Source of the DNA: Escherichia coli
GTDB taxonomy: Bacteria; Pseudomonadota; Gammaproteobacteria; Enterobacterales; Enterobacteriaceae
Assembly (NCBI RefSeq): GCF_017348835.2
Contig: NZ_CP071375.1
Length of the DNA stretch: 64,000 nt
Direction: 5' to 3' (one strand)
The position numbers and the translations under genes are program-made. Numbering within the stretch: position 1 is the first letter of the stretch; every line of letters starts with the position of its first letter. Below are positions 1 through 64,000 of this stretch, one piece after another. The notes below the pieces were generated by a model. It did no database searches. It saw only the letters and a list, made by a program, of their open reading frames with translations, and had not been told where the DNA came from.

Positions 1-11897: not shown

Positions 11898-13187
11898 TTA
11901 TTTGTCTGTTATATCCGCGTCTTCTGCGTCCAGCACCACTTCTTCAGGGCGCAGCACACTGATCAGTTTGAAAATCAAACTTAAGCCGATACCGACGATG
12001 GTCGCCAGCGCCATACCTTTCAACTCCGCCGCGCCGATGTTTACCTTCGCGCCACTGACGCCGATGATCAAAATCACGGAAGTCAGGATCAGGTTCTGTG
12101 CTTTGTTGTAATCCACTTTCGATTCGATCAAAACACGAATACCGGAAGCACCGATGACACCATAAAGCAGCAGCGAAACGCCGCCCATCACCGGCAATGG
12201 GATCATCTGGATAGCGGCAGCCAGTTTACCGACGCAGGAAAGCAGGATAGCGAAAATCGCCGCCCCGCCGATAACCCAAGTACTGTAAACACGGGTGATC
12301 GCCATCACGCCAATGTTTTCTCCGTAAGTGGTATTTGGCGTAGAGCCAAAGAAGCCGGAGATCACGGTCGACAGGCCGTTAGCAAACATCGAACGGTGCA
12401 AACCTGGATCGCGCAGCAGATCTTTTTTGACGATATTAGCCGTTACTACCAGGTGCCCTACGTGTTCGGCAATAACCACTAACGCCGCTGGCAGAATAGT
12501 CAGAATGGCAAACCACTCGAAGCGCGGCGTATAGAGGGTTGGCAGCGCAAACCAGTGAGCATTAATAATCGGCGTGGTATCGACAATTCCCATTGCGAAA
12601 GAGAGCGCGTACCCCACCAGCACGCCAATTAAAATCGGGATAATTGCCAGGAAACCACGGAACAGCACGGAACCTAAAACCGTGACCGCCAGGGTGGTAA
12701 TAGAGATGATGATGGTTTTGGAGTCTGGCGTTTGCCCTTCAGCCGGGAGTAAACCCGCCATACCGGCAGCTACGCCCGCCAGCTCCAGACCGATGACGGC
12801 AACGATTGCGCCCATTGCCGCAGGTGGAAACAGCACGTCCAGCCAGCCGGTCCCCGCTTTCTTCACGATAAAAGAAACCAGGCAGAACAGCACGCCGCAC
12901 ATAATAAAGCCGCCCAGCGCGACTTCATACCCTAACGGCAACAGTAACAATACCGGTGAAATAAAGGCAAAGCTGGAACCAAGATAAGCCGGAATTTTCC
13001 CTTTACAGATGAAGAGATACAGCAGCGTTCCAATACCGTTAAATAACAGTACAGTCGCCGGGTTAATATGAAATAAGACGGGCACCAGGACGGTTGCACC
13101 AAACATGGCGAACAAATGTTGCAAACTAAGCGGGATTGTCTGTAAAAGTGGCGGTCTTTCACTCACCCCGATAGCACGGCGCGTCAT
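11898..13187 (-). CDS. uraA: Uracil:proton symporter UraA (NCS2 family)
   Basis: Start chosen at [13 protein letters not shown]... (429 aa); polytopic membrane protein; synteny with upp. Confidence 0.9.
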
Positions 13188-13225
13188 AGTATTATCCTCT
13201 GTATTATGTGTTATAGGCGCTTTAC

Positions 13226-13258
13226 TCAAAAAAAAGCCGACTCTTAAAGTCGGCTTTA
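13226..13258 (-). terminator. Intercistronic hairpin / rho-independent terminator between upp and uraA
   Basis: Stem AAGCCGACT-CTTAA-AGTCGGCTT at 13233-13255, flanked by an A-run on the plus strand (a U-run on the minus-strand transcript). Confidence 0.6.
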
Positions 13259-13272
13259 ATTATTTTTATTCT

Positions 13273-13899
13273 TTATTTCGTACCAAAGATTTTGTCACCG
13301 GCATCGCCGAGGCCCGGAATAATGTATCCGTGCTCGTTCAGTCCCTGATCAATCGATGCGGTATACAGTTCGACGTCCGGGTGCGCTTTTTCCAGCGCAG
13401 CGATACCTTCTGGCGCAGCTACCAGCACCAGAACTTTGATGCTGCTGCAGCCCGCTTTTTTCAGCAGGTCGATGGTCGCGATAACGGAACCACCGGTTGC
13501 CAGCATTGGGTCAACGATCAGCGCCATACGCTCATCGATGTTAGAAACCAGTTTCTGGAAGTACGGTACCGGCTCCAGCGTTTCTTCATTACGGTACATA
13601 CCGACAACGCTGATGCGCGCGCTCGGAACGTTTTCCAGCACACCGTCCATCATACCAAGACCCGCACGCAGAATTGGCACAACGGTAATTTTCTTACCTT
13701 TGATCTGGTCGATTTCTACCGGGCCGTTCCAGCCTTCGATAGTTACTTTTTCCGTTTCGAGGTCGGCGGTCGCTTCGTAAGTCAGCAGGCTACCCACTTC
13801 GGAAGCGAGTTCGCGAAAGCGCTTGGTGCTGATATCTTGCTCACGCATCAGTCCCAACTTGTGTTTGACGAGTGGGTGTTTGACTTCCACGATCTTCAT
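13273..13899 (-). CDS. upp: Uracil phosphoribosyltransferase Upp
   Basis: Start at [14 protein letters not shown]... (208 aa); PRTase motifs. Confidence 0.9.
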
Positions 13900-14134
13900 A
13901 CTCTTTCTCCTTTGAGGGGCAGCCACAAAAAAAATCGACGGATTATACCTCCTTTCTTCAAGGCGGCAATATTATTTTCGTTGACTTTAGTCAAAATGAT
14001 AACGGTTTGAGATAAAGTTATTTTATATTCAAATGGTTATGAAAGAAGATTATTCCATCCGAAAACTAACCTTTGCCCTGGCACAAGTCTTCTTTCGCCG
14101 CGCGCCTGGGGAAAAGACGTGCAAAAAGGTTGTG

Positions 14135-14150
14135 TAAAGCAGTCTCGCAA
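14135..14150. promoter_or_regulatory. PurR operator (pur box) upstream of purMN
   Basis: TCGCAAACGTTTGCTT, a near-perfect palindrome matching the recalled pur-box consensus (GCAAACGTTTGC), about 75 bp upstream of the purM start. Confidence 0.75.
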
Positions 14151-14205
14151 ACGTTTGCTTTCCCTGTTAGAATTGCGCCGAATTTTATTTTTCTACCGCA
14201 AGTAA

Positions 14206-15260
<1,055 letters not shown>

Positions 15261-15261
<1 letters not shown>

Positions 15262-15899
15262 TGAATATTGTGGTGCTTATTTCCGGCAACGGAAGTAATT
15301 TACAGGCAATTATTGACGCCTGTAAAACCAACAAAATTAAAGGCACCGTACGGGCAGTTTTCAGCAATAAGGCCGACGCGTTCGGCCTTGAACGCGCCCG
15401 CCAGGCGGGTATTGCAACGCATACGCTCATCACCAGCGCGTTTGACAGTCGTGAAGCCTATGACCGGGAGTTGATTCATGAAATCGACATGTACGCACCC
15501 GATGTGGTCGTGCTGGCTGGTTTTATGCGCATTCTCAGCCCGGCGTTTGTCTCCCACTATGCCGGGCGTTTGCTGAACATTCACCCTTCTCTGCTGCCGA
15601 AATATCCCGGATTACACACCCATCGTCAGGCGCTGGAAAATGGCGATGAAGAGCACGGTACATCGGTGCATTTCGTCACCGATGAACTGGACGGTGGCCC
15701 GGTTATTTTACAGGCGAAAGTCCCGGTATTTGCTGGTGATACGGAAGATGACGTCACCGCCCGCGTGCAAACCCAGGAACACGCCATTTATCCACTGGTG
15801 ATTAGCTGGTTTGCCGATGGTCGTCTGAAAATGCACGAAAACGCCGCGTGGCTGGATGGTCAACGTCTGCCGCCGCGGGGCTACGCTGCCGACGAATAA
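15261..15899 (+). CDS. purN: Phosphoribosylglycinamide formyltransferase PurN
   Basis: 212-aa ORF; TAATG stop/start overlap with purM. Confidence 0.9.
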
Positions 15900-16070
15900 T
15901 GCCCCCGTAGTTAAAGCGCCAGCTCTGCCGCTGGCGTTTTTCAATTCACCTGTAAATCGCAAGCTCCAGCAGTTTTTTTCCCCCTTTTCTGGCATAGTTG
16001 GACATCTGCCAATATTGCTCGCCATAATATCCAGGCAGTGTCCCGTGAATAAAACGGAGTAAAAGTGGTA

Positions 16071-19683
<3,613 letters not shown>

Positions 19684-19721
19684 TGCTTTGCGGGCCGACG
19701 AGAAATGTCGACCCGCATTAT

Positions 19722-21965
19722 TCAGGCACTTTCGCGAATGGGTTCGATTTCATTCAGCGTATCAATTAACGGTTGCGGCTTACCAATAAGATAACCCTGC
19801 ATATAATCGATCCCCAAAGAGAGCACTGCCTCGCGGATCTCTTCGTTTTCAACGTACTCTGCCACTACCAGCATTTTCTTCATTCGCGCCAGGTGGCAAA
19901 TCGATGCCACTATCTGATAATCCAGACTATTTGACACAATATTGCGGATAAAACTGCCGTCAATTTTAAGCAGATCGGCATTCACATTTTTAAGCCGCGC
20001 ATAGCTGGCGTAGCCGGTGCCGAAATCATCAATCGCAATCTGGCAGCCTAATTCCTGAAGATGCTGCAAGGTGATTTGCGCCTGCTTAACATTGGTCAGA
20101 GCATTACTTTCGGTGACTTCAAAAATAAGTTGCCACGCTTCAATCTGATATTTAGCCAGCAACTGACTGACTTCAACAGGAAAACGAGCCTGACATACCG
20201 AGGTTGGAGACAGATTAATAGCAAAACGGTGAGCGGGCATCTTCGCTCTGTTTTCAGCCATAAATTGCAGCGTATGCTCAATGACCCACATGTCGATACT
20301 CGACGATAAACCAAATTCGTGCGCGACCGGCAAGAAGCTATCGGGGCTGATCAGTTCATCATTCTCACCTTTCATGCGCAGAAGAATTTCATGGTAAACA
20401 TCACCACGCATACCGGTAATTGGCTGGGCCATCAGGAAAAAATGGTTGTGTTCCAGCGCCTGCTGTAGTCGATTCATCATCGCGACTTTATCTTTCAATT
20501 CGCGTTGCAAATACATTGCCCCGCGACGCTGCATATTTTCCGGGGCGTTGGTCACGATGGAAAGTTCGGCGACCGTATTTAGCTCTCCCAGCAGCAGGTA
20601 GATATAATTCACTGGCGAGCGCACATAGCAGTAACTGACGCCAATCTGCGGTTGCATCGGCATGCCATCCCAAAAGAAACGAAATTGCTTGAGATGGCTA
20701 TCCAGTGCGGTAATGCGCTCCTGGTGCGATTCTGTATTCAGTCGCAGCGCGAGATCGTTACCCGAAAGCTGATAAACATCTTCACCCGGTTCCAGCAATG
20801 GTGACAGCCAGTGAGAAAGTTTTTGCTTGTATTGAATCCGCAGCATGATGCCATAGTTTTTAACCAGCATTTCCATGCCAGGGATGCGTAAATAACAAAG
20901 CGCAGACCAGGGGGCATCACGCAACGCGCGATTCAGGGCGCGAACATTTGGCAGATGAACCACCGGGTCCACATACGCAAGCCGCTGAATGCGTCTGACT
21001 ACCGTTCTCTGACGGGTTGCCAGTACAGCCATATAATTGACAATAAAAGAGAATACCAGATAACTGGAGGAGGTTATGGTCAGCTGCGTGGTATAGCCGG
21101 GATAAATGGGAATGTAATTTTGATAGCTGTGGATGCTGATCATCAACACGACCGCCCAGAGCAGTGAAATCAGCTTATAACCATAGCGCATCGCTCCCCA
21201 CATCATCAGGGGCAGCAATAATGACAAGGTATAATTGGTGCTAAAAATTGTGCTTTTTTCATTTAACGGCATGCATAACAGCAACAGTAAAGCACCTAAT
21301 GCCAGTAGCCAGAGTGCGAACTCTTTTTTGGTGACTTTGACATCAACCTGCTGTTTTAATTGCGAATAATAACTACGTAAATAAAACGGATTTCGAACTA
21401 CCCGAATGATGAAGTAGCACAGCGGGACACCAATCAGATTGCCCACCAGTAAGGCCTGATAATTGATTAAAGTCCCGAGGTTAAAAGGCATGACACCGAC
21501 CAGATTTTCTCTGCTCGCCAGTAATCCTACAAATGCAGCAAACTGGAAAAGTATCAGAAACAGCGTTGCAGGAAACACAATCTGCCAGAATATACGCTGG
21601 GAAATTAAACGGGTATCACCATGTGAAACGTTGTTACGCCGGGGAGTAAAGACCCTGTAACCGCCCCAACAGAGAATGATAATGATGATAAAATTAGCCG
21701 TTAATGAGAGCGTTTCGTAAAAACCCAGCTCTGCATATTTGCGGACAAAAATCCCTAAGGCGATCCCTGGCAATGCCGCCCAGCTGAAAAACATCATCAT
21801 GCTGATCATCAGTGCCAAAGGCAGATAAAAGAGAAAAACCTCACCGGAAGAAATATGCGCGAAAGTATTAATGTGGGCGAAAATAGGCAAGATTAAAGAA
21901 GGCAGGAACAGCGGAAGCCCCCACCATTTATCACGTATTTTTATATAAGTTGCATTCAGTTTCAT
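19722..21965 (-). CDS. pdeF: Cyclic-di-GMP phosphodiesterase PdeF (YfgF), membrane MASE1-GGDEF(degenerate)-EAL protein
   Basis: 747-aa ORF with hydrophobic N-terminal half and a C-terminal EAL-type domain; synteny. Confidence 0.85.
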   Translation of the reverse strand: MKLNATYIKIRDKWWGLPLFLPSLILPIFAHINTFAHISSGEVFLFYLPLALMISMMMFFSWAALPGIALGIFVRKYAELGFYETLSLTANFIIIIILCWGGYRVFTPRRNNVSHGDTRLISQRIFWQIVFPATLFLILFQFAAFVGLLASRENLVGVMPFNLGTLINYQALLVGNLIGVPLCYFIIRVVRNPFYLRSYYSQLKQQVDVKVTKKEFALWLLALGALLLLLCMPLNEKSTIFSTNYTLSLLLPLMMWGAMRYGYKLISLLWAVVLMISIHSYQNYIPIYPGYTTQLTITSSSYLVFSFIVNYMAVLATRQRTVVRRIQRLAYVDPVVHLPNVRALNRALRDAPWSALCYLRIPGMEMLVKNYGIMLRIQYKQKLSHWLSPLLEPGEDVYQLSGNDLALRLNTESHQERITALDSHLKQFRFFWDGMPMQPQIGVSYCYVRSPVNYIYLLLGELNTVAELSIVTNAPENMQRRGAMYLQRELKDKVAMMNRLQQALEHNHFFLMAQPITGMRGDVYHEILLRMKGENDELISPDSFLPVAHEFGLSSSIDMWVIEHTLQFMAENRAKMPAHRFAINLSPTSVCQARFPVEVSQLLAKYQIEAWQLIFEVTESNALTNVKQAQITLQHLQELGCQIAIDDFGTGYASYARLKNVNADLLKIDGSFIRNIVSNSLDYQIVASICHLARMKKMLVVAEYVENEEIREAVLSLGIDYMQGYLIGKPQPLIDTLNEIEPIRESA

Positions 21966-22316
21966 AGATGCTCAGCAGAATCCCCCACATCCTGAAGGAG
22001 GTGTATTCAGACAGGCATCCCACCTGACTTCGAATGATGATTATTCATCACTATAGAGAGCATTGATTCTAAGTGTCATATGAAAGTTCCAATTGATATA
22101 TATCAAACAAAATAACCCTGATTAATGAATTATTACGTTTATCATGTTAATTCATCATTATTACATCATCATTGTAAATAATTAAATTAACTTCCATAAC
22201 ATTAAAATATGTATCCACTGACGCTTTTTTACATAACGAAGAATTGACCATTTTGTCCTGTTGTGCCTTAATGTAAGTACCGTCCACAGCGTGGGACATA
22301 CTTCAAGGAACCTTTT

Positions 22317-22508
22317 GTGAGTCAGGCAACCAGTATGCGAAAACGACACCGATTTAACAGTCGCATGACCCGTATCGTACTGCTCATCAGCTTTATCTTC
22401 TTCTTTGGCCGTTTTATCTACTCGTCCGTCGGTGCCTGGCAGCACCATCAGAGCAAAAAAGAAGCTCAGCAATCCACACTCTCCGTCGAATCACCGGTAC
22501 AACGTTAG
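22317..22508 (+). CDS. yfgG: Small membrane protein YfgG
   Basis: 63-aa ORF (MSQATSMRKRHRFNSRMTRIVLLISFIFFFGRF...) at the K-12 position after pdeF. Confidence 0.7.
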   Translation: MSQATSMRKRHRFNSRMTRIVLLISFIFFFGRFIYSSVGAWQHHQSKKEAQQSTLSVESPVQR

Positions 22509-22601
22509 CGGTTACCTTCTCCACTTTCACAGAACATAACGGCACTTTGAACCGCCCCGGAAATCCTGGAGACTAAACTCCCTGAGAAAGAGGTAAACAG
22601 G

Positions 22602-22928
22602 ATGACTAAAAATACTCGTTTTTCCCCCGAAGTCCGTCAGCGGGCGATTCGTATGGTTCTGGAAAGTCAGGATGAATATGACTCACAGTGGGCGGCAATT
22701 TGTTCCATTGCCCCAAAGATTGGCTGTACGCCGGAGACTCTGCGTGTCTGGGTTCGCCAGCATGAGCGGGATACCGGGAGTGGTGATGGTGGACTCACCA
22801 CCGCTGAACGTCAGCGTCTGAAAGAGCTGGAACGTGAAAATCGTGAACTGCGCCGCAGTAACGATATCCTTCGCCAGGCTTCCGCTTATTTTGCGAAGGC
22901 GGAGTTCGACCGCCTCTGGAAAAAATAA
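22602..22928 (+). CDS. IS3-family transposase OrfA (HTH)
   Basis: 108-aa [25 protein letters not shown]... with a C-terminal leucine-zipper-like segment; ends in an A-rich stretch overlapping the orfB ATG. Confidence 0.85.
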
Positions 22929-23815
22929 TGCCACTGCTGGATAAGCTGCGTGAGCAGTACGGGGTCGGACCGGTATGCAGCGAACTGCATATTGCCCCGT
23001 CAACGTATTACCATTGTCAGCAACAGCGACATCATCCGGATAAACGCAGTGCCCGTGCGCAGCACGATGACTGGCTGAAGAAAGAGATACAGCGCGTATA
23101 CGATGAAAATCACCAGGTATACGGTGTGCGTAAAGTCTGGCGTCAGTTGTTACGGGAAGGTATCAGAGTGGCCAGATGCACTGTGGCACGTCTCATGGCA
23201 GTTATGGGACTTGCCGGTGTTCTCCGGGGTAAAAAGGTCCGCACTACCGTCAGCCGGAAAGCCGTTGCCGCATGCGACCGCGTAAACCGTCAGTTCGTGG
23301 CAGAACGTCCAGACCAGTTGTGGGTGGCTGATTTTACCTGGGTAAGCACATGGCAGGGCTTCGTTTATGTGGCGTTCATCATTGATGTGTTCGCCGGATA
23401 CATCGTGGGATGGCAGGTCTCATCATCCATGGAAACAACATTCGTGCTGGATGCACTGGAGCAGGCGTTGTGGGCCCGTCGGCCGTCCGGCACAATCCAT
23501 CACAGTGATAAAGGTTCTCAGTATGTATCGCTGGCCTACACGCAGCGGCTTAAGGAAGCCGGATTACTGGCATCAACAGGGAGTACTGGCGACTCGTATG
23601 ACAACGCGATGGCTGAGAGCATCAATGGTCTTTACAAAGCGGAGGTAATACACCGTAAGAGCTGGAAAAACCGGACAGAAGTGGAACTGGCCACACTAAC
23701 GTGGGTGGACTGGTATAACAATCGACGATTGCTGGAAAGGCTGGGCCATATTCCTCCGGCAGAAGCAGAAAAAGCTTATTATGCTTCCATCGGAAATAAT
23801 GATCTGGCAGCCTGA
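22928..23815 (+). CDS. IS3-family transposase OrfB (DDE integrase core), probably expressed as an OrfAB fusion by -1 frameshifting
   Basis: 295-aa ORF with an rve-type DDE catalytic region (…HSDKGSQYVS…DNAMAES…). Confidence 0.85.
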   Translation: MPLLDKLREQYGVGPVCSELHIAPSTYYHCQQQRHHPDKRSARAQHDDWLKKEIQRVYDENHQVYGVRKVWRQLLREGIRVARCTVARLMAVMGLAGVLRGKKVRTTVSRKAVAACDRVNRQFVAERPDQLWVADFTWVSTWQGFVYVAFIIDVFAGYIVGWQVSSSMETTFVLDALEQALWARRPSGTIHHSDKGSQYVSLAYTQRLKEAGLLASTGSTGDSYDNAMAESINGLYKAEVIHRKSWKNRTEVELATLTWVDWYNNRRLLERLGHIPPAEAEKAYYASIGNNDLAA

Positions 23816-24045
23816 GTTCACAGATAAAACACTCTCCAGGAAACCCGGGGCGGTTCAAACTCGTACAGTGGCGTACCACTGGGGTCCATTCCTTCAAGTC
23901 TCAGGGAAGCCTCTGCTTTGCGGAAGCCCTCAATGCGTAACCGTGTATAGGGAGTCCTAGACATGTTTTTCCTTTGAGTTGCAGGAGTGAGGTTCGCTCA
24001 GTGAAAGCGTCAGCTCACGCAACCTCGTTAACTGACGCGCGTGAT

Positions 24046-25446
24046 TCAAGATTTATTATTACCCGATAAGCTATCACCGGCAAAATCATCATGTTCGCGG
24101 TTATCCCGACGAGTAGCTGTTTGTTTACTTATCTGAGTCGCCAACTCCTCTCCAATAGTTTGTTGGGCACGAGAAGAACTGCTACTTCGCTTCATTCTCT
24201 GGTACTCAGCAGCTCCGTTAGCCATGCTGCTTCCCATATGGCTTGCCATGCGGCCAGCACGCGAGAATGAAGCAAACCCCTGACTTCCTCCACTGGCGCT
24301 ACCTGAACTGCTCCCTGCAGACGAACCACTGTAACCGCCTGAGGTTTGGCCTCCAGAAGTATCTACAGAACCGGTATCTTCCCCGCCGCCAAATCCTCCA
24401 CCGGAACCGCCTCCGCTGCCTGAACCAGATTCTTCGTCCATGGCAGCTTGCGCAGACTCGAATGCTGCCTTTAATGCTGAAGCTCCGCCGCTGACTTGAG
24501 CTGATGCCCCCATTGCCATTGCTCCAGCACCGCTGATGGCAGTAGCGGCTGCGCCGGTAATCATACCCGCCCCAAATCCACCAATCCCTTGTAAAGAAGC
24601 CCCTCCTACAACACCTGATAACAACAGTGGTAGCTTATTAGTTAATACTAACAGGATAATTGACGCCAGAAGCAAAACTATAAGACTATTAAGATCAGGA
24701 ACATCATCTTTAATAAGAGAAAAATATTGATCTATAAATGATTGTCCAATCCCAATAATTAATGTCATCGTGAATAATTGAATGCCAATCGATAAAACAG
24801 TTCGTAAGTAATTAATTGCTATATCAGAGGTCCATTTCGAACCACCAAACCCAAGCAATATAACTCCTGCATAACATAACACCCATGCAGAAACCAACAT
24901 GATTAGCATATTTATCGCTATAAGGGACATCACTACCAAAACGATTATCGCGACTGTTATCATAATGGTGGATATCATTGGCGACCAAATTGATGCGGCT
25001 GAACTGATCTTGGTTAATATCGCAAACGCCATATCAACTATGCTTGAGGGAGAAATACCAATACTTATTTCTAAAGCGTTTGCTGCAAGTTGTCTCATTG
25101 AATTAATTATGGATTGCGATATGGATGGACCGTTGATTAAAAGATAATAAAAAAAACCAATGACGGCAAAAAAGCGAACTATTTCAGCAAGTACCCCTGT
25201 CAACCCTTCCCCTTGCATCGCCATCATACCAAATGTCCAAACCATACTTATTAATACCAGCCCCCAGAAGAGCCAATTTGCATAGTCAGCAATTACTGCT
25301 GTCCATGTACTGGCTACTTGTTGAAACTTATCTAATAAAGTATCAAGTAGCCCGCTACTATCTAATTGACCAGCATAGGCATTAATAGAAAAGAAAAGTA
25401 TGATACCTAAAAAGGTGAGCTTACTTACTATTTTCATGATTACCAT
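24046..25446 (-). CDS. TrbL/VirB6-like type IV secretion membrane protein with a Gly/Ser-rich C-terminal tail
   Basis: 466-aa ORF with signal peptide, multiple TM segments and a low-complexity GSGSGGGSGGG tail as in P-type TrbL; gene order trbJ-trbK-trbL. Confidence 0.65.
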   Translation of the reverse strand: MVIMKIVSKLTFLGIILFFSINAYAGQLDSSGLLDTLLDKFQQVASTWTAVIADYANWLFWGLVLISMVWTFGMMAMQGEGLTGVLAEIVRFFAVIGFFYYLLINGPSISQSIINSMRQLAANALEISIGISPSSIVDMAFAILTKISSAASIWSPMISTIMITVAIIVLVVMSLIAINMLIMLVSAWVLCYAGVILLGFGGSKWTSDIAINYLRTVLSIGIQLFTMTLIIGIGQSFIDQYFSLIKDDVPDLNSLIVLLLASIILLVLTNKLPLLLSGVVGGASLQGIGGFGAGMITGAAATAISGAGAMAMGASAQVSGGASALKAAFESAQAAMDEESGSGSGGGSGGGFGGGEDTGSVDTSGGQTSGGYSGSSAGSSSGSASGGSQGFASFSRAGRMASHMGSSMANGAAEYQRMKRSSSSSRAQQTIGEELATQISKQTATRRDNREHDDFAGDSLSGNNKS

Positions 25447-25631
25447 TCTCGTTTAGGGCTTGGTTTATTATTACTCCGTAGAGCACATTTATCGTATTTA
25501 TGTTCATCAAATTTATTATCTGGCATCGATAAACAATCTTTATCATTTTTATCGCAAGAACATATGGCCAATAAACTGATCAGAATAAATACAATCAAAA
25601 AATTATCTTTCATTCTGCGTTTCCTCACCAA
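25440..25631 (-). CDS. Small lipoprotein, TrbK-like (candidate entry-exclusion protein)
   Basis: 63-aa ORF with a signal peptide, an imperfect lipobox-like LAICSC segment and a Lys/Asp/Cys-rich mature part; sits between the trbJ-like and trbL-like genes as TrbK does in IncP plasmids. Confidence 0.45.
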   Translation of the reverse strand: MVRKRRMKDNFLIVFILISLLAICSCDKNDKDCLSMPDNKFDEHKYDKCALRSNNKPSPKREW

Positions 25632-26419
25632 ATTCGCTTCGGGCTTGGTGTATTCTCTCCAGCTAACGCTTTTTCATCAGCGGCTATCTGTTGTGATTCT
25701 TTATCTGCCTGAGCCTGTGCCAGTGTTGCTGCAGCGTTTTGTTGGGCTACCAGAAGTGAGCGGATTTGCAGTAACTGATTTGTCTGTGCACTGGCAAGCT
25801 GGTTTGCCGCCTGAATAGCTTCCATTTGCCCTTGTGCGCCGCTTGCCTGAGTTTGTAATTCGGCAAGATTATCAGCATCGCTCTGCAGGGTGTTCTGCTG
25901 CTCGTCAATTACCTTAAATACTGCGTCATTGGCCTTTTTACGCGCCCCTGAGCTATTCTGTTCAGCTTCACGCAGTGCACTAATTTCAGACGCGGTACAT
26001 TCAACATTGCTGTTAAAGCAAGACGATGTCCTGTAGTAGTTAACATCCTGATAGCGTTTCAGGTACGCATCGAGACTCCCGGCCTGATTCTTGTAGTAAT
26101 TAAGGGTATCCTGCACCTGCAACAATTTATTAATTGTTGAATTTGCCTGGTCCCAGATATAGGCCGCAGGAGCTACGGTGTTCTGCAGCATGTTTTCATA
26201 CTGCTGCAGCTGCGTCTGGTACTGCTGGATTTGTTTAGTCACAGCCTGAACGTTGTTAACTGCGCTGATTGTGGTCTGAACCACATTAGTGCCATCAATA
26301 ACGGGAATTCCGGCCTTCACCGGTAATGCCATGACGGACGCCACGAAAGGAACTATTAAAGCTTTTTTAGCGGCTAAAATCCCTCTTTGTGATGAAACCA
26401 CTCGGAACTTTAAATTCAT
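25625..26419 (-). CDS. TrbJ/VirB5-like type IV secretion protein
   Basis: 264-aa ORF with signal peptide and Gln/Ala-rich coiled-coil-type sequence; GAGGTGA Shine-Dalgarno 5 nt upstream of the ATG at 26419. Confidence 0.6.
   Translation of the reverse strand: MNLKFRVVSSQRGILAAKKALIVPFVASVMALPVKAGIPVIDGTNVVQTTISAVNNVQAVTKQIQQYQTQLQQYENMLQNTVAPAAYIWDQANSTINKLLQVQDTLNYYKNQAGSLDAYLKRYQDVNYYRTSSCFNSNVECTASEISALREAEQNSSGARKKANDAVFKVIDEQQNTLQSDADNLAELQTQASGAQGQMEAIQAANQLASAQTNQLLQIRSLLVAQQNAAATLAQAQADKESQQIAADEKALAGENTPSPKRIW
26366..26378. promoter_or_regulatory. 13-bp palindrome TTTAGCGGCTAAA (KorB operator-like), copy 1, inside the 5' end of the trbJ-like gene
   Basis: Exact perfect palindrome; matches the IncP KorB operator consensus TTTAGCSGCTAAA as recalled. 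Confidence 0.5.
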
Positions 26420-26499
26420 TTGCTCACCTCTTTTTCAACAGATTAGTAATATTTAACACTCTGTCTGTTAACAGACGCAGGTATATAGGAAACCACACA

Positions 26500-26865
26500 T
26501 TATTTATCCAAGATTTTATCCATAATGTTCCTTAGTTCTTGCCGAGTTGATTCTATTTTCGCAAGCAAGGTTCTTATCAGTGTGGGTGAAAAATCAACTG
26601 TTCGAGGATCATTTGCGAGCCATAATTTAAGTAATCCGCCAAGTCTTCCAAGATCAGCATTTACTCGGCTAAGTTCATTAACCTGTTTTATATCTACGAT
26701 AGAATCAACCTGATAACCCATTGCAACTCTACGAACAAAACAGGCAACACTTAATCCAGATGCTTCTGCATTTTCTTGGATGAGAATTTTTTCTTCGGGT
26801 AAACAATAAACTTTTATTGGCGTACTATTTTTTCTAGTCTGAGTAACTTTCATATAGCTCTCCAT
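26500..26865 (-). CDS. MobC-like relaxosome accessory protein (ribbon-helix-helix-type)
   Basis: 121-aa ORF; the segment VYCLPEEKILIQENAEASGLSVACFVRRVAMG and the following DLGRLGGLL fit the MobC-family pattern recalled from memory. Confidence 0.45.
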   Translation of the reverse strand: MESYMKVTQTRKNSTPIKVYCLPEEKILIQENAEASGLSVACFVRRVAMGYQVDSIVDIKQVNELSRVNADLGRLGGLLKLWLANDPRTVDFSPTLIRTLLAKIESTRQELRNIMDKILDK

Positions 26866-27252
26866 ACAGGCGGTAGCCTGGCAGCCTCGCAGAGCAGGAC
26901 GCCCTTGAGCCGCGATGCGGCGAATAGGGAGTGGTAAAGTTGGAACACCGTAGCGGTGGGCCCACTTTACATGTCCTGCCCTGCAGTTGCCGTTGTATAT
27001 CTGTGCACGACAATGTGTATTTCAGTGTACAGGATGTGTTTTCTTAGCGTATTAATATAGGATTACTGGAGTAAATTTCTGCAGCAAATGTGTTTTTTGC
27101 AAGGAAACTATATTTCTCCCTTTTGAAAATGACCTTTAGTAGTTATAAATGGACGTCCACCAACTGTATTTATGTTTCGATATATTGTAAGAAGTCTTTC
27201 ATTTTCCGATGCACTTTTTTACTTACCTTGTCAGAGCATGTGCATTGCAGAT

Positions 27253-36404: not shown

Positions 36405-36440
36405 GCCGCGGCATTATACAGAGCGTAACCGATTGCATCT
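36405..36440 (-). promoter_or_regulatory. guaBA promoter region with a pur-box-like operator and -10 element
   Basis: Minus-strand TATAAT (reverse complement of 36413-36418) and GCAATCGGTTAC (reverse complement of 36425-36436), resembling the PurR operator consensus GCAAACGTTTGC; both upstream of the guaB start. Confidence 0.45.
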
Positions 36441-36500
36441 ACCCCTTTTTGCAAAAAATGCTTGCTATCCCCGAAGGGCGGGTTACTATCGACTGAATAA

Positions 36501-37907
<1,407 letters not shown>

Positions 37908-37975
37908 GCCGGAAAAAAGGCGCCAGCATCGCATTAGGCAATAGCGCCCAGGCTACGCCAAATGCGCTCCCCTCG

Positions 37976-40900
37976 TCACTGGAAACAAGTAACCAGACCA
38001 GGTTTATTGGCTAACGTGATACAACAATCCTCTGTGCCAGTGCTCTCGTCCATCCCACACCGTTGAGAGGACAAGTAAGGGAAACTTGGCGAAGCTGGCC
38101 ATCCCAGCGAATTAAACACAGTATACAATGTCTCTAACTCATTGTATGTCGGTGCATTTTCTATATTTCCACACTGCTTCGAGATATCCCATTTGCTGGC
38201 ATCAGTAATATGCGCAGAAGCCCAGTTTTCGTAGTTAATAATCGGTGAGGATACGGGATTGGCCCCGGACGGTAATTCAGTTGTCAGTATCGGTCGATGT
38301 AATGTTTTTCCATTCACCACTGCCGTGTCTGCCATATGCCCCCAGAAGTGAGCAGAAGATACATTTGGGCTGGTCAATACGGTGAAAATAGTGTCCATCA
38401 TTGCAGTCACTGTTGGGTATTTATCCAGCGTTACCGTCAGCGGCATTTTATAACCCGGCGTATTGTCCTGACGAACAGTAAAGTTTGCCGTGCCGTCTGC
38501 CCCCGTCACGCCACTGATCTCGTTCCCACTAACCGCCAATAGGGTAGCCGCCCCCGATGATGGCTGGATGGTAATATCATCCATAGCCGCCACATCGCCA
38601 TATAGCGTCGCCCCACTATTACGCGGAGAGGCATCACCACGTCGCAGAGTAAACGCCACATTTGGCACAGGTTTCCCGGCGCTGTCTTTCACCGTCACGG
38701 TGACTGGCATTGCCTCGCCCTTCTTCACTTTCGCCGCCTGAGCGGTGGAGTCAAATGCCGTTGACGTCAGGGTGACGGTAGAAACCGTTGAGTGAGGGTG
38801 CACCAGGCACGCCTGGAAGGCGCGGCTTTTAGATACAGTCACAAGTTGACCTGTGTTGAAGTCAAATGATTCACAAGAATTCGCGCCCGCAGGACAATCT
38901 GCATTTGTCCACCACACATAGCTATTCTGTTTCACCGGCCAGCCAATCTCATTGACGATAGAGCCATTCGGATAGCGGTTGTATAAAGATTGAAGCTCAT
39001 CCAATGATGGATATCGTGCGCTTTCACAAGGGATAAGCTCCGGCAAATATCGCTGGGTAATATATGGCGCAGGCCAGCTTTCATTATTTATATTCACTTT
39101 AGTGAGCGAATAACCGCCACCGCTGGTTGCCCCCATTTCGGCCCACAGTTTCATCCGCTCAAACTGCGTTCCGTCTGCTGAGCTTACCGTTTCTGGCATA
39201 TGTCCCCAGAAGTTGGCTTTTGGCGTATCCGGGCTTGTTACTACGGTATACATCAGGTCGAGATCTGACTTTACCCCTGTTTCACGTGCAAGCGTCGCCG
39301 TAAACGGTGTTACCAGTCCCCAGGTATTATCCTGCGTAGCGGTTAACGTGATGATGCCATTACCGTCCGTAACCCCGTTCCAACTGGCGTTATCATCTGC
39401 AAATTTGTAATTGGCTTGCGCAACCGGCGTCAGGAACTGTAGCAGCAGATCATCTGCTGTCGAGCTTGTGAAATCACTCGGCGTGCGCACTTGTGCTGTC
39501 GCACGCGACAACCTGACGCTTTCATAGGCGGCAGGTCTGCCCGCATCATCCGTGACCTTGATAGTTAACGGTATTGATACGCCCTTCTTCGCCCATGCAG
39601 TCGGACGGTTGTCGTTGATGCCTGTTTTGTCCGCATTCAGCAACGTAGACGTCAACTCAATCGTCGTTGCCTCAGTGTGCGGGTCAACCAGGCAGAGCAT
39701 TAAATTGCCCGCCGTCGATGTTGTACTTTCGTTGCGGATAGCACCGCTCATCAGATCAAGCACCTGGTTATACCATGTTGAACTTGAAACAGTTTGGTCG
39801 TACGCCCACCAGTAATTACCTGCGTTAAGAGGCAGCCCCAAATCAGTTTCCAGCGCACCATTTGGATGGTCGTTGTAAAGCCCCATTAGCTCACTACTGA
39901 AGGGTTGATAAGGCGAAGTGCAGCCTGAGATCGAACTGTTCGCTTTGTTGGTTGCATCTGGTCGCGCCCAGTCTTCATTGTTGATATTAAAGGACGCAGT
40001 CCCGGACAACTCGGCCTTCAACTGTGGTCGCCTGAACGCGACGCCCGCGCTGCTGGTAAAGGTTTCCGGCATATGGCCCCAATAGTTAGCCTTCGGCGTA
40101 TCCGGGCTGGTGATCACTGTGAAAATCGCACTTAAAGATTGTGAAGCAATCGAACCATCGTCCAGTTTCGCCAACAACGGAATACGAACGCCATATCCTT
40201 TATGGAACTGATATACCGTCAACGTCGCCGTTCCGTCAGGCCCGGTAACACCATAAAAATCATCGCCCTCATTAATGATTGGCGTTTGATGATTGGATGA
40301 ATCCGTGATGTAAATTAATTTCGACTGGTAATCTGAACTTACTACATTCTGACGGCTAAGCGTCGCACCATGTTCCAGCAAGAAGGGTACATTACCCAGC
40401 AGATTTCCCTGCGCGTCGCGCGTTGTGACCTTAATGGTGATGAAATCATGATCAACTTCATAATTGGTTTTTGCTTTAACCCCCTGATTACCATCATAAA
40501 CCTGCGCTTGTTCAGAGGTTAACTCAATTGTGGCGACCTTCGGGTTAGCCGTTGTCTGGCAGGTTAAATACCCCCCTTTTGACTCCAGTACACTGCTGGT
40601 GCCATTACTCAGTTGCACACCAAGGTAATTACGATTACTTACGCTGGCACCATCGGCGGTGCTGGTGTCATAGACTTTTAATACTGGCCAGCCGTCTACA
40701 GCATGACCGCCCCAGCTTGTCGATAACGTGGTTAATGCATCTTTGGTCGGGATATTATCTGCGCCACAACCGTTATTTTTCGCATTCTTACTTGCCTGCG
40801 CTTCAGTAAACAGCGCCCAAATTTCGTTATCCTCTTCCGGGCTTTTACGTCCATTGCCGGGAGAACCACTCAGTTCTGAAAACAGGATCGGTCGCTTAAA

Positions 40901-43900
40901 CGTCAATCCTCCCGCTGTGAGTGTTTCTGGCATATGCCCCCACATTTTTGCCTTGTTAGTGTCAGGGCTGGTGACAACGGTAAAAATAGTGTCTAACGAT
41001 GCGTTTTTTGTTGGATCGGAATAGAGCGCAGCGGTAATTGCCGTTTTCGTGCCGTGAGTGTCCGGGCGGGTGATGGTGAGAATTTTGCTACCGTCACTCC
41101 CCGTTAACCCAGCGTATGCACTGGCAGTATCGTTAAGCGACATTTCATCTGACATTCCGGCATCCACCACGACCGGTGAAACGATCCCGTCACCGCTTCC
41201 TGCAATATGCTTTTCATTGCTACGGGTGTAACCATCGCCACGCTTCAGGGTAAAGGGCATTCCCGGCATCGGGTTACCCGCCGTATCTTTCACCGTGACT
41301 TTTACCTGTAGCGTTTCACCCTTTTTCAGTTTCGCTGCATTAAGCGTGCTATTCCACTGTGCCTGATCGACCACTTCCAGCGTAATGGTGCTGGCGGGTG
41401 GGTTAGCGTCCTTCAGGCAGGAGATATAAATTTCCGAGGAACTTGTTTGCACGTTTCCGTTATTCAGCCAAACCGCTGCAAAGTGCGGGACTTTATCGGT
41501 AGGCGTGCTACTCCAGTAAGGCTGGCGCTGAGTCGGCCAACCATGCTCAGTTTGAATCGCGTTATTACTGTTGGCGCGATAGAGCGCATCAAGCTGTGAC
41601 TGGCGTGGCACTTTATTGGCCTCACAACCGCCCACCGCGCTATTTTCGATCTCGGACTGATCGACGCGTAACCAGGTTTCATTATTTTCATCAAAGGGAC
41701 GCCCGGAACCGCTTACCTCCACCGCCAGTTTGGGGCGATTAAATGTAATAGAATCCACAGTTATCGTGTCATCCATGTGCCCCCACATTCTCGCTCCCAT
41801 CACATCCGGGCTGGTGGGAACCGTAAAGATTACATAGTAGTTAATGGTATTCGGCAGAACAGAATTAGGAGGCGTGACAACAAGTCGCGTTCTTAAGCCA
41901 ACGCCTTGTGGCTGCTCAACAACAACGGTTGCCTGCCCCTGTGCGTCTGTAATACCGGAGTAAACCATTGAGGATTGTGAGGTACCGTACTGCGTCCCAT
42001 TCAGGGTTATTGCGCCGTTACTGGGATCGGTAAACCCGGTTGCGCTTTCTTCACGGTCAAGACTGATATCTTTGGTAATAGTAAAAGCCGTGAACGGCAC
42101 CCGCTCGCCATTCAGAGCATTAACTGTGCGCACCGTCATGGTGATTTGTTCACCGACTTTCGCCCGTGCCAGGCTGCCCGAGGTAGTATCACGATCGGTT
42201 GTCACTTCAACCTTCGCCACCATCTCATTACCAGAGCACGAGAGATAGTTTTGTTTAAAACCGCTATAACTGTCGACGTTCCCTGTTCCGAGGTTTACCG
42301 ATGAATGCGTTGTCTGCTCCGCGGCAGTTAAATAGTCCTTTACTGCGGTTGGCCAGCCATACTCAGTCCCGATGATATTGCCAGGGTAAGCCGAATACAG
42401 ACTTTCCAGTGAGATCTCACGCGGTATATGCCCCGTGCCGCATTCTGCCTGCATACTGGTATTTTGATCGAATAACGCCCAGTCTTCGTTATTTTCCCGT
42501 ACTGTGCCTATTTCATGCGTGGTTTCAGCCGCCAGCAGCGGTCGTTTATATAAACTGCCAGCATCAATAATGCCGTGCATGTGGCCCCACATCCGCGCAT
42601 ATTCGCTGTCCGGACTGGTCACCACCGTAAAGACCACATCTTTGGCATCTTCAGCAGTGAAATTACTGCGCATTTTCGCCGTAATATGCGTTTTAACGCC
42701 TGCGCCGTCAGGCTGCGTCAGCAGCAGAGTTGCCTGACCATTGACGTCGGTCATTCCCTCATAATTATGATCATCTACCTTTTGCAGGTTGGTGCCGCCG
42801 GAAATTTGTACCGGATGCGCTTCCCACGCCGGATCGGTTTGATTTTTGCGGTTAACGCCGTCATCGAGATGCAGCGAGAAGTAGTAATAAGCCAGCGGCT
42901 GATTGTTATTTTTTTTATCGGTAATGGTCAGGCGTATCGTAGTGCTGTCACCGACCTCTGCCTTCGCGGCATTTATACTTTCATCAAAGTTACTGGGCGT
43001 GAGCACCAACTCTGGCTCAACATCGGGTTCTGCTTTATCCACACAGCTCACGATATACTTTGTACTGTCTGGTTTTTGCGCTTCGCTGCGGTTAGACACA
43101 TCAGCCGCGTGGTGCTGCCCGGTACTTCCTGCCAGAGATGACCAGTAATAATCACCCTGCATCGGCCAACCGGCGGTCTCCTGAATAGAGTTAGGGATCA
43201 CCGTAGCCAGCGCGCCAAACTGGCGCATGCCAGGCAAAATATCGCAGTGGTTATCTGCGCCACTCCAGGTGAAGGTCGACCAGGTTTCACCGTGATCGTT
43301 CACACTGCCATCTTCGTTATCAACTTCCGCCGCCAATTTCGGACGACTAAAGGTGTAATTCATGGCCGTCAGGGTTTCCGCCATATGGCCCCACATATTG
43401 GCCTGCGGGGCATCCGGGCTGGTGAGTACAGTAAATATCACCGCCGTTTCACTGGTTTGCGAGATGCCAGAAAGGCTGACCACCAGCGGCGTTTTGACAC
43501 CTGGACCATTGGGCTGCGTCACCGTGACGGTAGCTGCGCCATCAGCATTAGTCGTGCCCCGATACTCCGTTGCTGTGGTGGTGAGTTCAGTGGTATCAAG
43601 ATTGACAGGTGAGGTGTTATTCACCACTCCCTGGCGGTTTTCAGCATCTTTTCGTTTGATAACAAAAGGGATATTGCTCGCAATATTACCTTCACAATCT
43701 TGGGTGGTTACGGTTAAGGTGATTGAACCATCGACAGTAGTCTTTGCCGCTTGTAACGTATCGTCATAGCCACTGGCGCTAATTGTCACCAGGTCGCCCT
43801 GGGCGGGAGCAATATTCAGCGTCACTTTATGTTCAGCCAACGGCACCGTCCCCTGATTAGGCACACCAGTTAACGTGTAGAGGTAGAGTAAAGGTAGCGC

Positions 43901-44386
43901 TTCCTGCTCATTGATTCGCGGCCACGCCACCAAAGAACGCCCTGCCAGATTCTGCGCGCAGAAAGAGCGGTCCGGGCGCGGTTGTGGGCTGAGCGGCGTA
44001 TCTGGCGTCGCGGCATCCGTCCACACAAGAGATACAGCAGGAGGCGTCTGGTTTTGCCAGCCTAGCACGGGGGGATTAGAAAAAAGATCGCCTTCAGGAT
44101 CGTGAGGGTTAACCAGAATCATTCTCGCCGCTGTGTCATCAACACTGAATGCGCTGGGTTTTACAGATGCCTGAATGTCGTAGGTTTTGCTCGGATCAAG
44201 CTGAACGCTTCCCTGATAAACGGGTACGCTGGCGCTCTCTGCCCCGGGCACTGTGCCATTGATTGCGTCGGTCGAGATGCCAGTTTGTTGCCACTGGCCA
44301 CCTTTTAATACTGCCCCAACCTGAAAAGAGAGGAAGAGCAGAAAAACCGCCGTTATCGCTTTTATCAGTTTCAAAGTCCCGTCCAT
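37976..44386 (-). CDS. Giant surface-exposed repeat protein (RatA/RatB-like), 2136 aa, seven tandem ~290-aa modules
   Basis: Signal peptide, then seven modules each ending in the signature (I/V)FTV(L/V)TSPD-x5-(M/Y/F)WGHM-x12-16-RP(K/I/Q)L...NNE(D/N)W; position between xseA and the sinI/sinH-like genes, as recalled for the Salmonella CS54 island. Confidence 0.6.
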
Positions 44387-44520
44387 GATTGAAACCTGCC
44401 CGTTTAAAGTTATTTTTTCACTTCAACCCACTTTGCTTAACGCTGGCTAAGCAAAGTGTGCGGAGAAGCACCATTCCCTTGCTGAAATGACCAGATTGTT
44501 GACAAAGTGCGCGTTATTCA

Positions 44521-44620
44521 TGCCGGATGCGGCGTTAACGCCTTATCCGACCTACAAAATCGTGCAAATTCAATACATTGCAGGAACCATGTAGGCCTGA
44601 TAAGCGAAGCACATCAGGCA
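44521..44620. repeat. Pair of inverted REP units (BIME-like)
   Basis: TGCCGGATGCGGCGTTAACGCCTTATCCGACCTAC at 44521-44555 and GTAGGCCTGATAAGCGAAGCACATCAGGCA at 44591-44620. Confidence 0.8.
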
Positions 44621-44676
44621 GTTTTGCCTTTGTCATCAATCTGACCATTCCCTTGCGGGAATGGTGCTGGTAAAGA

Positions 44677-45642
44677 TTATTTTCTCTGGTAATCGATGGA
44701 CAAACCGTAGCCCTGAACACCATCCGCGCCAAGGGTGAGGCCACCTTCGCTGTAGTCGAACGCAGTTTTCGCTTCGGCGTTGGTAACTGGGATAACCAGG
44801 TCGCTGTTGTTGTAGCTCGGGTTGACAATCCCACCGTTGGTACGCAGTTGCAGACTGGTACCGGTAAAGCGCCAGCGGTAGTTGTACTGGCTGGTAACCT
44901 CTTCGCCAGTGTCGTAGGAGCCGTTGCTGTTTTTATCTTTCCACAGCATGACCTGATAAGTGGTATTGGTTTTGAGTTTGGTTTCTTTGCCCAGCAGGTT
45001 GGTGTTAACACCCTGCTCATGAATGACAACTTTAACCGCATCGTCAAATACCGGACCTTCCGGAATATCATCGCTGTCAGAACCACCGCCCGCGTTGGTG
45101 GAGAGGTCTAACAGGATCAGTTGTTCTGCAACGTTAGGATCACCGGTCGTGGTGGTCGGGGTAATTTTCAAACCGATGTAGCGATCGGCATCCGCTGCGG
45201 CAATGGTATAGGTGTCACTGCCCGTTGTACCGATCTCTTTCGGATCACCCCCCGCCTGGTCGCTATAGCTCATCCATTGCAGCGTCGCTTTGGTTGCAGT
45301 GTTGTTGTCGTCAAGGTCGCCCTGGGTATCGCCAATGGCCCAGTTTGCAGTTAACTTGTCACCAATATGAAATTGCTTCTCGCCATCGGTTGAAGCAGAA
45401 CGTCCGCCACGATCAACGGTAATGGACACATGAGATTTATCGGCATCAGTCGTTTCTGACGCGCTACGGGTGATCCACGGCACGGTACCCTGAATCGTTC
45501 CGGTCGTTTGCGTCTCTGACTGCCACTGGCCCGCTCTAAGGTTGCCCTGCCCTTCTGCCATGGCGGCAGGCACTGCGCAGTACCCCGCTAAAGCCAGCGC
45601 CAGCGCGACTTTAGTCATCGGTCGCTTTAAATAGTGTTTCAT
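44677..45642 (-). CDS. SinI-like secreted/outer-membrane-associated protein
   Basis: 321-aa ORF (signal peptide MTKVALALALAGYCAVPAAMA if started at the internal Met) whose C-terminal ~100 aa are homologous to the C-terminus of the adjacent 726-aa protein. Confidence 0.55.
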   Translation of the reverse strand: MKHYLKRPMTKVALALALAGYCAVPAAMAEGQGNLRAGQWQSETQTTGTIQGTVPWITRSASETTDADKSHVSITVDRGGRSASTDGEKQFHIGDKLTANWAIGDTQGDLDDNNTATKATLQWMSYSDQAGGDPKEIGTTGSDTYTIAAADADRYIGLKITPTTTTGDPNVAEQLILLDLSTNAGGGSDSDDIPEGPVFDDAVKVVIHEQGVNTNLLGKETKLKTNTTYQVMLWKDKNSNGSYDTGEEVTSQYNYRWRFTGTSLQLRTNGGIVNPSYNNSDLVIPVTNAEAKTAFDYSEGGLTLGADGVQGYGLSIDYQRK

Positions 45643-45697
45643 TCAACTCTCTCCTTGATTAATTTCCAGCGGCTGGCCGATCGGCCATTACGCCGAT

Positions 45698-47878
45698 CTA
45701 GTGCTTGCTGTAAACCACACGTAATCCATACCCCTGCACGCCATCCTCTTTTTGGGCACCAAATTTCTGTACCGCTTCCTCGTTAGTGGCAGGGATGACA
45801 ATATCTTCATTACTGGTATTCGATTGCGCACCGGTGTAGCCATTGACGCTGTGTCCGGTAAATTCCCACTGGTAGTCGTATTGCGCCATTTCTTCTTCCG
45901 TCAGTTTTTCCGACTGCTGGAAAACGCCATCTTTGTTGACATCGCGCCACAGGACAAAACGATAGGCGTTATCAACAGGCAAATGCTCTTTCTCATTGCC
46001 GATAAGATTGATGGGGTTAGTCGCGGATACACGGTAGATAAAGGCATTAACATCGTTGCCCCCCGCGCCGAGGAAAGTCACATCGACATAGTTACTATCG
46101 TCATACGGTGCGGCCTTTGCTTTCCAGCGGAAGGTGCCGGGCAAAGTACTGGAGAGGGTGACGGTTCCTTTCTCTTTATCTTGCTTCGCGATAAAGACGC
46201 ACGGGTTATCGGTCGAGCAGGGTTTATTGGTGAGGGTGACTTTTTTATCCTGAGCATCGTAAAGCTGCGGACTCAGGCCATCTTCCGGCAGCGCATTACC
46301 GTTACGGTCAGTGTCATCACCAAAGCTATCGGTAACATCGAGATCCATCACCACGCCATCGACGCCATCCGCCTGAGCGCTGGCTTCATGACTGTGATTG
46401 TTTTCATCCGGCACATCCGCAATGTTGTTGACGATCAGTTCAATTTTGCGATCCTGCTGAACGGTGATTTCCACCACGCCGGAGTTTTGCCGGTTGCCTT
46501 TTTCATCTTCCAGAGCCAGACGCACGCGCCAGGTATTGAGTTTTTCCTGTTCGGCGGGATCAGAGCTGTACTGCCAGGCTGGCAGCACCAGATTCCAGTG
46601 GTTGTTGTTCCCTTCCGTGAGGGTATTTTCTTTGATAACCGGCATCACCAGAGTACGCGCAGCGTTGTTTCTCGCCTGCCAAGAGGCGACGACAATCTTA
46701 TAGTGATGATTGATTAGCGCATTGATTGTCCACTTACATTTTTCCAGCCCTACCGCAGCTTCGGGGGTGTCCTTGATGACACAATCCGGGTGTTCATTGG
46801 TGGCGTCAGCCTTCAGCCACAACGTAACGTCGAGAGGATCTTTTTCTTTATATTCCAGAACAATAAAATTATTGCGCTCAACAAAGTCATGGCGGCTGCC
46901 CATCAGCGAGTGAGCTGCTTTGACGTTATCGCTATTCAGTTGATCTTTTAGCGGAACACCGAACTGATAGTTAATCGTGGCGTTAACGCTAAGATCACTG
47001 TTATCTCCGGTACCTGCTTTATAATCCGTCCCGACCGTCAGTAACGGAACGGGTTGATAGTTCACGCCAAGCGTCACTGCATAGGGATCTTTTTCTAAAT
47101 TATCGGTGCCGAAGAGCGCCACTTCGTCACCATAATATTGCTCGAAAACAATTTTGCTCCCCAACTGAGGATAAGAAGGAAGCCTGGCTTCCGCCCGGAC
47201 ATCCCAGCCACGTGCGGGGCGTTCTAAATAGAAATCAAAATCTTTTGAATCTTTCCACTCTGAAAGCGGATGATAATAGTTACCAGAAAATTTTAAATAA
47301 TCCGTCCAGGCTTCTGTTCCCAAACCTAAACGGCGATGTCCGCGGGTGAAATCATAATCATAAAATATATTCCCCCCCAGAAGCCATTTATCAAAATTAT
47401 GTCTTACACCTAAACCTATATTACCTATCGTGCGTTCTTCTTTTCGTTGCGCAGAAAACTGACTGAAATAGACTGTGCTCTGATTGTCATACCAGGGGAC
47501 AAAATAGTCGATTGAACTGCCGTCCAGATCGCCACCCTGACCGATGGAAAGGTTAGAGCGAACTTTACCATAAGGAGAAAGCGCACCTTCGATATAAGAC
47601 TGTGCAGATGATGTGATTTGCCCTTGCAGATAGCTTCTCGCCTGGGATTCAAGAGCTTCTGGAGTCAGGTTCTCAAAGCCCTGCTGGGCGGACTCGGTAA
47701 CGTAATTGGCACCACGTTCCTTGAAAGATTTGCCTTTGTTACTTTGTTCCTCTTGTTGAGCCGTTTCGCTTGCCAGATCAGGTAATGAAGATTCGCTTTG
47801 CTTAATATTTATCTCCGGTGCCGCATAAGCAGCACCAGAAATAACGATTAGCGTTATATAGCGAATCCATCGCAGCAT
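45698..47878 (-). CDS. SinH-like intimin/invasin-family outer membrane protein (inverse autotransporter-like)
   Basis: 726-aa ORF with signal peptide; beta-rich N-terminal half (a candidate barrel) and a C-terminal passenger; length and position match Salmonella SinH as recalled. Confidence 0.55.
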   Translation of the reverse strand: MLRWIRYITLIVISGAAYAAPEINIKQSESSLPDLASETAQQEEQSNKGKSFKERGANYVTESAQQGFENLTPEALESQARSYLQGQITSSAQSYIEGALSPYGKVRSNLSIGQGGDLDGSSIDYFVPWYDNQSTVYFSQFSAQRKEERTIGNIGLGVRHNFDKWLLGGNIFYDYDFTRGHRRLGLGTEAWTDYLKFSGNYYHPLSEWKDSKDFDFYLERPARGWDVRAEARLPSYPQLGSKIVFEQYYGDEVALFGTDNLEKDPYAVTLGVNYQPVPLLTVGTDYKAGTGDNSDLSVNATINYQFGVPLKDQLNSDNVKAAHSLMGSRHDFVERNNFIVLEYKEKDPLDVTLWLKADATNEHPDCVIKDTPEAAVGLEKCKWTINALINHHYKIVVASWQARNNAARTLVMPVIKENTLTEGNNNHWNLVLPAWQYSSDPAEQEKLNTWRVRLALEDEKGNRQNSGVVEITVQQDRKIELIVNNIADVPDENNHSHEASAQADGVDGVVMDLDVTDSFGDDTDRNGNALPEDGLSPQLYDAQDKKVTLTNKPCSTDNPCVFIAKQDKEKGTVTLSSTLPGTFRWKAKAAPYDDSNYVDVTFLGAGGNDVNAFIYRVSATNPINLIGNEKEHLPVDNAYRFVLWRDVNKDGVFQQSEKLTEEEMAQYDYQWEFTGHSVNGYTGAQSNTSNEDIVIPATNEEAVQKFGAQKEDGVQGYGLRVVYSKH

Positions 47879-48087
47879 GTTTTTCCCTGTGAAAATTTAA
47901 TTCTGAAATAATGTCTAATATTGTATTCCAGATAGCACAGGAACTGCACTCCATAAGTGCTAAATATAATCTTAAAATTATAAGAATGTGACTTTACACA
48001 TTTTTAATTAGTCGTTAATCTAATAGGAAAGAGATTATAATATTTATATTAGGAATATATAATGTGAAATCATATATTCCAGTGATA

Positions 48088-48303
48088 TTAAACAATGACA
48101 AATTCAATACGGGTTTTAGAAATTAAACCGTGACCATGCAGGCAGAAATAATCCACCGCACCACACGCTTTTAATACCTGCAACGGTTGGTGGCAGTCAG
48201 GACAAAGAGCCTGGACTATGAAATCTTTGTTACACGTTGCGCAGTGAGTAGCCTCGCCATTACGTTCGAGAGGGTTTTGGCAGATTGGGCAGCTGAGTTC
48301 CAT
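48088..48303 (-). CDS. yfgJ: Zinc-ribbon protein YfgJ
   Basis: 71-aa ORF with two CxxC pairs (CPICQN...CATCNK; CPDCHQ...CLHGH). Confidence 0.85.
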   Translation of the reverse strand: MELSCPICQNPLERNGEATHCATCNKDFIVQALCPDCHQPLQVLKACGAVDYFCLHGHGLISKTRIEFVIV

Positions 48304-48365
48304 AAATGATCCTCACATTTTTATGGGTTTCCCTCTCCATATGGAAAGGGAAACCAGATAAGTAA

Positions 48366-49838
48366 TTACTTACTTTTCTTGATATGCTTCATCAGGCGCT
48401 TACGCTTGCGCATCTGGGTCGGCGTCAGGGTGTTACGCTTATTCGCATACGGGTTTTCCCCTTCTTTGAACTGAATACGAATCGGCGTCCCCATCACATC
48501 CAGAGACTTGCGGAAATAGTTCATCAGATAACGCTTGTAGGAATCCGGCAGGTCTTTTACCTGGTTACCGTGAATCACCACAATCGGCGGGTTATAGCCA
48601 CCTGCGTGAGCATACTTCAGCTTCACACGACGACCACGTACCAGCGGCGGCTGGTGATCTTCAACTGCCATGGTCATAATACGTGTCAGCATAGACGTTC
48701 CCACACGACGGGTGGAGCTGTCATACGCTTCACGTACTGATTCAAACAAGTTACCAACACCACTGCCGTGCAAGGCAGAGATAAAGTGCACACGAGCAAA
48801 ATCGATAAAGCCCAGACGGAAGTCCAGCGTTTCTTTCACCTGCTCTTTCACTTCCTGACTCAGGCCATCCCACTTATTCACCACAATGACAAGTGAGCGC
48901 CCACTATTGAGAATAAAGCCCAGCAGCGAGAGATCCTGATCGGAAATACCTTCGCGCGCATCAATCACTAACATCACCACGTTGGCATCTTCAATGGCCT
49001 GCAACGTTTTGATTACGGAGAATTTCTCTACAGCATCGGTGATTTTGCCGCGTTTACGTACGCCAGCGGTGTCAATGAGCACATACTCACGTCCATCGCG
49101 TTCCATTGGGATGTAGATGCTGTCACGCGTCGTGCCAGGCATGTCGTAAACAACAACGCGCTCTTCACCAAGAATACGGTTAGTGAGTGTAGACTTACCT
49201 ACGTTCGGACGACCCACAATCGCCAGTTTGATCGGCAGACTTTGCGGGTCGAAGTCGTCTTCCTCTTCTTCTTCGCCGTTCTCTTCCGCTTCAAATTGCG
49301 CCCAGTATTCAGCGTCTTCGTCGACTTCCTCTTGCGGTGCGAGATCTTCCATCCACGGCAGCAGCACATGCTCCAGCAGACTTAATACGCCACGACCGTG
49401 AGACGCGGCGATCGGGTAGATTTCACCTAAACCAAGCGAGTAGAAATCAACCACTGCCTGATCGGGATCCAGACCGTCAGTTTTGTTTGCCACCAGGAAG
49501 GTCGGTTTTTCACGGGAGCGCAGATGTTTGGCAATCGCTTCATCTGCCGGCATCAGGCCCGCGCGCGCATCCACCATAAACAGTACGACGTCCGCTTCTT
49601 CAATCGCCAGCAGCGACTGTTCCGCCATGCGGGTTTCTACACCGTCTTCTGTGCCATCAATCCCGCCGGTATCAATACAGATAAACTCACGGCCTTCAAT
49701 TTCCGCACGACCGTACTTACGGTCACGAGTCAGACCCGGGAAATCCGCAACCAGCGCATCTCGGGTGCGAGTTAGACGGTTAAATAACGTGGATTTTCCT
49801 ACGTTAGGGCGCCCGACAAGCGCGACCACAGGTACCAT
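48366..49838 (-). CDS. der: Ribosome-associated GTPase Der (EngA), tandem GTPase domains plus KH-like domain
   Basis: Start at [23 protein letters not shown] (490 aa) with GAGG Shine-Dalgarno 9 nt upstream; two G1 motifs GRPNVGKS. Confidence 0.95.
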
Positions 49839-49955
49839 GTTTAAAGCCTCATTTTTATAAATCATCAGACAACGCACGCTATATTCGCGTCGTTGTTAAA
49901 AACAGGAAAACGGCCCCTGTCCAGGAGCCGTTTTCAAAGTGAACGACAGAGACGA

Positions 49956-51134
49956 TTAACGTGTAATAGAGTACACGGTTCCGTCTTTTGCCTGGATCAG
50001 CAGTTTGCCGTCAGCGGCAACCGGTTCAGTCTGGAAACCGGAACTATCAACTTTTTGCTGGGCAACGAAACGACCATCTTCGACGTTAATCCAGTGCAGA
50101 TAACCTTCACTGTCACCTACCACCAGGTTGCCATTATACAGCACCGGAGAAGTCAGCAGGCGATGCAACAGATCGCTTTGTGTCCACAGCGTAACGCCGC
50201 CATCAATGGTCAACGCCATCACCCTGTCATTTTGATCGACCAGATAGATGCGATTGCCGTCGACGATGAAATCATTCACCGAACCCAGTTCGCGTTTCCA
50301 CATAATCTGACCACTGCGCAGATCAAGCGCCGTCAGGTTACCATTATAGGCCAGCGCGAAAACAACGCCGTTAACAACGACGGGAGTCGTGTCAACATCG
50401 CTCAGACGGTCAATTTCGGTAGAACCGGTCGCCTGGGAAATACGCTGCTGCCAAATCATCTGGCCCTGTTCCATCAGCACTGCGCTGACGCGACCATTAT
50501 CGCCACCCACGACGGCCGCACCAAAAGCCGTTGCCGGCGCAGACTCGCCACGCAAAGAGAGCGAAGGCATATCGAGGTTAACTGTCCATTTGACAGCGCC
50601 GTCAGCTTCGTTCAGCGCTTGTAACTGACCGTTACTGGTGTGGATTAACACCAGACCGTCGCTGACCACCGGGCGCGAAAGTGCTTCACCCGCGACTTTA
50701 GTTTGCCATGCCACAGTACCATCGCTGGTATTCAGCGCGTAAACCTGCGCCTTTTCGCTGCCAATGTAGACATGTCCACCAGACACGGTCACACCGCCAG
50801 AAAGTAATGCAGGCTCTTTAGAGAACCAGCCATCTTTCTCGGCCAGGCTGACAGACCAGATTTCTTTGCCATCATCCGCATTCAGCGCTTTTACTAAACC
50901 AGCGCGGTCCGCTGCATAGACAACGTTGTCCGCCAGTGCCGGATGAAGATTGGAATAGAAGTTGCCAATGCCGCTACCAACGGAAGTGCTCCACGCCGTG
51001 GTCGGCGTAAACTGGTTTTCAACGGTTGGCAATGGGGACATCTTTACCACATCTTCTTCGCTGTTAAACAGCGAACAGCCGCTTAAAAGGGTAACGGAAA
51101 GCAGTCCTGGCAGCAGTAATTTACGCAATTGCAT
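49956..51134 (-). CDS. bamB: Outer membrane protein assembly factor BamB (PQQ beta-propeller lipoprotein)
   Basis: 392-aa ORF with lipoprotein signal peptide (LLSGCSLF). Confidence 0.9.
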   Translation of the reverse strand: MQLRKLLLPGLLSVTLLSGCSLFNSEEDVVKMSPLPTVENQFTPTTAWSTSVGSGIGNFYSNLHPALADNVVYAADRAGLVKALNADDGKEIWSVSLAEKDGWFSKEPALLSGGVTVSGGHVYIGSEKAQVYALNTSDGTVAWQTKVAGEALSRPVVSDGLVLIHTSNGQLQALNEADGAVKWTVNLDMPSLSLRGESAPATAFGAAVVGGDNGRVSAVLMEQGQMIWQQRISQATGSTEIDRLSDVDTTPVVVNGVVFALAYNGNLTALDLRSGQIMWKRELGSVNDFIVDGNRIYLVDQNDRVMALTIDGGVTLWTQSDLLHRLLTSPVLYNGNLVVGDSEGYLHWINVEDGRFVAQQKVDSSGFQTEPVAADGKLLIQAKDGTVYSITR

Positions 51135-51144
51135 CGGGTCCCTC

Positions 51145-51765
51145 TCAGATGGACAAATTATTAATTTTCATCTGCATCATTTCGCTCAGTGCCGGAGTAA
51201 CATCGCTTTTCACGCCTGCTTCCCATGCACTACGCGCACCTTGCTTATCACCTTTGCTCAGCAATGCTTCACCACGCAGGTCGGCAACAATGGCAGCCCA
51301 CCCTTCACCTTTGATGGTATCAAGGGTTTTCAGCGCGGCATCAGCCTGCTTGAGCTGTACCTGAACGCGAGCAAGACGCAGATTTATCACGGCTTTGAGA
51401 TTTTCATCGCTCGTGTCTGCCAGCCCCTGTTGTAACTGGGCGGCAGCTTTCTCTAGTTCATTTTTGTCAACAAATTGCTGCGCAAGTTCCAAAGAAGCCA
51501 GCGCACCATAAGTATTTTTATTTTCAGCAGCAAATTTTTCCGCCGCCGGGATGCTATCCGGTTTGCCTTCGCTCACTGCGGTAACCGCATTTTGATAGGC
51601 AAGAGAAGCGGAGCGTGCAGAATCAACCTGATGGCTGTTCCAGTAGCGCCAGCCAATCAGTGCGCCAACGCCCAAAATCACCCCAACAGCCAGTGCTTTG
51701 CCATTTTCAGCAAAAAAGCGTTTAACCGCTTCTACCTGGTCGTTTTCGTTCTCGTAAATTTCCAC
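51145..51765 (-). CDS. yfgM: Membrane-anchored TPR-like protein YfgM
   Basis: 206-aa ORF with one TM segment; synteny. Confidence 0.85.
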   Translation of the reverse strand: MEIYENENDQVEAVKRFFAENGKALAVGVILGVGALIGWRYWNSHQVDSARSASLAYQNAVTAVSEGKPDSIPAAEKFAAENKNTYGALASLELAQQFVDKNELEKAAAQLQQGLADTSDENLKAVINLRLARVQVQLKQADAALKTLDTIKGEGWAAIVADLRGEALLSKGDKQGARSAWEAGVKSDVTPALSEMMQMKINNLSI

Positions 51766-51782
51766 GCTGTCCTTCTCCTTCC

Positions 51783-53057
51783 TTAACCCAGTAACGTGCG
51801 CAAATGCGCGGCTACGCTATCCTGCGCAACTGCCGTTTGCTCACCAGAGCGCAAATCCTTCACTACTGCTGTGCCGTTAGCCACTTCAGACTCACCCAGC
51901 ACCACAGCAACGCGGGCACCCCATTTATCAGCACGGGCAAACTGTTTCTTAAAGTTGCCGCCGCCGTGGTTGGTCATCAATTTCACGCCCGGTAATTCAT
52001 CACGCAGACGCTCAGCTAATGCCATAGCCGCAGATTGTGTATCAGCACCTGAAGCCACCAGGTATATATCGACAACAGGATCGGCTTTAAATTCCGGATT
52101 AACGGCCTGTACTAACAATACAAGACGTTCGAGGCCCATCGCAAAACCGACAGCCGGTGTTGCACGACCGCCCAGTTGTTCCACAAGACCGTCATAACGA
52201 CCGCCTGCACACACGGTGCCCTGGGAGCCGAGACTGTTAGTCACCCACTCGAAAACGGTACGGTTGTAGTAATCCAGACCACGCACCAGACGCTGGTTTA
52301 CGGTGTAAGCGATCCCCGCGCTCTCAAGCAGTTTGCACAGACCGGCAAAATGCTCACGAGATTCCTCGTCCAGATAATCACCTAATGCCGGAGCGTCGTT
52401 GAGAAGCGCCTGCACTTCCGGATTTTTTGAATCCAGCACGCGCAGCGGGTTAGTGTACATGCGGCGTTTGCAGTCTTCGTCCAGCTTTTCTTTATGCTGC
52501 TCAAGGAATGCCACCAGCGCATCGCGGTAATTGGCGCGTGCTTCCAGCGAACCGATAGAGTTCAGCTCAAGAGTTACGTGCTCGGAAATACCCAGCGCGC
52601 GCCACCAGCGGGCAGTGAGCATAATCAGTTCAGCGTCGATATCCGGACCTTGCAGACCGAAAACTTCGCAGCCCAACTGATGGAACTGACGATAACGCCC
52701 TTTCTGCGGACGCTCGTGACGGAACATCGGCCCGATATACCACAGACGCTGTTCCTGATTGTACAGAAGACCATGCTCGATGCCGGCGCGTACACAGCCC
52801 GCCGTCCCTTCAGGGCGCAGAGTCAGGCTGTCGCCATTGCGATCCTCAAAGGTGTACATCTCTTTTTCAACCACGTCGGTGACTTCACCAATCGCACGTT
52901 TGAATAGCGGGGTCTGCTCTACAATCGGCAAGCGGATTTCACTGTAACCGTAGCTGCCGAGCACGTTTTTCAGTGTGCCTTCAATGCGCTGCCAGATGGC
53001 CGTTTCGCCAGGCAGGTAATCGTTCATGCCGCGAATGGCTTGAATGTTTTTTGCCAC
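51783..53057 (-). CDS. hisS: Histidine--tRNA ligase HisS
   Basis: 424-aa class-II aminoacyl-tRNA synthetase ORF. Confidence 0.95.
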
Positions 53058-53167
53058 GTTTATTCTCTTTCTGAATATAAAAATGAACCCTCAACGCTTC
53101 CCTCAATGTTTCGGGAGCCATGCGGGTTCAATCATACACGGGAAGCGAGGCGCTTCCCATCACGTTA

Positions 53168-54286
53168 TTATTTTTCAACCTGCTGAACGTCAATTCGACG
53201 CGCTTCGTCCAGCTGACTGGCTTTCGCACGAATGCGTGCTTCCAGCTGGTCGATCATATCGTTGTTGTCCAGACGGTCTTTGCGCACGCCATCTTCATAG
53301 AGGCCGCTTTTCTTGTTGCCGCCGGTGACGCCGAGTGTAGAAACCAGCGCCTCACCTGGGCCATTCACCACGCAGCCGATAATCGAAACGTCCATCGGAG
53401 TGATGATATCTTCCAGGCGTTGCTCCAGCGCGTTAACCGTACCGATAACATCAAATTCCTGACGCGAACAGGTCGGGCAGGCGATGAAGTTGATCCCTCG
53501 CGAACGGATACGCAGCGATTTCAAAATATCGAAACCGACTTTGATCTCTTCGACCGGATCGGCCGCCAGTGATACGCGCAGCGTGTCGCCGATGCCTTCA
53601 GACAGCAGCAGACCTAAACCAATGGCGGATTTTACTGCCCCGCTGCGCGCGCCACCCGCTTCGGTGATCCCCAGATGCAGCGGCTGATCGATTTGTTTTG
53701 CCAGCAAACGATAAGACTCAACAGCGAGGAAGACGTCAGACGCTTTCACGCTGACTTTGAACTGATCGAAGTTCAGGCGATCGAGATGATCAACATGGCG
53801 CATGGCGGATTCCAGCAACGCCTGCGGCGTCGGTTCGCCATACTTTTCTTGCAGATCTTTTTCCAGCGATCCGGCGTTAACGCCAATACGGATCGGAATG
53901 TTTTTATCGCGCGCACAGTCAACCACCATGCGAATACGCTCTTCATTACCGATATTGCCGGGGTTAATACGCAGACAATCGACGCCGTATTCCGCTACTT
54001 TCAGCGCAATGCGATAGTCGAAGTGGATGTCAGCCACCAGCGGCACGTTAACCCGCTGTTTGATGAGTTTGAACGCTTCTGCCGCGTCCATCGTCGGTAC
54101 GGAGACACGGACGATATCAGCGCCAACGCGTTCCAGCGCCTTGATTTGATTGACCGTTGCTTCGACATCTGTCGTACGCGTATTGGTCATGGACTGTACG
54201 GCGATGGGAGCACCATCGCCAATCGGCACATTCCCAACGTAAATACGTGTTGATTTTCTACGTTGAATTGGAGCCTGGTTATGCAT
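53168..54286 (-). CDS. ispG: 4-hydroxy-3-methylbut-2-enyl diphosphate synthase IspG (GcpE)
   Basis: 372-aa ORF with C-terminal CPTC...C cluster. Confidence 0.95.
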
Positions 54287-54312
54287 GAAAAATCTCCCGC
54301 GTTACCCGTCTG

Positions 54313-55326
54313 TTACTGCGCCGGTGATTGTTCGGCATTGAGGGTCAGACGCGCAACCTGGTTAGTTCTGATAAAACGACTCAGATCGACAGGTTTCCCT
54401 TGATACTGGATCTGTACTGCGGCTGGCGCACCAATTTTCAGTTTGTACGGTGCCTGGCCGGTTAAGTTCAAATTACCGTCTTTACGCTGCATACCGCTAA
54501 ACAATTTTTTACCGGTAGCATCAGTAACCTCCAGCCAACAATCGGCAGTAAAGTTCATCACCAGCGCATTCGGATCAGCCACCGGCGTGGTCACGCCAGC
54601 CTGATCGGTTGGCAACGGCGCAGCACCATCTGGCGTTGTTGCTGCCGTTGGTGCCGGGGTCGCGGCGGTATCAACATTTGCCTGCGAAGGCGAAACAACC
54701 GCATTCTGTTGCGGATCAACAGCTGGTGCTGGCGCAGTTACGGCAGGTGTTTGCGTGTTGGTTGCGGTAGTATCCACAGACGCTGGCGGCGTGGACGTTG
54801 TAGCCGGGTCTGTAGTTGTCGACGTATTTAACGGAACACTCTGCCCCTGCTCGCTATTACTGCTCAGTTCCGCCGAAGATTGATCGGCCATAGTGGTGAT
54901 CTCTTCCTGCTGAGCTTTGTGGTCTTGCCACCACCAGGCACCGCTCAGGCCGATAACCACAAACAACACCAGCCAGGTGAAGGTCATCAGCCAGCCGTCG
55001 CGTTTTTTGCGGCGTTTACCGAGAGAAAAACTCTGCATCGGCGCAACTTTTGCAGCCCGAAGTGGAGCCTGCTTTTCCAGCCCTGGCAGCAGTTCTTCTT
55101 CTGGAATATGTACCAGACGCGCATAAGAGCGGATATATCCGCGCAGGAATGTTGAAGCAAGATCGGCGGGTGCCTTATCTTCTTCAATGTCGCGTACCGT
55201 GGAAACCTTCAGGCAAAGTCGCTCGGCAACGGCCTGCTGACTAAGTCCTAGTTGTTCGCGAGCATTACGCAGGCGAGCGCCGGTAGTAAGTGCTTCATTT
55301 TGGTCGTGCGTGGCTTCAGTATTCAT
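54313..55326 (-). CDS. rodZ: Cytoskeleton protein RodZ (HTH, TM, Pro/Thr-rich linker)
   Basis: 337-aa ORF with N-terminal HTH, one TM segment and a low-complexity periplasmic linker. Confidence 0.9.
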
Positions 55327-55610
55327 TCGCTGCAGGTACGTTTAAATGAGAATTGAGATGCCGGTGAACCATCATGCTCACCCACACCGCGAAACATCCG
55401 TTAAGTTAACCGTTATCATACAGTATAAGACCGTCTGTGTGCTCGTGACAAAGCCCACATTCACTAAGGCTAACTTACTGTTGCATCGTTACATACTGCC
55501 TTAAAGTCAGCAAAAACGCACCGTTAATATTGACCAGACAATTGCAACTTAATACTTCATTCATAAAACATTACGCCACGGTACATAAAGTAACCGTGGC
55601 GTAATGGCTA

Positions 55611-56765
55611 TCAGACCGCTTTAATGTCGATGGCTTCACCCTGCATCCGTTTACGCAGGGTACGTTTCGTACGGTCGATAACATCGCCCGCCAACTGACC
55701 ACAGGCAGCATCGATATCATCACCACGCGTTTTACGCACAATAGTGGTGAAACCGTAGCTCATCAGCACTTTTGAGAAACGGTCGATACGGCTGTTCGAA
55801 CTGCGTCCATACGGTGCGCCCGGGAACGGGTTCCACGGGATCAGGTTGATCTTACACGGCGTATCTTTCAACAGTTCCGCCAGTTGGTGAGCGTGTTCAG
55901 TGCCGTCGTTAACGTGGTCAAGCATCACGTATTCAATAGTGACTCGGCCTTGATTGGCGTTGGATTTCTCCAGATAACGGCGCACCGCAGCAAGGAACGT
56001 TTCGATATTGTACTTTTTGTTGATCGGCACAATTTCGTCACGAATTTCGTCGTTCGGCGCGTGCAGGGAAATTGCCAGCGCAACATCGATCATATCGCCC
56101 AGTTTATCCAGCGCTGGAACTACACCGGAAGTGGAAAGCGTCACGCGACGTTTAGACAGACCAAAACCGAAATCATCAAGCATGATTTCCATCGCCGGAA
56201 CGACGTTGTTCAGGTTGAGCAGCGGCTCGCCCATGCCCATCATCACTACGTTAGTGATCGGGCGCTGACCGGTGACTTTTGCTGCGCCGACGATTTTCGC
56301 CGCACGCCACACCTGGCCAATAATTTCCGATACCCGCAGGTTGCGGTTAAAGCCCTGCTGGGCGGTGGAACAGAATTTACACTCCAGCGCACACCCCACC
56401 TGCGAAGAGACGCAGAGCGTAGCGCGGTCGTCTTCCGGGATGTACACCGTTTCGACACGCTGGTCACCCACGGCAATCGCCCATTTAATGGTGCCGTCAG
56501 ATGAACGCTGTTCTTCAACCACTTCCGGTGCGCGGATTTCCGCCACCTCTTTCAGCTTGCCGCGCAACACTTTGTTGATGTCAGTCATCTCATCAAAATT
56601 GTCGCAGCAATAGTGATACATCCACTTCATCACCTGATCGGCGCGGAAGGGCTTTTCACCTAAATCTTTAAAAAACTCCCGCATCTGCTGACGATTGAGA
56701 TCCAGCAGGTTGATTTTTCCATCTTTGGTGGTGACGTTTTCAGGTGTGACTAATTGTTCAGACAT
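55611..56765 (-). CDS. rlmN: Dual-specificity RNA methyltransferase RlmN (radical SAM)
   Basis: 384-aa ORF with CALECKFC radical-SAM motif. Confidence 0.95.
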
Positions 56766-56914
56766 ATGCTATTCCGGCCTCGTTATTACACGTTATGGCC
56801 CCTGGAGGGTTGAAAAAAGAAACGCCCCGGTGAGCGGCTGCTCGTCCGGGGGCGCTGCATTGTACAAATTCTGGCGCACGGATGCCACGTTTGCACGCGG
56901 CATTTACGAAATTA

Positions 56915-57346
56915 TTAACGGGTGCGCGGGCACACTTCACCTTCGCCGAAGAAATAAGCGATTTCGCGAGCGGCAGATTCGACGGAGTCAGAGCCGTGGG
57001 TACCGTTTTCGGTCAGGCTGTCAGCGTAATCAGCGCGCAGAGTACCGGCCAGTGCGTTTGCCGGATTGGTCGCGCCCAGCAGATCGCGGTGACGCTGAAC
57101 GGCGTTTTCACCTTCCAGCACGGAAACCACGATCGGGCCAGAGGTCATGAATTCAACCAGACCATCAAAGAACGGTTTTCCATCGTGTTCAGCATAAAAG
57201 CCACGAGCCTGTTCAACGGTCAGGTGCAGCATTTTGGTGCCGACAATTTTGAACCCTGCAGCTTCAAAGCGCGCAAAGATATTACCAATGACGTTTTTTG
57301 CTACCGCGTTCGGTTTGATAATGGAAAAAGTACGTTCAATAGCCAT
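56915..57346 (-). CDS. ndk: Nucleoside diphosphate kinase
   Basis: 143-aa ORF ([15 protein letters not shown]...). Confidence 0.95.
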
Positions 57347-57486
57347 TTTTACCTCTGTAAATTGTTCTGTTGTTGTCTGTACCAGCGTACGAGATGGCGC
57401 GGATTATAATGAGCAACAGAGCCGTTGACTATTGATGAAGGTAACATTTTTTTAAAATAAAATGAGTTTTAGCAACAACTCGACTT

Positions 57487-58341
57487 TTATGGTGTTCTCA
57501 TCCCATAGCGATGACGTTGGCAATAAAGACAATTTTGCGCATTTTGCTGAAAAGTAAGAAAGGATTTTTGACAGGTTTTACAGACTTTGCGATTAGCATG
57601 AAGATTCACAATTTTTGCCGGTAGAATCGTCAATTCAACGGTCATTGCCTGATGAAAACAAACAGCAATACAATTTTGGCATCCGTTACACAAGGCATCA
57701 TTTATTTGTAAATGGCCTTCGTTAAGCGAAAAGACCTGTTGCTCGCAGGCCCGCCAGCATGCACCGCAAAGCTGACACTTTTGAGGATCCATCATCGGGC
57801 GAGCATCACTAATCTGGGGCCAAAAATAATGTAACCGACGTAATCCTGGTTGTATTTGTGTCATCTGAACATCCGCACGCTGCACATGGAACAAACGACG
57901 CCGGGAAACATTCACCTCACTGGTATGTGGAGATACCACAGACCAGCCTTCCTCGCCATATTGCCGTAAGCGTTCGTTTAACAGCAATAATGCGCGCTCC
58001 CATGCCTTCGCCTGACTCAGATCAATCGCGATCGCTGTGATCCCCTGCTCTTTATGCCATAGCAAAAGTTCTTCCAGCGTCGGCGCAATAGTGGTGAAAG
58101 GTGCGACCAGGGTGTGATTGCGAAAATAACGTAAAGGGGAATTAACGCCACGAATAGCCTCTTGCGGGCAAATAAACTGGCAAACCGCACACTCAATACA
58201 TTGTTCCGCGTCGACCGCTACGCCCTCTTCTGTCAGCGTTAGCGCCTGTGCCGGGCAAGCCTCGACACAGGCATGACATGTTGCAAAACGAAAGCGTTGG
58301 CGCGCGCATTCCGCGCCAATCGTTATGTTATGACTTAACAT
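57487..58341 (-). CDS. Ferredoxin-like 4Fe-4S protein (accessory electron-transfer subunit of the molybdoenzyme operon)
   Basis: 284-aa ORF with several Cys clusters (CHACVEACP, CIECAVCQFICP, CQLCGACWRAC, CNGCQNCIAVC); start/stop overlap with the upstream gene. Confidence 0.6.
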   Translation of the reverse strand: MLSHNITIGAECARQRFRFATCHACVEACPAQALTLTEEGVAVDAEQCIECAVCQFICPQEAIRGVNSPLRYFRNHTLVAPFTTIAPTLEELLLWHKEQGITAIAIDLSQAKAWERALLLLNERLRQYGEEGWSVVSPHTSEVNVSRRRLFHVQRADVQMTQIQPGLRRLHYFWPQISDARPMMDPQKCQLCGACWRACEQQVFSLNEGHLQINDALCNGCQNCIAVCFHQAMTVELTILPAKIVNLHANRKVCKTCQKSFLTFQQNAQNCLYCQRHRYGMRTP

Positions 58342-59162
58342 TAGCCGATACTAAAAAAGACAAAACGCAGCATAACTTCACTCCCCACTAGCATTACGCT
58401 ACCGAATAACGCCGCCGGGATATTCTTTTTACAACCACCGACAGCAAAGAACATCATCCCAATGACGGAAATTCCCCAGCTTAGTGTCAGTATGGGTTTT
58501 AACTGTCCCAGCATCGCTAATGGCGCATGTGGCAATGTGGCTATCTGCATCGCATTTGCCGTTAAATCCCCTATCCACAACGGCTGAACCAACAAGCGCA
58601 ACAGAACCAGGAGAGCGATCACCAATACGCATCCATTACGCAGGGCATCAATCTGCGGCAAAATTCCGCTAATACGAAACACGGCTACCAGCGCTGAACC
58701 GAGAATTCCCACTGTACCTAAGAACATAATCAGCGTGTTGTAATGCTGCCAGGTGATAATCGACGTATGGATGTAAACTTGCGCCATGCAGAAAACATCA
58801 ACAATCCCGACCACTGCCGCTAGCATAAGCAGGAGTTGCCAGCCGCCTTTGCGTAACATGACCAGTAATGTGGATAAACCCAATAGCGCCAGATACAGCG
58901 TACCAAAGATAATTTCCCGACTCAGCCATGAACTGGAAAAGTGACTTAGCGCATGCATCGCATTAAGTGGATAACCCAGGTGTAAGGTAGAAATCAGTAA
59001 CCCTACGGCCCCTGCCAAAAAAGCCAACAGTAATGGCGGCCGCATAACCGGGCGGGCGCTGGAGGTGATTAAAATATGACGATGAAGAAACGCCAGCCAC
59101 AGCGTCATACCGACCGATGCCTGTAACAACAGCGTAAAAGCCATTAACGGTAATTCATGCAT
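58341..59162 (-). CDS. DmsC-like membrane anchor subunit
   Basis: 273-aa polytopic membrane ORF overlapping neighbours at both ends (operon). Confidence 0.65.
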   Translation of the reverse strand: MHELPLMAFTLLLQASVGMTLWLAFLHRHILITSSARPVMRPPLLLAFLAGAVGLLISTLHLGYPLNAMHALSHFSSSWLSREIIFGTLYLALLGLSTLLVMLRKGGWQLLLMLAAVVGIVDVFCMAQVYIHTSIITWQHYNTLIMFLGTVGILGSALVAVFRISGILPQIDALRNGCVLVIALLVLLRLLVQPLWIGDLTANAMQIATLPHAPLAMLGQLKPILTLSWGISVIGMMFFAVGGCKKNIPAALFGSVMLVGSEVMLRFVFFSIG

Positions 59163-59784
59163 GATGTGACGCCTCCTTTTCCGCGCCCTGATGCGGTTTA
59201 ATCACCAGATTTGGCTGCGTAATCGACGAATCAGGTAAACCTTTCACATCACTGACATCGCCATACTTTTCACGCAACTCATCAATAGGGCCGAACTTAA
59301 TCGCCCCCAACGGGCACGTTGCCACGCAAATGGGTTGTTCTCCTTTAGCTTGCAGATCAATACAGAAATCGCATTTCGACATCTGCCCGGTCTGCTCATT
59401 CATTTGCGGTGCGCCGTAAGGACAGGACCATGCGCAGTAACCGCAACCGACGCACTTATCAGTATTCACGCGCACAATACCGTCTCCGGGACGCTTATGC
59501 ATCGCCATCGTCGGGCAATTTTTGGTACAGATCGGATCCGCGCAATGGTTACAGGAAACAGAAAGGGTATAAGCAAAGACATTATGACTCACACCGCCCT
59601 CTCCAGTGGCGATAAAGCCACCGCCGTTCACTTCATACACGCGGCGAAAACGTCGCCCAACCTCAAGGTTGTTTTTGTCTTTACAGGCCACCTGACACGC
59701 TTTACAGCCAGAACAACGCGAAGAGTCAATAAAGAACCCTAATTGTTTGTCGCTGACAGATGCAAATTCTTTAAATTGGCTCAT
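59155..59784 (-). CDS. DmsB-like 4Fe-4S iron-sulfur subunit
   Basis: 209-aa ORF with four ferredoxin-type Cys clusters. Confidence 0.75.
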   Translation of the reverse strand: MSQFKEFASVSDKQLGFFIDSSRCSGCKACQVACKDKNNLEVGRRFRRVYEVNGGGFIATGEGGVSHNVFAYTLSVSCNHCADPICTKNCPTMAMHKRPGDGIVRVNTDKCVGCGYCAWSCPYGAPQMNEQTGQMSKCDFCIDLQAKGEQPICVATCPLGAIKFGPIDELREKYGDVSDVKGLPDSSITQPNLVIKPHQGAEKEASHHA

Positions 59785-62162
59785 GCTTTCTCAACCTCCA
59801 CCAGCATTGTTTGATGTGAATTCCCTTTCGCCAGCGCCGTAATGCGGGTCGAACTCAGTACATTGGCGCAGCCTCCGCGATCAATACCTTGTGCATCCGG
59901 TTGCCACCATGCCCCCGCCTGCATAGCAACTACGCCAGGGATGATACGGGGGGTTATTTCCACCGGGATAATGCTCACACCACGATCGTTATAAATTTTT
60001 ACGCTATCTCCTTCGACAATCCCGCGCTGTTTTGCATCTTGCGGATTCAGCCAGAGTTTTTGCGTCTGAACTTCTTGCAGCCACGGGTTAGCATACTGGG
60101 TGGAATTAGCACGGTTTTTCCCTTTCCAGGTGATGAGCTGCAACGGGTATTTCGCCGTCAGTTTATCTTCTGGCCCTTCAAAGGCAGGGACATAGTGCGA
60201 AAGCGCGGGAATTTCTGGATCTTGCATATCAAAAAGACGCTTAGAGAAGATCTCAATTTTGCCGGAAGGCGTCGGGAAAGGATTATTCTGCGGATCGCGA
60301 ATATTTGCTTCGAAAGCGATGTGCGGCGCGCTTTTGAAAAGATGTCGACGTGTTTTTTGCAGGGTCGCGAAGTCCGGCAAATTTTCATCCGGCATCGCCA
60401 GACGAGTTTGCTCCCAGATATGCTCGATCCATTGCTTCTCATCACGTCCTTGACTGAACTCGGCTTCGACACCCAGTTTTTTCGCCACGTCACGCAACCA
60501 GTCATAATCGGTGCGACGTTCAAACTCCGGCTCAATCAGTTTTTCTGACAGAATGAGATAGCTCGCCGTTCCCCATGTTTCGCCGATATTCCAGCGTTCC
60601 ATAAAGCTGGTTTCCGGCAGCAACACATCGGCATATTTCGCGCTCGGAGTCATGAACAGATCGCTGAGTACGATGAATTCTATTTTAGATTCGTCTTCAA
60701 GGAGCTTCGCGGCCTGGTGGACGTCCGGGTTCTGGTTCGCCAGATAATTACCTGCCAGTGAGAACAGCAGGCGGATATTACTGTCGAGTTTATCGACACC
60801 TTTAAGCCCATCTTGTGGCGTAACTTTAGAAGCATCATCCGCCGCCTGCATCCAGTTCATAATCGAGATTTTCGCTTGTACCGGATTTTCTGGCATATCT
60901 GGTCCAACGCAGAATTTACGATTAGAACTACCGCCATAACCTGCCGCCCAGCCACCTTTGATGCCGACGTTACCGGTAATCGAGGCCAGTAAAGTTGAAC
61001 CTCGGGCGGTGCGTTCGCCGCAAATATGTCGCTGCGGTCCCCATCCCTGAATCAACGCTGCGGGTTTCGTGTTGGCGTAATCACGGGCCAGTTGACGAAT
61101 AGTTTGCGCTGGAACGTGGGTAATTTTTTCTGCCCATTCCGGCGTTTTGTGTATCCCATCTTTTGCGCCAAAAAGGTAGGCAACCAACGATTCGTTGGCT
61201 GGTACGCCTTCCGGCATGGAGTTTTCATCAAAACCGAGAGTATATGTGTCGATAAATGTCTTATCATGGAGATTCTCGCTGATAATGACGTACATCATCG
61301 CGTCCATCAACGCATTGTCCGTGGTCGGCAACAGCGGGATCCACTGATCGGCAAGTGAAGATACGGTGTCGGAATAGCGCGGATCCACCACGATAAAACG
61401 TGTACCGTTTTGCTTCATTTTTTGAAAATAGTAATTGGTGTGACCGAATATGGTTTCCGTTGGGTTATGCCCCCAGAGAATCACCAGTTTGGTATCCAGA
61501 AGAGTATCCATCGAGTTACCGCTCGCGGCCACGCCATACGTGTAAGGCGTGGCCGCCGCAGTATTACCCAGACTAACTGAGTGATAATATTCAAGATAAC
61601 CACCGGTTAAATTTAACAGCCGACGCGCCATCGCATCGCCAGAAAATGTTCCACCAGAAACAGCCGTCCCGACATGGACATAACGTGAAGCCGGGCCATA
61701 TTGTTGCGTGATCCTTTTCAGGTTATCGGCAATTAAGGTCGTCGCCTCATCCCATGAAATACGCTCAAATTTCCCCTCGCCCCGTTTACCGACCCGTTTC
61801 ATCGGATATTTCAGGCGGTCTGGATGATAAACAAATTTACGATAGCCGCGACCACGAACACAGGCGCGCATAATCGGCATTTGTGGATCCAATTCGTTAT
61901 CGGGAAGCGTGGTAATTTGCGTCACCACACCGTCGCACATATGCGCCCGAATATCGCACTTACCACCGCAGTCAAATGTGCTACAGGTGGGCACGACTTT
62001 ATCAGCTACTGGAGCTGTAACTTCTGGCGACGCATCTGGGGATTGCGCCTTTGCGGTAGAAGAAATAAAAGGCAAAGTGATAAGCGCGGAAGTCGCTTGT
62101 AAAAAACTACGTCGTGATACTTGCGGAAATGTAATGCGTTCCTTTTCGTCTGGCGTATCCAT
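59781..62162 (-). CDS. DMSO-reductase-family molybdopterin oxidoreductase catalytic subunit (DmsA/YnfE-like), Tat-exported
   Basis: 793-aa ORF with twin-arginine signal (SRRSFLQA) and an N-terminal Cys cluster (CSTFDCGGKC). Confidence 0.75.
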   Translation of the reverse strand: MDTPDEKERITFPQVSRRSFLQATSALITLPFISSTAKAQSPDASPEVTAPVADKVVPTCSTFDCGGKCDIRAHMCDGVVTQITTLPDNELDPQMPIMRACVRGRGYRKFVYHPDRLKYPMKRVGKRGEGKFERISWDEATTLIADNLKRITQQYGPASRYVHVGTAVSGGTFSGDAMARRLLNLTGGYLEYYHSVSLGNTAAATPYTYGVAASGNSMDTLLDTKLVILWGHNPTETIFGHTNYYFQKMKQNGTRFIVVDPRYSDTVSSLADQWIPLLPTTDNALMDAMMYVIISENLHDKTFIDTYTLGFDENSMPEGVPANESLVAYLFGAKDGIHKTPEWAEKITHVPAQTIRQLARDYANTKPAALIQGWGPQRHICGERTARGSTLLASITGNVGIKGGWAAGYGGSSNRKFCVGPDMPENPVQAKISIMNWMQAADDASKVTPQDGLKGVDKLDSNIRLLFSLAGNYLANQNPDVHQAAKLLEDESKIEFIVLSDLFMTPSAKYADVLLPETSFMERWNIGETWGTASYLILSEKLIEPEFERRTDYDWLRDVAKKLGVEAEFSQGRDEKQWIEHIWEQTRLAMPDENLPDFATLQKTRRHLFKSAPHIAFEANIRDPQNNPFPTPSGKIEIFSKRLFDMQDPEIPALSHYVPAFEGPEDKLTAKYPLQLITWKGKNRANSTQYANPWLQEVQTQKLWLNPQDAKQRGIVEGDSVKIYNDRGVSIIPVEITPRIIPGVVAMQAGAWWQPDAQGIDRGGCANVLSSTRITALAKGNSHQTMLVEVEKA

Positions 62163-62325
62163 CTTGCGTTCCCGAAAATGAAAAAATAAATATTCACGTA
62201 TTTATTCGAGAACAATGCTGATAACAATCAAATAATTAGTCGTTTAAAAAAACGTGAGATTATTAAATTATTAATGTATTCCAAATATAAATGCCATAAT
62301 TAGATTAATAAATATTTTGTATATT

Positions 62326-64000
62326 TCACTGAAATGAAAAATATACTGTCGCGATTTGCCCCACCTCATCCATCACCAGCAATTGATAATCGCCTTTATC
62401 CATCAAATGCAGGGTCACGTTGCGCCCGCGTTCAGTTAACGGTTCGCCATTCAGAAACCACCAGCGTTCACCTGCTCCTCCACTTGATTGCACCGGCAAA
62501 GTCGCTTCTGCTGCGCCCGGTAAACGTTTAATAATCGCGCCATCGCGAACGCCTGTCAGCTGCAGCGGGAGTTGTGCATGGTGACCGTATGGCGGGCAAA
62601 TTGTCGAGGCCGGTGGTAAGCGCACAGCGCGACGTTCTGATGCGGGCAACCAGGGTTCCAGCGGTAGCGGCCAGACATTTATCATTTCTTGTCGCGCTTG
62701 CGGGCAATCAGCGGCAACACGTTTGCCATTTTCATCCAGCCAGATGGGGAAACGAATGCCATTAATGCCTTCCTGCTCCGGCAGTAATAGAGTTGGCGGC
62801 TGACTCCTGTCCAGCAGCCAGGTTGCCAGGCGGCGGCGACAGTTACCGTCACCTTCCGGCAAAGACTGTCCGCCCGGCCAGCAGATAACGCCACGAGTGA
62901 CTGAGTTCGGGCGCGGGTCTTCCGGCAGATTAGCACTGCGCGACAGTAAGATATTATTGACCTGATTCAACAATGGTACGGCGCTGGCAAAACCAAACTG
63001 ACCAACAACGGGCGTGCCGTCCGGTCTGCCAGTCCAGATCCCAATGACATAGCGAGCGTTAACCCCAATCGCCCAGGCGTCACGATAGCCATAGCTGGTG
63101 CCCGTTTTCCATGCCAGTGGGGCGACGCGCGGCAAGGCACCATCCGGCAAGGGTTGCGCTTCATCAGCCATAATCCGGCGAATGATCCACGCAGCCCCCG
63201 ACGACATTAAAGGCCGTTCAAGCAGCGGATCGTCAGGCTGTAAGCGCAATTTGCCTGCCTTGCCGTGGCGAGCAAACGCGGTATACGCTGCCGCCATATC
63301 TTCCAGTTTTGCACCAGCGCCGCCGAGAATGAGCGAAAGATTCGGCGCCGCACCGTTGGGCAAATATAACGGCAATCCAACATTGCGTAACTTTGCCGCA
63401 AACCGTTTCGGTCCATAGGCTTCCAGTACCTGCACAGCAGGTAAATTCAGCGAGCGCACCAGCGCCTCGCTCATGCTGATCGGGCCATGAAAACCGCTAT
63501 CAAAGTTACCTGGTCGATAATCACCGGTGCGCCGGGGGACGTCTTGCAGCAGTGATGCCGGGTGGATCAAGCCTTCATCCAGCGCCAGACCATAAACAAA
63601 CGGTTTGAGCACCGATCCTGGCGATCGGATCGCATTGACCATATCAACATGACCAAAGCGTGAATCATCGTTGAGATCTACCGATCCCACCCAGCCGCGA
63701 ACACGCATATCGGTATGATCAACCACGATCATCGCCAGTGAGCTGCGCGGCGGCAATCGTCCTTTCCAGTTTTGCGCCAGTTCTTCCAGACGTCGCTGAA
63801 GCCCGGCATCCAGCGTAGTAACGATTTTGTCGCTTTTACTTTTACCGAGCATCATGCGCGAAAACAGCGGTGCCAGTTGCGGCATTTGTCGGGGTGCCAG
63901 CCAGATGGGTTCTTCCCTTGACTCTTTTACCTGCTCACGGGACCACACACCTTGCACGGCCATCCGTTCGAGCACTTTATTACGCGCGGCTTCGGCACGC
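62326..64000 (-). CDS. pbpC: Penicillin-binding protein 1C (PbpC), C-terminal part; 5' end beyond window
   Basis: Open frame to the window edge; transpeptidase-like and C-terminal domain sequence; position after ndk and the molybdoenzyme operon. Confidence 0.8.
   Translation of the reverse strand, partial: RAEAARNKVLERMAVQGVWSREQVKESREEPIWLAPRQMPQLAPLFSRMMLGKSKSDKIVTTLDAGLQRRLEELAQNWKGRLPPRSSLAMIVVDHTDMRVRGWVGSVDLNDDSRFGHVDMVNAIRSPGSVLKPFVYGLALDEGLIHPASLLQDVPRRTGDYRPGNFDSGFHGPISMSEALVRSLNLPAVQVLEAYGPKRFAAKLRNVGLPLYLPNGAAPNLSLILGGAGAKLEDMAAAYTAFARHGKAGKLRLQPDDPLLERPLMSSGAAWIIRRIMADEAQPLPDGALPRVAPLAWKTGTSYGYRDAWAIGVNARYVIGIWTGRPDGTPVVGQFGFASAVPLLNQVNNILLSRSANLPEDPRPNSVTRGVICWPGGQSLPEGDGNCRRRLATWLLDRSQPPTLLLPEQEGINGIRFPIWLDENGKRVAADCPQARQEMINVWPLPLEPWLPASERRAVRLPPASTICPPYGHHAQLPLQLTGVRDGAIIKRLPGAAEATLPVQSSGGAGERWWFLNGEPLTERGRNVTLHLMDKGDYQLLVMDEVGQIATVYFSFQ

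Follow-up and report, generated by a model that had tools for sequence, protein, structure and literature searches.

An IS629-anchored deletion next to yfgG in porcine Escherichia coli removed yfgH, yfgI and the distal part of a GIsul2-like island

The yfgG–guaA interval and its insertion sequence

The window analyzed here, a 64-kb stretch of Escherichia coli DNA, carries between the chromosomal genes yfgG and guaA a complete insertion sequence (IS) and, to the right of it, island genes annotated as trbL, trbJ, traJ, repA-like and int (Table 1). The alignment with K-12 breaks off at window position 22547 and restarts at 33251, at the 3' end of guaA, and the 1,431 bp of K-12 that contain yfgH and yfgI are absent from the window. 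The left breakpoint, located by alignment to K-12 and to the closely related strain F2_81 (see below), lies between 22547 and 22548; both of these genomes run on from CACTT into CGCTGTCGG at this point. A first-pass annotation had described a 1310-bp element of the IS3 family with recognisable inverted repeats which follows yfgG directly, precedes island DNA and marks the place where yfgH and yfgI are missing relative to the K-12 gene order. This description was borne out in all respects, with 39 bp separating yfgG from the IS and the genes from trbL to int following it.

The IS is intact and measures exactly 1,310 bp. It starts with TG and ends with CA (TGAACC...GGTTCA; terminal sequences TGAACCGCCCCGG...CCGGGGCGGTTCA). 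Its terminal inverted repeats of 25 bp, delimited by an inverted-repeat search, are imperfect; the search program itself extended them to 27 nt (89%), as two bases outside the IS happen to pair. Over 1310 of 1310 bases the element is 99.5% identical to the IS629 deposited for phage BP-4795 (AJ556162.1). The product of orfA corresponds to positions 1–86 and that of orfB to positions 93–369 of the IS3 transposase model NF033516 (311.8 bits for orfB at a cutoff of 160), the ALIL pseudoknot RF01497 is complete (120 bits; gathering score, 50), and the RefSeq annotation of strain PE164 joins 22602–23815 as a transposase with programmed frameshift. Based on length and identity, on the TG/CA inverted repeats and on the frameshifted orfA/orfB genes for an IS3-type DDE transposase, we assign the element to IS629. 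IS629, also called IS1203, is a member of the IS3 family known from Shigella and enterohaemorrhagic E. coli. The copy described here shares with known IS629 the length, the termini, the -1 frameshift between orfA and orfB, the ALIL pseudoknot and the occurrence of many copies per genome, with IS629-like sequence at 32 sites of the PE164 chromosome, at 26 in F2_81 and at a single one within the window. Structurally it does not differ from them. What sets it apart is its context, that is, a porcine strain and a position inside an island at guaA, and the fact that its flanks are accounted for by a specific, reconstructable deletion.

The flanking sequences read GGCACTT on the left and AACTCGT on the right, and no target-site duplication of either 3 bp (CTT versus AAC) or 4 bp (ACTT versus AACT) was found upon inspection of both ends. 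The difference between CTT and AAC had been noted before, and it persisted when the exact ends of the IS were re-inspected for an identical flanking duplication. A duplication of 3–4 bp is a typical but not an obligatory feature of IS629. The interval originally singled out, 22509–24045, comprises the IS together with both short flanks.

Table 1. Features between yfgG and guaA (coordinates refer to the window)
Feature	Position	Strand	Remarks	Basis
yfgG	22317..22508	+	Intact, 63 aa; final chromosomal gene ahead of the deletion	ORF list; RefSeq annotation of PE164; K-12 alignment
Residual yfgG-yfgH intergenic DNA	22509..22547		39 bp; ends with CTT	K-12 and F2_81 alignments stop at 22547
IS629 (IS3 family)	22548..23857	+	Complete; sole copy in the window	Ends; full-length match to IS629 of BP-4795
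IRL	22548..22572	+	Deletion ends on the right at its outermost base	Inverted-repeat search; blastn breakpoints
IS629 orfA	22602..22928	+		ORF list; N-terminal part of NF033516
ALIL pseudoknot RF01497	22883..22999	+	Stimulates -1 frameshift to OrfAB transposase	Rfam, full length
IS629 orfB	22928..23815	+	DDE catalytic part; intact	NF033516; RefSeq frameshift join
IRR	23833..23857	+	Island junction unchanged relative to the ancestor	Junction identical in F2_81
Surviving proximal island	23858..33253		9.4 kb; int, LuxR-like, HTH, RepA-helicase-like, traJ, trbJ, trbL	Annotation; collinear with F2_81 and uninterrupted islands
5' fragment of HigA-family antitoxin-like HTH gene (144 aa when complete)	23858..23964	-	35 codons plus 2 nt	Flanks in frame with each other in F2_81; intact in uninterrupted islands
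trbL	24046..25446	-	Backbone	TIGR02783, 270 bits
trbJ	25625..26419	-	Backbone	NF010452, 379 bits
Tyrosine integrase gene (int)	31762..32952	-		86.6% aa identity to GIsul2 integrase WP_000954590.1
att repeat AAATCATTCCCACTC	33254..33268		Sole remaining copy	Twice in F2_81, once in the window
guaA	33257..34834	-	Intact	Annotation; K-12 alignment

Comparison with a sister genome

A 2.5-kb stretch around the IS is present in full in only one of 5,426 complete E. coli genomes, that of PE164 (NZ_CP114128.1), a porcine strain (diarrhoea and blood) from Nanjing. The window and this record share an identical IS junction and differ at 6 of 42,501 positions, all of them single-base differences; the window is therefore either PE164 in a different assembly version or an isolate that is its sister. 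Strain F2_81 (NZ_CP043542.1), which stems from a pig in Australia, is about 0.03% divergent from the window, with 9 differing positions in approximately 33.6 kb of flanking DNA. PE164 and F2_81 are the two complete genomes by which this lineage is sampled.

The order in F2_81 is yfgG-yfgH-yfgI-att-PsyrA-PsyrT-DUF2326-ABC-3C, followed by an antitoxin-like gene that is interrupted by IS629 and then by trbL...int-att-guaA. In blastn comparisons, window positions 20150–22547 match positions 21312–23709 of the F2_81 locus (L002), and positions 22547–33734 are collinear with L002 positions 32522–43709 at 99.955% identity. The IS629 copies of the window and of F2_81 differ by one synonymous base, and their right junction, GGTTCA followed by AACTCGTACAG, is the same. 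Because F2_81 has kept the K-12 gene order, and because uninterrupted islands exist elsewhere, its arrangement is taken, on the strength of these sequence comparisons, as the ancestral one.

Relative to F2_81 the window lacks L002 positions 23710–32522, i.e., 8,813 bp. One endpoint of the deletion is the first base of the left end of IS629 (window 22548; L002 32523), and the other is located 39 bp past the yfgG stop codon (window 22547; L002 23709). The junction is ambiguous by 1 nt, a single T that is common to L002 23709 and 32522. Lost with the segment are most of the antitoxin-like gene, a candidate defence module (ABC-3C/PDC-M68), the PsyrT/PsyrA genes, the distal att repeat, yfgI, and yfgH along with its promoter/upstream region; the lost island cargo amounts to 7.4 kb. 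The comparison with F2_81 thereby supports the earlier suspicion that an IS-mediated adjacent deletion or recombination had taken yfgH-yfgI and the distal end of the island, possibly with its second att site and its cargo.

The lost RecQ-like gene was identified with PADLOC as psyrT (E = 6.6e-278) and the DprA-like gene as psyrA (E = 1.6e-136), both by full-length matches, and the lost DUF2326 protein matches component B of the candidate system PDC-M68 (E = 6e-44). PsyrTA is a defence/toxin-antitoxin system made up of a RecQ-like toxin and a DprA-like antitoxin; the lost gene pair matches both models. Both partners disappeared together from the window, whereas they are kept in F2_81 and in five other E. 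coli genomes. The deletion removed two phage-defence modules as well as yfgH and yfgI, and it left the island stranded by the loss of an att site.

Several searches indicate that the deleted DNA is gone and has not moved. The 8.8-kb segment has no match anywhere in the 64-kb window. A match to yfgH-yfgI is present in 5,424 of the 5,426 complete E. coli genomes and missing altogether from two, so complete loss of this gene pair is very rare. F2_81 is the sole genome with 100% identity in this search, the next match has 99.5%, and PE164 is not among the best 60 matches, all of which are full-length and at least 99.2% identical. A relocated copy from the same clone would be expected at second rank. 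Likewise, the island cargo is matched with at least 99% identity by exactly six genomes, which do not include PE164. A relocation of the lost segment was thus rejected, given the lack of a match in the window and the absence of PE164 from the top-ranked matches for both of its halves. As for the possibility raised in the first-pass annotation that yfgH and yfgI are present elsewhere, they are absent from the window and were undetected in the searches of the PE164 assembly.

The same searches bear on whether the structure could have arisen during assembly, by collapse of two real IS629 copies flanking the 8.8 kb and omission of the DNA between them. IS629 is found at about 30 places in the genome, a repeat of 1.3 kb is hard to resolve with short reads, and the distance of six bases between the window and the RefSeq record implies that the sequence was revised or re-derived. 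However, the same junction is present in the window and in the RefSeq record. Moreover, the 8.8 kb are unique and would normally survive as a contig of their own, which was not found in the PE164 assembly searches. Since this unique DNA would have to vanish from a finished assembly, we consider such a collapse extremely improbable. Besides helping to annotate the strain, the deletion is useful as a marker by which PE164 can be told apart from its sister clone.

The island at guaA and its interrupted antitoxin-like gene

The integrase of the island shares 86.6% amino acid identity, across 395 of 396 residues, with WP_000954590.1, the integrase of a canonical GIsul2 element comprising alpA, repA, repC, trbJ, trbK, trbL, ars, ISVsa3 and sul2. 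The 15-bp att repeat overlaps the guaA stop codon, and its other strand contains GAGTGGGA, the core that has been described for GIsul2 at the 3' end of guaA (PMC9376610). Int-dependent excision and integration have been demonstrated for GIsul2 (PMC9376610). In addition to the integration site, the two elements have in common the order of int, repA helicase gene, trbJ, trbL, a toxin-antitoxin-type gene, cargo and distal att. Based on the integrase, the core at the guaA 3' end and the backbone consisting of a repA-type helicase gene and trbJ-trbL, the island is assigned to the GIsul2 family of integrative elements, with a size of about 16.8 kb in its intact form and with different cargo. GIsul2 is guaA-specific and carries sul2 and arsenic resistance; by contrast, the island lacks sul2, CR2/ISVsa3 and ars, and the cargo of its full relative consists of phage-defence genes (PsyrTA, ABC-3C/PDC-M68). 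A LuxR-like gene and traJ are further differences to GIsul2, as is the lack of annotated alpA and repC genes.

The window has lost both the cargo and the distal att; of the two att repeats that bound an element of this family only one is present, the second being located inside the deleted segment. The sequence thus describes a truncated remnant and not a complete element. With one att site left and the integrase deprived of a partner site, we infer that the remnant should no longer excise and should be locked in place. We also considered that the IS had cut a large conjugative island. This was rejected because uninterrupted relatives and GIsul2 itself show that trbJ-trbL with a small antitoxin-type gene and cargo directly behind them are the normal arrangement, and the two trb genes are not what is left of a truncated T4SS. 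An uninterrupted relative of the junction between trbL and the antitoxin-like gene occurs in 112 of the 5,426 complete E. coli genomes (about 2%).

The antitoxin-like gene (435 bp) matches the HigA model TIGR02607 and Pfam HTH_3, and it shows a weak match to Pfam VbhA (E = 0.098). Those two thirds of the gene that lie to the left of IS629 are retained in F2_81 and deleted in the window. Islands in which the gene is uninterrupted are present in E. coli WP2-S18-ESBL-08 and EC100, and the uninterrupted target was also found in Providencia, Erwinia, Yersinia, Lonsdalea and one metagenome-assembled genome. The insertion in F2_81 reads ...TTAACGGAT-IS629-AACTCGTAC..., as compared to ...TTAACGGACTCGTAC... 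in the uninterrupted target, to which Lonsdalea iberica provides an exact allele match. The duplication at this ancestral copy is imperfect in that there are three extra bases, GAT/AAC in place of the target GAC, with the base touching each IS end being changed. Because the flanks join in frame and match the uninterrupted genes of seven genomes except for the three extra bases, the ancestral IS629 is best read from these alignments as a simple insertion with an imperfect duplication, and the idea that it marks another deletion was rejected. The ends GAT/AAC could, although this is rather improbable, reflect spacer bases of an IS-circle junction that were carried into the target.

The imperfect ancestral copy affects how the missing duplication in the window is to be read. 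The first-pass annotation had treated it as a sign of deletion. The absence itself stands, whereas its evidential value does not: the missing duplication alone is not diagnostic because the ancestral copy was already imperfect, and it is not decisive because perfect 3–4-bp duplications have been found at just 21 of 47 IS629 sites in O157 genomes (PMC3271280). It is the comparison with F2_81 that provides the proof.

Regular simple insertions are represented by IS629 in pdeF of F2_81, a lineage-specific new copy with the duplication TTT, by IS629 in yfgI of CE10 (GCCC) and by IS2 in the same antitoxin-like gene of WS3294A (GCGAG). Among the seven E. coli genomes with the cargo or its remnant, two IS3-family elements, namely IS629 and the IS2 of WS3294A, have thus hit this gene independently, which might, if with rather low probability, indicate selection for its inactivation.

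Course and route of the deletion

The breakpoint falls on the terminal base of an IS629 that was already there, the IS is intact, its far side is unchanged and the deleted DNA is absent. Such a combination is the hallmark of adjacent deletions mediated by an IS. The sequence comparisons make it very probable that IS629 was present first and that an IS-anchored deletion of 8,813 bp, sparing the IS, occurred later in the PE164 lineage. According to this model, a GIsul2-family island at the 3' end of guaA would first have received IS629 in its antitoxin-like gene, and the DNA between the left tip of the IS and a point 39 bp 3' of yfgG would then have been deleted. The IS of the window lacks a duplication because its flanks are one new (CTT) and one old (AAC).

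As to the enzymatic route, which we infer from the product, we favor with some reservation an adjacent deletion driven by the transposase in one step. Rather than the opposite IS end, the cleaved 3'-OH of the left end would have attacked an upstream site on the same molecule, with replication then fixing the loss of the intervening DNA. Transposases of the IS3 family have been reported to delete adjacent DNA while leaving the IS intact, with endpoint homology of no more than 6 bp (PMC8860574), and deletions bordering IS629 are on record for O157 (PMC9943667). For copy-out-paste-in elements, 'sloppy attack' alone fails, according to a review, to explain resolved deletions, so that replication or repair has to be postulated as an additional step.

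Alternatively, a second IS629 in the same orientation may have entered the yfgG-yfgH intergenic region at the target CTT, followed by RecA-dependent recombination between the two copies. The 8.8 kb and one IS copy would thereby be looped out, and the IS left behind would be a hybrid, bordered on its left by the flank of one copy and on its right by that of the other. This is exactly the structure observed, and since both routes lead to the same product, sequence alone cannot separate them. The new copy in pdeF of F2_81 documents that IS629 transposes in this lineage, the copy in CE10 yfgI with its normal duplication is an example, from another lineage, of a same-orientation insertion in this neighbourhood, and the IS150-mediated rbs deletions of the long-term evolution experiment have been ascribed to recombination between IS copies (PMC4173774). 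However, a rare insertion in the correct orientation into a target of 8.8 kb is required before recombination can take place, whereas transposase-driven adjacent deletion is inherently local, and for this reason the one-step route is preferred. An intermediate with two copies would show GGCACTT followed by TGAACC as well as GGTTCA followed by CTTCGCTGTCGG; the junction between yfgG and the left end of IS629 was found in PE164 alone among the 5,426 genomes, and none of them represents such an intermediate. With just two genomes available for the clone, this absence weighs little. The window holds one copy of IS629, whose sequence contains no informative mosaic. Taken together, we regard insertion of a second copy followed by recombination as possible but less probable.

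Processes other than ordinary strand transfer by IS629 were also weighed, that is, illegitimate recombination or microhomology end joining, the latter perhaps promoted by the IS-excision enhancer (IEE) after the transposase had cleaved one end only. In O157, inactivated genes and deletions of neighbouring DNA have been linked to IS629, and according to the same report, IEE-dependent deletions next to IS629 range in size from a few bases to over 40 kb (PMC9943667). One T is shared at the junction. Yet a microhomology of 1 nt corresponds to chance expectation, and it is very unlikely that a random endpoint falls exactly on the terminal base of an IS. Moreover, IEE-type events normally take all or part of the IS; as all 1,310 bp are kept here, end joining after excision is unlikely. 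We consider this group of explanations highly improbable.

The adjacent deletion thus favored resembles those made by IS3 on reporter plasmids (PMC8860574) and the IS150-mediated rbs deletions (PMC4173774) in that the IS survives, the deletion starts precisely at one of its ends and stops at a variable point in the neighbouring DNA, and the endpoints share no meaningful homology. Those cases are experimental and have known ancestors, whereas the ancestor is deduced here from a sister strain. Furthermore, transposase dependence has been shown for IS3 on plasmids (PMC8860574), whereas the sequence of our locus is compatible with one or two steps. It is tempting, if rather improbable, to read the locus as a natural record of two aspects of IS3-family mechanics that are otherwise seen mostly in engineered systems; the first of them may be a one-step adjacent deletion made by the transposase of a copy-out-paste-in element, with the IS wholly retained, and the second the GAC duplication of the ancestral insertion, symmetrically altered next to both IS ends.

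Events of this kind are already known, the present one being an ordinary IS629-anchored deletion in a GIsul2-family island, and it leaves the knowledge of IS629, of IS-mediated deletions and of GIsul2-type elements unchanged. Its value lies in being a clean, reconstructable case in which an active IS eroded a mobile island and neighbouring core genes together. The locus has just two unusual points, namely the rarity of the loss of yfgH-yfgI and the odd duplication at the ancestral insertion.

IS629 and IS2 in the antitoxin-like gene

The ancestral IS629 insertion, preserved in the near-identical pig strain F2_81, is bordered by an imperfect duplication of its target. The uninterrupted GAC target was confirmed in seven genomes; in F2_81 it has become GAT at the left flank of the element and AAC at the right flank. 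On both sides the altered base is the one adjoining the end of IS629, and the alteration is symmetric across the two strands. Spacer bases of the IS circle junction may have been carried over into the target.

In strain WS3294A, the same 435-bp antitoxin-like gene of the guaA island is split by IS2 at another position. Thus, among the seven E. coli genomes with this cargo or its remnant, two different IS3-family elements struck this small gene.

Coordinates of insertion sequences, island segments and neighbouring genes
Feature	Sequence	Position	Remarks
Flanks of ancestral IS629	F2_81 locus (L002)	32513-32522 (left), 33833-33842 (right)	right flank = window 23858-23867
IS2	WS3294A locus (L014)	10124-11454	1,331 bp; regular 5-bp duplication GCGAG
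Additional IS629 in pdeF	F2_81 locus (L002)	20003-21312	normal TTT duplication
Empty site of that IS629	window	20150-20153	
IS629 within yfgI	CE10 locus (L013)	8821-10130	orientation same as window copy; regular GCCC duplication
Slot from DUF2326 gene to distal att	EC100 locus (L004)	6814-10687	
Slot from DUF2326 gene to distal att	F2_81 locus (L002)	25285-28754	
pdeF	window	19722-21965	747-aa reading frame, intact
Stretch absent from K-12, xseA-der interval	window	37808-48362	about 10.5 kb
Annotated adhesion-domain protein	window	37976-44386	2,136-aa reading frame, within the xseA-der stretch
hyfR	window	about 4928-6939	annotated frameshifted pseudogene in PE164 and F2_81

Mobility of IS629 in the neighbourhood

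F2_81 carries an additional copy of IS629 in pdeF at a site that is empty in the window, and the element therefore transposed after the divergence of the two strains. Yet another copy lies within yfgI of strain CE10, where phage lysis and endosialidase genes are found immediately past yfgI. IAI39 and other genomes resemble CE10 in showing a two-piece match across yfgG-yfgH-yfgI.

The distal cargo slot

The cargo slot, which extends from the DUF2326 gene to the distal att site, is variable. In EC100, whose island is uninterrupted, the place that PsyrTA occupies in F2_81 is taken by genes of the helix-hairpin-helix, PP2C phosphatase and vWA types. At their distal end, these guaA islands appear to have an exchangeable slot for defence genes.

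Differences from PE164 and K-12

The window differs from the RefSeq record of the porcine strain PE164 at six single bases (window 3577, 3578, 14003, 20606, 20908 and 23698), and probably represents a sister isolate or a different version of the assembly. The difference at 20908, where the window has C and the RefSeq record T, falls within pdeF, which in the RefSeq annotation of PE164 is a pseudogene with an internal stop. Between xseA and der, where K-12 has only yfgJ, the stretch absent from K-12 holds reading frames of 321 and 726 amino acids in addition to the adhesion-domain protein. Its position presumably corresponds to that of the CS54-type sinH/ratA island of Salmonella.

Follow-up and report, generated by a model that had tools for sequence, protein, structure and literature searches.

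The four adjacent genes traJ, trbJ, trbK and trbL at positions 24046-26865 of the analysed window (64 kb from the chromosome of Escherichia coli PE164) form, with a probability that we put at roughly 0.8, the mobilisation and transfer module of a PIME1-type integrative mobilizable element (IME), a relative of GIsul2 that is inserted at the 3' end of guaA and depends on a helper for its transfer. That islands may carry a trbJ-trbK-trbL trio by itself is already known: the finding was discussed for GIsul2 in 2017, GIsul2 and an IncP island are described in a review as having the trio and no other type IV secretion system (T4SS) genes (PMC5704250), and a preprint of 2026 gave the trio-bearing PIME family its name and examined it by experiment (10.64898/2026.01.12.698999). 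A previous reading of this DNA, made from the sequence only, had stated that mobilizable islands with just these three genes are on record, and these reports confirm it. The present analysis adds the match of nic and TrbJ to plasmids of the pHKSHmcr1_P2_p1 type, four KorB operator sequences on an island without korB, and the tracking of TrbL identity by TrbK identity.

Gene content and identity of the element

The element is assigned to PIME1 because its gene order (int, luxR/alpA, repA, iterons, IncP-type oriT, traJ, trbJ-trbK-trbL; Table 1) fits the definition of PIME1 given in the preprint. The gene set of that definition is present, all on the minus strand between 24046 and 32952, and so is the PIME1 hallmark, a luxR gene divergent from alpA. 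Compared by description, PIME1 of E. coli RHB23-C07 and the PE164 element share guaA-adjacent integration, gene order, a 17-nt oriT repeat and the lack of a relaxase; they differ in that the PE164 copy is without the cargo/defence region, most of higA and the distal att site, and has a repA that is 14 codons shorter. GIsul2, a guaA island with sul2, ISCR2 and ars, has the same att core (GAGTGGGA), related integrase, AlpA and RepA proteins (Table 1), the trio, and a KorB operator inside trbJ. In contrast to the PE164 island, however, it carries an IncQ-type repC and resistance cargo, lacks luxR and traJ, has one KorB operator rather than four, and encodes TrbJ and TrbL proteins that are 54% and 45% identical to those of PE164. 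The CR2-sul2 unit and the ars genes were not found in the PE164 island, which is thus not a member of GIsul2 itself.

Table 1. Features of the island and its borders, in window coordinates.
Feature	Position	Strand	Basis or remark
IS3-family element, 1310 bp	22548-23857	+	RefSeq IS3-family transposase; terminal inverted repeats
higA-family antitoxin gene, 5' remnant, ~35 codons	23859-23964	-	higA comes after trbL in intact islands
trbL (VirB6-like)	24046-25446	-	NCBIfam TrbL_P TIGR02783, 270 bits vs cut-off 129
trbK-like small lipoprotein gene, 57 aa	25440-25613	-	lipobox; position between trbJ and trbL
trbJ (VirB5-like)	25625-26419	-	NF010452, 379 bits vs cut-off 286
O_B1, TTTAGCGGCTAAA	26366-26378		within signal-peptide codons of trbJ
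traJ, IncP-type oriT-binding relaxosome accessory protein	26500-26853 (longest ORF to 26865)	-	NF010451
IncP-type oriT	26889-26984	+	alignment with oriT of pHKSHmcr1_P2_p1 and R751
O_B2, 25-bp perfect palindrome including TTTAGCGGCTAAA	27247-27271		between oriV and oriT
Iterons, candidate oriV	27484-27558		spacing 21 bp, 3 copies and partial fourth
253-aa protein gene, candidate initiator by position	27541-28302	-	position of GIsul2 repC
repA helicase gene (IncQ-type)	28331-29146	-	RefSeq annotation; 62% identical to GIsul2 RepA
alpA-family regulator gene	29152-29382	-	RefSeq annotation; 79% identical to GIsul2 AlpA
luxR-family regulator gene, divergent from alpA	29460-30431	+	RefSeq annotation; PIME1 hallmark
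O_B3, TTTAGCAGCTAAA, one central mismatch	30857-30869		3' of luxR
209-aa predicted membrane protein gene	31009-31638	-	flanked by O_B3 and O_B4
O_B4, TTTAGCGGCTAAA	31693-31705		56 bp past int stop codon
Tyrosine integrase gene (int)	31762-32952	-	87% identical to GIsul2 integrase
att core, AAATCATTCCCACTCA	33254-33269		overlaps guaA stop codon; sole remaining copy

The element is without a relaxase, a coupling protein and pilus genes of its own. Comparison of 28 IncP-1 backbone proteins (TrbB-N, TraC-M including the relaxase TraI and the coupling protein TraG, KorA/B, IncC and TrfA) with the whole window by tblastn returned homologues of TrbL, TrbJ and TraJ only, and homologues of KorA, KorB, IncC and TrbA were not found in the window. 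Relaxase, coupling protein and complete mating-pair-formation set, as expected of a self-transmissible ICE or conjugative plasmid, are missing from the window. With three matches out of 28, the view that the genes belong to a non-autonomous island rather than to a self-transmissible system has been borne out. A full T4SS and relaxase directly past the IS, raised earlier as a possibility, were looked for, and ordinary chromosome (yfgG, pdeF, ppx) with no T4SS was found instead. The module had also been called an orphan; this is apt in that the relaxase and the remaining T4SS are missing, but the gene combination is explained as the known transfer module of PIME1. PE164 has no IncP plasmid, its sole plasmid being a decayed IncF replicon without IncP genes.

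As for replication, an iteron-type oriV lies downstream of the replicase in a related PIME1 (10.64898/2026.01.12.698999). The 253-aa protein returned no Pfam, NCBIfam or PADLOC match and no blastp similarity to GIsul2 RepC, and it is a candidate initiator only by virtue of following repA. No family match was obtained for the 209-aa membrane protein in profile searches. A scan for promoters returned 29 sites, compared with 20.3 +/- 4.0 in shuffled sequences, and is uninformative; no promoters could be assigned to the KorB operators.

Transfer proteins and oriT

All four transfer ORFs are intact and lie on the minus strand. TraJ scores above the curated cut-off of the IncP TraJ family NF010451 (160.2 bits vs 134), its NCBIfam matches are TraJ, MobA and MbpA, and the NikA-like family PF21983 (E 1e-22) was the sole return of a Pfam scan at E <= 0.001, in which the MobC profile gave no match. 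By these profile matches, the traJ product is an RHH oriT-binding protein of the IncP type and not a member of the MobC family, and the label of mobC-like that the gene had been given is to be replaced.

Directly upstream of traJ lies the oriT, which the sequence-only reading had overlooked. A repeat search revealed in it an imperfect, island-specific 17-nt inverted repeat (26934-26950 / 26954-26970); a 17-bp repeat has been reported for E. coli PIME1 (10.64898/2026.01.12.698999). The nic region reads ACTTTACATGTCCTG/CCC, the slash marking the nick site predicted on the + strand, between 26978 and 26979, and this region is shared without change by the pHKSHmcr1_P2_p1-type IncP-1 plasmids of enterobacteria. 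The motif CATCCTGT near 27030 was also considered as nic and rejected, since its strand is the wrong one and it falls outside the segment alignable with IncP oriTs; the nic that corresponds to theirs is at 26971-26979.

The best NCBIfam match of the small lipoprotein is TrbK_RP4 (TIGR04359), which is full-length and below threshold (13.3 bits, E 0.061, cut-off 23); with the same profile, the TrbK proteins of pHKSHmcr1_P2_p1 and R751 reach 24.1 and 102 bits, respectively. The island protein possesses a lipobox, two Cys in its mature part and a C-terminal motif, KPSPKREW, that is common to R751 TrbK, and a lipoprotein ORF is located between trbJ and trbL in nearly all related loci.

Related plasmids and the likely helper

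IncP-1 plasmids of the pHKSHmcr1_P2_p1/pMCR_1511 type share with the island a homologous traJ-oriT, trbJ-trbK-trbL, the identical nic and a KorB operator inside trbJ; in addition they have complete Tra1/Tra2 regions, a relaxase, korA-incC-korB and trfA, none of which the island possesses. TrbJ is 86% identical to the protein of pHKSHmcr1_P2_p1 and 57% to that of R751, the corresponding figures being 65% and 47% for TraJ and 61% and 48% for TrbL, while 110 plasmids encode a TrbJ that is 80-90% identical. In nucleotide sequence, an island trbJ allele matches the plasmid gene at 93% identity, against 68% for trbL, which points to recent exchange. On these sequence comparisons, the cognate helper is most likely a member of the enterobacterial IncP-1 clade typified by pHKSHmcr1_P2_p1, and not an IncP-1 beta or epsilon plasmid.

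In the preprint, IncP plasmids were found to induce excision of E. coli PIME1, with IncP-1 beta and epsilon plasmids active and IncN, IncX and IncL/M plasmids inactive; furthermore, when a PIME replicates, pB10 is depressed and colonies become smaller (10.64898/2026.01.12.698999). The IncP-1 plasmids pB10 and pKJK5 do not mobilise E. coli PIME1 (10.64898/2026.01.12.698999), an observation which counts against dependence on an IncP-1 helper for the transfer of this subtype. The comparisons above provide a lead as to the mobilising plasmids of the relaxase-less E. coli PIME1, predicted to belong to the clade of enterobacterial IncP-1 plasmids with which mcr-1, too, spreads in E. coli of pigs and humans. 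If the islands move with such mcr-type plasmids, their defence-system cargo would spread along the same routes.

Proposed mode of transfer and its alternatives

We propose that, after excision, TraJ would bind the island-specific inverted repeat and recruit TraI, the relaxase of an IncP-1 plasmid in the same cell, to nick at GTCCTG/C, and that the island DNA would then leave through the channel of the helper. In this channel, the TrbJ (VirB5) and TrbL (VirB6) proteins of the island may replace the subunits of the helper and, together with the divergent TrbK, confer on the hybrid channel a different exclusion specificity, as TraN/H/G of SGI1 do with IncC. SGI1 and its IncC helpers resemble the PIME case in principle: SGI1 is an IME, lacks a full T4SS and brings genes for three mating-pore subunits, which are known to replace those of the helper and to defeat its entry exclusion (PMC5389848). 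The likeness is one of function and by analogy, as SGI1 is unrelated in sequence and differs in its T4SS (F-type rather than P-type), its trmE site and its activation by AcaCD.

TrbL is a mosaic when compared to the plasmid protein, residues 318-395 being ~90% identical and the membrane part 30-70%. TrbK identity follows that of TrbL and not that of TrbJ, and it is because TrbK covaries with the membrane domain of TrbL that TrbL may be regarded as a candidate donor-side partner of IncP TrbK, and hence as a lead to the donor-side target of this protein.

Two other functions of the trio deserve consideration. It might mainly be an entry-exclusion device, in which TrbK of an island-bearing cell blocks incoming IncP plasmids or island copies, protecting the host rather than transferring the island. 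Indeed, TrbK of RP4 suffices for exclusion and does its work in the recipient cell (PMC5704250; PMC8923210), and the lipoprotein gene is conserved between trbJ and trbL. We nevertheless deem this unlikely: the island TrbK is only 26% identical to its counterpart in pHKSHmcr1_P2_p1, that is, in the most similar plasmids, and exclusion is usually specific, while TrbJ and TrbL are not needed for exclusion alone, yet are conserved and under selection. The same 26% identity disfavours entry exclusion, raised earlier, as far as the likely helper is concerned. It is just as doubtful that TrbJ and TrbL are extra copies which raise or rescue conjugation of the helper in a mutualistic manner, with exclusion specificity unchanged. 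The island TrbJ has remained 86-93% like the plasmid gene, and a helper can use a PIME relaxase, so that cross-complementation does occur (10.64898/2026.01.12.698999); the strong divergence of the TrbL membrane domain and of TrbK from the plasmid versions, however, would not be expected for simple dosage. Replacement of helper subunits by those of the island is the reading that we prefer.

KorB operators

The KorB operator O_B is a 13-bp palindrome, TTTAGCSGCTAAA (PMC11790492). Four such sites, three perfect and one with a single mismatch, are present on the island, which has no korB; chance alone would give 0.07 in 64 kb, and the window outside the island is free of them. All four are kept in five other copies of the island, and at least one is found in each of the 49 trio-only island loci from other species. 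Their positions also recur: the site in trbJ has an equivalent in pHKSHmcr1_P2_p1 and R751, related islands carry one at the place of O_B3, just 3' of luxR or alpA, and islands of Buttiauxella, Erwinia, Phytobacter and Verticiella have one 55-63 bp past the end of the int match. O_B3 and O_B4 share a related 57-nt context. The plasmids pHKSHmcr1_P2_p1 and R751 have 13 and 10 perfect sites, respectively.

No match was obtained in the window for the KorA operator (GTTTAGCTAAAC, up to 1 mismatch) or for the KorC operator (up to 3 mismatches). In the 49 island-like loci, KorA, KorB and TrbA gave no match, and IncC gave two weak ones (21-26% identity, in loci L054 and L074). The presence of four operators while korB is missing suggests that KorB of a helper binds the island, for regulation, partition or both. 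We would give even odds to the broader idea that islands of the PIME type, with no korB of their own, are connected through their operators to the KorB (ParB-family) system of IncP-1 helpers. Helper KorB, once loaded on these sites, could provide all or part of the IncP-specific signal to which the island responds, which makes KorB acting at island operators a candidate in the search for the helper-derived inducing signal; after replication of the island, the sites could titrate KorB or hijack IncC-KorB partition. If true, such a connection would explain why IncP-1 beta and epsilon plasmids excise an island that they cannot mobilise, and also the depression of pB10 and the smaller colonies seen with a replicating PIME. 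KorB is known as a repressor, which counts against KorB-induced excision. SGI1, for its part, carries mimics of the ParB binding sites of its helper (PMC10954446). Literature linking KorB to guaA islands, GIsul2 or IMEs was not found, and an earlier mention may exist (Harmer et al. 2017, Lavigne et al. 2005).

Conservation of the module and truncation of the PE164 copy

In other species, 49 loci from 49 species are trio-only, with the same gene set and boundaries and no TrbB/E/G/I; the 80 loci retrieved do not include the experimentally studied Morganella PIME1. Among 5426 complete E. coli genomes, 197 contain the module; a single genome among 290 matching ones has matches on two records, too few for an exclusion test. 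Purifying selection acts on the transfer genes, with dN/dS of 0.09 for trbJ, 0.25 for trbL and 0.18 for traJ, and all ORFs are intact in six island copies. The trio had been described as retained; this is no random retention, the 49 loci indicating the conserved design of a family.

In PE164, the IS3-family element has terminal inverted repeats TGAACCGCCCCGG.../...CCGGGGCGGTTCA, and is bordered by unlike 3-bp sequences (ctt / aac), which means that a target duplication is absent. By its length and terminal repeats, we take it to be IS629/IS1203-like. It stands in place of yfgH, yfgI, the distal att site, the cargo and most of higA (435 bp long in islands L002 and L003); intact relatives run on into higA, cargo and yfgI at this point, and homology to IS-free islands begins at position 23859. 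A 16-bp att repeat occurs at both ends of the intact island L003 and once in the window, where the copy on the guaA side is present and the distal one absent; its core includes the GIsul2 core on the opposite strand. A premature stop in repA, found in PE164 and in none of five other island copies, removes 14 codons.

It is very improbable that the four genes are what deletion has left of an integrated IncP plasmid or ICE, in decay and without current function, as might be read from the IS truncation, the repA stop and the lack of a helper in the strain, since the gene set and boundaries recur in 49 species and 197 E. coli genomes, the ORFs are intact with dN/dS of 0.09-0.25, att repeats bound the element in intact copies, and the truncation falls outside the four genes.

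The copy in PE164 is probably locked in the chromosome, no longer able to excise, because the distal att site has been lost to the IS together with the cargo and most of higA. Induction of its excision and replication by an IncP helper is predicted to be impossible, and its mobilisation as an island is unlikely owing to the truncation and the missing distal att site. With a helper present, the oriT of PE164 could still drive Hfr-like transfer, with the repA-int-guaA side entering first.

Architecture and setting of the island

The segment at 22-33.3 kb of the window matches the chromosome of the Nanjing pig isolate E. coli PE164 (NZ_CP114128.1) with 100% identity. It lies within ordinary backbone of the species, with ppk, ppx, pdeF and yfgG to one side and guaA and guaB to the other. 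The G+C content is approximately 0.38-0.47 between these flanks, as against approximately 0.50-0.55 within them; a second dip (0.43-0.46) is seen elsewhere in the window (Table). Reading on the minus strand from guaA, the island comprises an att core, int, a gene for a 209-aa membrane protein, luxR and alpA, the repA helicase gene, a gene for a 253-aa protein, iterons, oriT, traJ, trbJ, trbK and trbL, with luxR on the opposite strand and divergent from alpA. This architecture is that of the PIME1 subfamily of integrative mobilizable elements (bioRxiv 10.64898/2026.01.12.698999). In an intact copy from another E. coli (L003), a 16-bp direct repeat, AAATCATTCCCACTCA, is present at both ends, one copy overlapping the guaA stop codon, and the repeat includes GAGTGGGA, the published core of GIsul2. 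Identities to GIsul2 are 87% for the integrase, 79% for AlpA, 62% for RepA, 54% for TrbJ and 45% for TrbL.

Table. Coordinates of features of the PE164 island and of sequences compared with it
Feature	Window position	Strand	Details
traJ/trbJ/trbK/trbL block	24046-26865	minus	four intact ORFs
IS3-family element	22548-23857		1310 bp; ends TGAACCGCCCCGG.../...CCGGGGCGGTTCA
trbJ alleles compared	25625-26419		L010:10767-11561; L004:4087-4857
traJ-trbJ gap	26420-26499		80 bp; palindrome CTGTTAACAG
oriT inverted repeat	26934-26950 / 26954-26970		imperfect, 17 nt
repA	28331-29146		premature stop
Perfect O_B	26366-26378, 27253-27265, 31693-31705 (O_B4)		TTTAGCGGCTAAA
O_B3 variant	30857-30869		TTTAGCAGCTAAA
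57-nt contexts of O_B3 and O_B4	30843-30899, 31679-31735		L003: 16253-16309, 17089-17145
Second G+C dip	47000-49000		0.43-0.46

Transfer genes and oriT

The sequence-only reading had proposed an orphan mobC-like gene and a trbJ-trbK-trbL module lacking a relaxase and the rest of the type IV secretion system (T4SS). The location was correct, and the absence of the remaining IncP system is confirmed, since a search of the whole window with 28 IncP-1 backbone proteins produced matches to three of them only (TrbL, TrbJ and TraJ). The accessory gene, by contrast, is not mobC-like: it scores 160 bits against the NCBIfam profile of IncP TraJ (NF010451; cut-off 134), and Pfam assigns it to the NikA-like family PF21983 rather than to MobC. 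NCBIfam profiles likewise identify trbL (TrbL_P, TIGR02783; 270 bits, cut-off 129) and trbJ (NF010452; 379 bits, cut-off 286). The 57-aa ORF between them possesses a lipobox, a mature part with two cysteines, and a C-terminal KPSPKREW motif common to the TrbK of the IncP-1 plasmid R751. Its top NCBIfam match is TrbK_RP4, aligned over the full length at 13.3 bits, under the 23-bit threshold; TrbK of a second IncP-1 plasmid, pHKSHmcr1_P2_p1, scores just over it (24.1 bits). In the traJ-trbJ gap lies a perfect 10-bp palindrome, a possible operator or weak terminator.

Upstream of traJ, a stretch of 100 bp can be aligned with IncP-1 plasmid oriT sequences. The nic motif lies eight bases beyond the inverted repeat (plus strand, ACTTTACATGTCCTG|CCC), and the predicted nick position follows that established for RP4 (ATCCTG|C). 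The island and pHKSHmcr1_P2_p1 share an identical nic region, R751 having ATCCTG instead, while the inner part of the repeat, which in RP4 is the TraJ binding site, is island-specific in the alignment with IncP-1 oriTs. The repeat matches the 17-bp repeat reported for E. coli PIME1 (bioRxiv 10.64898/2026.01.12.698999).

Truncation of the PE164 copy

The IS3-family element, at whose ends a 3-bp target duplication was looked for and found to be absent, joins the region just past yfgG to approximately codon 35 of higA. Through this junction yfgH, yfgI, the distal att site, the cargo and most of higA have been lost. A single att core is left in the window, and integrase-mediated excision should therefore be impossible. 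Furthermore, a premature stop costs repA 14 codons in PE164 only, the five other island copies reading on. The sole plasmid of the PE164 assembly, a decayed IncF replicon, carries no IncP genes. The same IS-higA junction occurs in a second pig isolate, E. coli F2_81 (NZ_CP043542.1), where the sequence match begins only at the left end of the IS; probably, the IS inserted first and the left-hand rearrangements came separately afterwards.

In IS-free E. coli relatives, trbL is followed by a higA-family gene, variable cargo and then yfgI. The interval from higA to the distal att site, deleted in the window, is a cargo hotspot in five other copies (L002, L003, L009, L010 and L011), and the defence-type genes found there differ by strain: DUF2290 with a helicase (PADLOC PDLC02999/PDLC03002), ABC-three-component systems, a large reverse-transcriptase protein, or DprA with RecQ.

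Conservation and spread of the trio

All ORFs are intact in the six E. coli island copies, among which dN/dS is 0.09 for trbJ, 0.25 for trbL, 0.18 for traJ and 0.12 for int, while trbK has changed too little for an assessment. Of 5426 complete E. coli genomes, 197 contain the traJ-trbJKL module at a coverage of at least 80%. A cross-species scan by TrbJ alignment, with one genome per species, returned 80 loci. TrbB, TrbE, TrbG or TrbI is also encoded in 20, whereas 49 possess trbJ and trbL with none of these four (trio-only, a class for which 2.5 kb or more had to be visible upstream of trbJ); the remaining 11 are too short to classify. A small lipoprotein ORF of very diverse sequence sits between trbJ and trbL in nearly all 49 trio-only loci, and from these results together we conclude that the trio is a selected design and not debris.

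A 2017 review noted TrbJ, TrbK and TrbL without other T4SS parts in GIsul2 and the 'IncP island', bearing out the earlier statement that such trios are reported for mobilizable islands, and proposed that they remodel the mating channel of IncP plasmids in the way SGI1 remodels that of IncC plasmids (PMC5704250). The initial interpretation was broadly correct, and the element is of a known kind in a truncated state. What we add to PIME biology are hypotheses on helper identity, TrbK-TrbL covariation and KorB operators.

Likely helper plasmids and probable exchange of trbJ

The TrbJ proteins of 40-57 kb Enterobacteriaceae IncP-1 plasmids, e.g., pHKSHmcr1_P2_p1 (NZ_MF136778.1) and NZ_KX377410.1, are 86% identical to that of the island, and 110 plasmids fall within the 80-90% identity band; R751 TrbJ reaches only 57%. 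Island TraJ is 65% identical to that of pHKSHmcr1_P2_p1 versus 47% for R751, and TrbL 61% versus 48%. Plasmids of the pHKSHmcr1_P2_p1 type are the likely helper, judging by these similarities; pHKSHmcr1_P2_p1 also carries full Tra1/Tra2 regions, TraI, TraG and korA-incC-korB. The IncP-1 plasmids pB10 (beta) and pKJK5 (epsilon) induced excision of E. coli PIME1 with no mobilisation (bioRxiv 10.64898/2026.01.12.698999), and a difference in helper clade could explain this outcome.

At the DNA level, trbJ is 93% (L010 allele) or 85% (window allele) identical to the pHKSHmcr1_P2_p1 gene, its neighbours trbL and traJ-oriT being 68% and 66% identical. The two island trbJ alleles are approximately 9% apart (dS 0.43), with flanking traJ almost unchanged and trbK showing no synonymous change between the allele groups. 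This suggests a recent exchange of trbJ, plausibly with pHKSHmcr1_P2_p1-type plasmids.

Proposed working and TrbK-TrbL covariation

The island carries a conserved parts list resembling IncP-1 genes. In the mechanism we propose, TraJ would bring the helper's TraI to the island oriT, TrbJ and TrbL would enter the helper's channel, and TrbK with TrbL would confer an exclusion specificity unlike that of the helper, which would let the island enter cells already holding the helper. This follows the SGI1 model, where TraG_S disables IncC exclusion (PMC5389848). TrbJ has remained similar to its plasmid counterpart, whereas TrbK (26% identity) and, at 30-70% per 40-residue block, the membrane domain of TrbL have diverged, a pattern consistent with an SGI1-like model; the TrbL tail (residues 318-395) is approximately 90% identical.

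Covariation was examined in the 66 cross-species loci (among L012-L091) with all three genes, TrbL identity being taken over the first 260 residues matched. The partial rank correlation of TrbK with TrbL identity, controlling for TrbJ, is 0.46, and that of TrbK with TrbJ, controlling for TrbL, is -0.02; the covariation is only suggestive, since the pairs lack phylogenetic independence. When TrbJ identity is 80% or more, TrbL identity averages 62% in pairs with TrbK below 50% (58 pairs) and 97% in pairs with TrbK at least 80% (89 pairs). Proximity on the DNA would not by itself tie trbK to trbL rather than trbJ, because trbK sits between the two. As TrbK identity tracks TrbL and not TrbJ, TrbL may be considered a candidate donor-side partner of IncP TrbK, for which no such partner had been identified (PMC8923210).

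KorB operator sequences

The island contains three perfect copies of the RK2 KorB operator O_B, as used in PMC11790492 and bioRxiv 10.64898/2026.05.27.728120, and one variant, against a chance expectation of approximately 0.07 in 64 kb; the remaining 54.6 kb of the window contain none. All four are conserved in the five other island copies. For comparison, perfect copies number 13 in pHKSHmcr1_P2_p1 and 10 in the two stretches of R751 that were analysed. No homologue of KorB, KorA, IncC or TrbA was detected in the island by the 28-protein search. The O_B inside trbJ came along with the gene, because the same signal-peptide codons hold it in both plasmids; the other three lie in island-specific DNA.

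At least one perfect O_B is present in all 49 trio-only loci, and two or more in 37, amounting to 120 sites in 871 kb (approximately 0.03 expected at equal base frequencies), or 1.4 per 10 kb versus 1.6 in plasmid-like loci. Outside trbJ, recurrent positions are upstream of traK/traJ-oriT, just past trbL, and 20-60 bp past the 3' end of luxR or alpA where these face int. We found no mention of O_B on korB-less islands in the searchable literature, which covers older work incompletely.

KorB is a CTP-dependent sliding clamp, a co-repressor and the ParB of the IncC-KorB partition system (PMC11790492; bioRxiv 10.64898/2026.05.27.728120), and SGI1 carries IncC parS mimics leading to self-stabilisation and helper expulsion (PMC10954446). 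By analogy, island operators could serve helper sensing, co-regulation, partition hijacking or KorB titration. Either of the latter two would fit the reported effects of a replicating PIME, namely a depressed pB10 and smaller colonies (bioRxiv 10.64898/2026.01.12.698999).

Finally, the central A of O_B3 gives rise to an extended -10 (TGcTAAAAT) that reads antisense to luxR; speculatively, O_B3 might be a KorB-repressed antisense promoter, which would turn the repressor into an inducer. O_B3 and O_B4 stand in a related 57-nt context flanking the gene for the 209-aa membrane protein, which among loci from other species has a match in L017 only and resembles a cassette that entered an O_B region after or with its duplication.

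Follow-up and report, generated by a model that had tools for sequence, protein, structure and literature searches.

Is a very large protein built from seven tandem modules a passive stalk or a string of binding units, and how would such a protein, which has no beta-barrel of its own, be displayed outside the cell? These questions are raised by one open reading frame in a stretch of 64,000 nucleotides of Escherichia coli DNA that was analysed as a whole (here called the window). According to the ORF list and its translation, the frame opens with ATG and contains zero internal stops across 2136 amino acids (aa). The protein is 100% identical to WP_096220561.1 of E. coli PE164, and a sequence search also returned an NCBI entry named "RatA-like protein" that is 100% identical to it. 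Its whole-protein scores against the NCBIfam models are 3237 bits for RatA-like (NF011844), 1945 for RatB and 1638 for RatA. The curated cut-off of the NF011844 equivalog, 3870 bits, is not reached, a shortfall that we ascribe to the 7 modules of the window protein against about 9 in the model (length 2683); RefSeq consequently labels the protein "adhesion domain-containing protein", and the identical sequence is called RatA-like in other NCBI entries. We identify the gene as encoding a RatA-like giant adhesin of the Escherichia sinH-sinI-ratA island (the "ila" cluster), which is the counterpart of Salmonella CS54. The locus consists of the following features.

36531..37907, plus strand: xseA, core gene on one flank of the island, convergent with ratA (RefSeq)
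37976..44386, minus strand: ratA-like coding sequence, 2136 aa plus stop codon (ORF list and translation)
44387..44676, minus strand: sinI-ratA spacer of 290 nt, with a REP/BIME cluster at about 44492-44642 and a 13-bp hairpin at about 44430-44459 (sequence)
44677..45642, minus strand: sinI, barrel-less partner protein of 321 aa (NCBIfam partner_SinI)
45698..47878, minus strand: sinH (= iatB), inverse autotransporter of 726 aa (NCBIfam inverse_SinH; RefSeq agrees)
48088..48303, minus strand: yfgJ, core gene and other flank of the island (RefSeq; K-12 comparison)

RefSeq annotates the gene order der-yfgJ-sinH-sinI-ratA-xseA in E. coli PE164, and the same order is present in JJ1886 and in three further strains of E. 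coli. The first-pass annotation had stated that K-12 lacks the gene at this site and that it corresponds by position to ratA/ratB of the CS54 island. Both statements are borne out: the K-12 site is empty, with xseA abutting yfgJ, and the correspondence follows from the yfgJ-sinH-sinI-rat-xseA order together with the RatA-like, RatB and RatA matches in NCBIfam. The Rat gene family, both of its Pfam domains, the island and the E. coli version of the island (published as the ila cluster) are already known, and the window locus is no new kind of system.

The modular architecture is visible at the protein level. The tetrapeptide TSP[DN] occurs exactly seven times (aa 322, 590, 858, 1139, 1426, 1717 and 2005) and WGHM follows ten residues past each (aa 332, 600, 868, 1149, 1436, 1727 and 2015), giving a motif TSP(D/N)-x5-(M/Y/F)WGHM with spacings of 268, 268, 281, 287, 291 and 288 aa. 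Typical residue frequencies would, by our own estimate, yield fewer than 0.001 chance occurrences of WGHM in a protein of this length. Pfam assigns seven BIg21 domains (PF05688, formerly DUF824) and seven InvE_AD domains (PF05689, formerly DUF823) that strictly alternate (i-Evalues 1e-14 to 1e-33). The ORF with seven modules and the place of its first WGHM, aa 332 (nt 43393), had thus been read correctly from the sequence alone. The signature had been placed at the end of the module, and it actually lies in the middle, at the junction of the two domains. The element NNE(D/N)W named along with it is exact, as NNEDW, in two modules; four others have NNETW, NNESW, DNEIW and NYENW, and module 1 has HGETW. 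The protein divides as follows.

44312..44386, minus strand: predicted Sec signal peptide, aa 1-25 (read by eye from the sequence)
43727..44311, minus strand: Rat-family N-terminal domain, aa 26-220, all-beta, about 195 aa, confined to Rat proteins
44240..44308, minus strand: mature N-terminal leader motif, aa 27-49, common to SinI (hhalign)
42941..43726, minus strand: module 1, aa 221-482, BIg21 221-321 and InvE_AD 324-449 (Pfam; alignment)
42155..42940, minus strand: module 2, aa 483-744, BIg21 483-589 and InvE_AD 592-718 (Pfam; alignment)
41321..42154, minus strand: module 3, aa 745-1022, BIg21 745-856 and InvE_AD 860-991 (Pfam; AF2; Foldseek)
40445..41320, minus strand: module 4, aa 1023-1314, BIg21 1023-1138 and InvE_AD 1141-1276 (Pfam)
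39578..40444, minus strand: module 5, aa 1315-1603, BIg21 1315-1425 and InvE_AD 1428-1566 (Pfam); this and one other internal module differ most from allele to allele
38720..39577, minus strand: module 6, aa 1604-1889, BIg21 1604-1716 and InvE_AD 1719-1860 (Pfam); internal, inside the zone of copy-number variation
37979..38719, minus strand: module 7, aa 1890-2136, BIg21 1890-2004, shortened InvE_AD 2007-2109 and Cys-rich C-terminal cap (Pfam)

Among the 26 invariant columns of the module alignment are TV-TSP, A-x2-WGHM, R-x2-L-x2-E, E-W and two cysteines. Between modules the protein identity is 26-37% and the codon-aligned DNA identity 39-47%. Tandem Repeats Finder reports no array in the ratA-like gene and a DNA repeat search recovers only the approximately 70 nt that encode the TSPD-WGHM motif; the repeat shows itself in the protein only, not in DNA-level repeat finders. 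The earlier view that the copies are divergent in DNA and old is supported, since paralogous modules are about 30% identical and modules at the same position in other alleles 45-99%. The InvE_AD of module 7 covers positions 1-105 of the 136 in the Pfam model; the C-x(n)-C-x(n)-C tail behind it recurs in the RatA- and RatB-position proteins of a Salmonella-type contig.

The modules, each an Ig-like BIg21 domain plus an InvE_AD adhesion domain, are homologues of the two-domain tip of InvE, an invasin of Yersinia. A profile of the modules matches the crystallised InvE tip (PDB 5N40) with an E-value of 6e-47, and an AF2 model of module 3 (pLDDT 70) finds the same structure as its best Foldseek match (E 1.5e-15); the next match, a C-terminal fragment of intimin (1F00), has a low TM-score of 0.24. 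The C-terminal superdomains of intimin and invasin bear a more distant likeness to the window modules than InvE does. The TSPD...MWG(N/H)M junction is common to the tip of Y. pseudotuberculosis InvE and to the window modules. Unlike InvE, an inverse autotransporter that has its own beta-barrel and ends in just one adhesion domain, the window protein is barrel-less and carries the tip unit seven times; the trait that marks the passenger tip of type Ve (inverse) autotransporters, an Ig-like domain followed by a lectin-like adhesion domain, is thus found seven times instead of once. We take the lectin-like character of InvE_AD from the structures of InvE, intimin and invasin, and Pfam also gives weak Lcl_C matches in the window protein. 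Because each module matches the InvE tip, the protein is, as judged from sequence and a structural model, a chain of seven putative binding heads and not a passive Ig stalk.

Three NCBIfam models match the first 220 aa, namely RatA-like (E 6e-83), RatA (8e-71) and RatB (2e-58), and the Rat-family domain stands at the N-terminus of nearly all listed relatives. The predicted signal peptide, recognised by eye, has a basic n-region, a hydrophobic core and VGA preceding the conserved mature start, and all homologues have an equivalent leader that ends just ahead of a conserved WQ motif. We considered a type 1 secretion substrate comparable to SiiE, a giant adhesin exported by that route, and the classical N-terminal signal peptide ruled this out. 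The surface location given in the first-pass annotation is putative: behind its signal peptide the window protein shows no beta-barrel, lipobox or recognisable anchor; in Pfam, neither half matches IAT_beta (PF11924), and the barrel is in the separate SinH.

SinH matches NCBIfam inverse_SinH over its full length with 1481 bits (cut-off 999), and SinI matches partner_SinI with 419.8 bits (cut-off 165); the C-terminal 110 aa of SinI resemble the C-terminus of SinH. All three genes, sinH, sinI and ratA-like, lie on the minus strand and are separated by 55 nt and 290 nt. Within the longer gap the REP consensus is matched with 0 mismatches at 44522-44549, the spacer scores 52.4 bits against Rfam ES036/CssrF (gathering score 37.6) and its fold has a z-score of -8.4. 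The REP/BIME core is a dispersed E. coli repeat with a median of 3 places per genome, and it is an extra element of the window allele compared with the common RatA-like alleles of ExPEC; the corresponding spacer in JJ1886 is only 109 nt. It may uncouple the expression of ratA from that of sinH-sinI. Consensus scans for promoters and terminators in 37700-48500 found about as many sites as in shuffled sequence, and we draw no operon inference from them.

A link between the two barrel-less proteins is found right behind their signal peptides. The approximately 22-residue leader motif of the ratA-like protein, (L-K-x-G)-x-W-Q-x5-6-(S/T)(T/G)-x-(I/F)-x-G-T-x-P, aligns with aa 35-57 of SinI (hhalign E 2.7e-4, 48% identity). 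It lies within the first 90 aa of 124 out of 133 Rat proteins and 107 out of 118 SinI proteins and occurs nowhere else in those proteins. The first 15 modelled residues in this region (about aa 26-40) have a pLDDT below 50 in AF2. Leader variants tend to match within a locus, the observed score being reached by 6 of 720 permutations; this co-variation rests on essentially two lineages and may reflect a single historical event or gene conversion. The NGT of the leader was considered as a glycosylation sequon and ruled out, since the corresponding residues of SinI are QGT. That SinH would recognise the motif as a dedicated signal for export or docking is a tentative idea, and we consider it rather doubtful. 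No description of the motif was found in the literature searched, and its sharing between SinI and Rat proteins may be a new observation.

The order of an IAT_beta gene, a SinI-like gene and one or more Rat genes is kept well beyond the window. It is found in two metagenomic loci, in one of which the SinI-like gene is split into two ORFs, and in a CS54-like contig, which judging by its accession we take to be Salmonella. There the order is sinH-sinI-ratA-ratB, followed by a PATR-repeat gene that is presumably shdA. Salmonella RatA and RatB (NF011843, NF011842) have a homologous N-terminal domain, the BIg21 plus InvE_AD array and the site downstream of sinH-sinI beside xseA, and the window gene has the same traits of the family: alternating domains, a signal peptide with the N-terminal domain, and the position between yfgJ/der and xseA. 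The Salmonella-type contig has two paralogous rat genes of 6 modules each, whereas the window has one gene of 7 modules and no shdA; modules at the same position are about 42-56% identical between them. Within the genus, the RatA-like proteins (NF011844) of E. coli and E. albertii share the N-terminal domain, module type and yfgJ-xseA locus of the window protein. The common ExPEC alleles, however, have 9 modules (about 2680-2697 aa, against 7 modules and 2136 aa) and are only 52-56% identical overall to it. The island is present in about 30% of complete E. coli genomes and the 7-module allele in about 47 of 5426; since the allele recurs in 47 complete genomes, disruption of the ORF upon re-sequencing is unlikely. 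Among relatives the number of modules ranges from 6 to 11.

From these data we propose the following picture, to which we give a probability of roughly 55%. The RatA-like protein would be exported by Sec to the periplasm, and its crossing of, or docking at, the outer membrane would be aided by the co-encoded SinH, with the short leader common to Rat and SinI perhaps taking part in the outer-membrane step. Seven diverged lectin-like heads would then be displayed as a chain for multivalent binding to host or mucus ligands, and such binding would promote colonisation of the gut or urinary tract. Gain and loss of internal modules, together with strong allelic divergence, may tune reach, specificity and antigenicity. 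In line with a role in colonisation by relatives, the mouse caecum is not colonised optimally without ratB (PMC8011750, citing Kingsley 2003), and deletions of ila-cluster genes attenuate UPEC in murine urinary tract infection (PMC12928451). The SinH-dependent step is a hypothesis by analogy, with which the leader motif common to SinI and Rat proteins agrees without proving it. Rat-like proteins have been proposed as substrates of SinH-type inverse autotransporters (Heinz 2016, PMC4943183), and the comparison with Salmonella ZirT/ZirS/ZirU, in which an inverse-autotransporter gene is followed by barrel-less partner genes in the same layout as sinH-sinI-ratA, was drawn for such loci there and in a passage of Goh 2019 (PMC6714894), which also equates IatB with SinH. 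ZirS and ZirU are barrel-less Ig-domain partners, whereas the partners at the window locus would be SinI and a Rat protein that exceeds 2000 aa and bears lectin-like heads; in NCBIfam the two do not fall into the Zir families, SinI having a weak ZirU_fam match of 28.5 bits, far under the cut-off of 100, and the Rat protein none.

The reading from which we depart most directly is that of a passive Ig-like stalk, as had been assumed at the outset. It is correct in part: the protein is a large, repeat-built member of an adhesin family, BIg21 makes up an Ig-like half of every module, alleles differ in their number of modules (6 to 11) much as stalks of variable length do, and across E. coli the DNA of the last module is the best conserved, at about 79% identity in most genomes with the island, which would suit a unique tip. 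The other half of every module is nonetheless a full InvE_AD, homologous to the terminal adhesion domain of InvE; none is Ig-only, so that the array holds seven tip-like units and no spacer. Moreover, neither the two invariant cysteines of InvE_AD nor the conserved WGHM junction has been lost, and heads that are only about 30% identical to one another and yet intact fit seven maintained functional units. A stalk is thus improbable. Still less credible is that the gene is a decaying or silent remnant of the island without function in PE164. The rarity of the 7-module allele would suit a remnant, as would the G+C content, about 0.42 upstream of sinH versus 0.50-0.54 across the ratA-like gene, AT-rich promoters being often silenced by H-NS. 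LeuO raises iatB promoter activity, as reported in part of PMC6714894, and rat genes are frequently pseudogenes in host-adapted Salmonella according to an excerpt of PMC8011750. Against decay, the 6.4-kb ORF is unbroken and the invariant residues are kept in all seven modules, sinH and sinI are full length and above curated cut-offs, and intact copies are found in other genomes with this allele as well as in a 91%-identical cluster of 492 members.

A stronger competitor concerns the route and not the heads. The adhesin could be exported or retained independently of SinH, through another route, in outer-membrane vesicles or in the periplasm or envelope, and it could bind bacterial glycans in aggregation or biofilm instead of host receptors. 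A Sec signal in a protein with no intrinsic outer-membrane anchor is compatible with this, as are the strongly folding REP/BIME between ratA and sinH-sinI and the Salmonella-type contig with two rat genes behind one sinH. Furthermore, IatB/SinH forms biofilm in the absence of its downstream partner in assays described in a portion of PMC6714894, so that the partnership is not obligatory for SinH function. This alternative is weakened by the synteny with an inverse-autotransporter gene and sinI at every examined locus that has upstream DNA (two metagenomic contigs end before the sinH position), by the leader motif common to SinI and by the ZirT/S/U precedent (PMC4943183). We hold SinH-independent export to be unlikely, although it is the most serious of the competing explanations, and continue to favour the SinH-aided display of seven heads.

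The locus is a clear-cut example of what the "repeats" of Rat proteins are, namely whole invasin tips, seven in number; multivalent and perhaps module-specific binding is implied. If the leader motif is indeed an export or docking signal for SinH, a type Ve inverse autotransporter would translocate or anchor a giant seven-headed lectin-like adhesin in a two-partner-like system. The shared leader motif offers a concrete handle on the proposed SinH-dependent export of a barrel-less protein of more than 2000 aa, and the variation of module number (6-11) and sequence between lineages matters for ExPEC vaccine work on the neighbouring SinH.

The RatA-like gene noticed in the first-pass annotation is an uninterrupted reading frame in both the ORF list and the translation:

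37976..44386, minus strand: RatA-like open reading frame, intact, 2136 aa

Its translation contains exactly seven TSP[DN] motifs, and WGHM follows each of them by ten residues (aa 332, 600, 868, 1149, 1436, 1727, and 2015), giving a module period of 268–291 aa. In Pfam, seven BIg21 domains (PF05688) alternate with seven InvE_AD domains (PF05689) at i-Evalues of 1e-14 to 1e-33, and the motifs and domain pairs together uphold the earlier count of seven copies; the first WGHM starts at nt 43393, in agreement with its previous placing. The signature had been put at the end of the module; it lies rather at the mid-module junction between the two domains, and only two modules carry the accompanying NNE(D/N)W element in its exact form. 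Alignment of the seven modules leaves 26 invariant columns, including TV-TSP, A-x2-WGHM, R-x2-L-x2-E, E-W, and two cysteines per head that would fit a disulfide. Pairwise identity between modules is 26–37% in protein and 39–47% in codon-aligned DNA, Tandem Repeats Finder reports no array in the RatA-like DNA, and the sole repeat detectable at the DNA level is a stretch of ~70 nt coding for the signature; the DNA-level divergence described before is thus borne out.

A profile of the seven modules has one strong match among solved structures, InvE of Yersinia pseudotuberculosis (PDB 5N40, E 6e-47), and the alignment spans both its penultimate Ig-like domain and the adhesion domain at its end, including '...VITSPDSAQASMWGNMAETLTA...'. 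The AlphaFold2 model of module 3 (pLDDT 70) also finds 5N40 as its best Foldseek match (E 1.5e-15, TM 0.62), followed by the intimin C-terminal fragment 1F00 at a low TM-score of 0.24. Therefore each repeat, like the 'tip' of an invasin, is an Ig-like domain joined to an adhesion head, and the RatA-like protein strings seven heads together rather than forming the Ig-like stalk first proposed. The head is presumably lectin-like, judging from the structures of InvE, intimin, and invasin and from weak Pfam matches to Lcl_C in the protein. In the last module the head is shortened, and a Cys-rich cap forms the C-terminus.

A megablast survey of 5426 complete E. coli genomes detected ratA-related DNA in 1724 of them and the sinH-sinI pair in 1570, while the allele lineage of the window, counted at a coverage of at least 80% of allele length, occurs in only 46–47; the common alleles are only about 73–79% identical to it in DNA where alignable. 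Module number, counted with an HMM built from the RatA-like modules, varies with protein length.

Modules per protein and protein length
6 modules: about 1740–1890 aa
7 modules: about 2110–2260 aa
8 modules: about 2380–2660 aa
9 modules: about 2610–2710 aa
11 modules: about 3264 aa

Shorter entries with 2–5 modules are probably fragments. Modules are positional orthologues across alleles; in the other Escherichia alleles compared, counterparts of modules 1–4 are 47–99% identical and those of the last module 55–98%, and the strongest divergence falls in internal modules 5–6, where copy number changes. Because paralogous modules share about 30% identity and orthologous ones 45–99%, the array is older than the divergence of the alleles, and the same comparison sustains the earlier view of old or diversified copies.

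The window matches E. coli PE164, which was isolated from a pig (NZ_CP114128.1), at 100% identity, and the local gene order is der, yfgJ, sinH, sinI, ratA-like, xseA (convergent), guaB, and guaA. In K-12 MG1655 yfgJ directly abuts xseA, confirming the reported absence from K-12, and sinH, sinI, and the ratA-like gene therefore form an island. Against NCBIfam, SinH scores 1481 bits where the curated cut-off is 999, and SinI 419.8 bits where it is 165. JJ1886 (ST131), three other E. coli strains, and two metagenomic loci share the arrangement of the island; of the two loci, one borders xseA at one end and stops before the sinH position, and the other has the barrel gene and a SinI-like gene split into two ORFs. 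A further NCBI contig, which its accession suggests is Salmonella, has the CS54 order: an inverse-autotransporter gene is followed by a sinI-like gene of 319 aa, two genes of the Rat type, and one with PATR repeats, read here as shdA; its RatA- and RatB-position proteins have six modules each and the same C-terminal cap pattern. This shared arrangement bears out the earlier matching of the gene, by position, to ratA/ratB of CS54. The 5' end of sinH and its upstream region (47000–48500) are AT-rich (G+C 0.42–0.43 against ~0.52 in the rest of the island), which we presume fits H-NS silencing. The C-terminal ~110 aa of SinI (aa 212–321; 44677–45006) are similar to the last ~105 aa of SinH (45698–46020), with NCBIfam cross-matches at E 1.8e-19 and 1.7e-22, a likeness that Heinz et al. 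(2016; PMC4943183) say Kingsley (2003) had pointed out in Salmonella.

Between sinI and ratA lies the following spacer, defined from the sequence:

44387-44676 (core about 44492-44642), minus strand: 290-nt sinI-ratA spacer with REP/BIME cluster

It matches the REP consensus with 0 mismatches at 44522-44549 and Rfam ES036/CssrF at 44556-44598 (52.4 bits, the gathering score being 37.6), and as RNA it folds at -122 kcal/mol (z -8.4). Its core belongs to a repeat that is dispersed in E. coli, at about 3 places per genome, and the 109-nt spacer of JJ1886 is without it; the cluster might act on the sinH-sinI transcript, either as a terminator or by stabilising it. A 13-bp perfect hairpin (CACACUUUGCUUA/UAAGCAAAGUGGG type) lies at about 44430-44459 (minus strand), ~45 nt ahead of the ATG of the ratA-like gene, and no T-run follows it in the spacer.

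Elsewhere, guaA is adjoined at about 22602-32952 by a tyrosine integrase and then LuxR-family, HTH, RepA-helicase, traJ, trbJ, and trbL genes, until an IS3-family transposase cuts the element off. This stretch, with G+C falling to 0.38–0.45, has the look of an integrative conjugative element that was truncated, and it occupies the guaA-yfgG interval where K-12 and strains 135 and 2012C-4502 have yfgI-yfgH. RefSeq marks pdeF (internal stop, about 19722-21965) and hyfR (frameshift, about 4928-6939) as pseudogenes.

The family is already known and the island already described: NCBI lists this very sequence under the name 'RatA-like protein', and a 10-kb E. coli island with ratA, sivI, and sivH was reported in 2013 (PMC3739510). 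In UPEC the cluster goes by the name ila, and deletions in it attenuate strains in murine UTI (PMC12928451), and sinI is co-transcribed with sinH (PMC12525524). IatB has been equated with E. coli SinH, and LeuO is reported to raise iatB promoter activity (PMC6714894); optimal colonisation of the mouse caecum needs ratB (PMC8011750).

That the protein is a Rat-family adhesin is near certain. Residues 1–25, read by eye, look like a Sec signal peptide, and export would begin with a Sec step; a search of the sequence and of Pfam for a beta-barrel, lipobox, or other anchor in the protein found none. Heinz et al. (2016; PMC4943183) drew a parallel to ZirT/ZirS/ZirU and proposed that inverse autotransporters of the SinH type have Rat-like proteins as their substrates. 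Homology, synteny, and published work on relatives suggest that SinH would assist export or anchoring, that lectin-like heads would bind multivalently, and that the protein may act in colonisation; we give this whole chain, from Rat adhesin to colonisation, a probability of about 0.55. A tentative alternative, to which we give clearly less weight, is that export or function does not depend on SinH, with bacterial glycans among the possible ligands. A passive stalk is unlikely, the modules having matched InvE as tip-like units in profile and module 3 also in fold, and a silent remnant, set beside the intact frame, is the least probable reading of all.

In SinI and in the RatA-like protein alike, a short motif comes directly after the signal peptide:

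44240-44308, minus strand: leader motif, RatA-like aa 27-49 (hhalign against SinI)
45472-45540, minus strand: leader motif, SinI aa 35-57 (hhalign against RatA-like)

The first ~22 residues of the mature RatA-like protein and those of mature SinI (LRAGQWQSETQTTGTIQGTVPWI) align at E 2.7e-4 with 48% identity, following the pattern G-x-WQ...(S/T)(T/G)-x-(I/F)-x-GT-x-P. By regular expression, 124/133 Rat and 107/118 SinI proteins have it within their N-terminal 90 aa, and it occurs nowhere else in their about 330,000 residues. The start of the region is predicted to be unstructured (pLDDT <50 for the first 15 residues modelled by AF2). Within one locus the leader variants of SinI and Rat tend to match, as in strain 135 (AEESAWVDS...F.GT.P and AESAWQDS...F.GT.P) and, with LKxGxWQ in both proteins, in PE164, the Salmonella-type contig, and a metagenomic locus (L006); the within-locus score is reached by 6 of 720 partner permutations. 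The co-variation comes from no more than about two lineages, so that a single event or gene conversion could account for it. The shared leader is the only lead here that may be new, and it is compatible with a putative signal, common to both proteins, for export through SinH or docking to it.

What the first reader, a model, noticed from the sequence alone, without database searches (positions are those of the whole stretch)
44677..47878. The SinI-like and SinH-like proteins share a homologous ~100-aa C-terminal domain
The C-terminus of the 321-aa protein (YQVMLWKDKNSNGSYDTGEEVTSQYNYRWRFTG...DLVIPVTNAEAKTAFDYSEGGLTLGADGVQGYGLSIDYQRK) aligns with that of the 726-aa intimin/invasin-like protein (YRFVLWRDVNKDGVFQQSEKLTEEEMAQYDYQWEFTG...DIVIPATNEEAVQKFGAQKEDGVQGYGLRVVYSKH). 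This suggests a shared terminal binding or anchoring module and a duplication origin for the small gene.
Basis: seen in the sequence. Interest (0 to 1): 0.4.

Follow-up and report, generated by a model that had tools for sequence, protein, structure and literature searches.

The report
SinI shares SinH's tip domain
The small secreted protein SinI ends in an old, diverged copy of the outermost domain of its neighbour, the E. coli surface adhesin SinH; the similarity is real but was already described, so the finding is ordinary.

Summary
SinI residues about 200-321 and SinH residues about 607-726 are homologous: BLASTP gives 40% identity and E=3e-17, the profile comparison gives E=1e-22, and the alignment score is 28 SD above shuffled sequences.

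The window is the E. coli sinH-sinI-ratA island, between der/yfgJ and xseA. The shared unit is one ~120-residue beta-sandwich. In SinH it is the last, membrane-distal domain ("domain 3"), the proposed receptor-binding domain and the SinH-3 vaccine antigen.

Nothing else in SinI resembles SinH, so this is a domain duplication, not a duplication of the gene. The duplication is old. In eight genomes from Leminorella to E. coli the two copies are about 37% identical, within a genome as much as between genomes, and no DNA similarity remains.

The domain is rare: 72 hits among 1.84 billion representative proteins. It has no close solved structure, and most copies carry an EF-hand-like loop.

The similarity is already published (Kingsley 2003, as cited by Heinz 2016; Goh 2019), and NCBIfam has a curated SinI family.

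I favour a ligand-binding tip over an anchor. The one element shared by all three barrel-less proteins (SinI, RatA, RatB) is a different one: a short N-terminal motif, which I did not find reported.

The parts
45698..47878 (-). sinH, a 726-aa intimin-like inverse autotransporter
   Evidence: ORF. NCBIfam NF033423 scores 1481 bits against a cut-off of 999. Pfam IAT_beta covers aa 64-337, E=4e-105. PDB invasin and intimin barrels match aa 102-344.
46868..47689 (-). SinH outer-membrane beta-barrel (aa 64-337)
   Evidence: Pfam PF11924. Mean identity is 80% among 8 orthologues, the most conserved part of SinH.
45701..46060 (-). SinH domain 3 (aa ~607-726): the shared C-terminal beta-sandwich and distal tip
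   Evidence: Homology. It corresponds to 'SinH-3' (residues 602-724), the proposed receptor-binding domain of PMC9937491. It is the most variable folded part of SinH, at 66% mean identity. The EF-hand-like loop W-x-D-x-N-x-D-G-x-F-x-x-x-E is present in 29 of 30 SinH sequences.
44677..45642 (-). sinI, a 321-aa SinI-family autotransporter-associated protein
   Evidence: ORF. NF040711 scores 419.8 bits against a cut-off of 165. The start codon lies 55 nt after the sinH stop, with an AAGGAG ribosome-binding site.
45556..45642 (-). SinI predicted Sec signal peptide (aa 1-29, cleavage after A-M-A)
   Evidence: Read from the sequence: a basic n-region, the hydrophobic stretch VALALALAGYCAV, then AMA followed by E. 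pLDDT is below 50 in the model. Inferred; no signal-peptide predictor was available.
45475..45540 (-). SinI mature N-terminal motif LRAGQWQSETQTTGTIQGTVPW (aa 35-56), shared with RatA and RatB
   Evidence: BLASTP against RatA gives E=0.009. hhalign without the signal peptides gives E=8.9e-10, against 1.2e-3 for a reversed control. The motif is present in all SinI-like proteins aligned.
45103..45462 (-). SinI domain 1 (aa ~61-180), a beta-sandwich weakly similar to ZirU
   Evidence: The AF2 model shows a beta-sandwich. NCBIfam ZirU_fam gives E=1.5e-6 but 28.5 bits, below its cut-off of 100. No similarity to SinH.
45046..45102 (-). SinI interdomain linker NAGGGSDSDDIPEGPVF (aa 181-199)
   Evidence: This is the most conserved segment of SinI, at 85% mean identity, with invariant GGG, P194, G196, P197 and V198.
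44680..45045 (-). SinI domain 2 (aa ~200-321): the paralogue of SinH domain 3
37976..44386 (-). ratA-like gene (2136 aa), third gene of the unit: seven BIg21/InvE_AD repeats and no barrel
   Evidence: Pfam and NCBIfam hits. The order sinH-sinI-ratA is conserved in all 7 other loci examined.
44243..44308 (-). RatA mature N-terminal motif [22 protein letters not shown] (aa 27-48)

Best explanation
sinH, sinI and ratA form one conserved unit. SinH is an inverse autotransporter with an N-terminal outer-membrane barrel. Its C-terminal passenger has three beta-sandwich domains, and the last one (D3) sits farthest from the membrane.

SinI is a Sec-exported protein with no barrel and two beta-sandwich domains. 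Its second domain is an ancient paralogue of SinH D3. That domain was copied once, before these enterobacterial lineages diverged (or before the island spread), and joined to an unrelated ZirU-like N-terminal module. The two copies have evolved independently since.

My inference is that the shared domain is a functional tip, not a membrane anchor. It would be a ligand-binding and probably Ca2+-stabilised beta-sandwich. By analogy with ZirT/ZirS/ZirU, SinI would be a SinH-associated partner or exoprotein that presents a second version of the same binding domain at or beyond the cell surface.

Shown here: the homology, its boundaries, its age, the fold class, and the operon conservation. Inferred: export of SinI, dependence on SinH, ligand binding, and Ca2+ binding.
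For: Homology and boundaries:
- establish the homology and place it at SinI 200-321 and SinH 607-726.
- hhalign finds no second region of similarity.

Age of the duplication:
- In 8 genomes SinI-C and SinH-C are 32-45% identical. The within-genome mean is 37.2% and the between-genome mean 37.7%.
- Each paralogue is 48-90% identical to its own orthologues.
- No DNA similarity remains; the best blastn hit has E=0.054.

Operon:
- sinH-sinI-ratA is conserved in Leminorella, Salmonella, Superficieibacter, Citrobacter, E. coli and two metagenomic enterobacteria.
- A more distant locus, L008, encodes an inverse autotransporter ending in this domain, followed by a SinI-like protein.

Tip rather than anchor:
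- D3 is the C-terminal, distal domain and the least conserved folded part of SinH (66% against 72-80%).
- Others have proposed it as the receptor-binding domain, and immunisation with it is protective (PMC9937491; PMC12525524).
- RatA and RatB lack the domain.
- In L008 the same N-terminal module carries a Big/C-type-lectin tail in place of it.

Fold: a confident beta-sandwich model.

Loop: an EF-hand-like D-x-N-x-D-G...E loop is present in 29 of 30 SinH and 59 of 124 SinI sequences.

The partner model follows ZirTSU as described in PMC4943183, PMC6714894 and PMC2270342.
Against: - There is no experimental evidence here, or in the papers I could read, that SinI is secreted, depends on SinH, or binds anything.
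- Goh 2019 found that the SinH orthologue IatB mediates biofilm formation without the downstream protein.
- The EF-hand-like loop is degenerate in about half of the SinI sequences, so Ca2+ binding cannot be essential in SinI.
- The residues invariant in both paralogues (DG-QG-[YF], P-TN-EA) could equally mark a protein-protein interface between SinI and SinH.
Confidence: 0.5

Rival explanations
1. Docking or anchoring module. The two homologous domains pair with each other, so that SinI is held on the tip of SinH at the cell surface, or is recognised by the SinH passenger in the periplasm before export. The shared domain would then be an assembly interface rather than a ligand binder.
For: - The motifs conserved across both paralogues lie in loops and the terminal strand: DGVQGYGL and IP-TN-EA.
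- Heinz 2016 proposes that Ig domains of ZirT-like transporters bind their Ig-domain substrates.
- From my memory of Prehna 2012, which I could not read, ZirS, ZirU and ZirT are described as a multiprotein immunoglobulin adhesion system.
- The two genes are always adjacent.
Against: - RatA and RatB, the other barrel-less proteins of the operon, lack this domain, so it cannot be the general recognition element.
- The element they do share with SinI is the N-terminal motif.
- Within-genome SinI-C/SinH-C pairs are no more alike than between-genome pairs. This shows only that the two are not being homogenised; with 8 pairs, co-variation could not be tested.
Confidence: 0.27
2. Periplasmic helper. 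SinI stays in the periplasm as a two-Ig-domain chaperone or assembly factor for SinH and/or RatA, using its D3-like domain to mimic or cap the SinH tip during export.
For: - SinI is a ~30-kDa protein with a signal peptide and two beta-sandwich domains.
- Heinz 2016 notes that periplasmic IgSF proteins chaperone other IgSF proteins.
- The interdomain linker is very highly conserved.
Against: - No PapD-like or other chaperone structure appears among the structural matches.
- The characterised analogues ZirS and ZirU are secreted.
- IatB/SinH functions without the downstream gene.
Confidence: 0.1
3. Recent duplication or ongoing gene conversion between sinH and sinI. This is the literal form of the first reader's 'duplication origin for the small gene'.
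For: The genes are adjacent and on the same strand. In-frame SinH::SinI hybrid proteins exist in databases.
Against: - The two copies are about 37% identical in every genome, and no higher within a genome than between genomes.
- No nucleotide similarity remains.
- Only 120 of SinI's 321 residues are related to SinH.
- The hybrids join SinH at about aa 420-456 to unrelated positions of SinI or RatA. They are deletions, not exchanges between the paralogous domains.
Confidence: 0.02
4. Chance or compositional similarity between two beta-rich secreted proteins.
For: None beyond the modest 40% identity.
Against: E=3e-17, hhalign E=1e-22, z=28 against shuffles, and reciprocal NCBIfam cross-hits.
Confidence: 0.01

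Closest known systems
Salmonella CS54-island SinH/SinI (Kingsley et al. 2003, as cited in PMC4943183) and the E. coli orthologues IatB/EcSMS35_2660 (PMC6714894)
   Same: - The same genes in the same chromosomal position: xseA - ratA - sinI - sinH - yfgJ - der.
- Both proteins pass the NCBIfam cut-offs.
- The SinI-SinH similarity is stated in these papers.
   Different: - This window carries a rare E. coli allele. Only 46 of 5426 complete genomes hold at least 80% of the region, and the common E. coli sinH is about 78-80% identical in DNA.
[quoted passage not shown] Here it is narrowed to the last domain only.
ZirT/ZirS/ZirU of Salmonella: an inverse-autotransporter-like transporter with co-encoded, barrel-less Ig-domain exoproteins
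   Same: - An IAT barrel protein followed by small Sec-dependent proteins without a barrel that resemble part of its passenger.
- SinI domain 1 gives a weak ZirU-family hit (E=1.5e-6).
- Published reviews draw the same analogy.
   Different: - The ZirU hit scores 28.5 bits, far below the family cut-off of 100.
- The shared C-terminal domain was not linked to the Zir proteins by anything I could run.
- Secretion of SinI has not been shown.
- The sin operon also carries giant Rat adhesins.
Intimin/invasin C-terminal receptor-binding domains (C-type-lectin-like D3/D5)
   Same: The same position: the last, distal domain of an inverse-autotransporter passenger, thought to contact the host.
   Different: - A different fold. 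SinH D3 and SinI D2 are beta-sandwiches with one helix, and no lectin appears among the structural matches.
- Xing 2023 reports TM-scores of only 0.41-0.45 to the intimin and invasin receptor-binding domains.
SdrD-B / SpaA 'prealbumin-like' Ca2+-binding adhesin repeats
   Same: They share the loop L-W-x-D-x-N-x-D-G-x-Y-D-x-G-E. Multi-repeat SpaA/SdrD_B proteins were pulled in by the domain profile through this stretch.
   Different: - The match covers only part of the profile.
- No Pfam SdrD_B or SpaA hit reaches significance for the SinI/SinH domain itself (SpaA_4 at E=0.15 in 1 of 19 sequences).
- Homology of the whole domain is not established.

Membership tests
SinI family autotransporter-associated protein (NCBIfam NF040711) | Whole-protein score above the curated cut-off (165 bits) | tested here: met
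   419.8 bits, E=7e-126, covering aa 7-318.
SinI family autotransporter-associated protein (NCBIfam NF040711) | Encoded immediately downstream of an inverse autotransporter, with no barrel of its own | tested here: met
   55 nt downstream of sinH. No Pfam barrel domain. The same arrangement occurs in 7 other loci and in L008.
SinH intimin-like inverse autotransporter (NCBIfam NF033423, equivalog) | [quoted passage not shown] | tested here: met
   1481 bits over aa 1-726. PF11924 at E=4e-105. PDB invasin barrel at E=2e-71.
ZirTSU-type 'inverse two-partner' secretion system | An IAT-type barrel protein with co-encoded, signal-peptide-bearing, barrel-less Ig-domain proteins that resemble its passenger | tested here: met
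ZirTSU-type 'inverse two-partner' secretion system | Export of the partner depends on the barrel protein | not testable with these tools
   Needs fractionation of wild-type against a sinH deletion strain. No paper that I could read reports it for SinI.
ZirU family (NCBIfam NF040485) | Score above the curated cut-off (100 bits) | tested here: not met
   28.5 bits, E=1.5e-6, over SinI aa 61-213 only. This is a distant resemblance, not membership.
EF-hand-like (DxDxDG) Ca2+-binding loop | A D-x-[DN]-x-[DN]-G loop with an acidic residue at position 12 | tested here: met
   SinH has D-V-N-K-D-G-V-F-Q-Q-S-E and SinI has D-K-N-S-N-G-S-Y-D-T-G-E. The pattern occurs in 29 of 30 SinH and 59 of 124 SinI sequences. 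This is a sequence pattern only; metal binding was not tested.
SdrD_B / SpaA prealbumin-like domain (Pfam PF17210, PF17802) | A significant Pfam match | tested here: not met
   No SdrD_B or SpaA hit. SpaA_4 reaches E=0.15 in 1 of 19 members.
Intimin/invasin C-type-lectin-like receptor-binding domain | A C-type-lectin-like fold at the C-terminus | tested here: not met
Bacterial Ig-like (Big_1/Big_2) passenger domains | A Pfam Big-family match or a close structural match | tested here: inconclusive

The most novel reading that the evidence does not exclude
The short motif at the mature N-terminus (consensus L-K-x-G-x-W-Q-x5-T-G-x-I-x-G-T-x-P) is shared by SinI, RatA and RatB, and by distant SinI-like proteins whose C-terminal domains differ. 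It could be the recognition or docking signal by which a SinH-type inverse autotransporter exports or holds its barrel-less partners. That would make it a counterpart of the TPS domain of classical two-partner secretion. The D3-like domain of SinI would then give the complex a second, diverged copy of the SinH tip.
Probability: 0.2. Interest if true: 0.55.

Novelty: already known. Interest (0 to 1): 0.2.

Why it matters
SinH domain 3 is being developed as an ExPEC vaccine antigen (SinH-3; PMC9937491, PMC12525524). A co-transcribed protein that probably leaves the cytoplasm and carries a 37-40% identical copy of that domain bears on antibody cross-reactivity, decoy effects and redundancy of function.

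More generally, it is still unresolved how inverse autotransporters could handle separate partner proteins; Heinz 2016 calls this a 'Gordian knot'. Two results here give concrete constructs to test. Only the tip domain is shared between SinI and SinH. A different, N-terminal motif is common to all the barrel-less proteins.

The C-terminal similarity itself adds nothing new to the literature.

Tried and rejected
- Whole-gene duplication: rejected. hhalign finds nothing outside the last domain.
- Gene conversion or recent duplication: rejected.
- Pfam assignment of the domain: none significant.
- Homology of the whole RatA N-terminal region to SinI domain 1: not supported. An HMM of the SinI N-module does not hit the Rat proteins, and hhalign supports only the 24-residue motif.
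- A profile search with the N-module to find new architectures returned only SinI fragments.
- Kingsley 2003 and Prehna 2012 could not be read. What I say about them comes from Heinz 2016 or from memory, and is marked as such.
- Lipoprotein reading of the invariant 'AGYC' in the signal peptide: rejected by eye, because Tyr at position -1 does not fit a lipobox. The invariant Cys remains unexplained.
Full report
WHAT IS THERE

The window is E. coli. The region is 100% identical to strain PE164. The minus strand carries, in order: bamB, der, a yfgJ-like zinc-ribbon gene, then a 726-aa ORF (45698-47878), a 321-aa ORF (44677-45642) and a 2136-aa ORF (37976-44386). After these come xseA on the plus strand and guaBA.

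- NCBIfam identifies the three ORFs as SinH (1481 bits, cut-off 999), a SinI-family autotransporter-associated protein (419.8 bits, cut-off 165) and a RatA-like repeat adhesin.
- Pfam finds an inverse-autotransporter barrel in SinH (aa 64-337), nothing in SinI, and seven BIg21/InvE_AD repeats in RatA.
- This is the E. coli counterpart of the Salmonella CS54-island genes, in the same chromosomal position as in Salmonella locus L002.
- The allele is rare. Only 46 of 5426 complete E. coli genomes hold at least 80% of the region. The common sinH allele is about 78-80% identical in DNA.

THE OBSERVATION

The quoted peptides are the true C-termini of the two proteins, and the similarity is highly significant.

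- BLASTP aligns SinI 215-320 with SinH 624-725 at 40% identity, E=3e-17.
- Family profiles extend the match to SinI 200-321 and SinH 607-726, at probability 99.5% and E=1e-22.
- The local alignment score is 28 SD above 2000 shuffles.
- Each protein cross-hits the other's NCBIfam model over exactly this stretch.

WHAT IS AND IS NOT SHARED

The profile comparison finds no second region of similarity. SinI 1-199 is unrelated, at detectable level, to SinH passenger residues 345-606.

AlphaFold2 models show the following:
- The shared unit is a confident beta-sandwich with one short helix (pLDDT 88.7, pTM 0.81).
- Full-length SinI has a disordered signal peptide and N-terminus, then beta-sandwich 1 (about aa 45-180), a Gly/Asp/Pro linker, then beta-sandwich 2, which is the shared domain.

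Structural searches against the PDB return only generic Ig, FnIII and macroglobulin domains:
- Foldseek gives nothing at E<=0.001.

Sequence searches find no solved relative and no significant Pfam family.

In SinH the shared unit is the last domain. This is the 'Ig-like domain 3' (residues 602-724) that Xing et al. 2023 modelled, proposed as the receptor-binding domain, and used as the SinH-3 vaccine antigen (PMC9937491; PMC12525524).

AGE OF THE DUPLICATION

I fetched seven other loci through exact SinI sequences. They come from Leminorella, Salmonella, Superficieibacter, Citrobacter, a divergent E. coli and two metagenomic enterobacteria. All have sinH-sinI-ratA in the same order.

- Across the eight genomes, SinI-C and SinH-C are 32-45% identical.
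- The within-genome mean (37.2%) is no higher than the between-genome mean (37.7%).
- Each paralogue is 48-90% identical to its own orthologues.
- The two coding segments retain no nucleotide similarity (best blastn E=0.054).

The domain was therefore duplicated once, long ago, and the two copies have not been homogenised. 'Duplication origin for the small gene' is right only for its last 120 codons.

HOW WIDESPREAD

A profile of the domain was searched against 1.84 billion representative proteins. It found only 72 hits at E<=0.001. They fall into three groups:
- Proteins of 290-400 aa with the domain at the C-terminus. Four of the six distant ones I scanned pass the NF040711 cut-off and the other two hit it below the cut-off.
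- SinH-like inverse autotransporters of 729-751 aa that end in the domain.
- Large multi-repeat SpaA/SdrD_B-type adhesins. These match only through the loop L-W-x-D-x-N-x-D-G-x-Y-D-x-G-E.

That loop has the spacing of an EF-hand/DxDxDG calcium site. It is nearly universal in SinH D3 (29 of 30) and present in about half of the SinI sequences (59 of 124). Calcium binding is an inference from the pattern only.

WHAT IT MOST LIKELY DOES

Three results favour a functional tip over an anchor.

1. In an inverse autotransporter the C-terminal domain is the one farthest from the membrane. This follows from established knowledge of intimin and invasin. SinH D3 is also the least conserved folded part of SinH, at 66% mean identity against 72-80% for the barrel, D1 and D2. 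That is what one expects of an exposed tip.

2. RatA and RatB are the other barrel-less proteins of the unit, and Heinz 2016 hypothesised that they are substrates of SinH. They do not contain the domain.

3. In the distant locus L008 an inverse autotransporter ending in this domain is followed by two genes. One encodes a SinI-like protein. The other encodes a protein with the same N-terminal module as SinI but a Big/C-type-lectin tail in place of the shared domain. The N-terminal module is thus the constant part, and the C-terminal domain is interchangeable cargo.

I therefore favour this model at about 0.5: SinI is a ZirS/ZirU-like partner of SinH that displays a diverged second copy of the SinH tip domain.

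The main rival, at about 0.27, is that the two homologous domains pair with each other to dock SinI on SinH. The conserved loop motifs (DG-QG-Y, P-TN-EA) fit either model.

A periplasmic-helper role is possible but less likely, at about 0.1. None of this has been tested experimentally. Goh 2019 found that the SinH orthologue IatB makes biofilm without the downstream gene.

COMPARISON WITH WHAT IS KNOWN

The similarity between SinI and SinH is in the literature.

- Heinz et al. [quoted passage not shown] 2003)'. They draw the ZirT/ZirS/ZirU analogy (PMC4943183).
- Goh et al. 2019 repeat the analogy for E. coli IatB (PMC6714894).
- NCBI curates a 'SinI family autotransporter-associated protein' model.

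The finding is therefore already known. What this analysis adds:
- the exact domain boundaries;
- the restriction of the similarity to the tip domain;
- the age of the paralogy and the absence of gene conversion;
- the rarity of the domain;
- the EF-hand-like loop.

SinI is not a ZirU-family member (28.5 bits against a cut-off of 100). The domain is not the C-type-lectin tip of intimin or invasin.

SEEN IN PASSING

The most interesting by-product is a short motif directly after the signal peptides:
- SinI: LRAGQWQSETQTTGTIQGTVPW
- Rat[23 protein letters not shown]

The same motif occurs in RatB and, as T-x-x-I-x-G-x-x-P, in every distant SinI-like protein aligned. With the signal peptides removed, hhalign gives E=8.9e-10 over 24 columns, against 1.2e-3 for a reversed control. 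Heinz 2016 described the Rat N-termini as 'highly divergent', and I found no report of this motif. It is the only element common to all the barrel-less proteins of the operon, which makes it a candidate recognition signal. This is a hypothesis, at about 0.2.

Other items:
- The SinI interdomain linker is its most conserved segment.
- In-frame SinH::SinI and SinH::RatA hybrid proteins exist in the databases.
- REP elements lie in the sinI-ratA spacer.

VERDICT

This is a real, statistically solid and ancient domain-level paralogy between SinI and the distal domain of SinH. Interest is low as a finding (0.2). The N-terminal motif is a modest lead worth an experiment.

Noticed in passing
window 45475-45540 (SinI aa 35-56) and 44243-44308 (RatA aa 27-48), minus strand; also RatB in L002 and L001, and L008 4782-5885: A short motif directly after the signal peptide (L-K-x-G-x-W-Q-x5-T-G-x-I-x-G-T-x-P) is shared by SinI, RatA, RatB and distant SinI-like proteins. 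hhalign without the signal peptides gives E=8.9e-10, against 1.2e-3 for a reversed control. It is the only element common to all the barrel-less proteins of the operon, and I found no report of it.
   Followed up: partly
window 45046-45102 (SinI aa 181-199), minus strand: The interdomain 'linker' NAGGGSDSDDIPEGPVF is the most conserved part of SinI: 85% mean identity, against about 60% for the two folded domains, with GGG and P-x-G-P-V invariant. That is unusual for a mere spacer. It could be a processing, metal-binding or docking site.
   Followed up: partly
proteins P0153, P0154, P0157 (SinH::SinI) and P0161, P0162, P0164 (SinH::RatA): Public databases hold in-frame hybrids in which the SinH barrel plus about 100 passenger residues (junctions near aa 420-456) are fused to internal positions of SinI or RatA. 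They could be natural deletions that turn partners into passengers, or assembly artefacts. The recurrent junction region is unexplained.
   Followed up: partly
window 44492-44642 (sinI-ratA spacer): A 150-bp stretch matches more than 5000 E. coli records at about 80-92% identity, including K-12 strains, where no feature is annotated under the match. The sequence contains typical REP/BIME palindromes (GCCTGATG...TATCAGGCCTAC and GTAGGTCGGATAAGGCG...CGCATCCGGCA).
   Followed up: partly
window 45577-45588 (SinI aa 19-22, A-G-Y-C), minus strand: An invariant Cys, together with an invariant A19 and G20 and a nearly invariant Y21, lies inside the SinI signal peptide in all 45 aligned homologues. The context does not fit a lipobox because Tyr is at position -1. 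The signal peptide is also more conserved (67%) than the folded domains.
   Followed up: no
L008 1494-5885 (metagenomic contig): A distant three-gene unit: a 751-aa inverse autotransporter ending in the shared domain, a 290-aa SinI-like protein, and a 367-aa protein with the SinI N-terminal module fused to a Big/C-type-lectin-like tail. The last looks like a miniature Rat-type adhesin.
   Followed up: partly
window 45701-46060 and 44680-45045, minus strand: An EF-hand-like loop (W-x-D-x-N-x-D-G-x-F/Y-x-x-x-E) lies in the shared domain. It is nearly universal in SinH D3 (29 of 30) but degenerate in about half of the SinI sequences (59 of 124 keep it). The same loop pulls SpaA/SdrD_B-type Gram-positive adhesin repeats into the profile search.
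   Followed up: partly

Follow-up and report, generated by a model that had tools for sequence, protein, structure and literature searches.

A DmsABC-like molybdoenzyme operon between ndk and pbpC of Escherichia coli, orthologous to Salmonella STM2530-STM2527 and extended by a ferredoxin-type fourth gene

A four-gene operon of the DMSO reductase family (genes A to D) lies between ndk and pbpC in a 64,000 nt stretch of E. coli contig NZ_CP071375.1 (assembly GCF_017348835.2), referred to below as the window. It is the orthologue of Salmonella STM2530-STM2527 (STM14_3103-3100; 'psr1' in PMC12636705). By the reading that we cautiously favour, it encodes an anaerobically induced, DmsABC-like reductase that oxidises menaquinol and uses an acceptor other than DMSO and methionine sulfoxide, with D acting in the cytoplasm, before export, in maturation or redox conditioning. 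Direct computation covered the structure of the genes, their family placement, their orthology and synteny, how far ligands and the FNR box are conserved, and the genomic association of D with Mo enzymes.

Four minus-strand open reading frames were found at exactly the coordinates given in the initial annotation (57487-62162), and all four are covered by the RefSeq annotation. Gene A (59781..62162) encodes a Mo-bisPGD catalytic subunit of 793 aa and 88.3 kDa (DmsA/YnfE subfamily, Psr1A/STM2530 clade). Gene B (59155..59784) encodes a four-cluster Fe-S electron-transfer subunit of 209 aa without its own signal peptide, gene C (58341..59162) a DmsC-family membrane anchor of 273 aa, and gene D (57487..58341) a soluble protein of 284 aa with two 2x[4Fe-4S] ferredoxin domains. 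Translational coupling by start/stop overlaps, as initially proposed, was confirmed for each junction: 4 nt for A/B (ATGA), 8 nt for B/C (ATGCATGA) and 1 nt for C/D (TAATG). The operon is flanked by ndk (56915-57346) and pbpC (stop at 62326). In K-12 the ndk-pbpC spacer measures just 148 bp and ABCD are absent, in agreement with the K-12 gene order given in the initial annotation. By genome comparison, the segment ~57479..62329 is missing from K-12 and from ~93% of complete E. coli genomes.

A matched TIGR02166 (dmsA_ynfE) over residues 15-793 with 1127.4 bits (cut-off 777.7), far beyond chance. A Tat signal peptide was read from the translation at residues 1-39 (62046..62162, minus strand) and consists of a twin-arginine motif S16-R-R-S-F-L-Q (SRRSFLQ), a hydrophobic stretch and an A37-K-A39 cleavage motif. 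The RR motif is invariant in A orthologues and in DmsA/YnfE/YnfF. Family match and twin-arginine motif together bear out the description of A as a Tat-exported catalytic subunit. Scores stayed under the cut-offs of the models for E. coli-type DmsA (NF011566; 708.3 bits, cut-off 1600), YnfE (NF041885; 667.3 bits, cut-off 1675) and YnfF (NF041884; 692.1 bits, cut-off 1650). Identity is 44%, 41-42% and 43% to K-12 DmsA, YnfE and YnfF, respectively, and 83-89% to the Salmonella and Citrobacter orthologues. The clade of A is sister to DmsA/YnfE/YnfF; the genes are not standard ynfEFGH or dmsABC paralogues with a known substrate.

Alignment placed the FS0 [4Fe-4S] motif of A at C60-x4-C65-x3-C69-x31-C101 (61860..61985, minus strand). 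Its core 'CSTFDCGGKC' is invariant in 12/12 members of the clade, which range from E. coli to Proteus, whereas the spacing in DmsA/YnfE/YnfF is C-x3-C-x3-C. The Psr1A clade was defined by C-x4-C-x3-C spacing in PMC12636705. Ser197, the predicted molybdenum ligand (codon 61572..61574, minus strand), aligns with Ser147 of Rhodobacter DMSO reductase (1dms numbering), and its column is invariant when A orthologues are aligned with DmsA/YnfE/YnfF. At the position of DorA-Tyr114, as located by sequence alignment and not by structure, DmsA/YnfE/YnfF carry Tyr, A carries Val and the clade Val or Asn. Both pterin-binding domains and the Mo-ligand Ser are strictly kept from E. coli to Proteus.

The assignments of B as a four-cluster subunit and of C as a membrane anchor were confirmed as well, again with model matches far beyond chance. 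B scored 265.8 bits against TIGR02951 (DMSO_dmsB; cut-off 214.1) and is 55% identical to DmsB, with 16 Cys in four groups that are invariant with DmsB/YnfG. C matched PF04976 (DmsC) end to end (profile positions 5-273 of 275; 83.1 bits, cut-off 22.3) at just 24-25% identity to DmsC/YnfH. His65 and Glu87 of DmsC correspond to H61 and E83 in C and fall in invariant columns; from the DmsC literature, we take these to be menaquinol-site residues.

Upstream of A, a candidate FNR box TTGATtgttATCAg (62218..62231, minus strand) matches TTGAT-N4-ATCAA at 9/10 positions. It starts 69 bp and is centred ~62 bp upstream of the ATG. An FNR-type box with 0-2 mismatches was found at like distance in 11/12 orthologous loci of other genera (only 0-1 mismatches in ten of them), in most cases 64-69 bp away from the probable start of A. 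Generic promoter and terminator scans yielded sites not above the shuffled-sequence count, and a search for riboswitches or other RNA elements gave no Rfam match at E <= 1. The FNR box is the sole predicted signal that stands out, because it is conserved. The Salmonella orthologue was reported to be strongly FNR-activated (PMC12636705), and the predicted site makes FNR control of the operon probable in E. coli.

Equivalence with the S. Typhimurium genes follows the locus descriptions in the respective papers; the sequences compared were those of S. enterica subsp. arizonae and diarizonae. The comparison of the Salmonella ndk-pbpC region proposed at the outset recovered the orthologous operon, with the same four genes, order and locus as in E. 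coli. Identity between these loci and E. coli is 84% for A, 86-87% for B, 51% for C and 39-40% for D; divergence has thus been much greater in C and D than in the flanking ndk (94%) or pbpC (80%). The C-x4-C-x3-C FS0 motif and the upstream FNR box are shared. Two Salmonella studies found no role of the orthologue in DMSO or methionine-sulfoxide respiration. Links of the orthologue to colonisation of the gut and to resistance against oxidative stress have been reported. The literature search turned up no experiments on the E. coli ABCD genes. The lack of a DMSO or methionine-sulfoxide phenotype in Salmonella and the sub-threshold scores of A against DmsA, YnfE and YnfF are in line with the initial annotation, which assigned no substrate.

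D carries its ferredoxin Cys at 12/22/25/29, 48/51/54/58, 189/192/195/199 and 218/221/224/228, and a C-terminal motif CxxC...CxxCxxH at 254-277; 20 Cys are invariant. The middle domain (~residues 68-180) had no family match. Only generic 4Fe-4S (Fer4-type) models matched D, which fits the initial description as a poly-ferredoxin-like protein, and ferredoxin modules were the sole matches in a search of solved structures. No signal peptide or membrane segment was found in D. Assignment to the TorD/DmsD/NarJ chaperones was rejected, as a PF02613 match was absent. Membership in NapF was likewise rejected: BLASTP gave short Cys-motif segments alone, and hhalign of D against NapF covered 47 columns (one ferredoxin half-domain; probability 95%).

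The family of D is uncharacterised and ranges from Enterobacterales to Bacillus, with homologues that always adjoin Mo-bisPGD enzymes; none of the named homologues bore a Pasteurellaceae name. A profile search of genome contigs with a narrower D alignment yielded 10 loci. On three contigs the D homologue is part of an upstream block that also contains genes for a TorD-like chaperone and a radical-SAM protein, and in four loci a separate PF02613 gene lies beside it. Since a TorD-like chaperone coexists with D in one locus, D is not merely a chaperone replacement. In Brevibacillus, D adjoins a Mo enzyme without anchor gene and without Tat motif. The initial annotation had called the extra subunit unusual for a DmsABC-type system. 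D is a constant partner of the enzyme clade of A and not an oddity of one strain.

Features shared with E. coli DmsABC are the three-subunit architecture, Tat export of A, the Ser Mo-ligand, the four-cluster B, a haem-free anchor with conserved His65/Glu87 and an FNR-type promoter. Unlike DmsABC, the operon has an A of only 44% identity, C-x4-C instead of C-x3-C in FS0, Val for Tyr at the DorA-Tyr114 position, a fourth gene, and a Salmonella orthologue without DMSO or methionine-sulfoxide respiration. With E. coli YnfEFGH-DmsD (selenate/tellurate reductase) it has in common the TIGR02166 subfamily and an accessory gene after the anchor, whereas A is 41-43% identical and under the YnfE/YnfF cut-offs. 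The accessory gene of the ynf operon encodes the TorD-family chaperone DmsD; here it encodes an Fe-S protein without PF02613 match. NapF, on which NapA maturation depends, is a cytoplasmic poly-[4Fe-4S] protein encoded with a Tat-exported Mo-bisPGD enzyme; H. influenzae DmsE is the product of a NapF-like gene in dmsABCDE (PMC8340005). These two would offer the best functional analogy for D, although D is longer (284 aa vs 164 aa for NapF), its additional parts being a middle domain and, at the C-terminus, a Cys4 motif.

From these data we infer the following electron path and location of D. FNR would induce the operon anaerobically. A would hold Mo-bisPGD, with Ser197 as ligand, and the FS0 [4Fe-4S] cluster, and would be exported folded via Tat, carrying along B with its four [4Fe-4S] clusters. 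C would anchor the A/B pair and oxidise menaquinol at the site where the His and Glu of DmsC are conserved. The enzyme would face the periplasm and serve a physiological acceptor other than DMSO or methionine sulfoxide. D, with 4x[4Fe-4S] and the Cys4 motif, would stay cytoplasmic. Its genomic context suggests a maturation role there, and it most likely acts pre-export, either in maturing the A/B precursor or in conditioning its redox state, akin to the role proposed for NapF, though D is no NapF homologue.

Less likely, D is a true fourth redox subunit, either co-exported with A/B or placed on the cytoplasmic face of C, where it would link a cytoplasmic donor or acceptor. The 1-nt overlap couples translation of D to that of C and would suit a stoichiometric subunit, and the A-B-C-D order is fixed across Enterobacterales. 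Fast divergence of C and D (51%/40%) next to slow divergence of A and B (84%/86%; E. coli vs Salmonella) could reflect C/D co-evolution, and D could be the direct redox partner of the anchorless, Tat-less Mo enzyme of Brevibacillus. However, A, B and C alone already form a complete quinol-to-Mo wire. Anchors of the DmsC type contain no haem and thus provide no transmembrane electron route to a cytoplasmic D. The grouping of D with chaperone and radical-SAM genes upstream of the structural genes on three contigs also speaks against a subunit.

A further proposal, in two alternative forms, is distinctly unlikely. In one form, D would found an undescribed cytoplasmic family of Fe-S maturases or redox-conditioning proteins dedicated to DmsABC-type molybdoenzymes; in the other, the clade would perform Moco-independent FS0 chemistry as claimed in PMC12636705, and D would provide or tune low-potential electrons.

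A 2025 preprint (PMC12636705) renamed the operon psr1 and claimed molybdenum-independent sulfate reduction, which we regard as unproven. That ABC serves as an assimilatory sulfate reductase of the periplasm (Psr1), working independently of Moco at the FS0 [4Fe-4S] cluster, is given little credence. In that study a Salmonella mutant from which the four dmsA paralogues had all been removed no longer showed membrane benzyl-viologen:sulfate activity, and growth of STM14_3103 mutants was poor when sulfate was the only source of sulfur; A of the window bears the Psr1A-defining C-x4-C-x3-C motif. However, the work is not peer reviewed, and its Ser mutant, moa deletion and EPR all concern Psr3 (YnfE-type) and not Psr1 (PMC12636705). 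Strict conservation of the Mo-ligand and pterin domains and a dN/dS of ~0.05 for A are hard to square with a dispensable Mo site, and K-12, without the operon, still assimilates sulfate. The sulfate/sulfite couple lies at ~-516 mV and menaquinone at ~-74 mV. Reduction of unactivated sulfate by quinol would thus be strongly endergonic, which is why known sulfate pathways proceed via APS.

The operon is carried by 380/5426 complete E. coli genomes, mostly O157:H7/O55:H7. Outside E. coli, the order pbpC-ABCD-ndk was found in Salmonella, Citrobacter, Enterobacter, Lelliottia, Huaxiibacter and Pseudocitrobacter. Because of this synteny in six other genera, the operon is regarded as ancestral and as later lost by deletion from most E. 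coli. Being annotated in RefSeq and described for Salmonella, it is neither new to the databases and literature nor a novelty of E. coli. Acquisition after divergence was suggested in bioRxiv 10.1101/2022.11.29.517730; the synteny argues against it. A mobile-element origin was rejected: flanking direct repeats, IS and tRNA are absent, GC is ~0.50 as in the genome, AT-rich parts are restricted to the intergenic flanks, and the ~57479-62329 indel has no mobile-element scars. All genes are under purifying selection (dN/dS 0.05-0.17), which is weaker on C and D than on A and B. That the operon is a decaying remnant heading to loss, without current function, is hardly credible: ~93% of complete E. 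coli genomes are without it, strain ZF8-1 has a mere fragment adjoining IS1, and frameshifts are reported for the orthologues in S. Typhi and Paratyphi A, but ABCD are all intact in 379 E. coli genomes without pseudogene flags in the annotation, dN/dS is low, every ligand residue is kept, and an 88-kDa 'DmsA_YnfE' was reported in an O157:H7 rumen-fluid proteome, whose mass fits A and whose identity with it is putative.

O157:H7 and its relatives have retained a molybdoenzyme of respiratory type, and since K-12 is without the operon, standard E. coli knowledge is silent on this enzyme. The chemistry proposed for the Salmonella orthologue is contested. Identification of the true substrate would supply a missing piece of how enteric pathogens live anaerobically in the gut, be it an electron acceptor or a repair function, and D could shed light on the way in which Fe-S and Mo cofactors are inserted, or stay reduced, prior to Tat export.

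Four consecutive genes occupy positions 57487-62162 of the window, between ndk (56915-57346) and pbpC (stop at 62326). They encode a catalytic subunit (A, 59781-62162, 793 aa), an Fe-S subunit (B, 59155-59784, 209 aa), an anchor (C, 58341-59162, 273 aa) and a fourth, Fe-S protein (D, 57487-58341, 284 aa); the ORF list places all four on the minus strand, with coordinates identical to those of the initial annotation. The translational coupling proposed there was seen as overlaps in all three junction sequences, ATGA being common to the A and B ORFs, ATGCATGA to B and C, and TAATG to C and D. The operon had also rightly been taken as absent from the K-12 order: K-12 has only a 148-bp spacer between ndk and pbpC, and the match of the window to this spacer ends at ~57478 on the ndk side and resumes at ~62330 on the pbpC side. 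The operon resembles the genome in GC content. The ends of the segment were examined for repeats, IS elements and tRNA genes, and none marking either end was found. An imperfect 17-nt direct repeat (TTCCCGAAAATGAAAAA / TTCACTGAAATGAAAAA, 82%; 62169-62185 and 62325-62341) flanks the AT-rich 163-bp stretch from the pbpC stop to the A start and may well be due to chance.

Of 5426 complete E. coli genomes, 380 carry the 4.7-kb operon, each as a single chromosomal copy (query coverage at least 80% in 379 of the 380). O157:H7 or O55:H7 strains, EDL933 and Xuzhou21 included, form the majority among the strains listed; a few carriers came from pig, mink and poultry. RefSeq names the products 'DMSO/selenate family reductase complex A subunit' (A), 'DMSO/selenate family reductase complex B subunit' (B), 'dimethyl sulfoxide reductase anchor subunit family protein' (C) and '4Fe-4S dicluster domain-containing protein' (D). 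Strain ZF8-1 (NZ_CP178597.1 1271254-1272428) retains, beside an IS1A transposase gene, only a piece of D that amounts to ~9% of the operon; this remnant is an independent, IS-associated way of losing the operon.

Family searches agreed with the initial assignment of A, B and C as a Tat-exported DMSO-reductase-family catalytic subunit, a four-cluster Fe-S subunit and a membrane anchor. B scored above the cut-off of the DmsB equivalog model and keeps 16 of 16 cluster cysteines. The Pfam DmsC match spans C end to end, and the equivalents of DmsC His65 and Glu87, residues implicated in menaquinol binding, are kept. Against TIGR02166 (DmsA/YnfE subfamily), A scored 1127 bits in a full-length match; it fell far short of the cut-offs set for the DmsA-, YnfE- and YnfF-specific models. 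It carries a twin-arginine signal (SRRSFLQ ... AKA) and, for its [4Fe-4S] cluster FS0, the cysteines C60-x4-C65-x3-C69-x31-C101. The molybdenum ligand of Rhodobacter DMSO reductase, Ser147, corresponds in the alignment to Ser197 of A. By neighbour joining, the A clade is sister to DmsA/YnfE/YnfF (41-44% identity) and spans E. coli to Proteus at at least 68% identity. Every member has CSTFDCGGKC (C-x4-C-x3-C) at FS0, whereas the spacing in DmsA, YnfE and YnfF is C-x3-C-x3-C. A residue that tunes S-oxide versus N-oxide preference, Tyr114 of Rhodobacter DorA, aligns with Tyr in DmsA/YnfE/YnfF but with Val in the A clade (Asn in one member). Judged from the alignment, this change agrees with the reported absence of DMSO activity in the Salmonella enzyme. 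The S. Typhimurium operon, STM2530-2527, has been described as a putative dmsABC operon, one of three, that includes a fourth gene (bioRxiv 10.1101/2022.11.29.517730). In one Salmonella study STM2530 was reported not to sustain anaerobic growth on DMSO, and in a second its deletion was without effect on growth with DMSO or methionine sulfoxide. The computed mass of A is 88.3 kDa, compared with ~90 kDa for DmsA, YnfE and YnfF, and an 88-kDa 'DmsA_YnfE' protein listed in an O157:H7 rumen-fluid proteome (PMC3936929) is a candidate for A by mass.

A near-consensus candidate FNR box (TTGATtgttATCAg, 62231-62218) starts 69 bp upstream of the A ATG. Of 12 orthologous loci, 11 have such a box at a comparable distance, mostly 64-69 bp from the probable start codon. 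It departs from the consensus at 0-2 positions (0-1 in ten loci) and is a perfect palindrome in five (Salmonella, both subspecies; Enterobacter; Proteus; one metagenomic locus). In Salmonella, the operon, under the name psr1, is reported to be among the loci that FNR activates most strongly (PMC12636705). At the Proteus locus (L014) the palindrome starts 80 bp upstream of A, and a divergent Crp/FNR-family regulator gene (2770-3528) adjoins the operon. An Rfam search for RNA elements gave no match, generic promoter and terminator scans remained at background level, and no terminator-like site was found between the D stop and ndk (57347-57486). Anaerobic read-through from the operon into ndk is possible in carrier strains. 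A good sigma-70-like candidate promoter of ndk (TAGTCA-17-TATAAT, 57431-57403) lies inside K-12-shared sequence.

D had been described as an additional poly-ferredoxin-like protein, and it has four [4Fe-4S] motifs, followed by a C-terminal C-x2-C ... C-x2-C-x2-H; all 20 cysteines are invariant across 18 homologues. It matches generic 4Fe-4S families only, does not belong to the TorD family, and has neither signal peptide nor hydrophobic segment. NapF was likewise ruled out, its likeness being confined to one ferredoxin half-domain; the H. influenzae dms operon includes a NapF-like 'dmsE' (PMC8340005). The AlphaFold model is confident (pLDDT 86.9), no PDB sequence spans the whole protein, and Pfam has no family for the middle domain (~residues 68-180) or the C-terminal part. 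Among 1.84 billion representatives, searched exhaustively, 124 matched at E <= 1e-10, a few dozen of them near full length. Named members, all with generic names only, are from Escherichia, Citrobacter, Enterobacter, Cronobacter, Erwinia, Proteus, Providencia, Morganella and Pectobacterium/Symbiopectobacterium, and from Uliginosibacterium, Bacillus and Brevibacillus. Wherever a locus extends far enough to reveal adjacent genes, the D homologue lies next to a Mo-bisPGD enzyme. The A-B-C-D order occurs at three different chromosomal locations in Enterobacterales, once followed by a TorD-like chaperone gene; in Brevibacillus, D precedes genes for a Mo enzyme (691 aa) and an Fe-S subunit, and an anchor gene is absent. 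On three independent contigs, one from Candidatus Symbiopectobacterium, a block of D, radical-SAM (~440 aa) and TorD-like genes lies upstream of a ~860-aa Mo-bisPGD enzyme, a 180-aa Fe-S subunit and a DmsC-like anchor (L013 5750-12728; L025 3002-9935; L026 7001-14047). This enzyme has a C-x3-C FS0 and, in L013, the one compared, is ~30-33% identical to A.

The best-supported reading is a four-step scheme. Anaerobiosis would switch the operon on through FNR. In the cytoplasm, A would gain Mo-bisPGD and FS0 and then bind B, and the pair would leave via Tat. C would anchor the pair, with electrons passing from menaquinol through C and the four clusters of B to FS0 and Mo, where an oxo-transfer substrate other than DMSO or methionine sulfoxide would be reduced. 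D would remain cytoplasmic and work on the precursor, e.g. in cluster delivery or reductive conditioning. We infer this NapF-like role from the grouping of D, in distant relatives, with genes for a chaperone and a radical-SAM protein, from the haem-free anchor, which gives no electron route to a cytoplasmic subunit, and from ABC already forming a complete wire. That D is instead a stoichiometric subunit appears unlikely.

A Research Square preprint (PMC12636705, October 2025), which gives the operon the name psr1, claims that psr1, like two other DmsA paralogues, is a periplasmic assimilatory sulfate reductase acting at FS0 without molybdenum cofactor, and defines the Psr1A clade by C-x4-C-x3-C. 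A of the window carries this motif. Quinol reduction of unactivated sulfate is, however, strongly endergonic by textbook redox potentials, and the Mo-ligand Ser is strictly conserved, as is the catalytic subunit as a whole, which points to a Mo site in use. The mechanistic experiments of the preprint, which is without peer review, used Psr3 rather than Psr1. We regard sulfate reduction by the ABC enzyme as quite improbable.

The order pbpC-A-B-C-D-ndk was also found in Citrobacter freundii, Enterobacter, Lelliottia, Huaxiibacter, Pseudocitrobacter, cryptic Escherichia species and, on comparison of the Salmonella ndk-pbpC region, S. enterica subsp. arizonae and diarizonae. Judged from this common synteny, Enterobacteriaceae had the operon ancestrally and most E. 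coli lineages later lost it by deletion, which contradicts the suggested acquisition after the Salmonella/Escherichia split (bioRxiv 10.1101/2022.11.29.517730). For Pseudocitrobacter faecalis (L017, ~4155-5537), tblastn with one HSP allowed covered only residues 332-792 of A, and B, C, D, ndk and pbpC all matched full length; A may be frameshifted there, or the match simply split. Amino-acid identity between E. coli and Salmonella is 84% for A, 86% for B, 51% for C, 40% for D, 94% for ndk and 80% for pbpC. The rate contrast inside one operon is thus sharp, C and D (57487-59162) being far more diverged than A and B (59155-62162) or the flanks; C-D co-evolution is possible. The dN/dS values among Escherichia sequences lie at 0.05-0.08 (A), about 0-0.06 (B) and 0.12-0.17 (C and D), which indicates purifying selection on all four genes, looser on C and D. 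That the operon is a decaying remnant is very improbable.

The operon is real, and its initial interpretation was essentially right. Already annotated, conserved across Enterobacteriaceae and studied in Salmonella, it is not new as a system; the questions it raises are the substrate of the A clade and the role of the so far uncharacterised D family.
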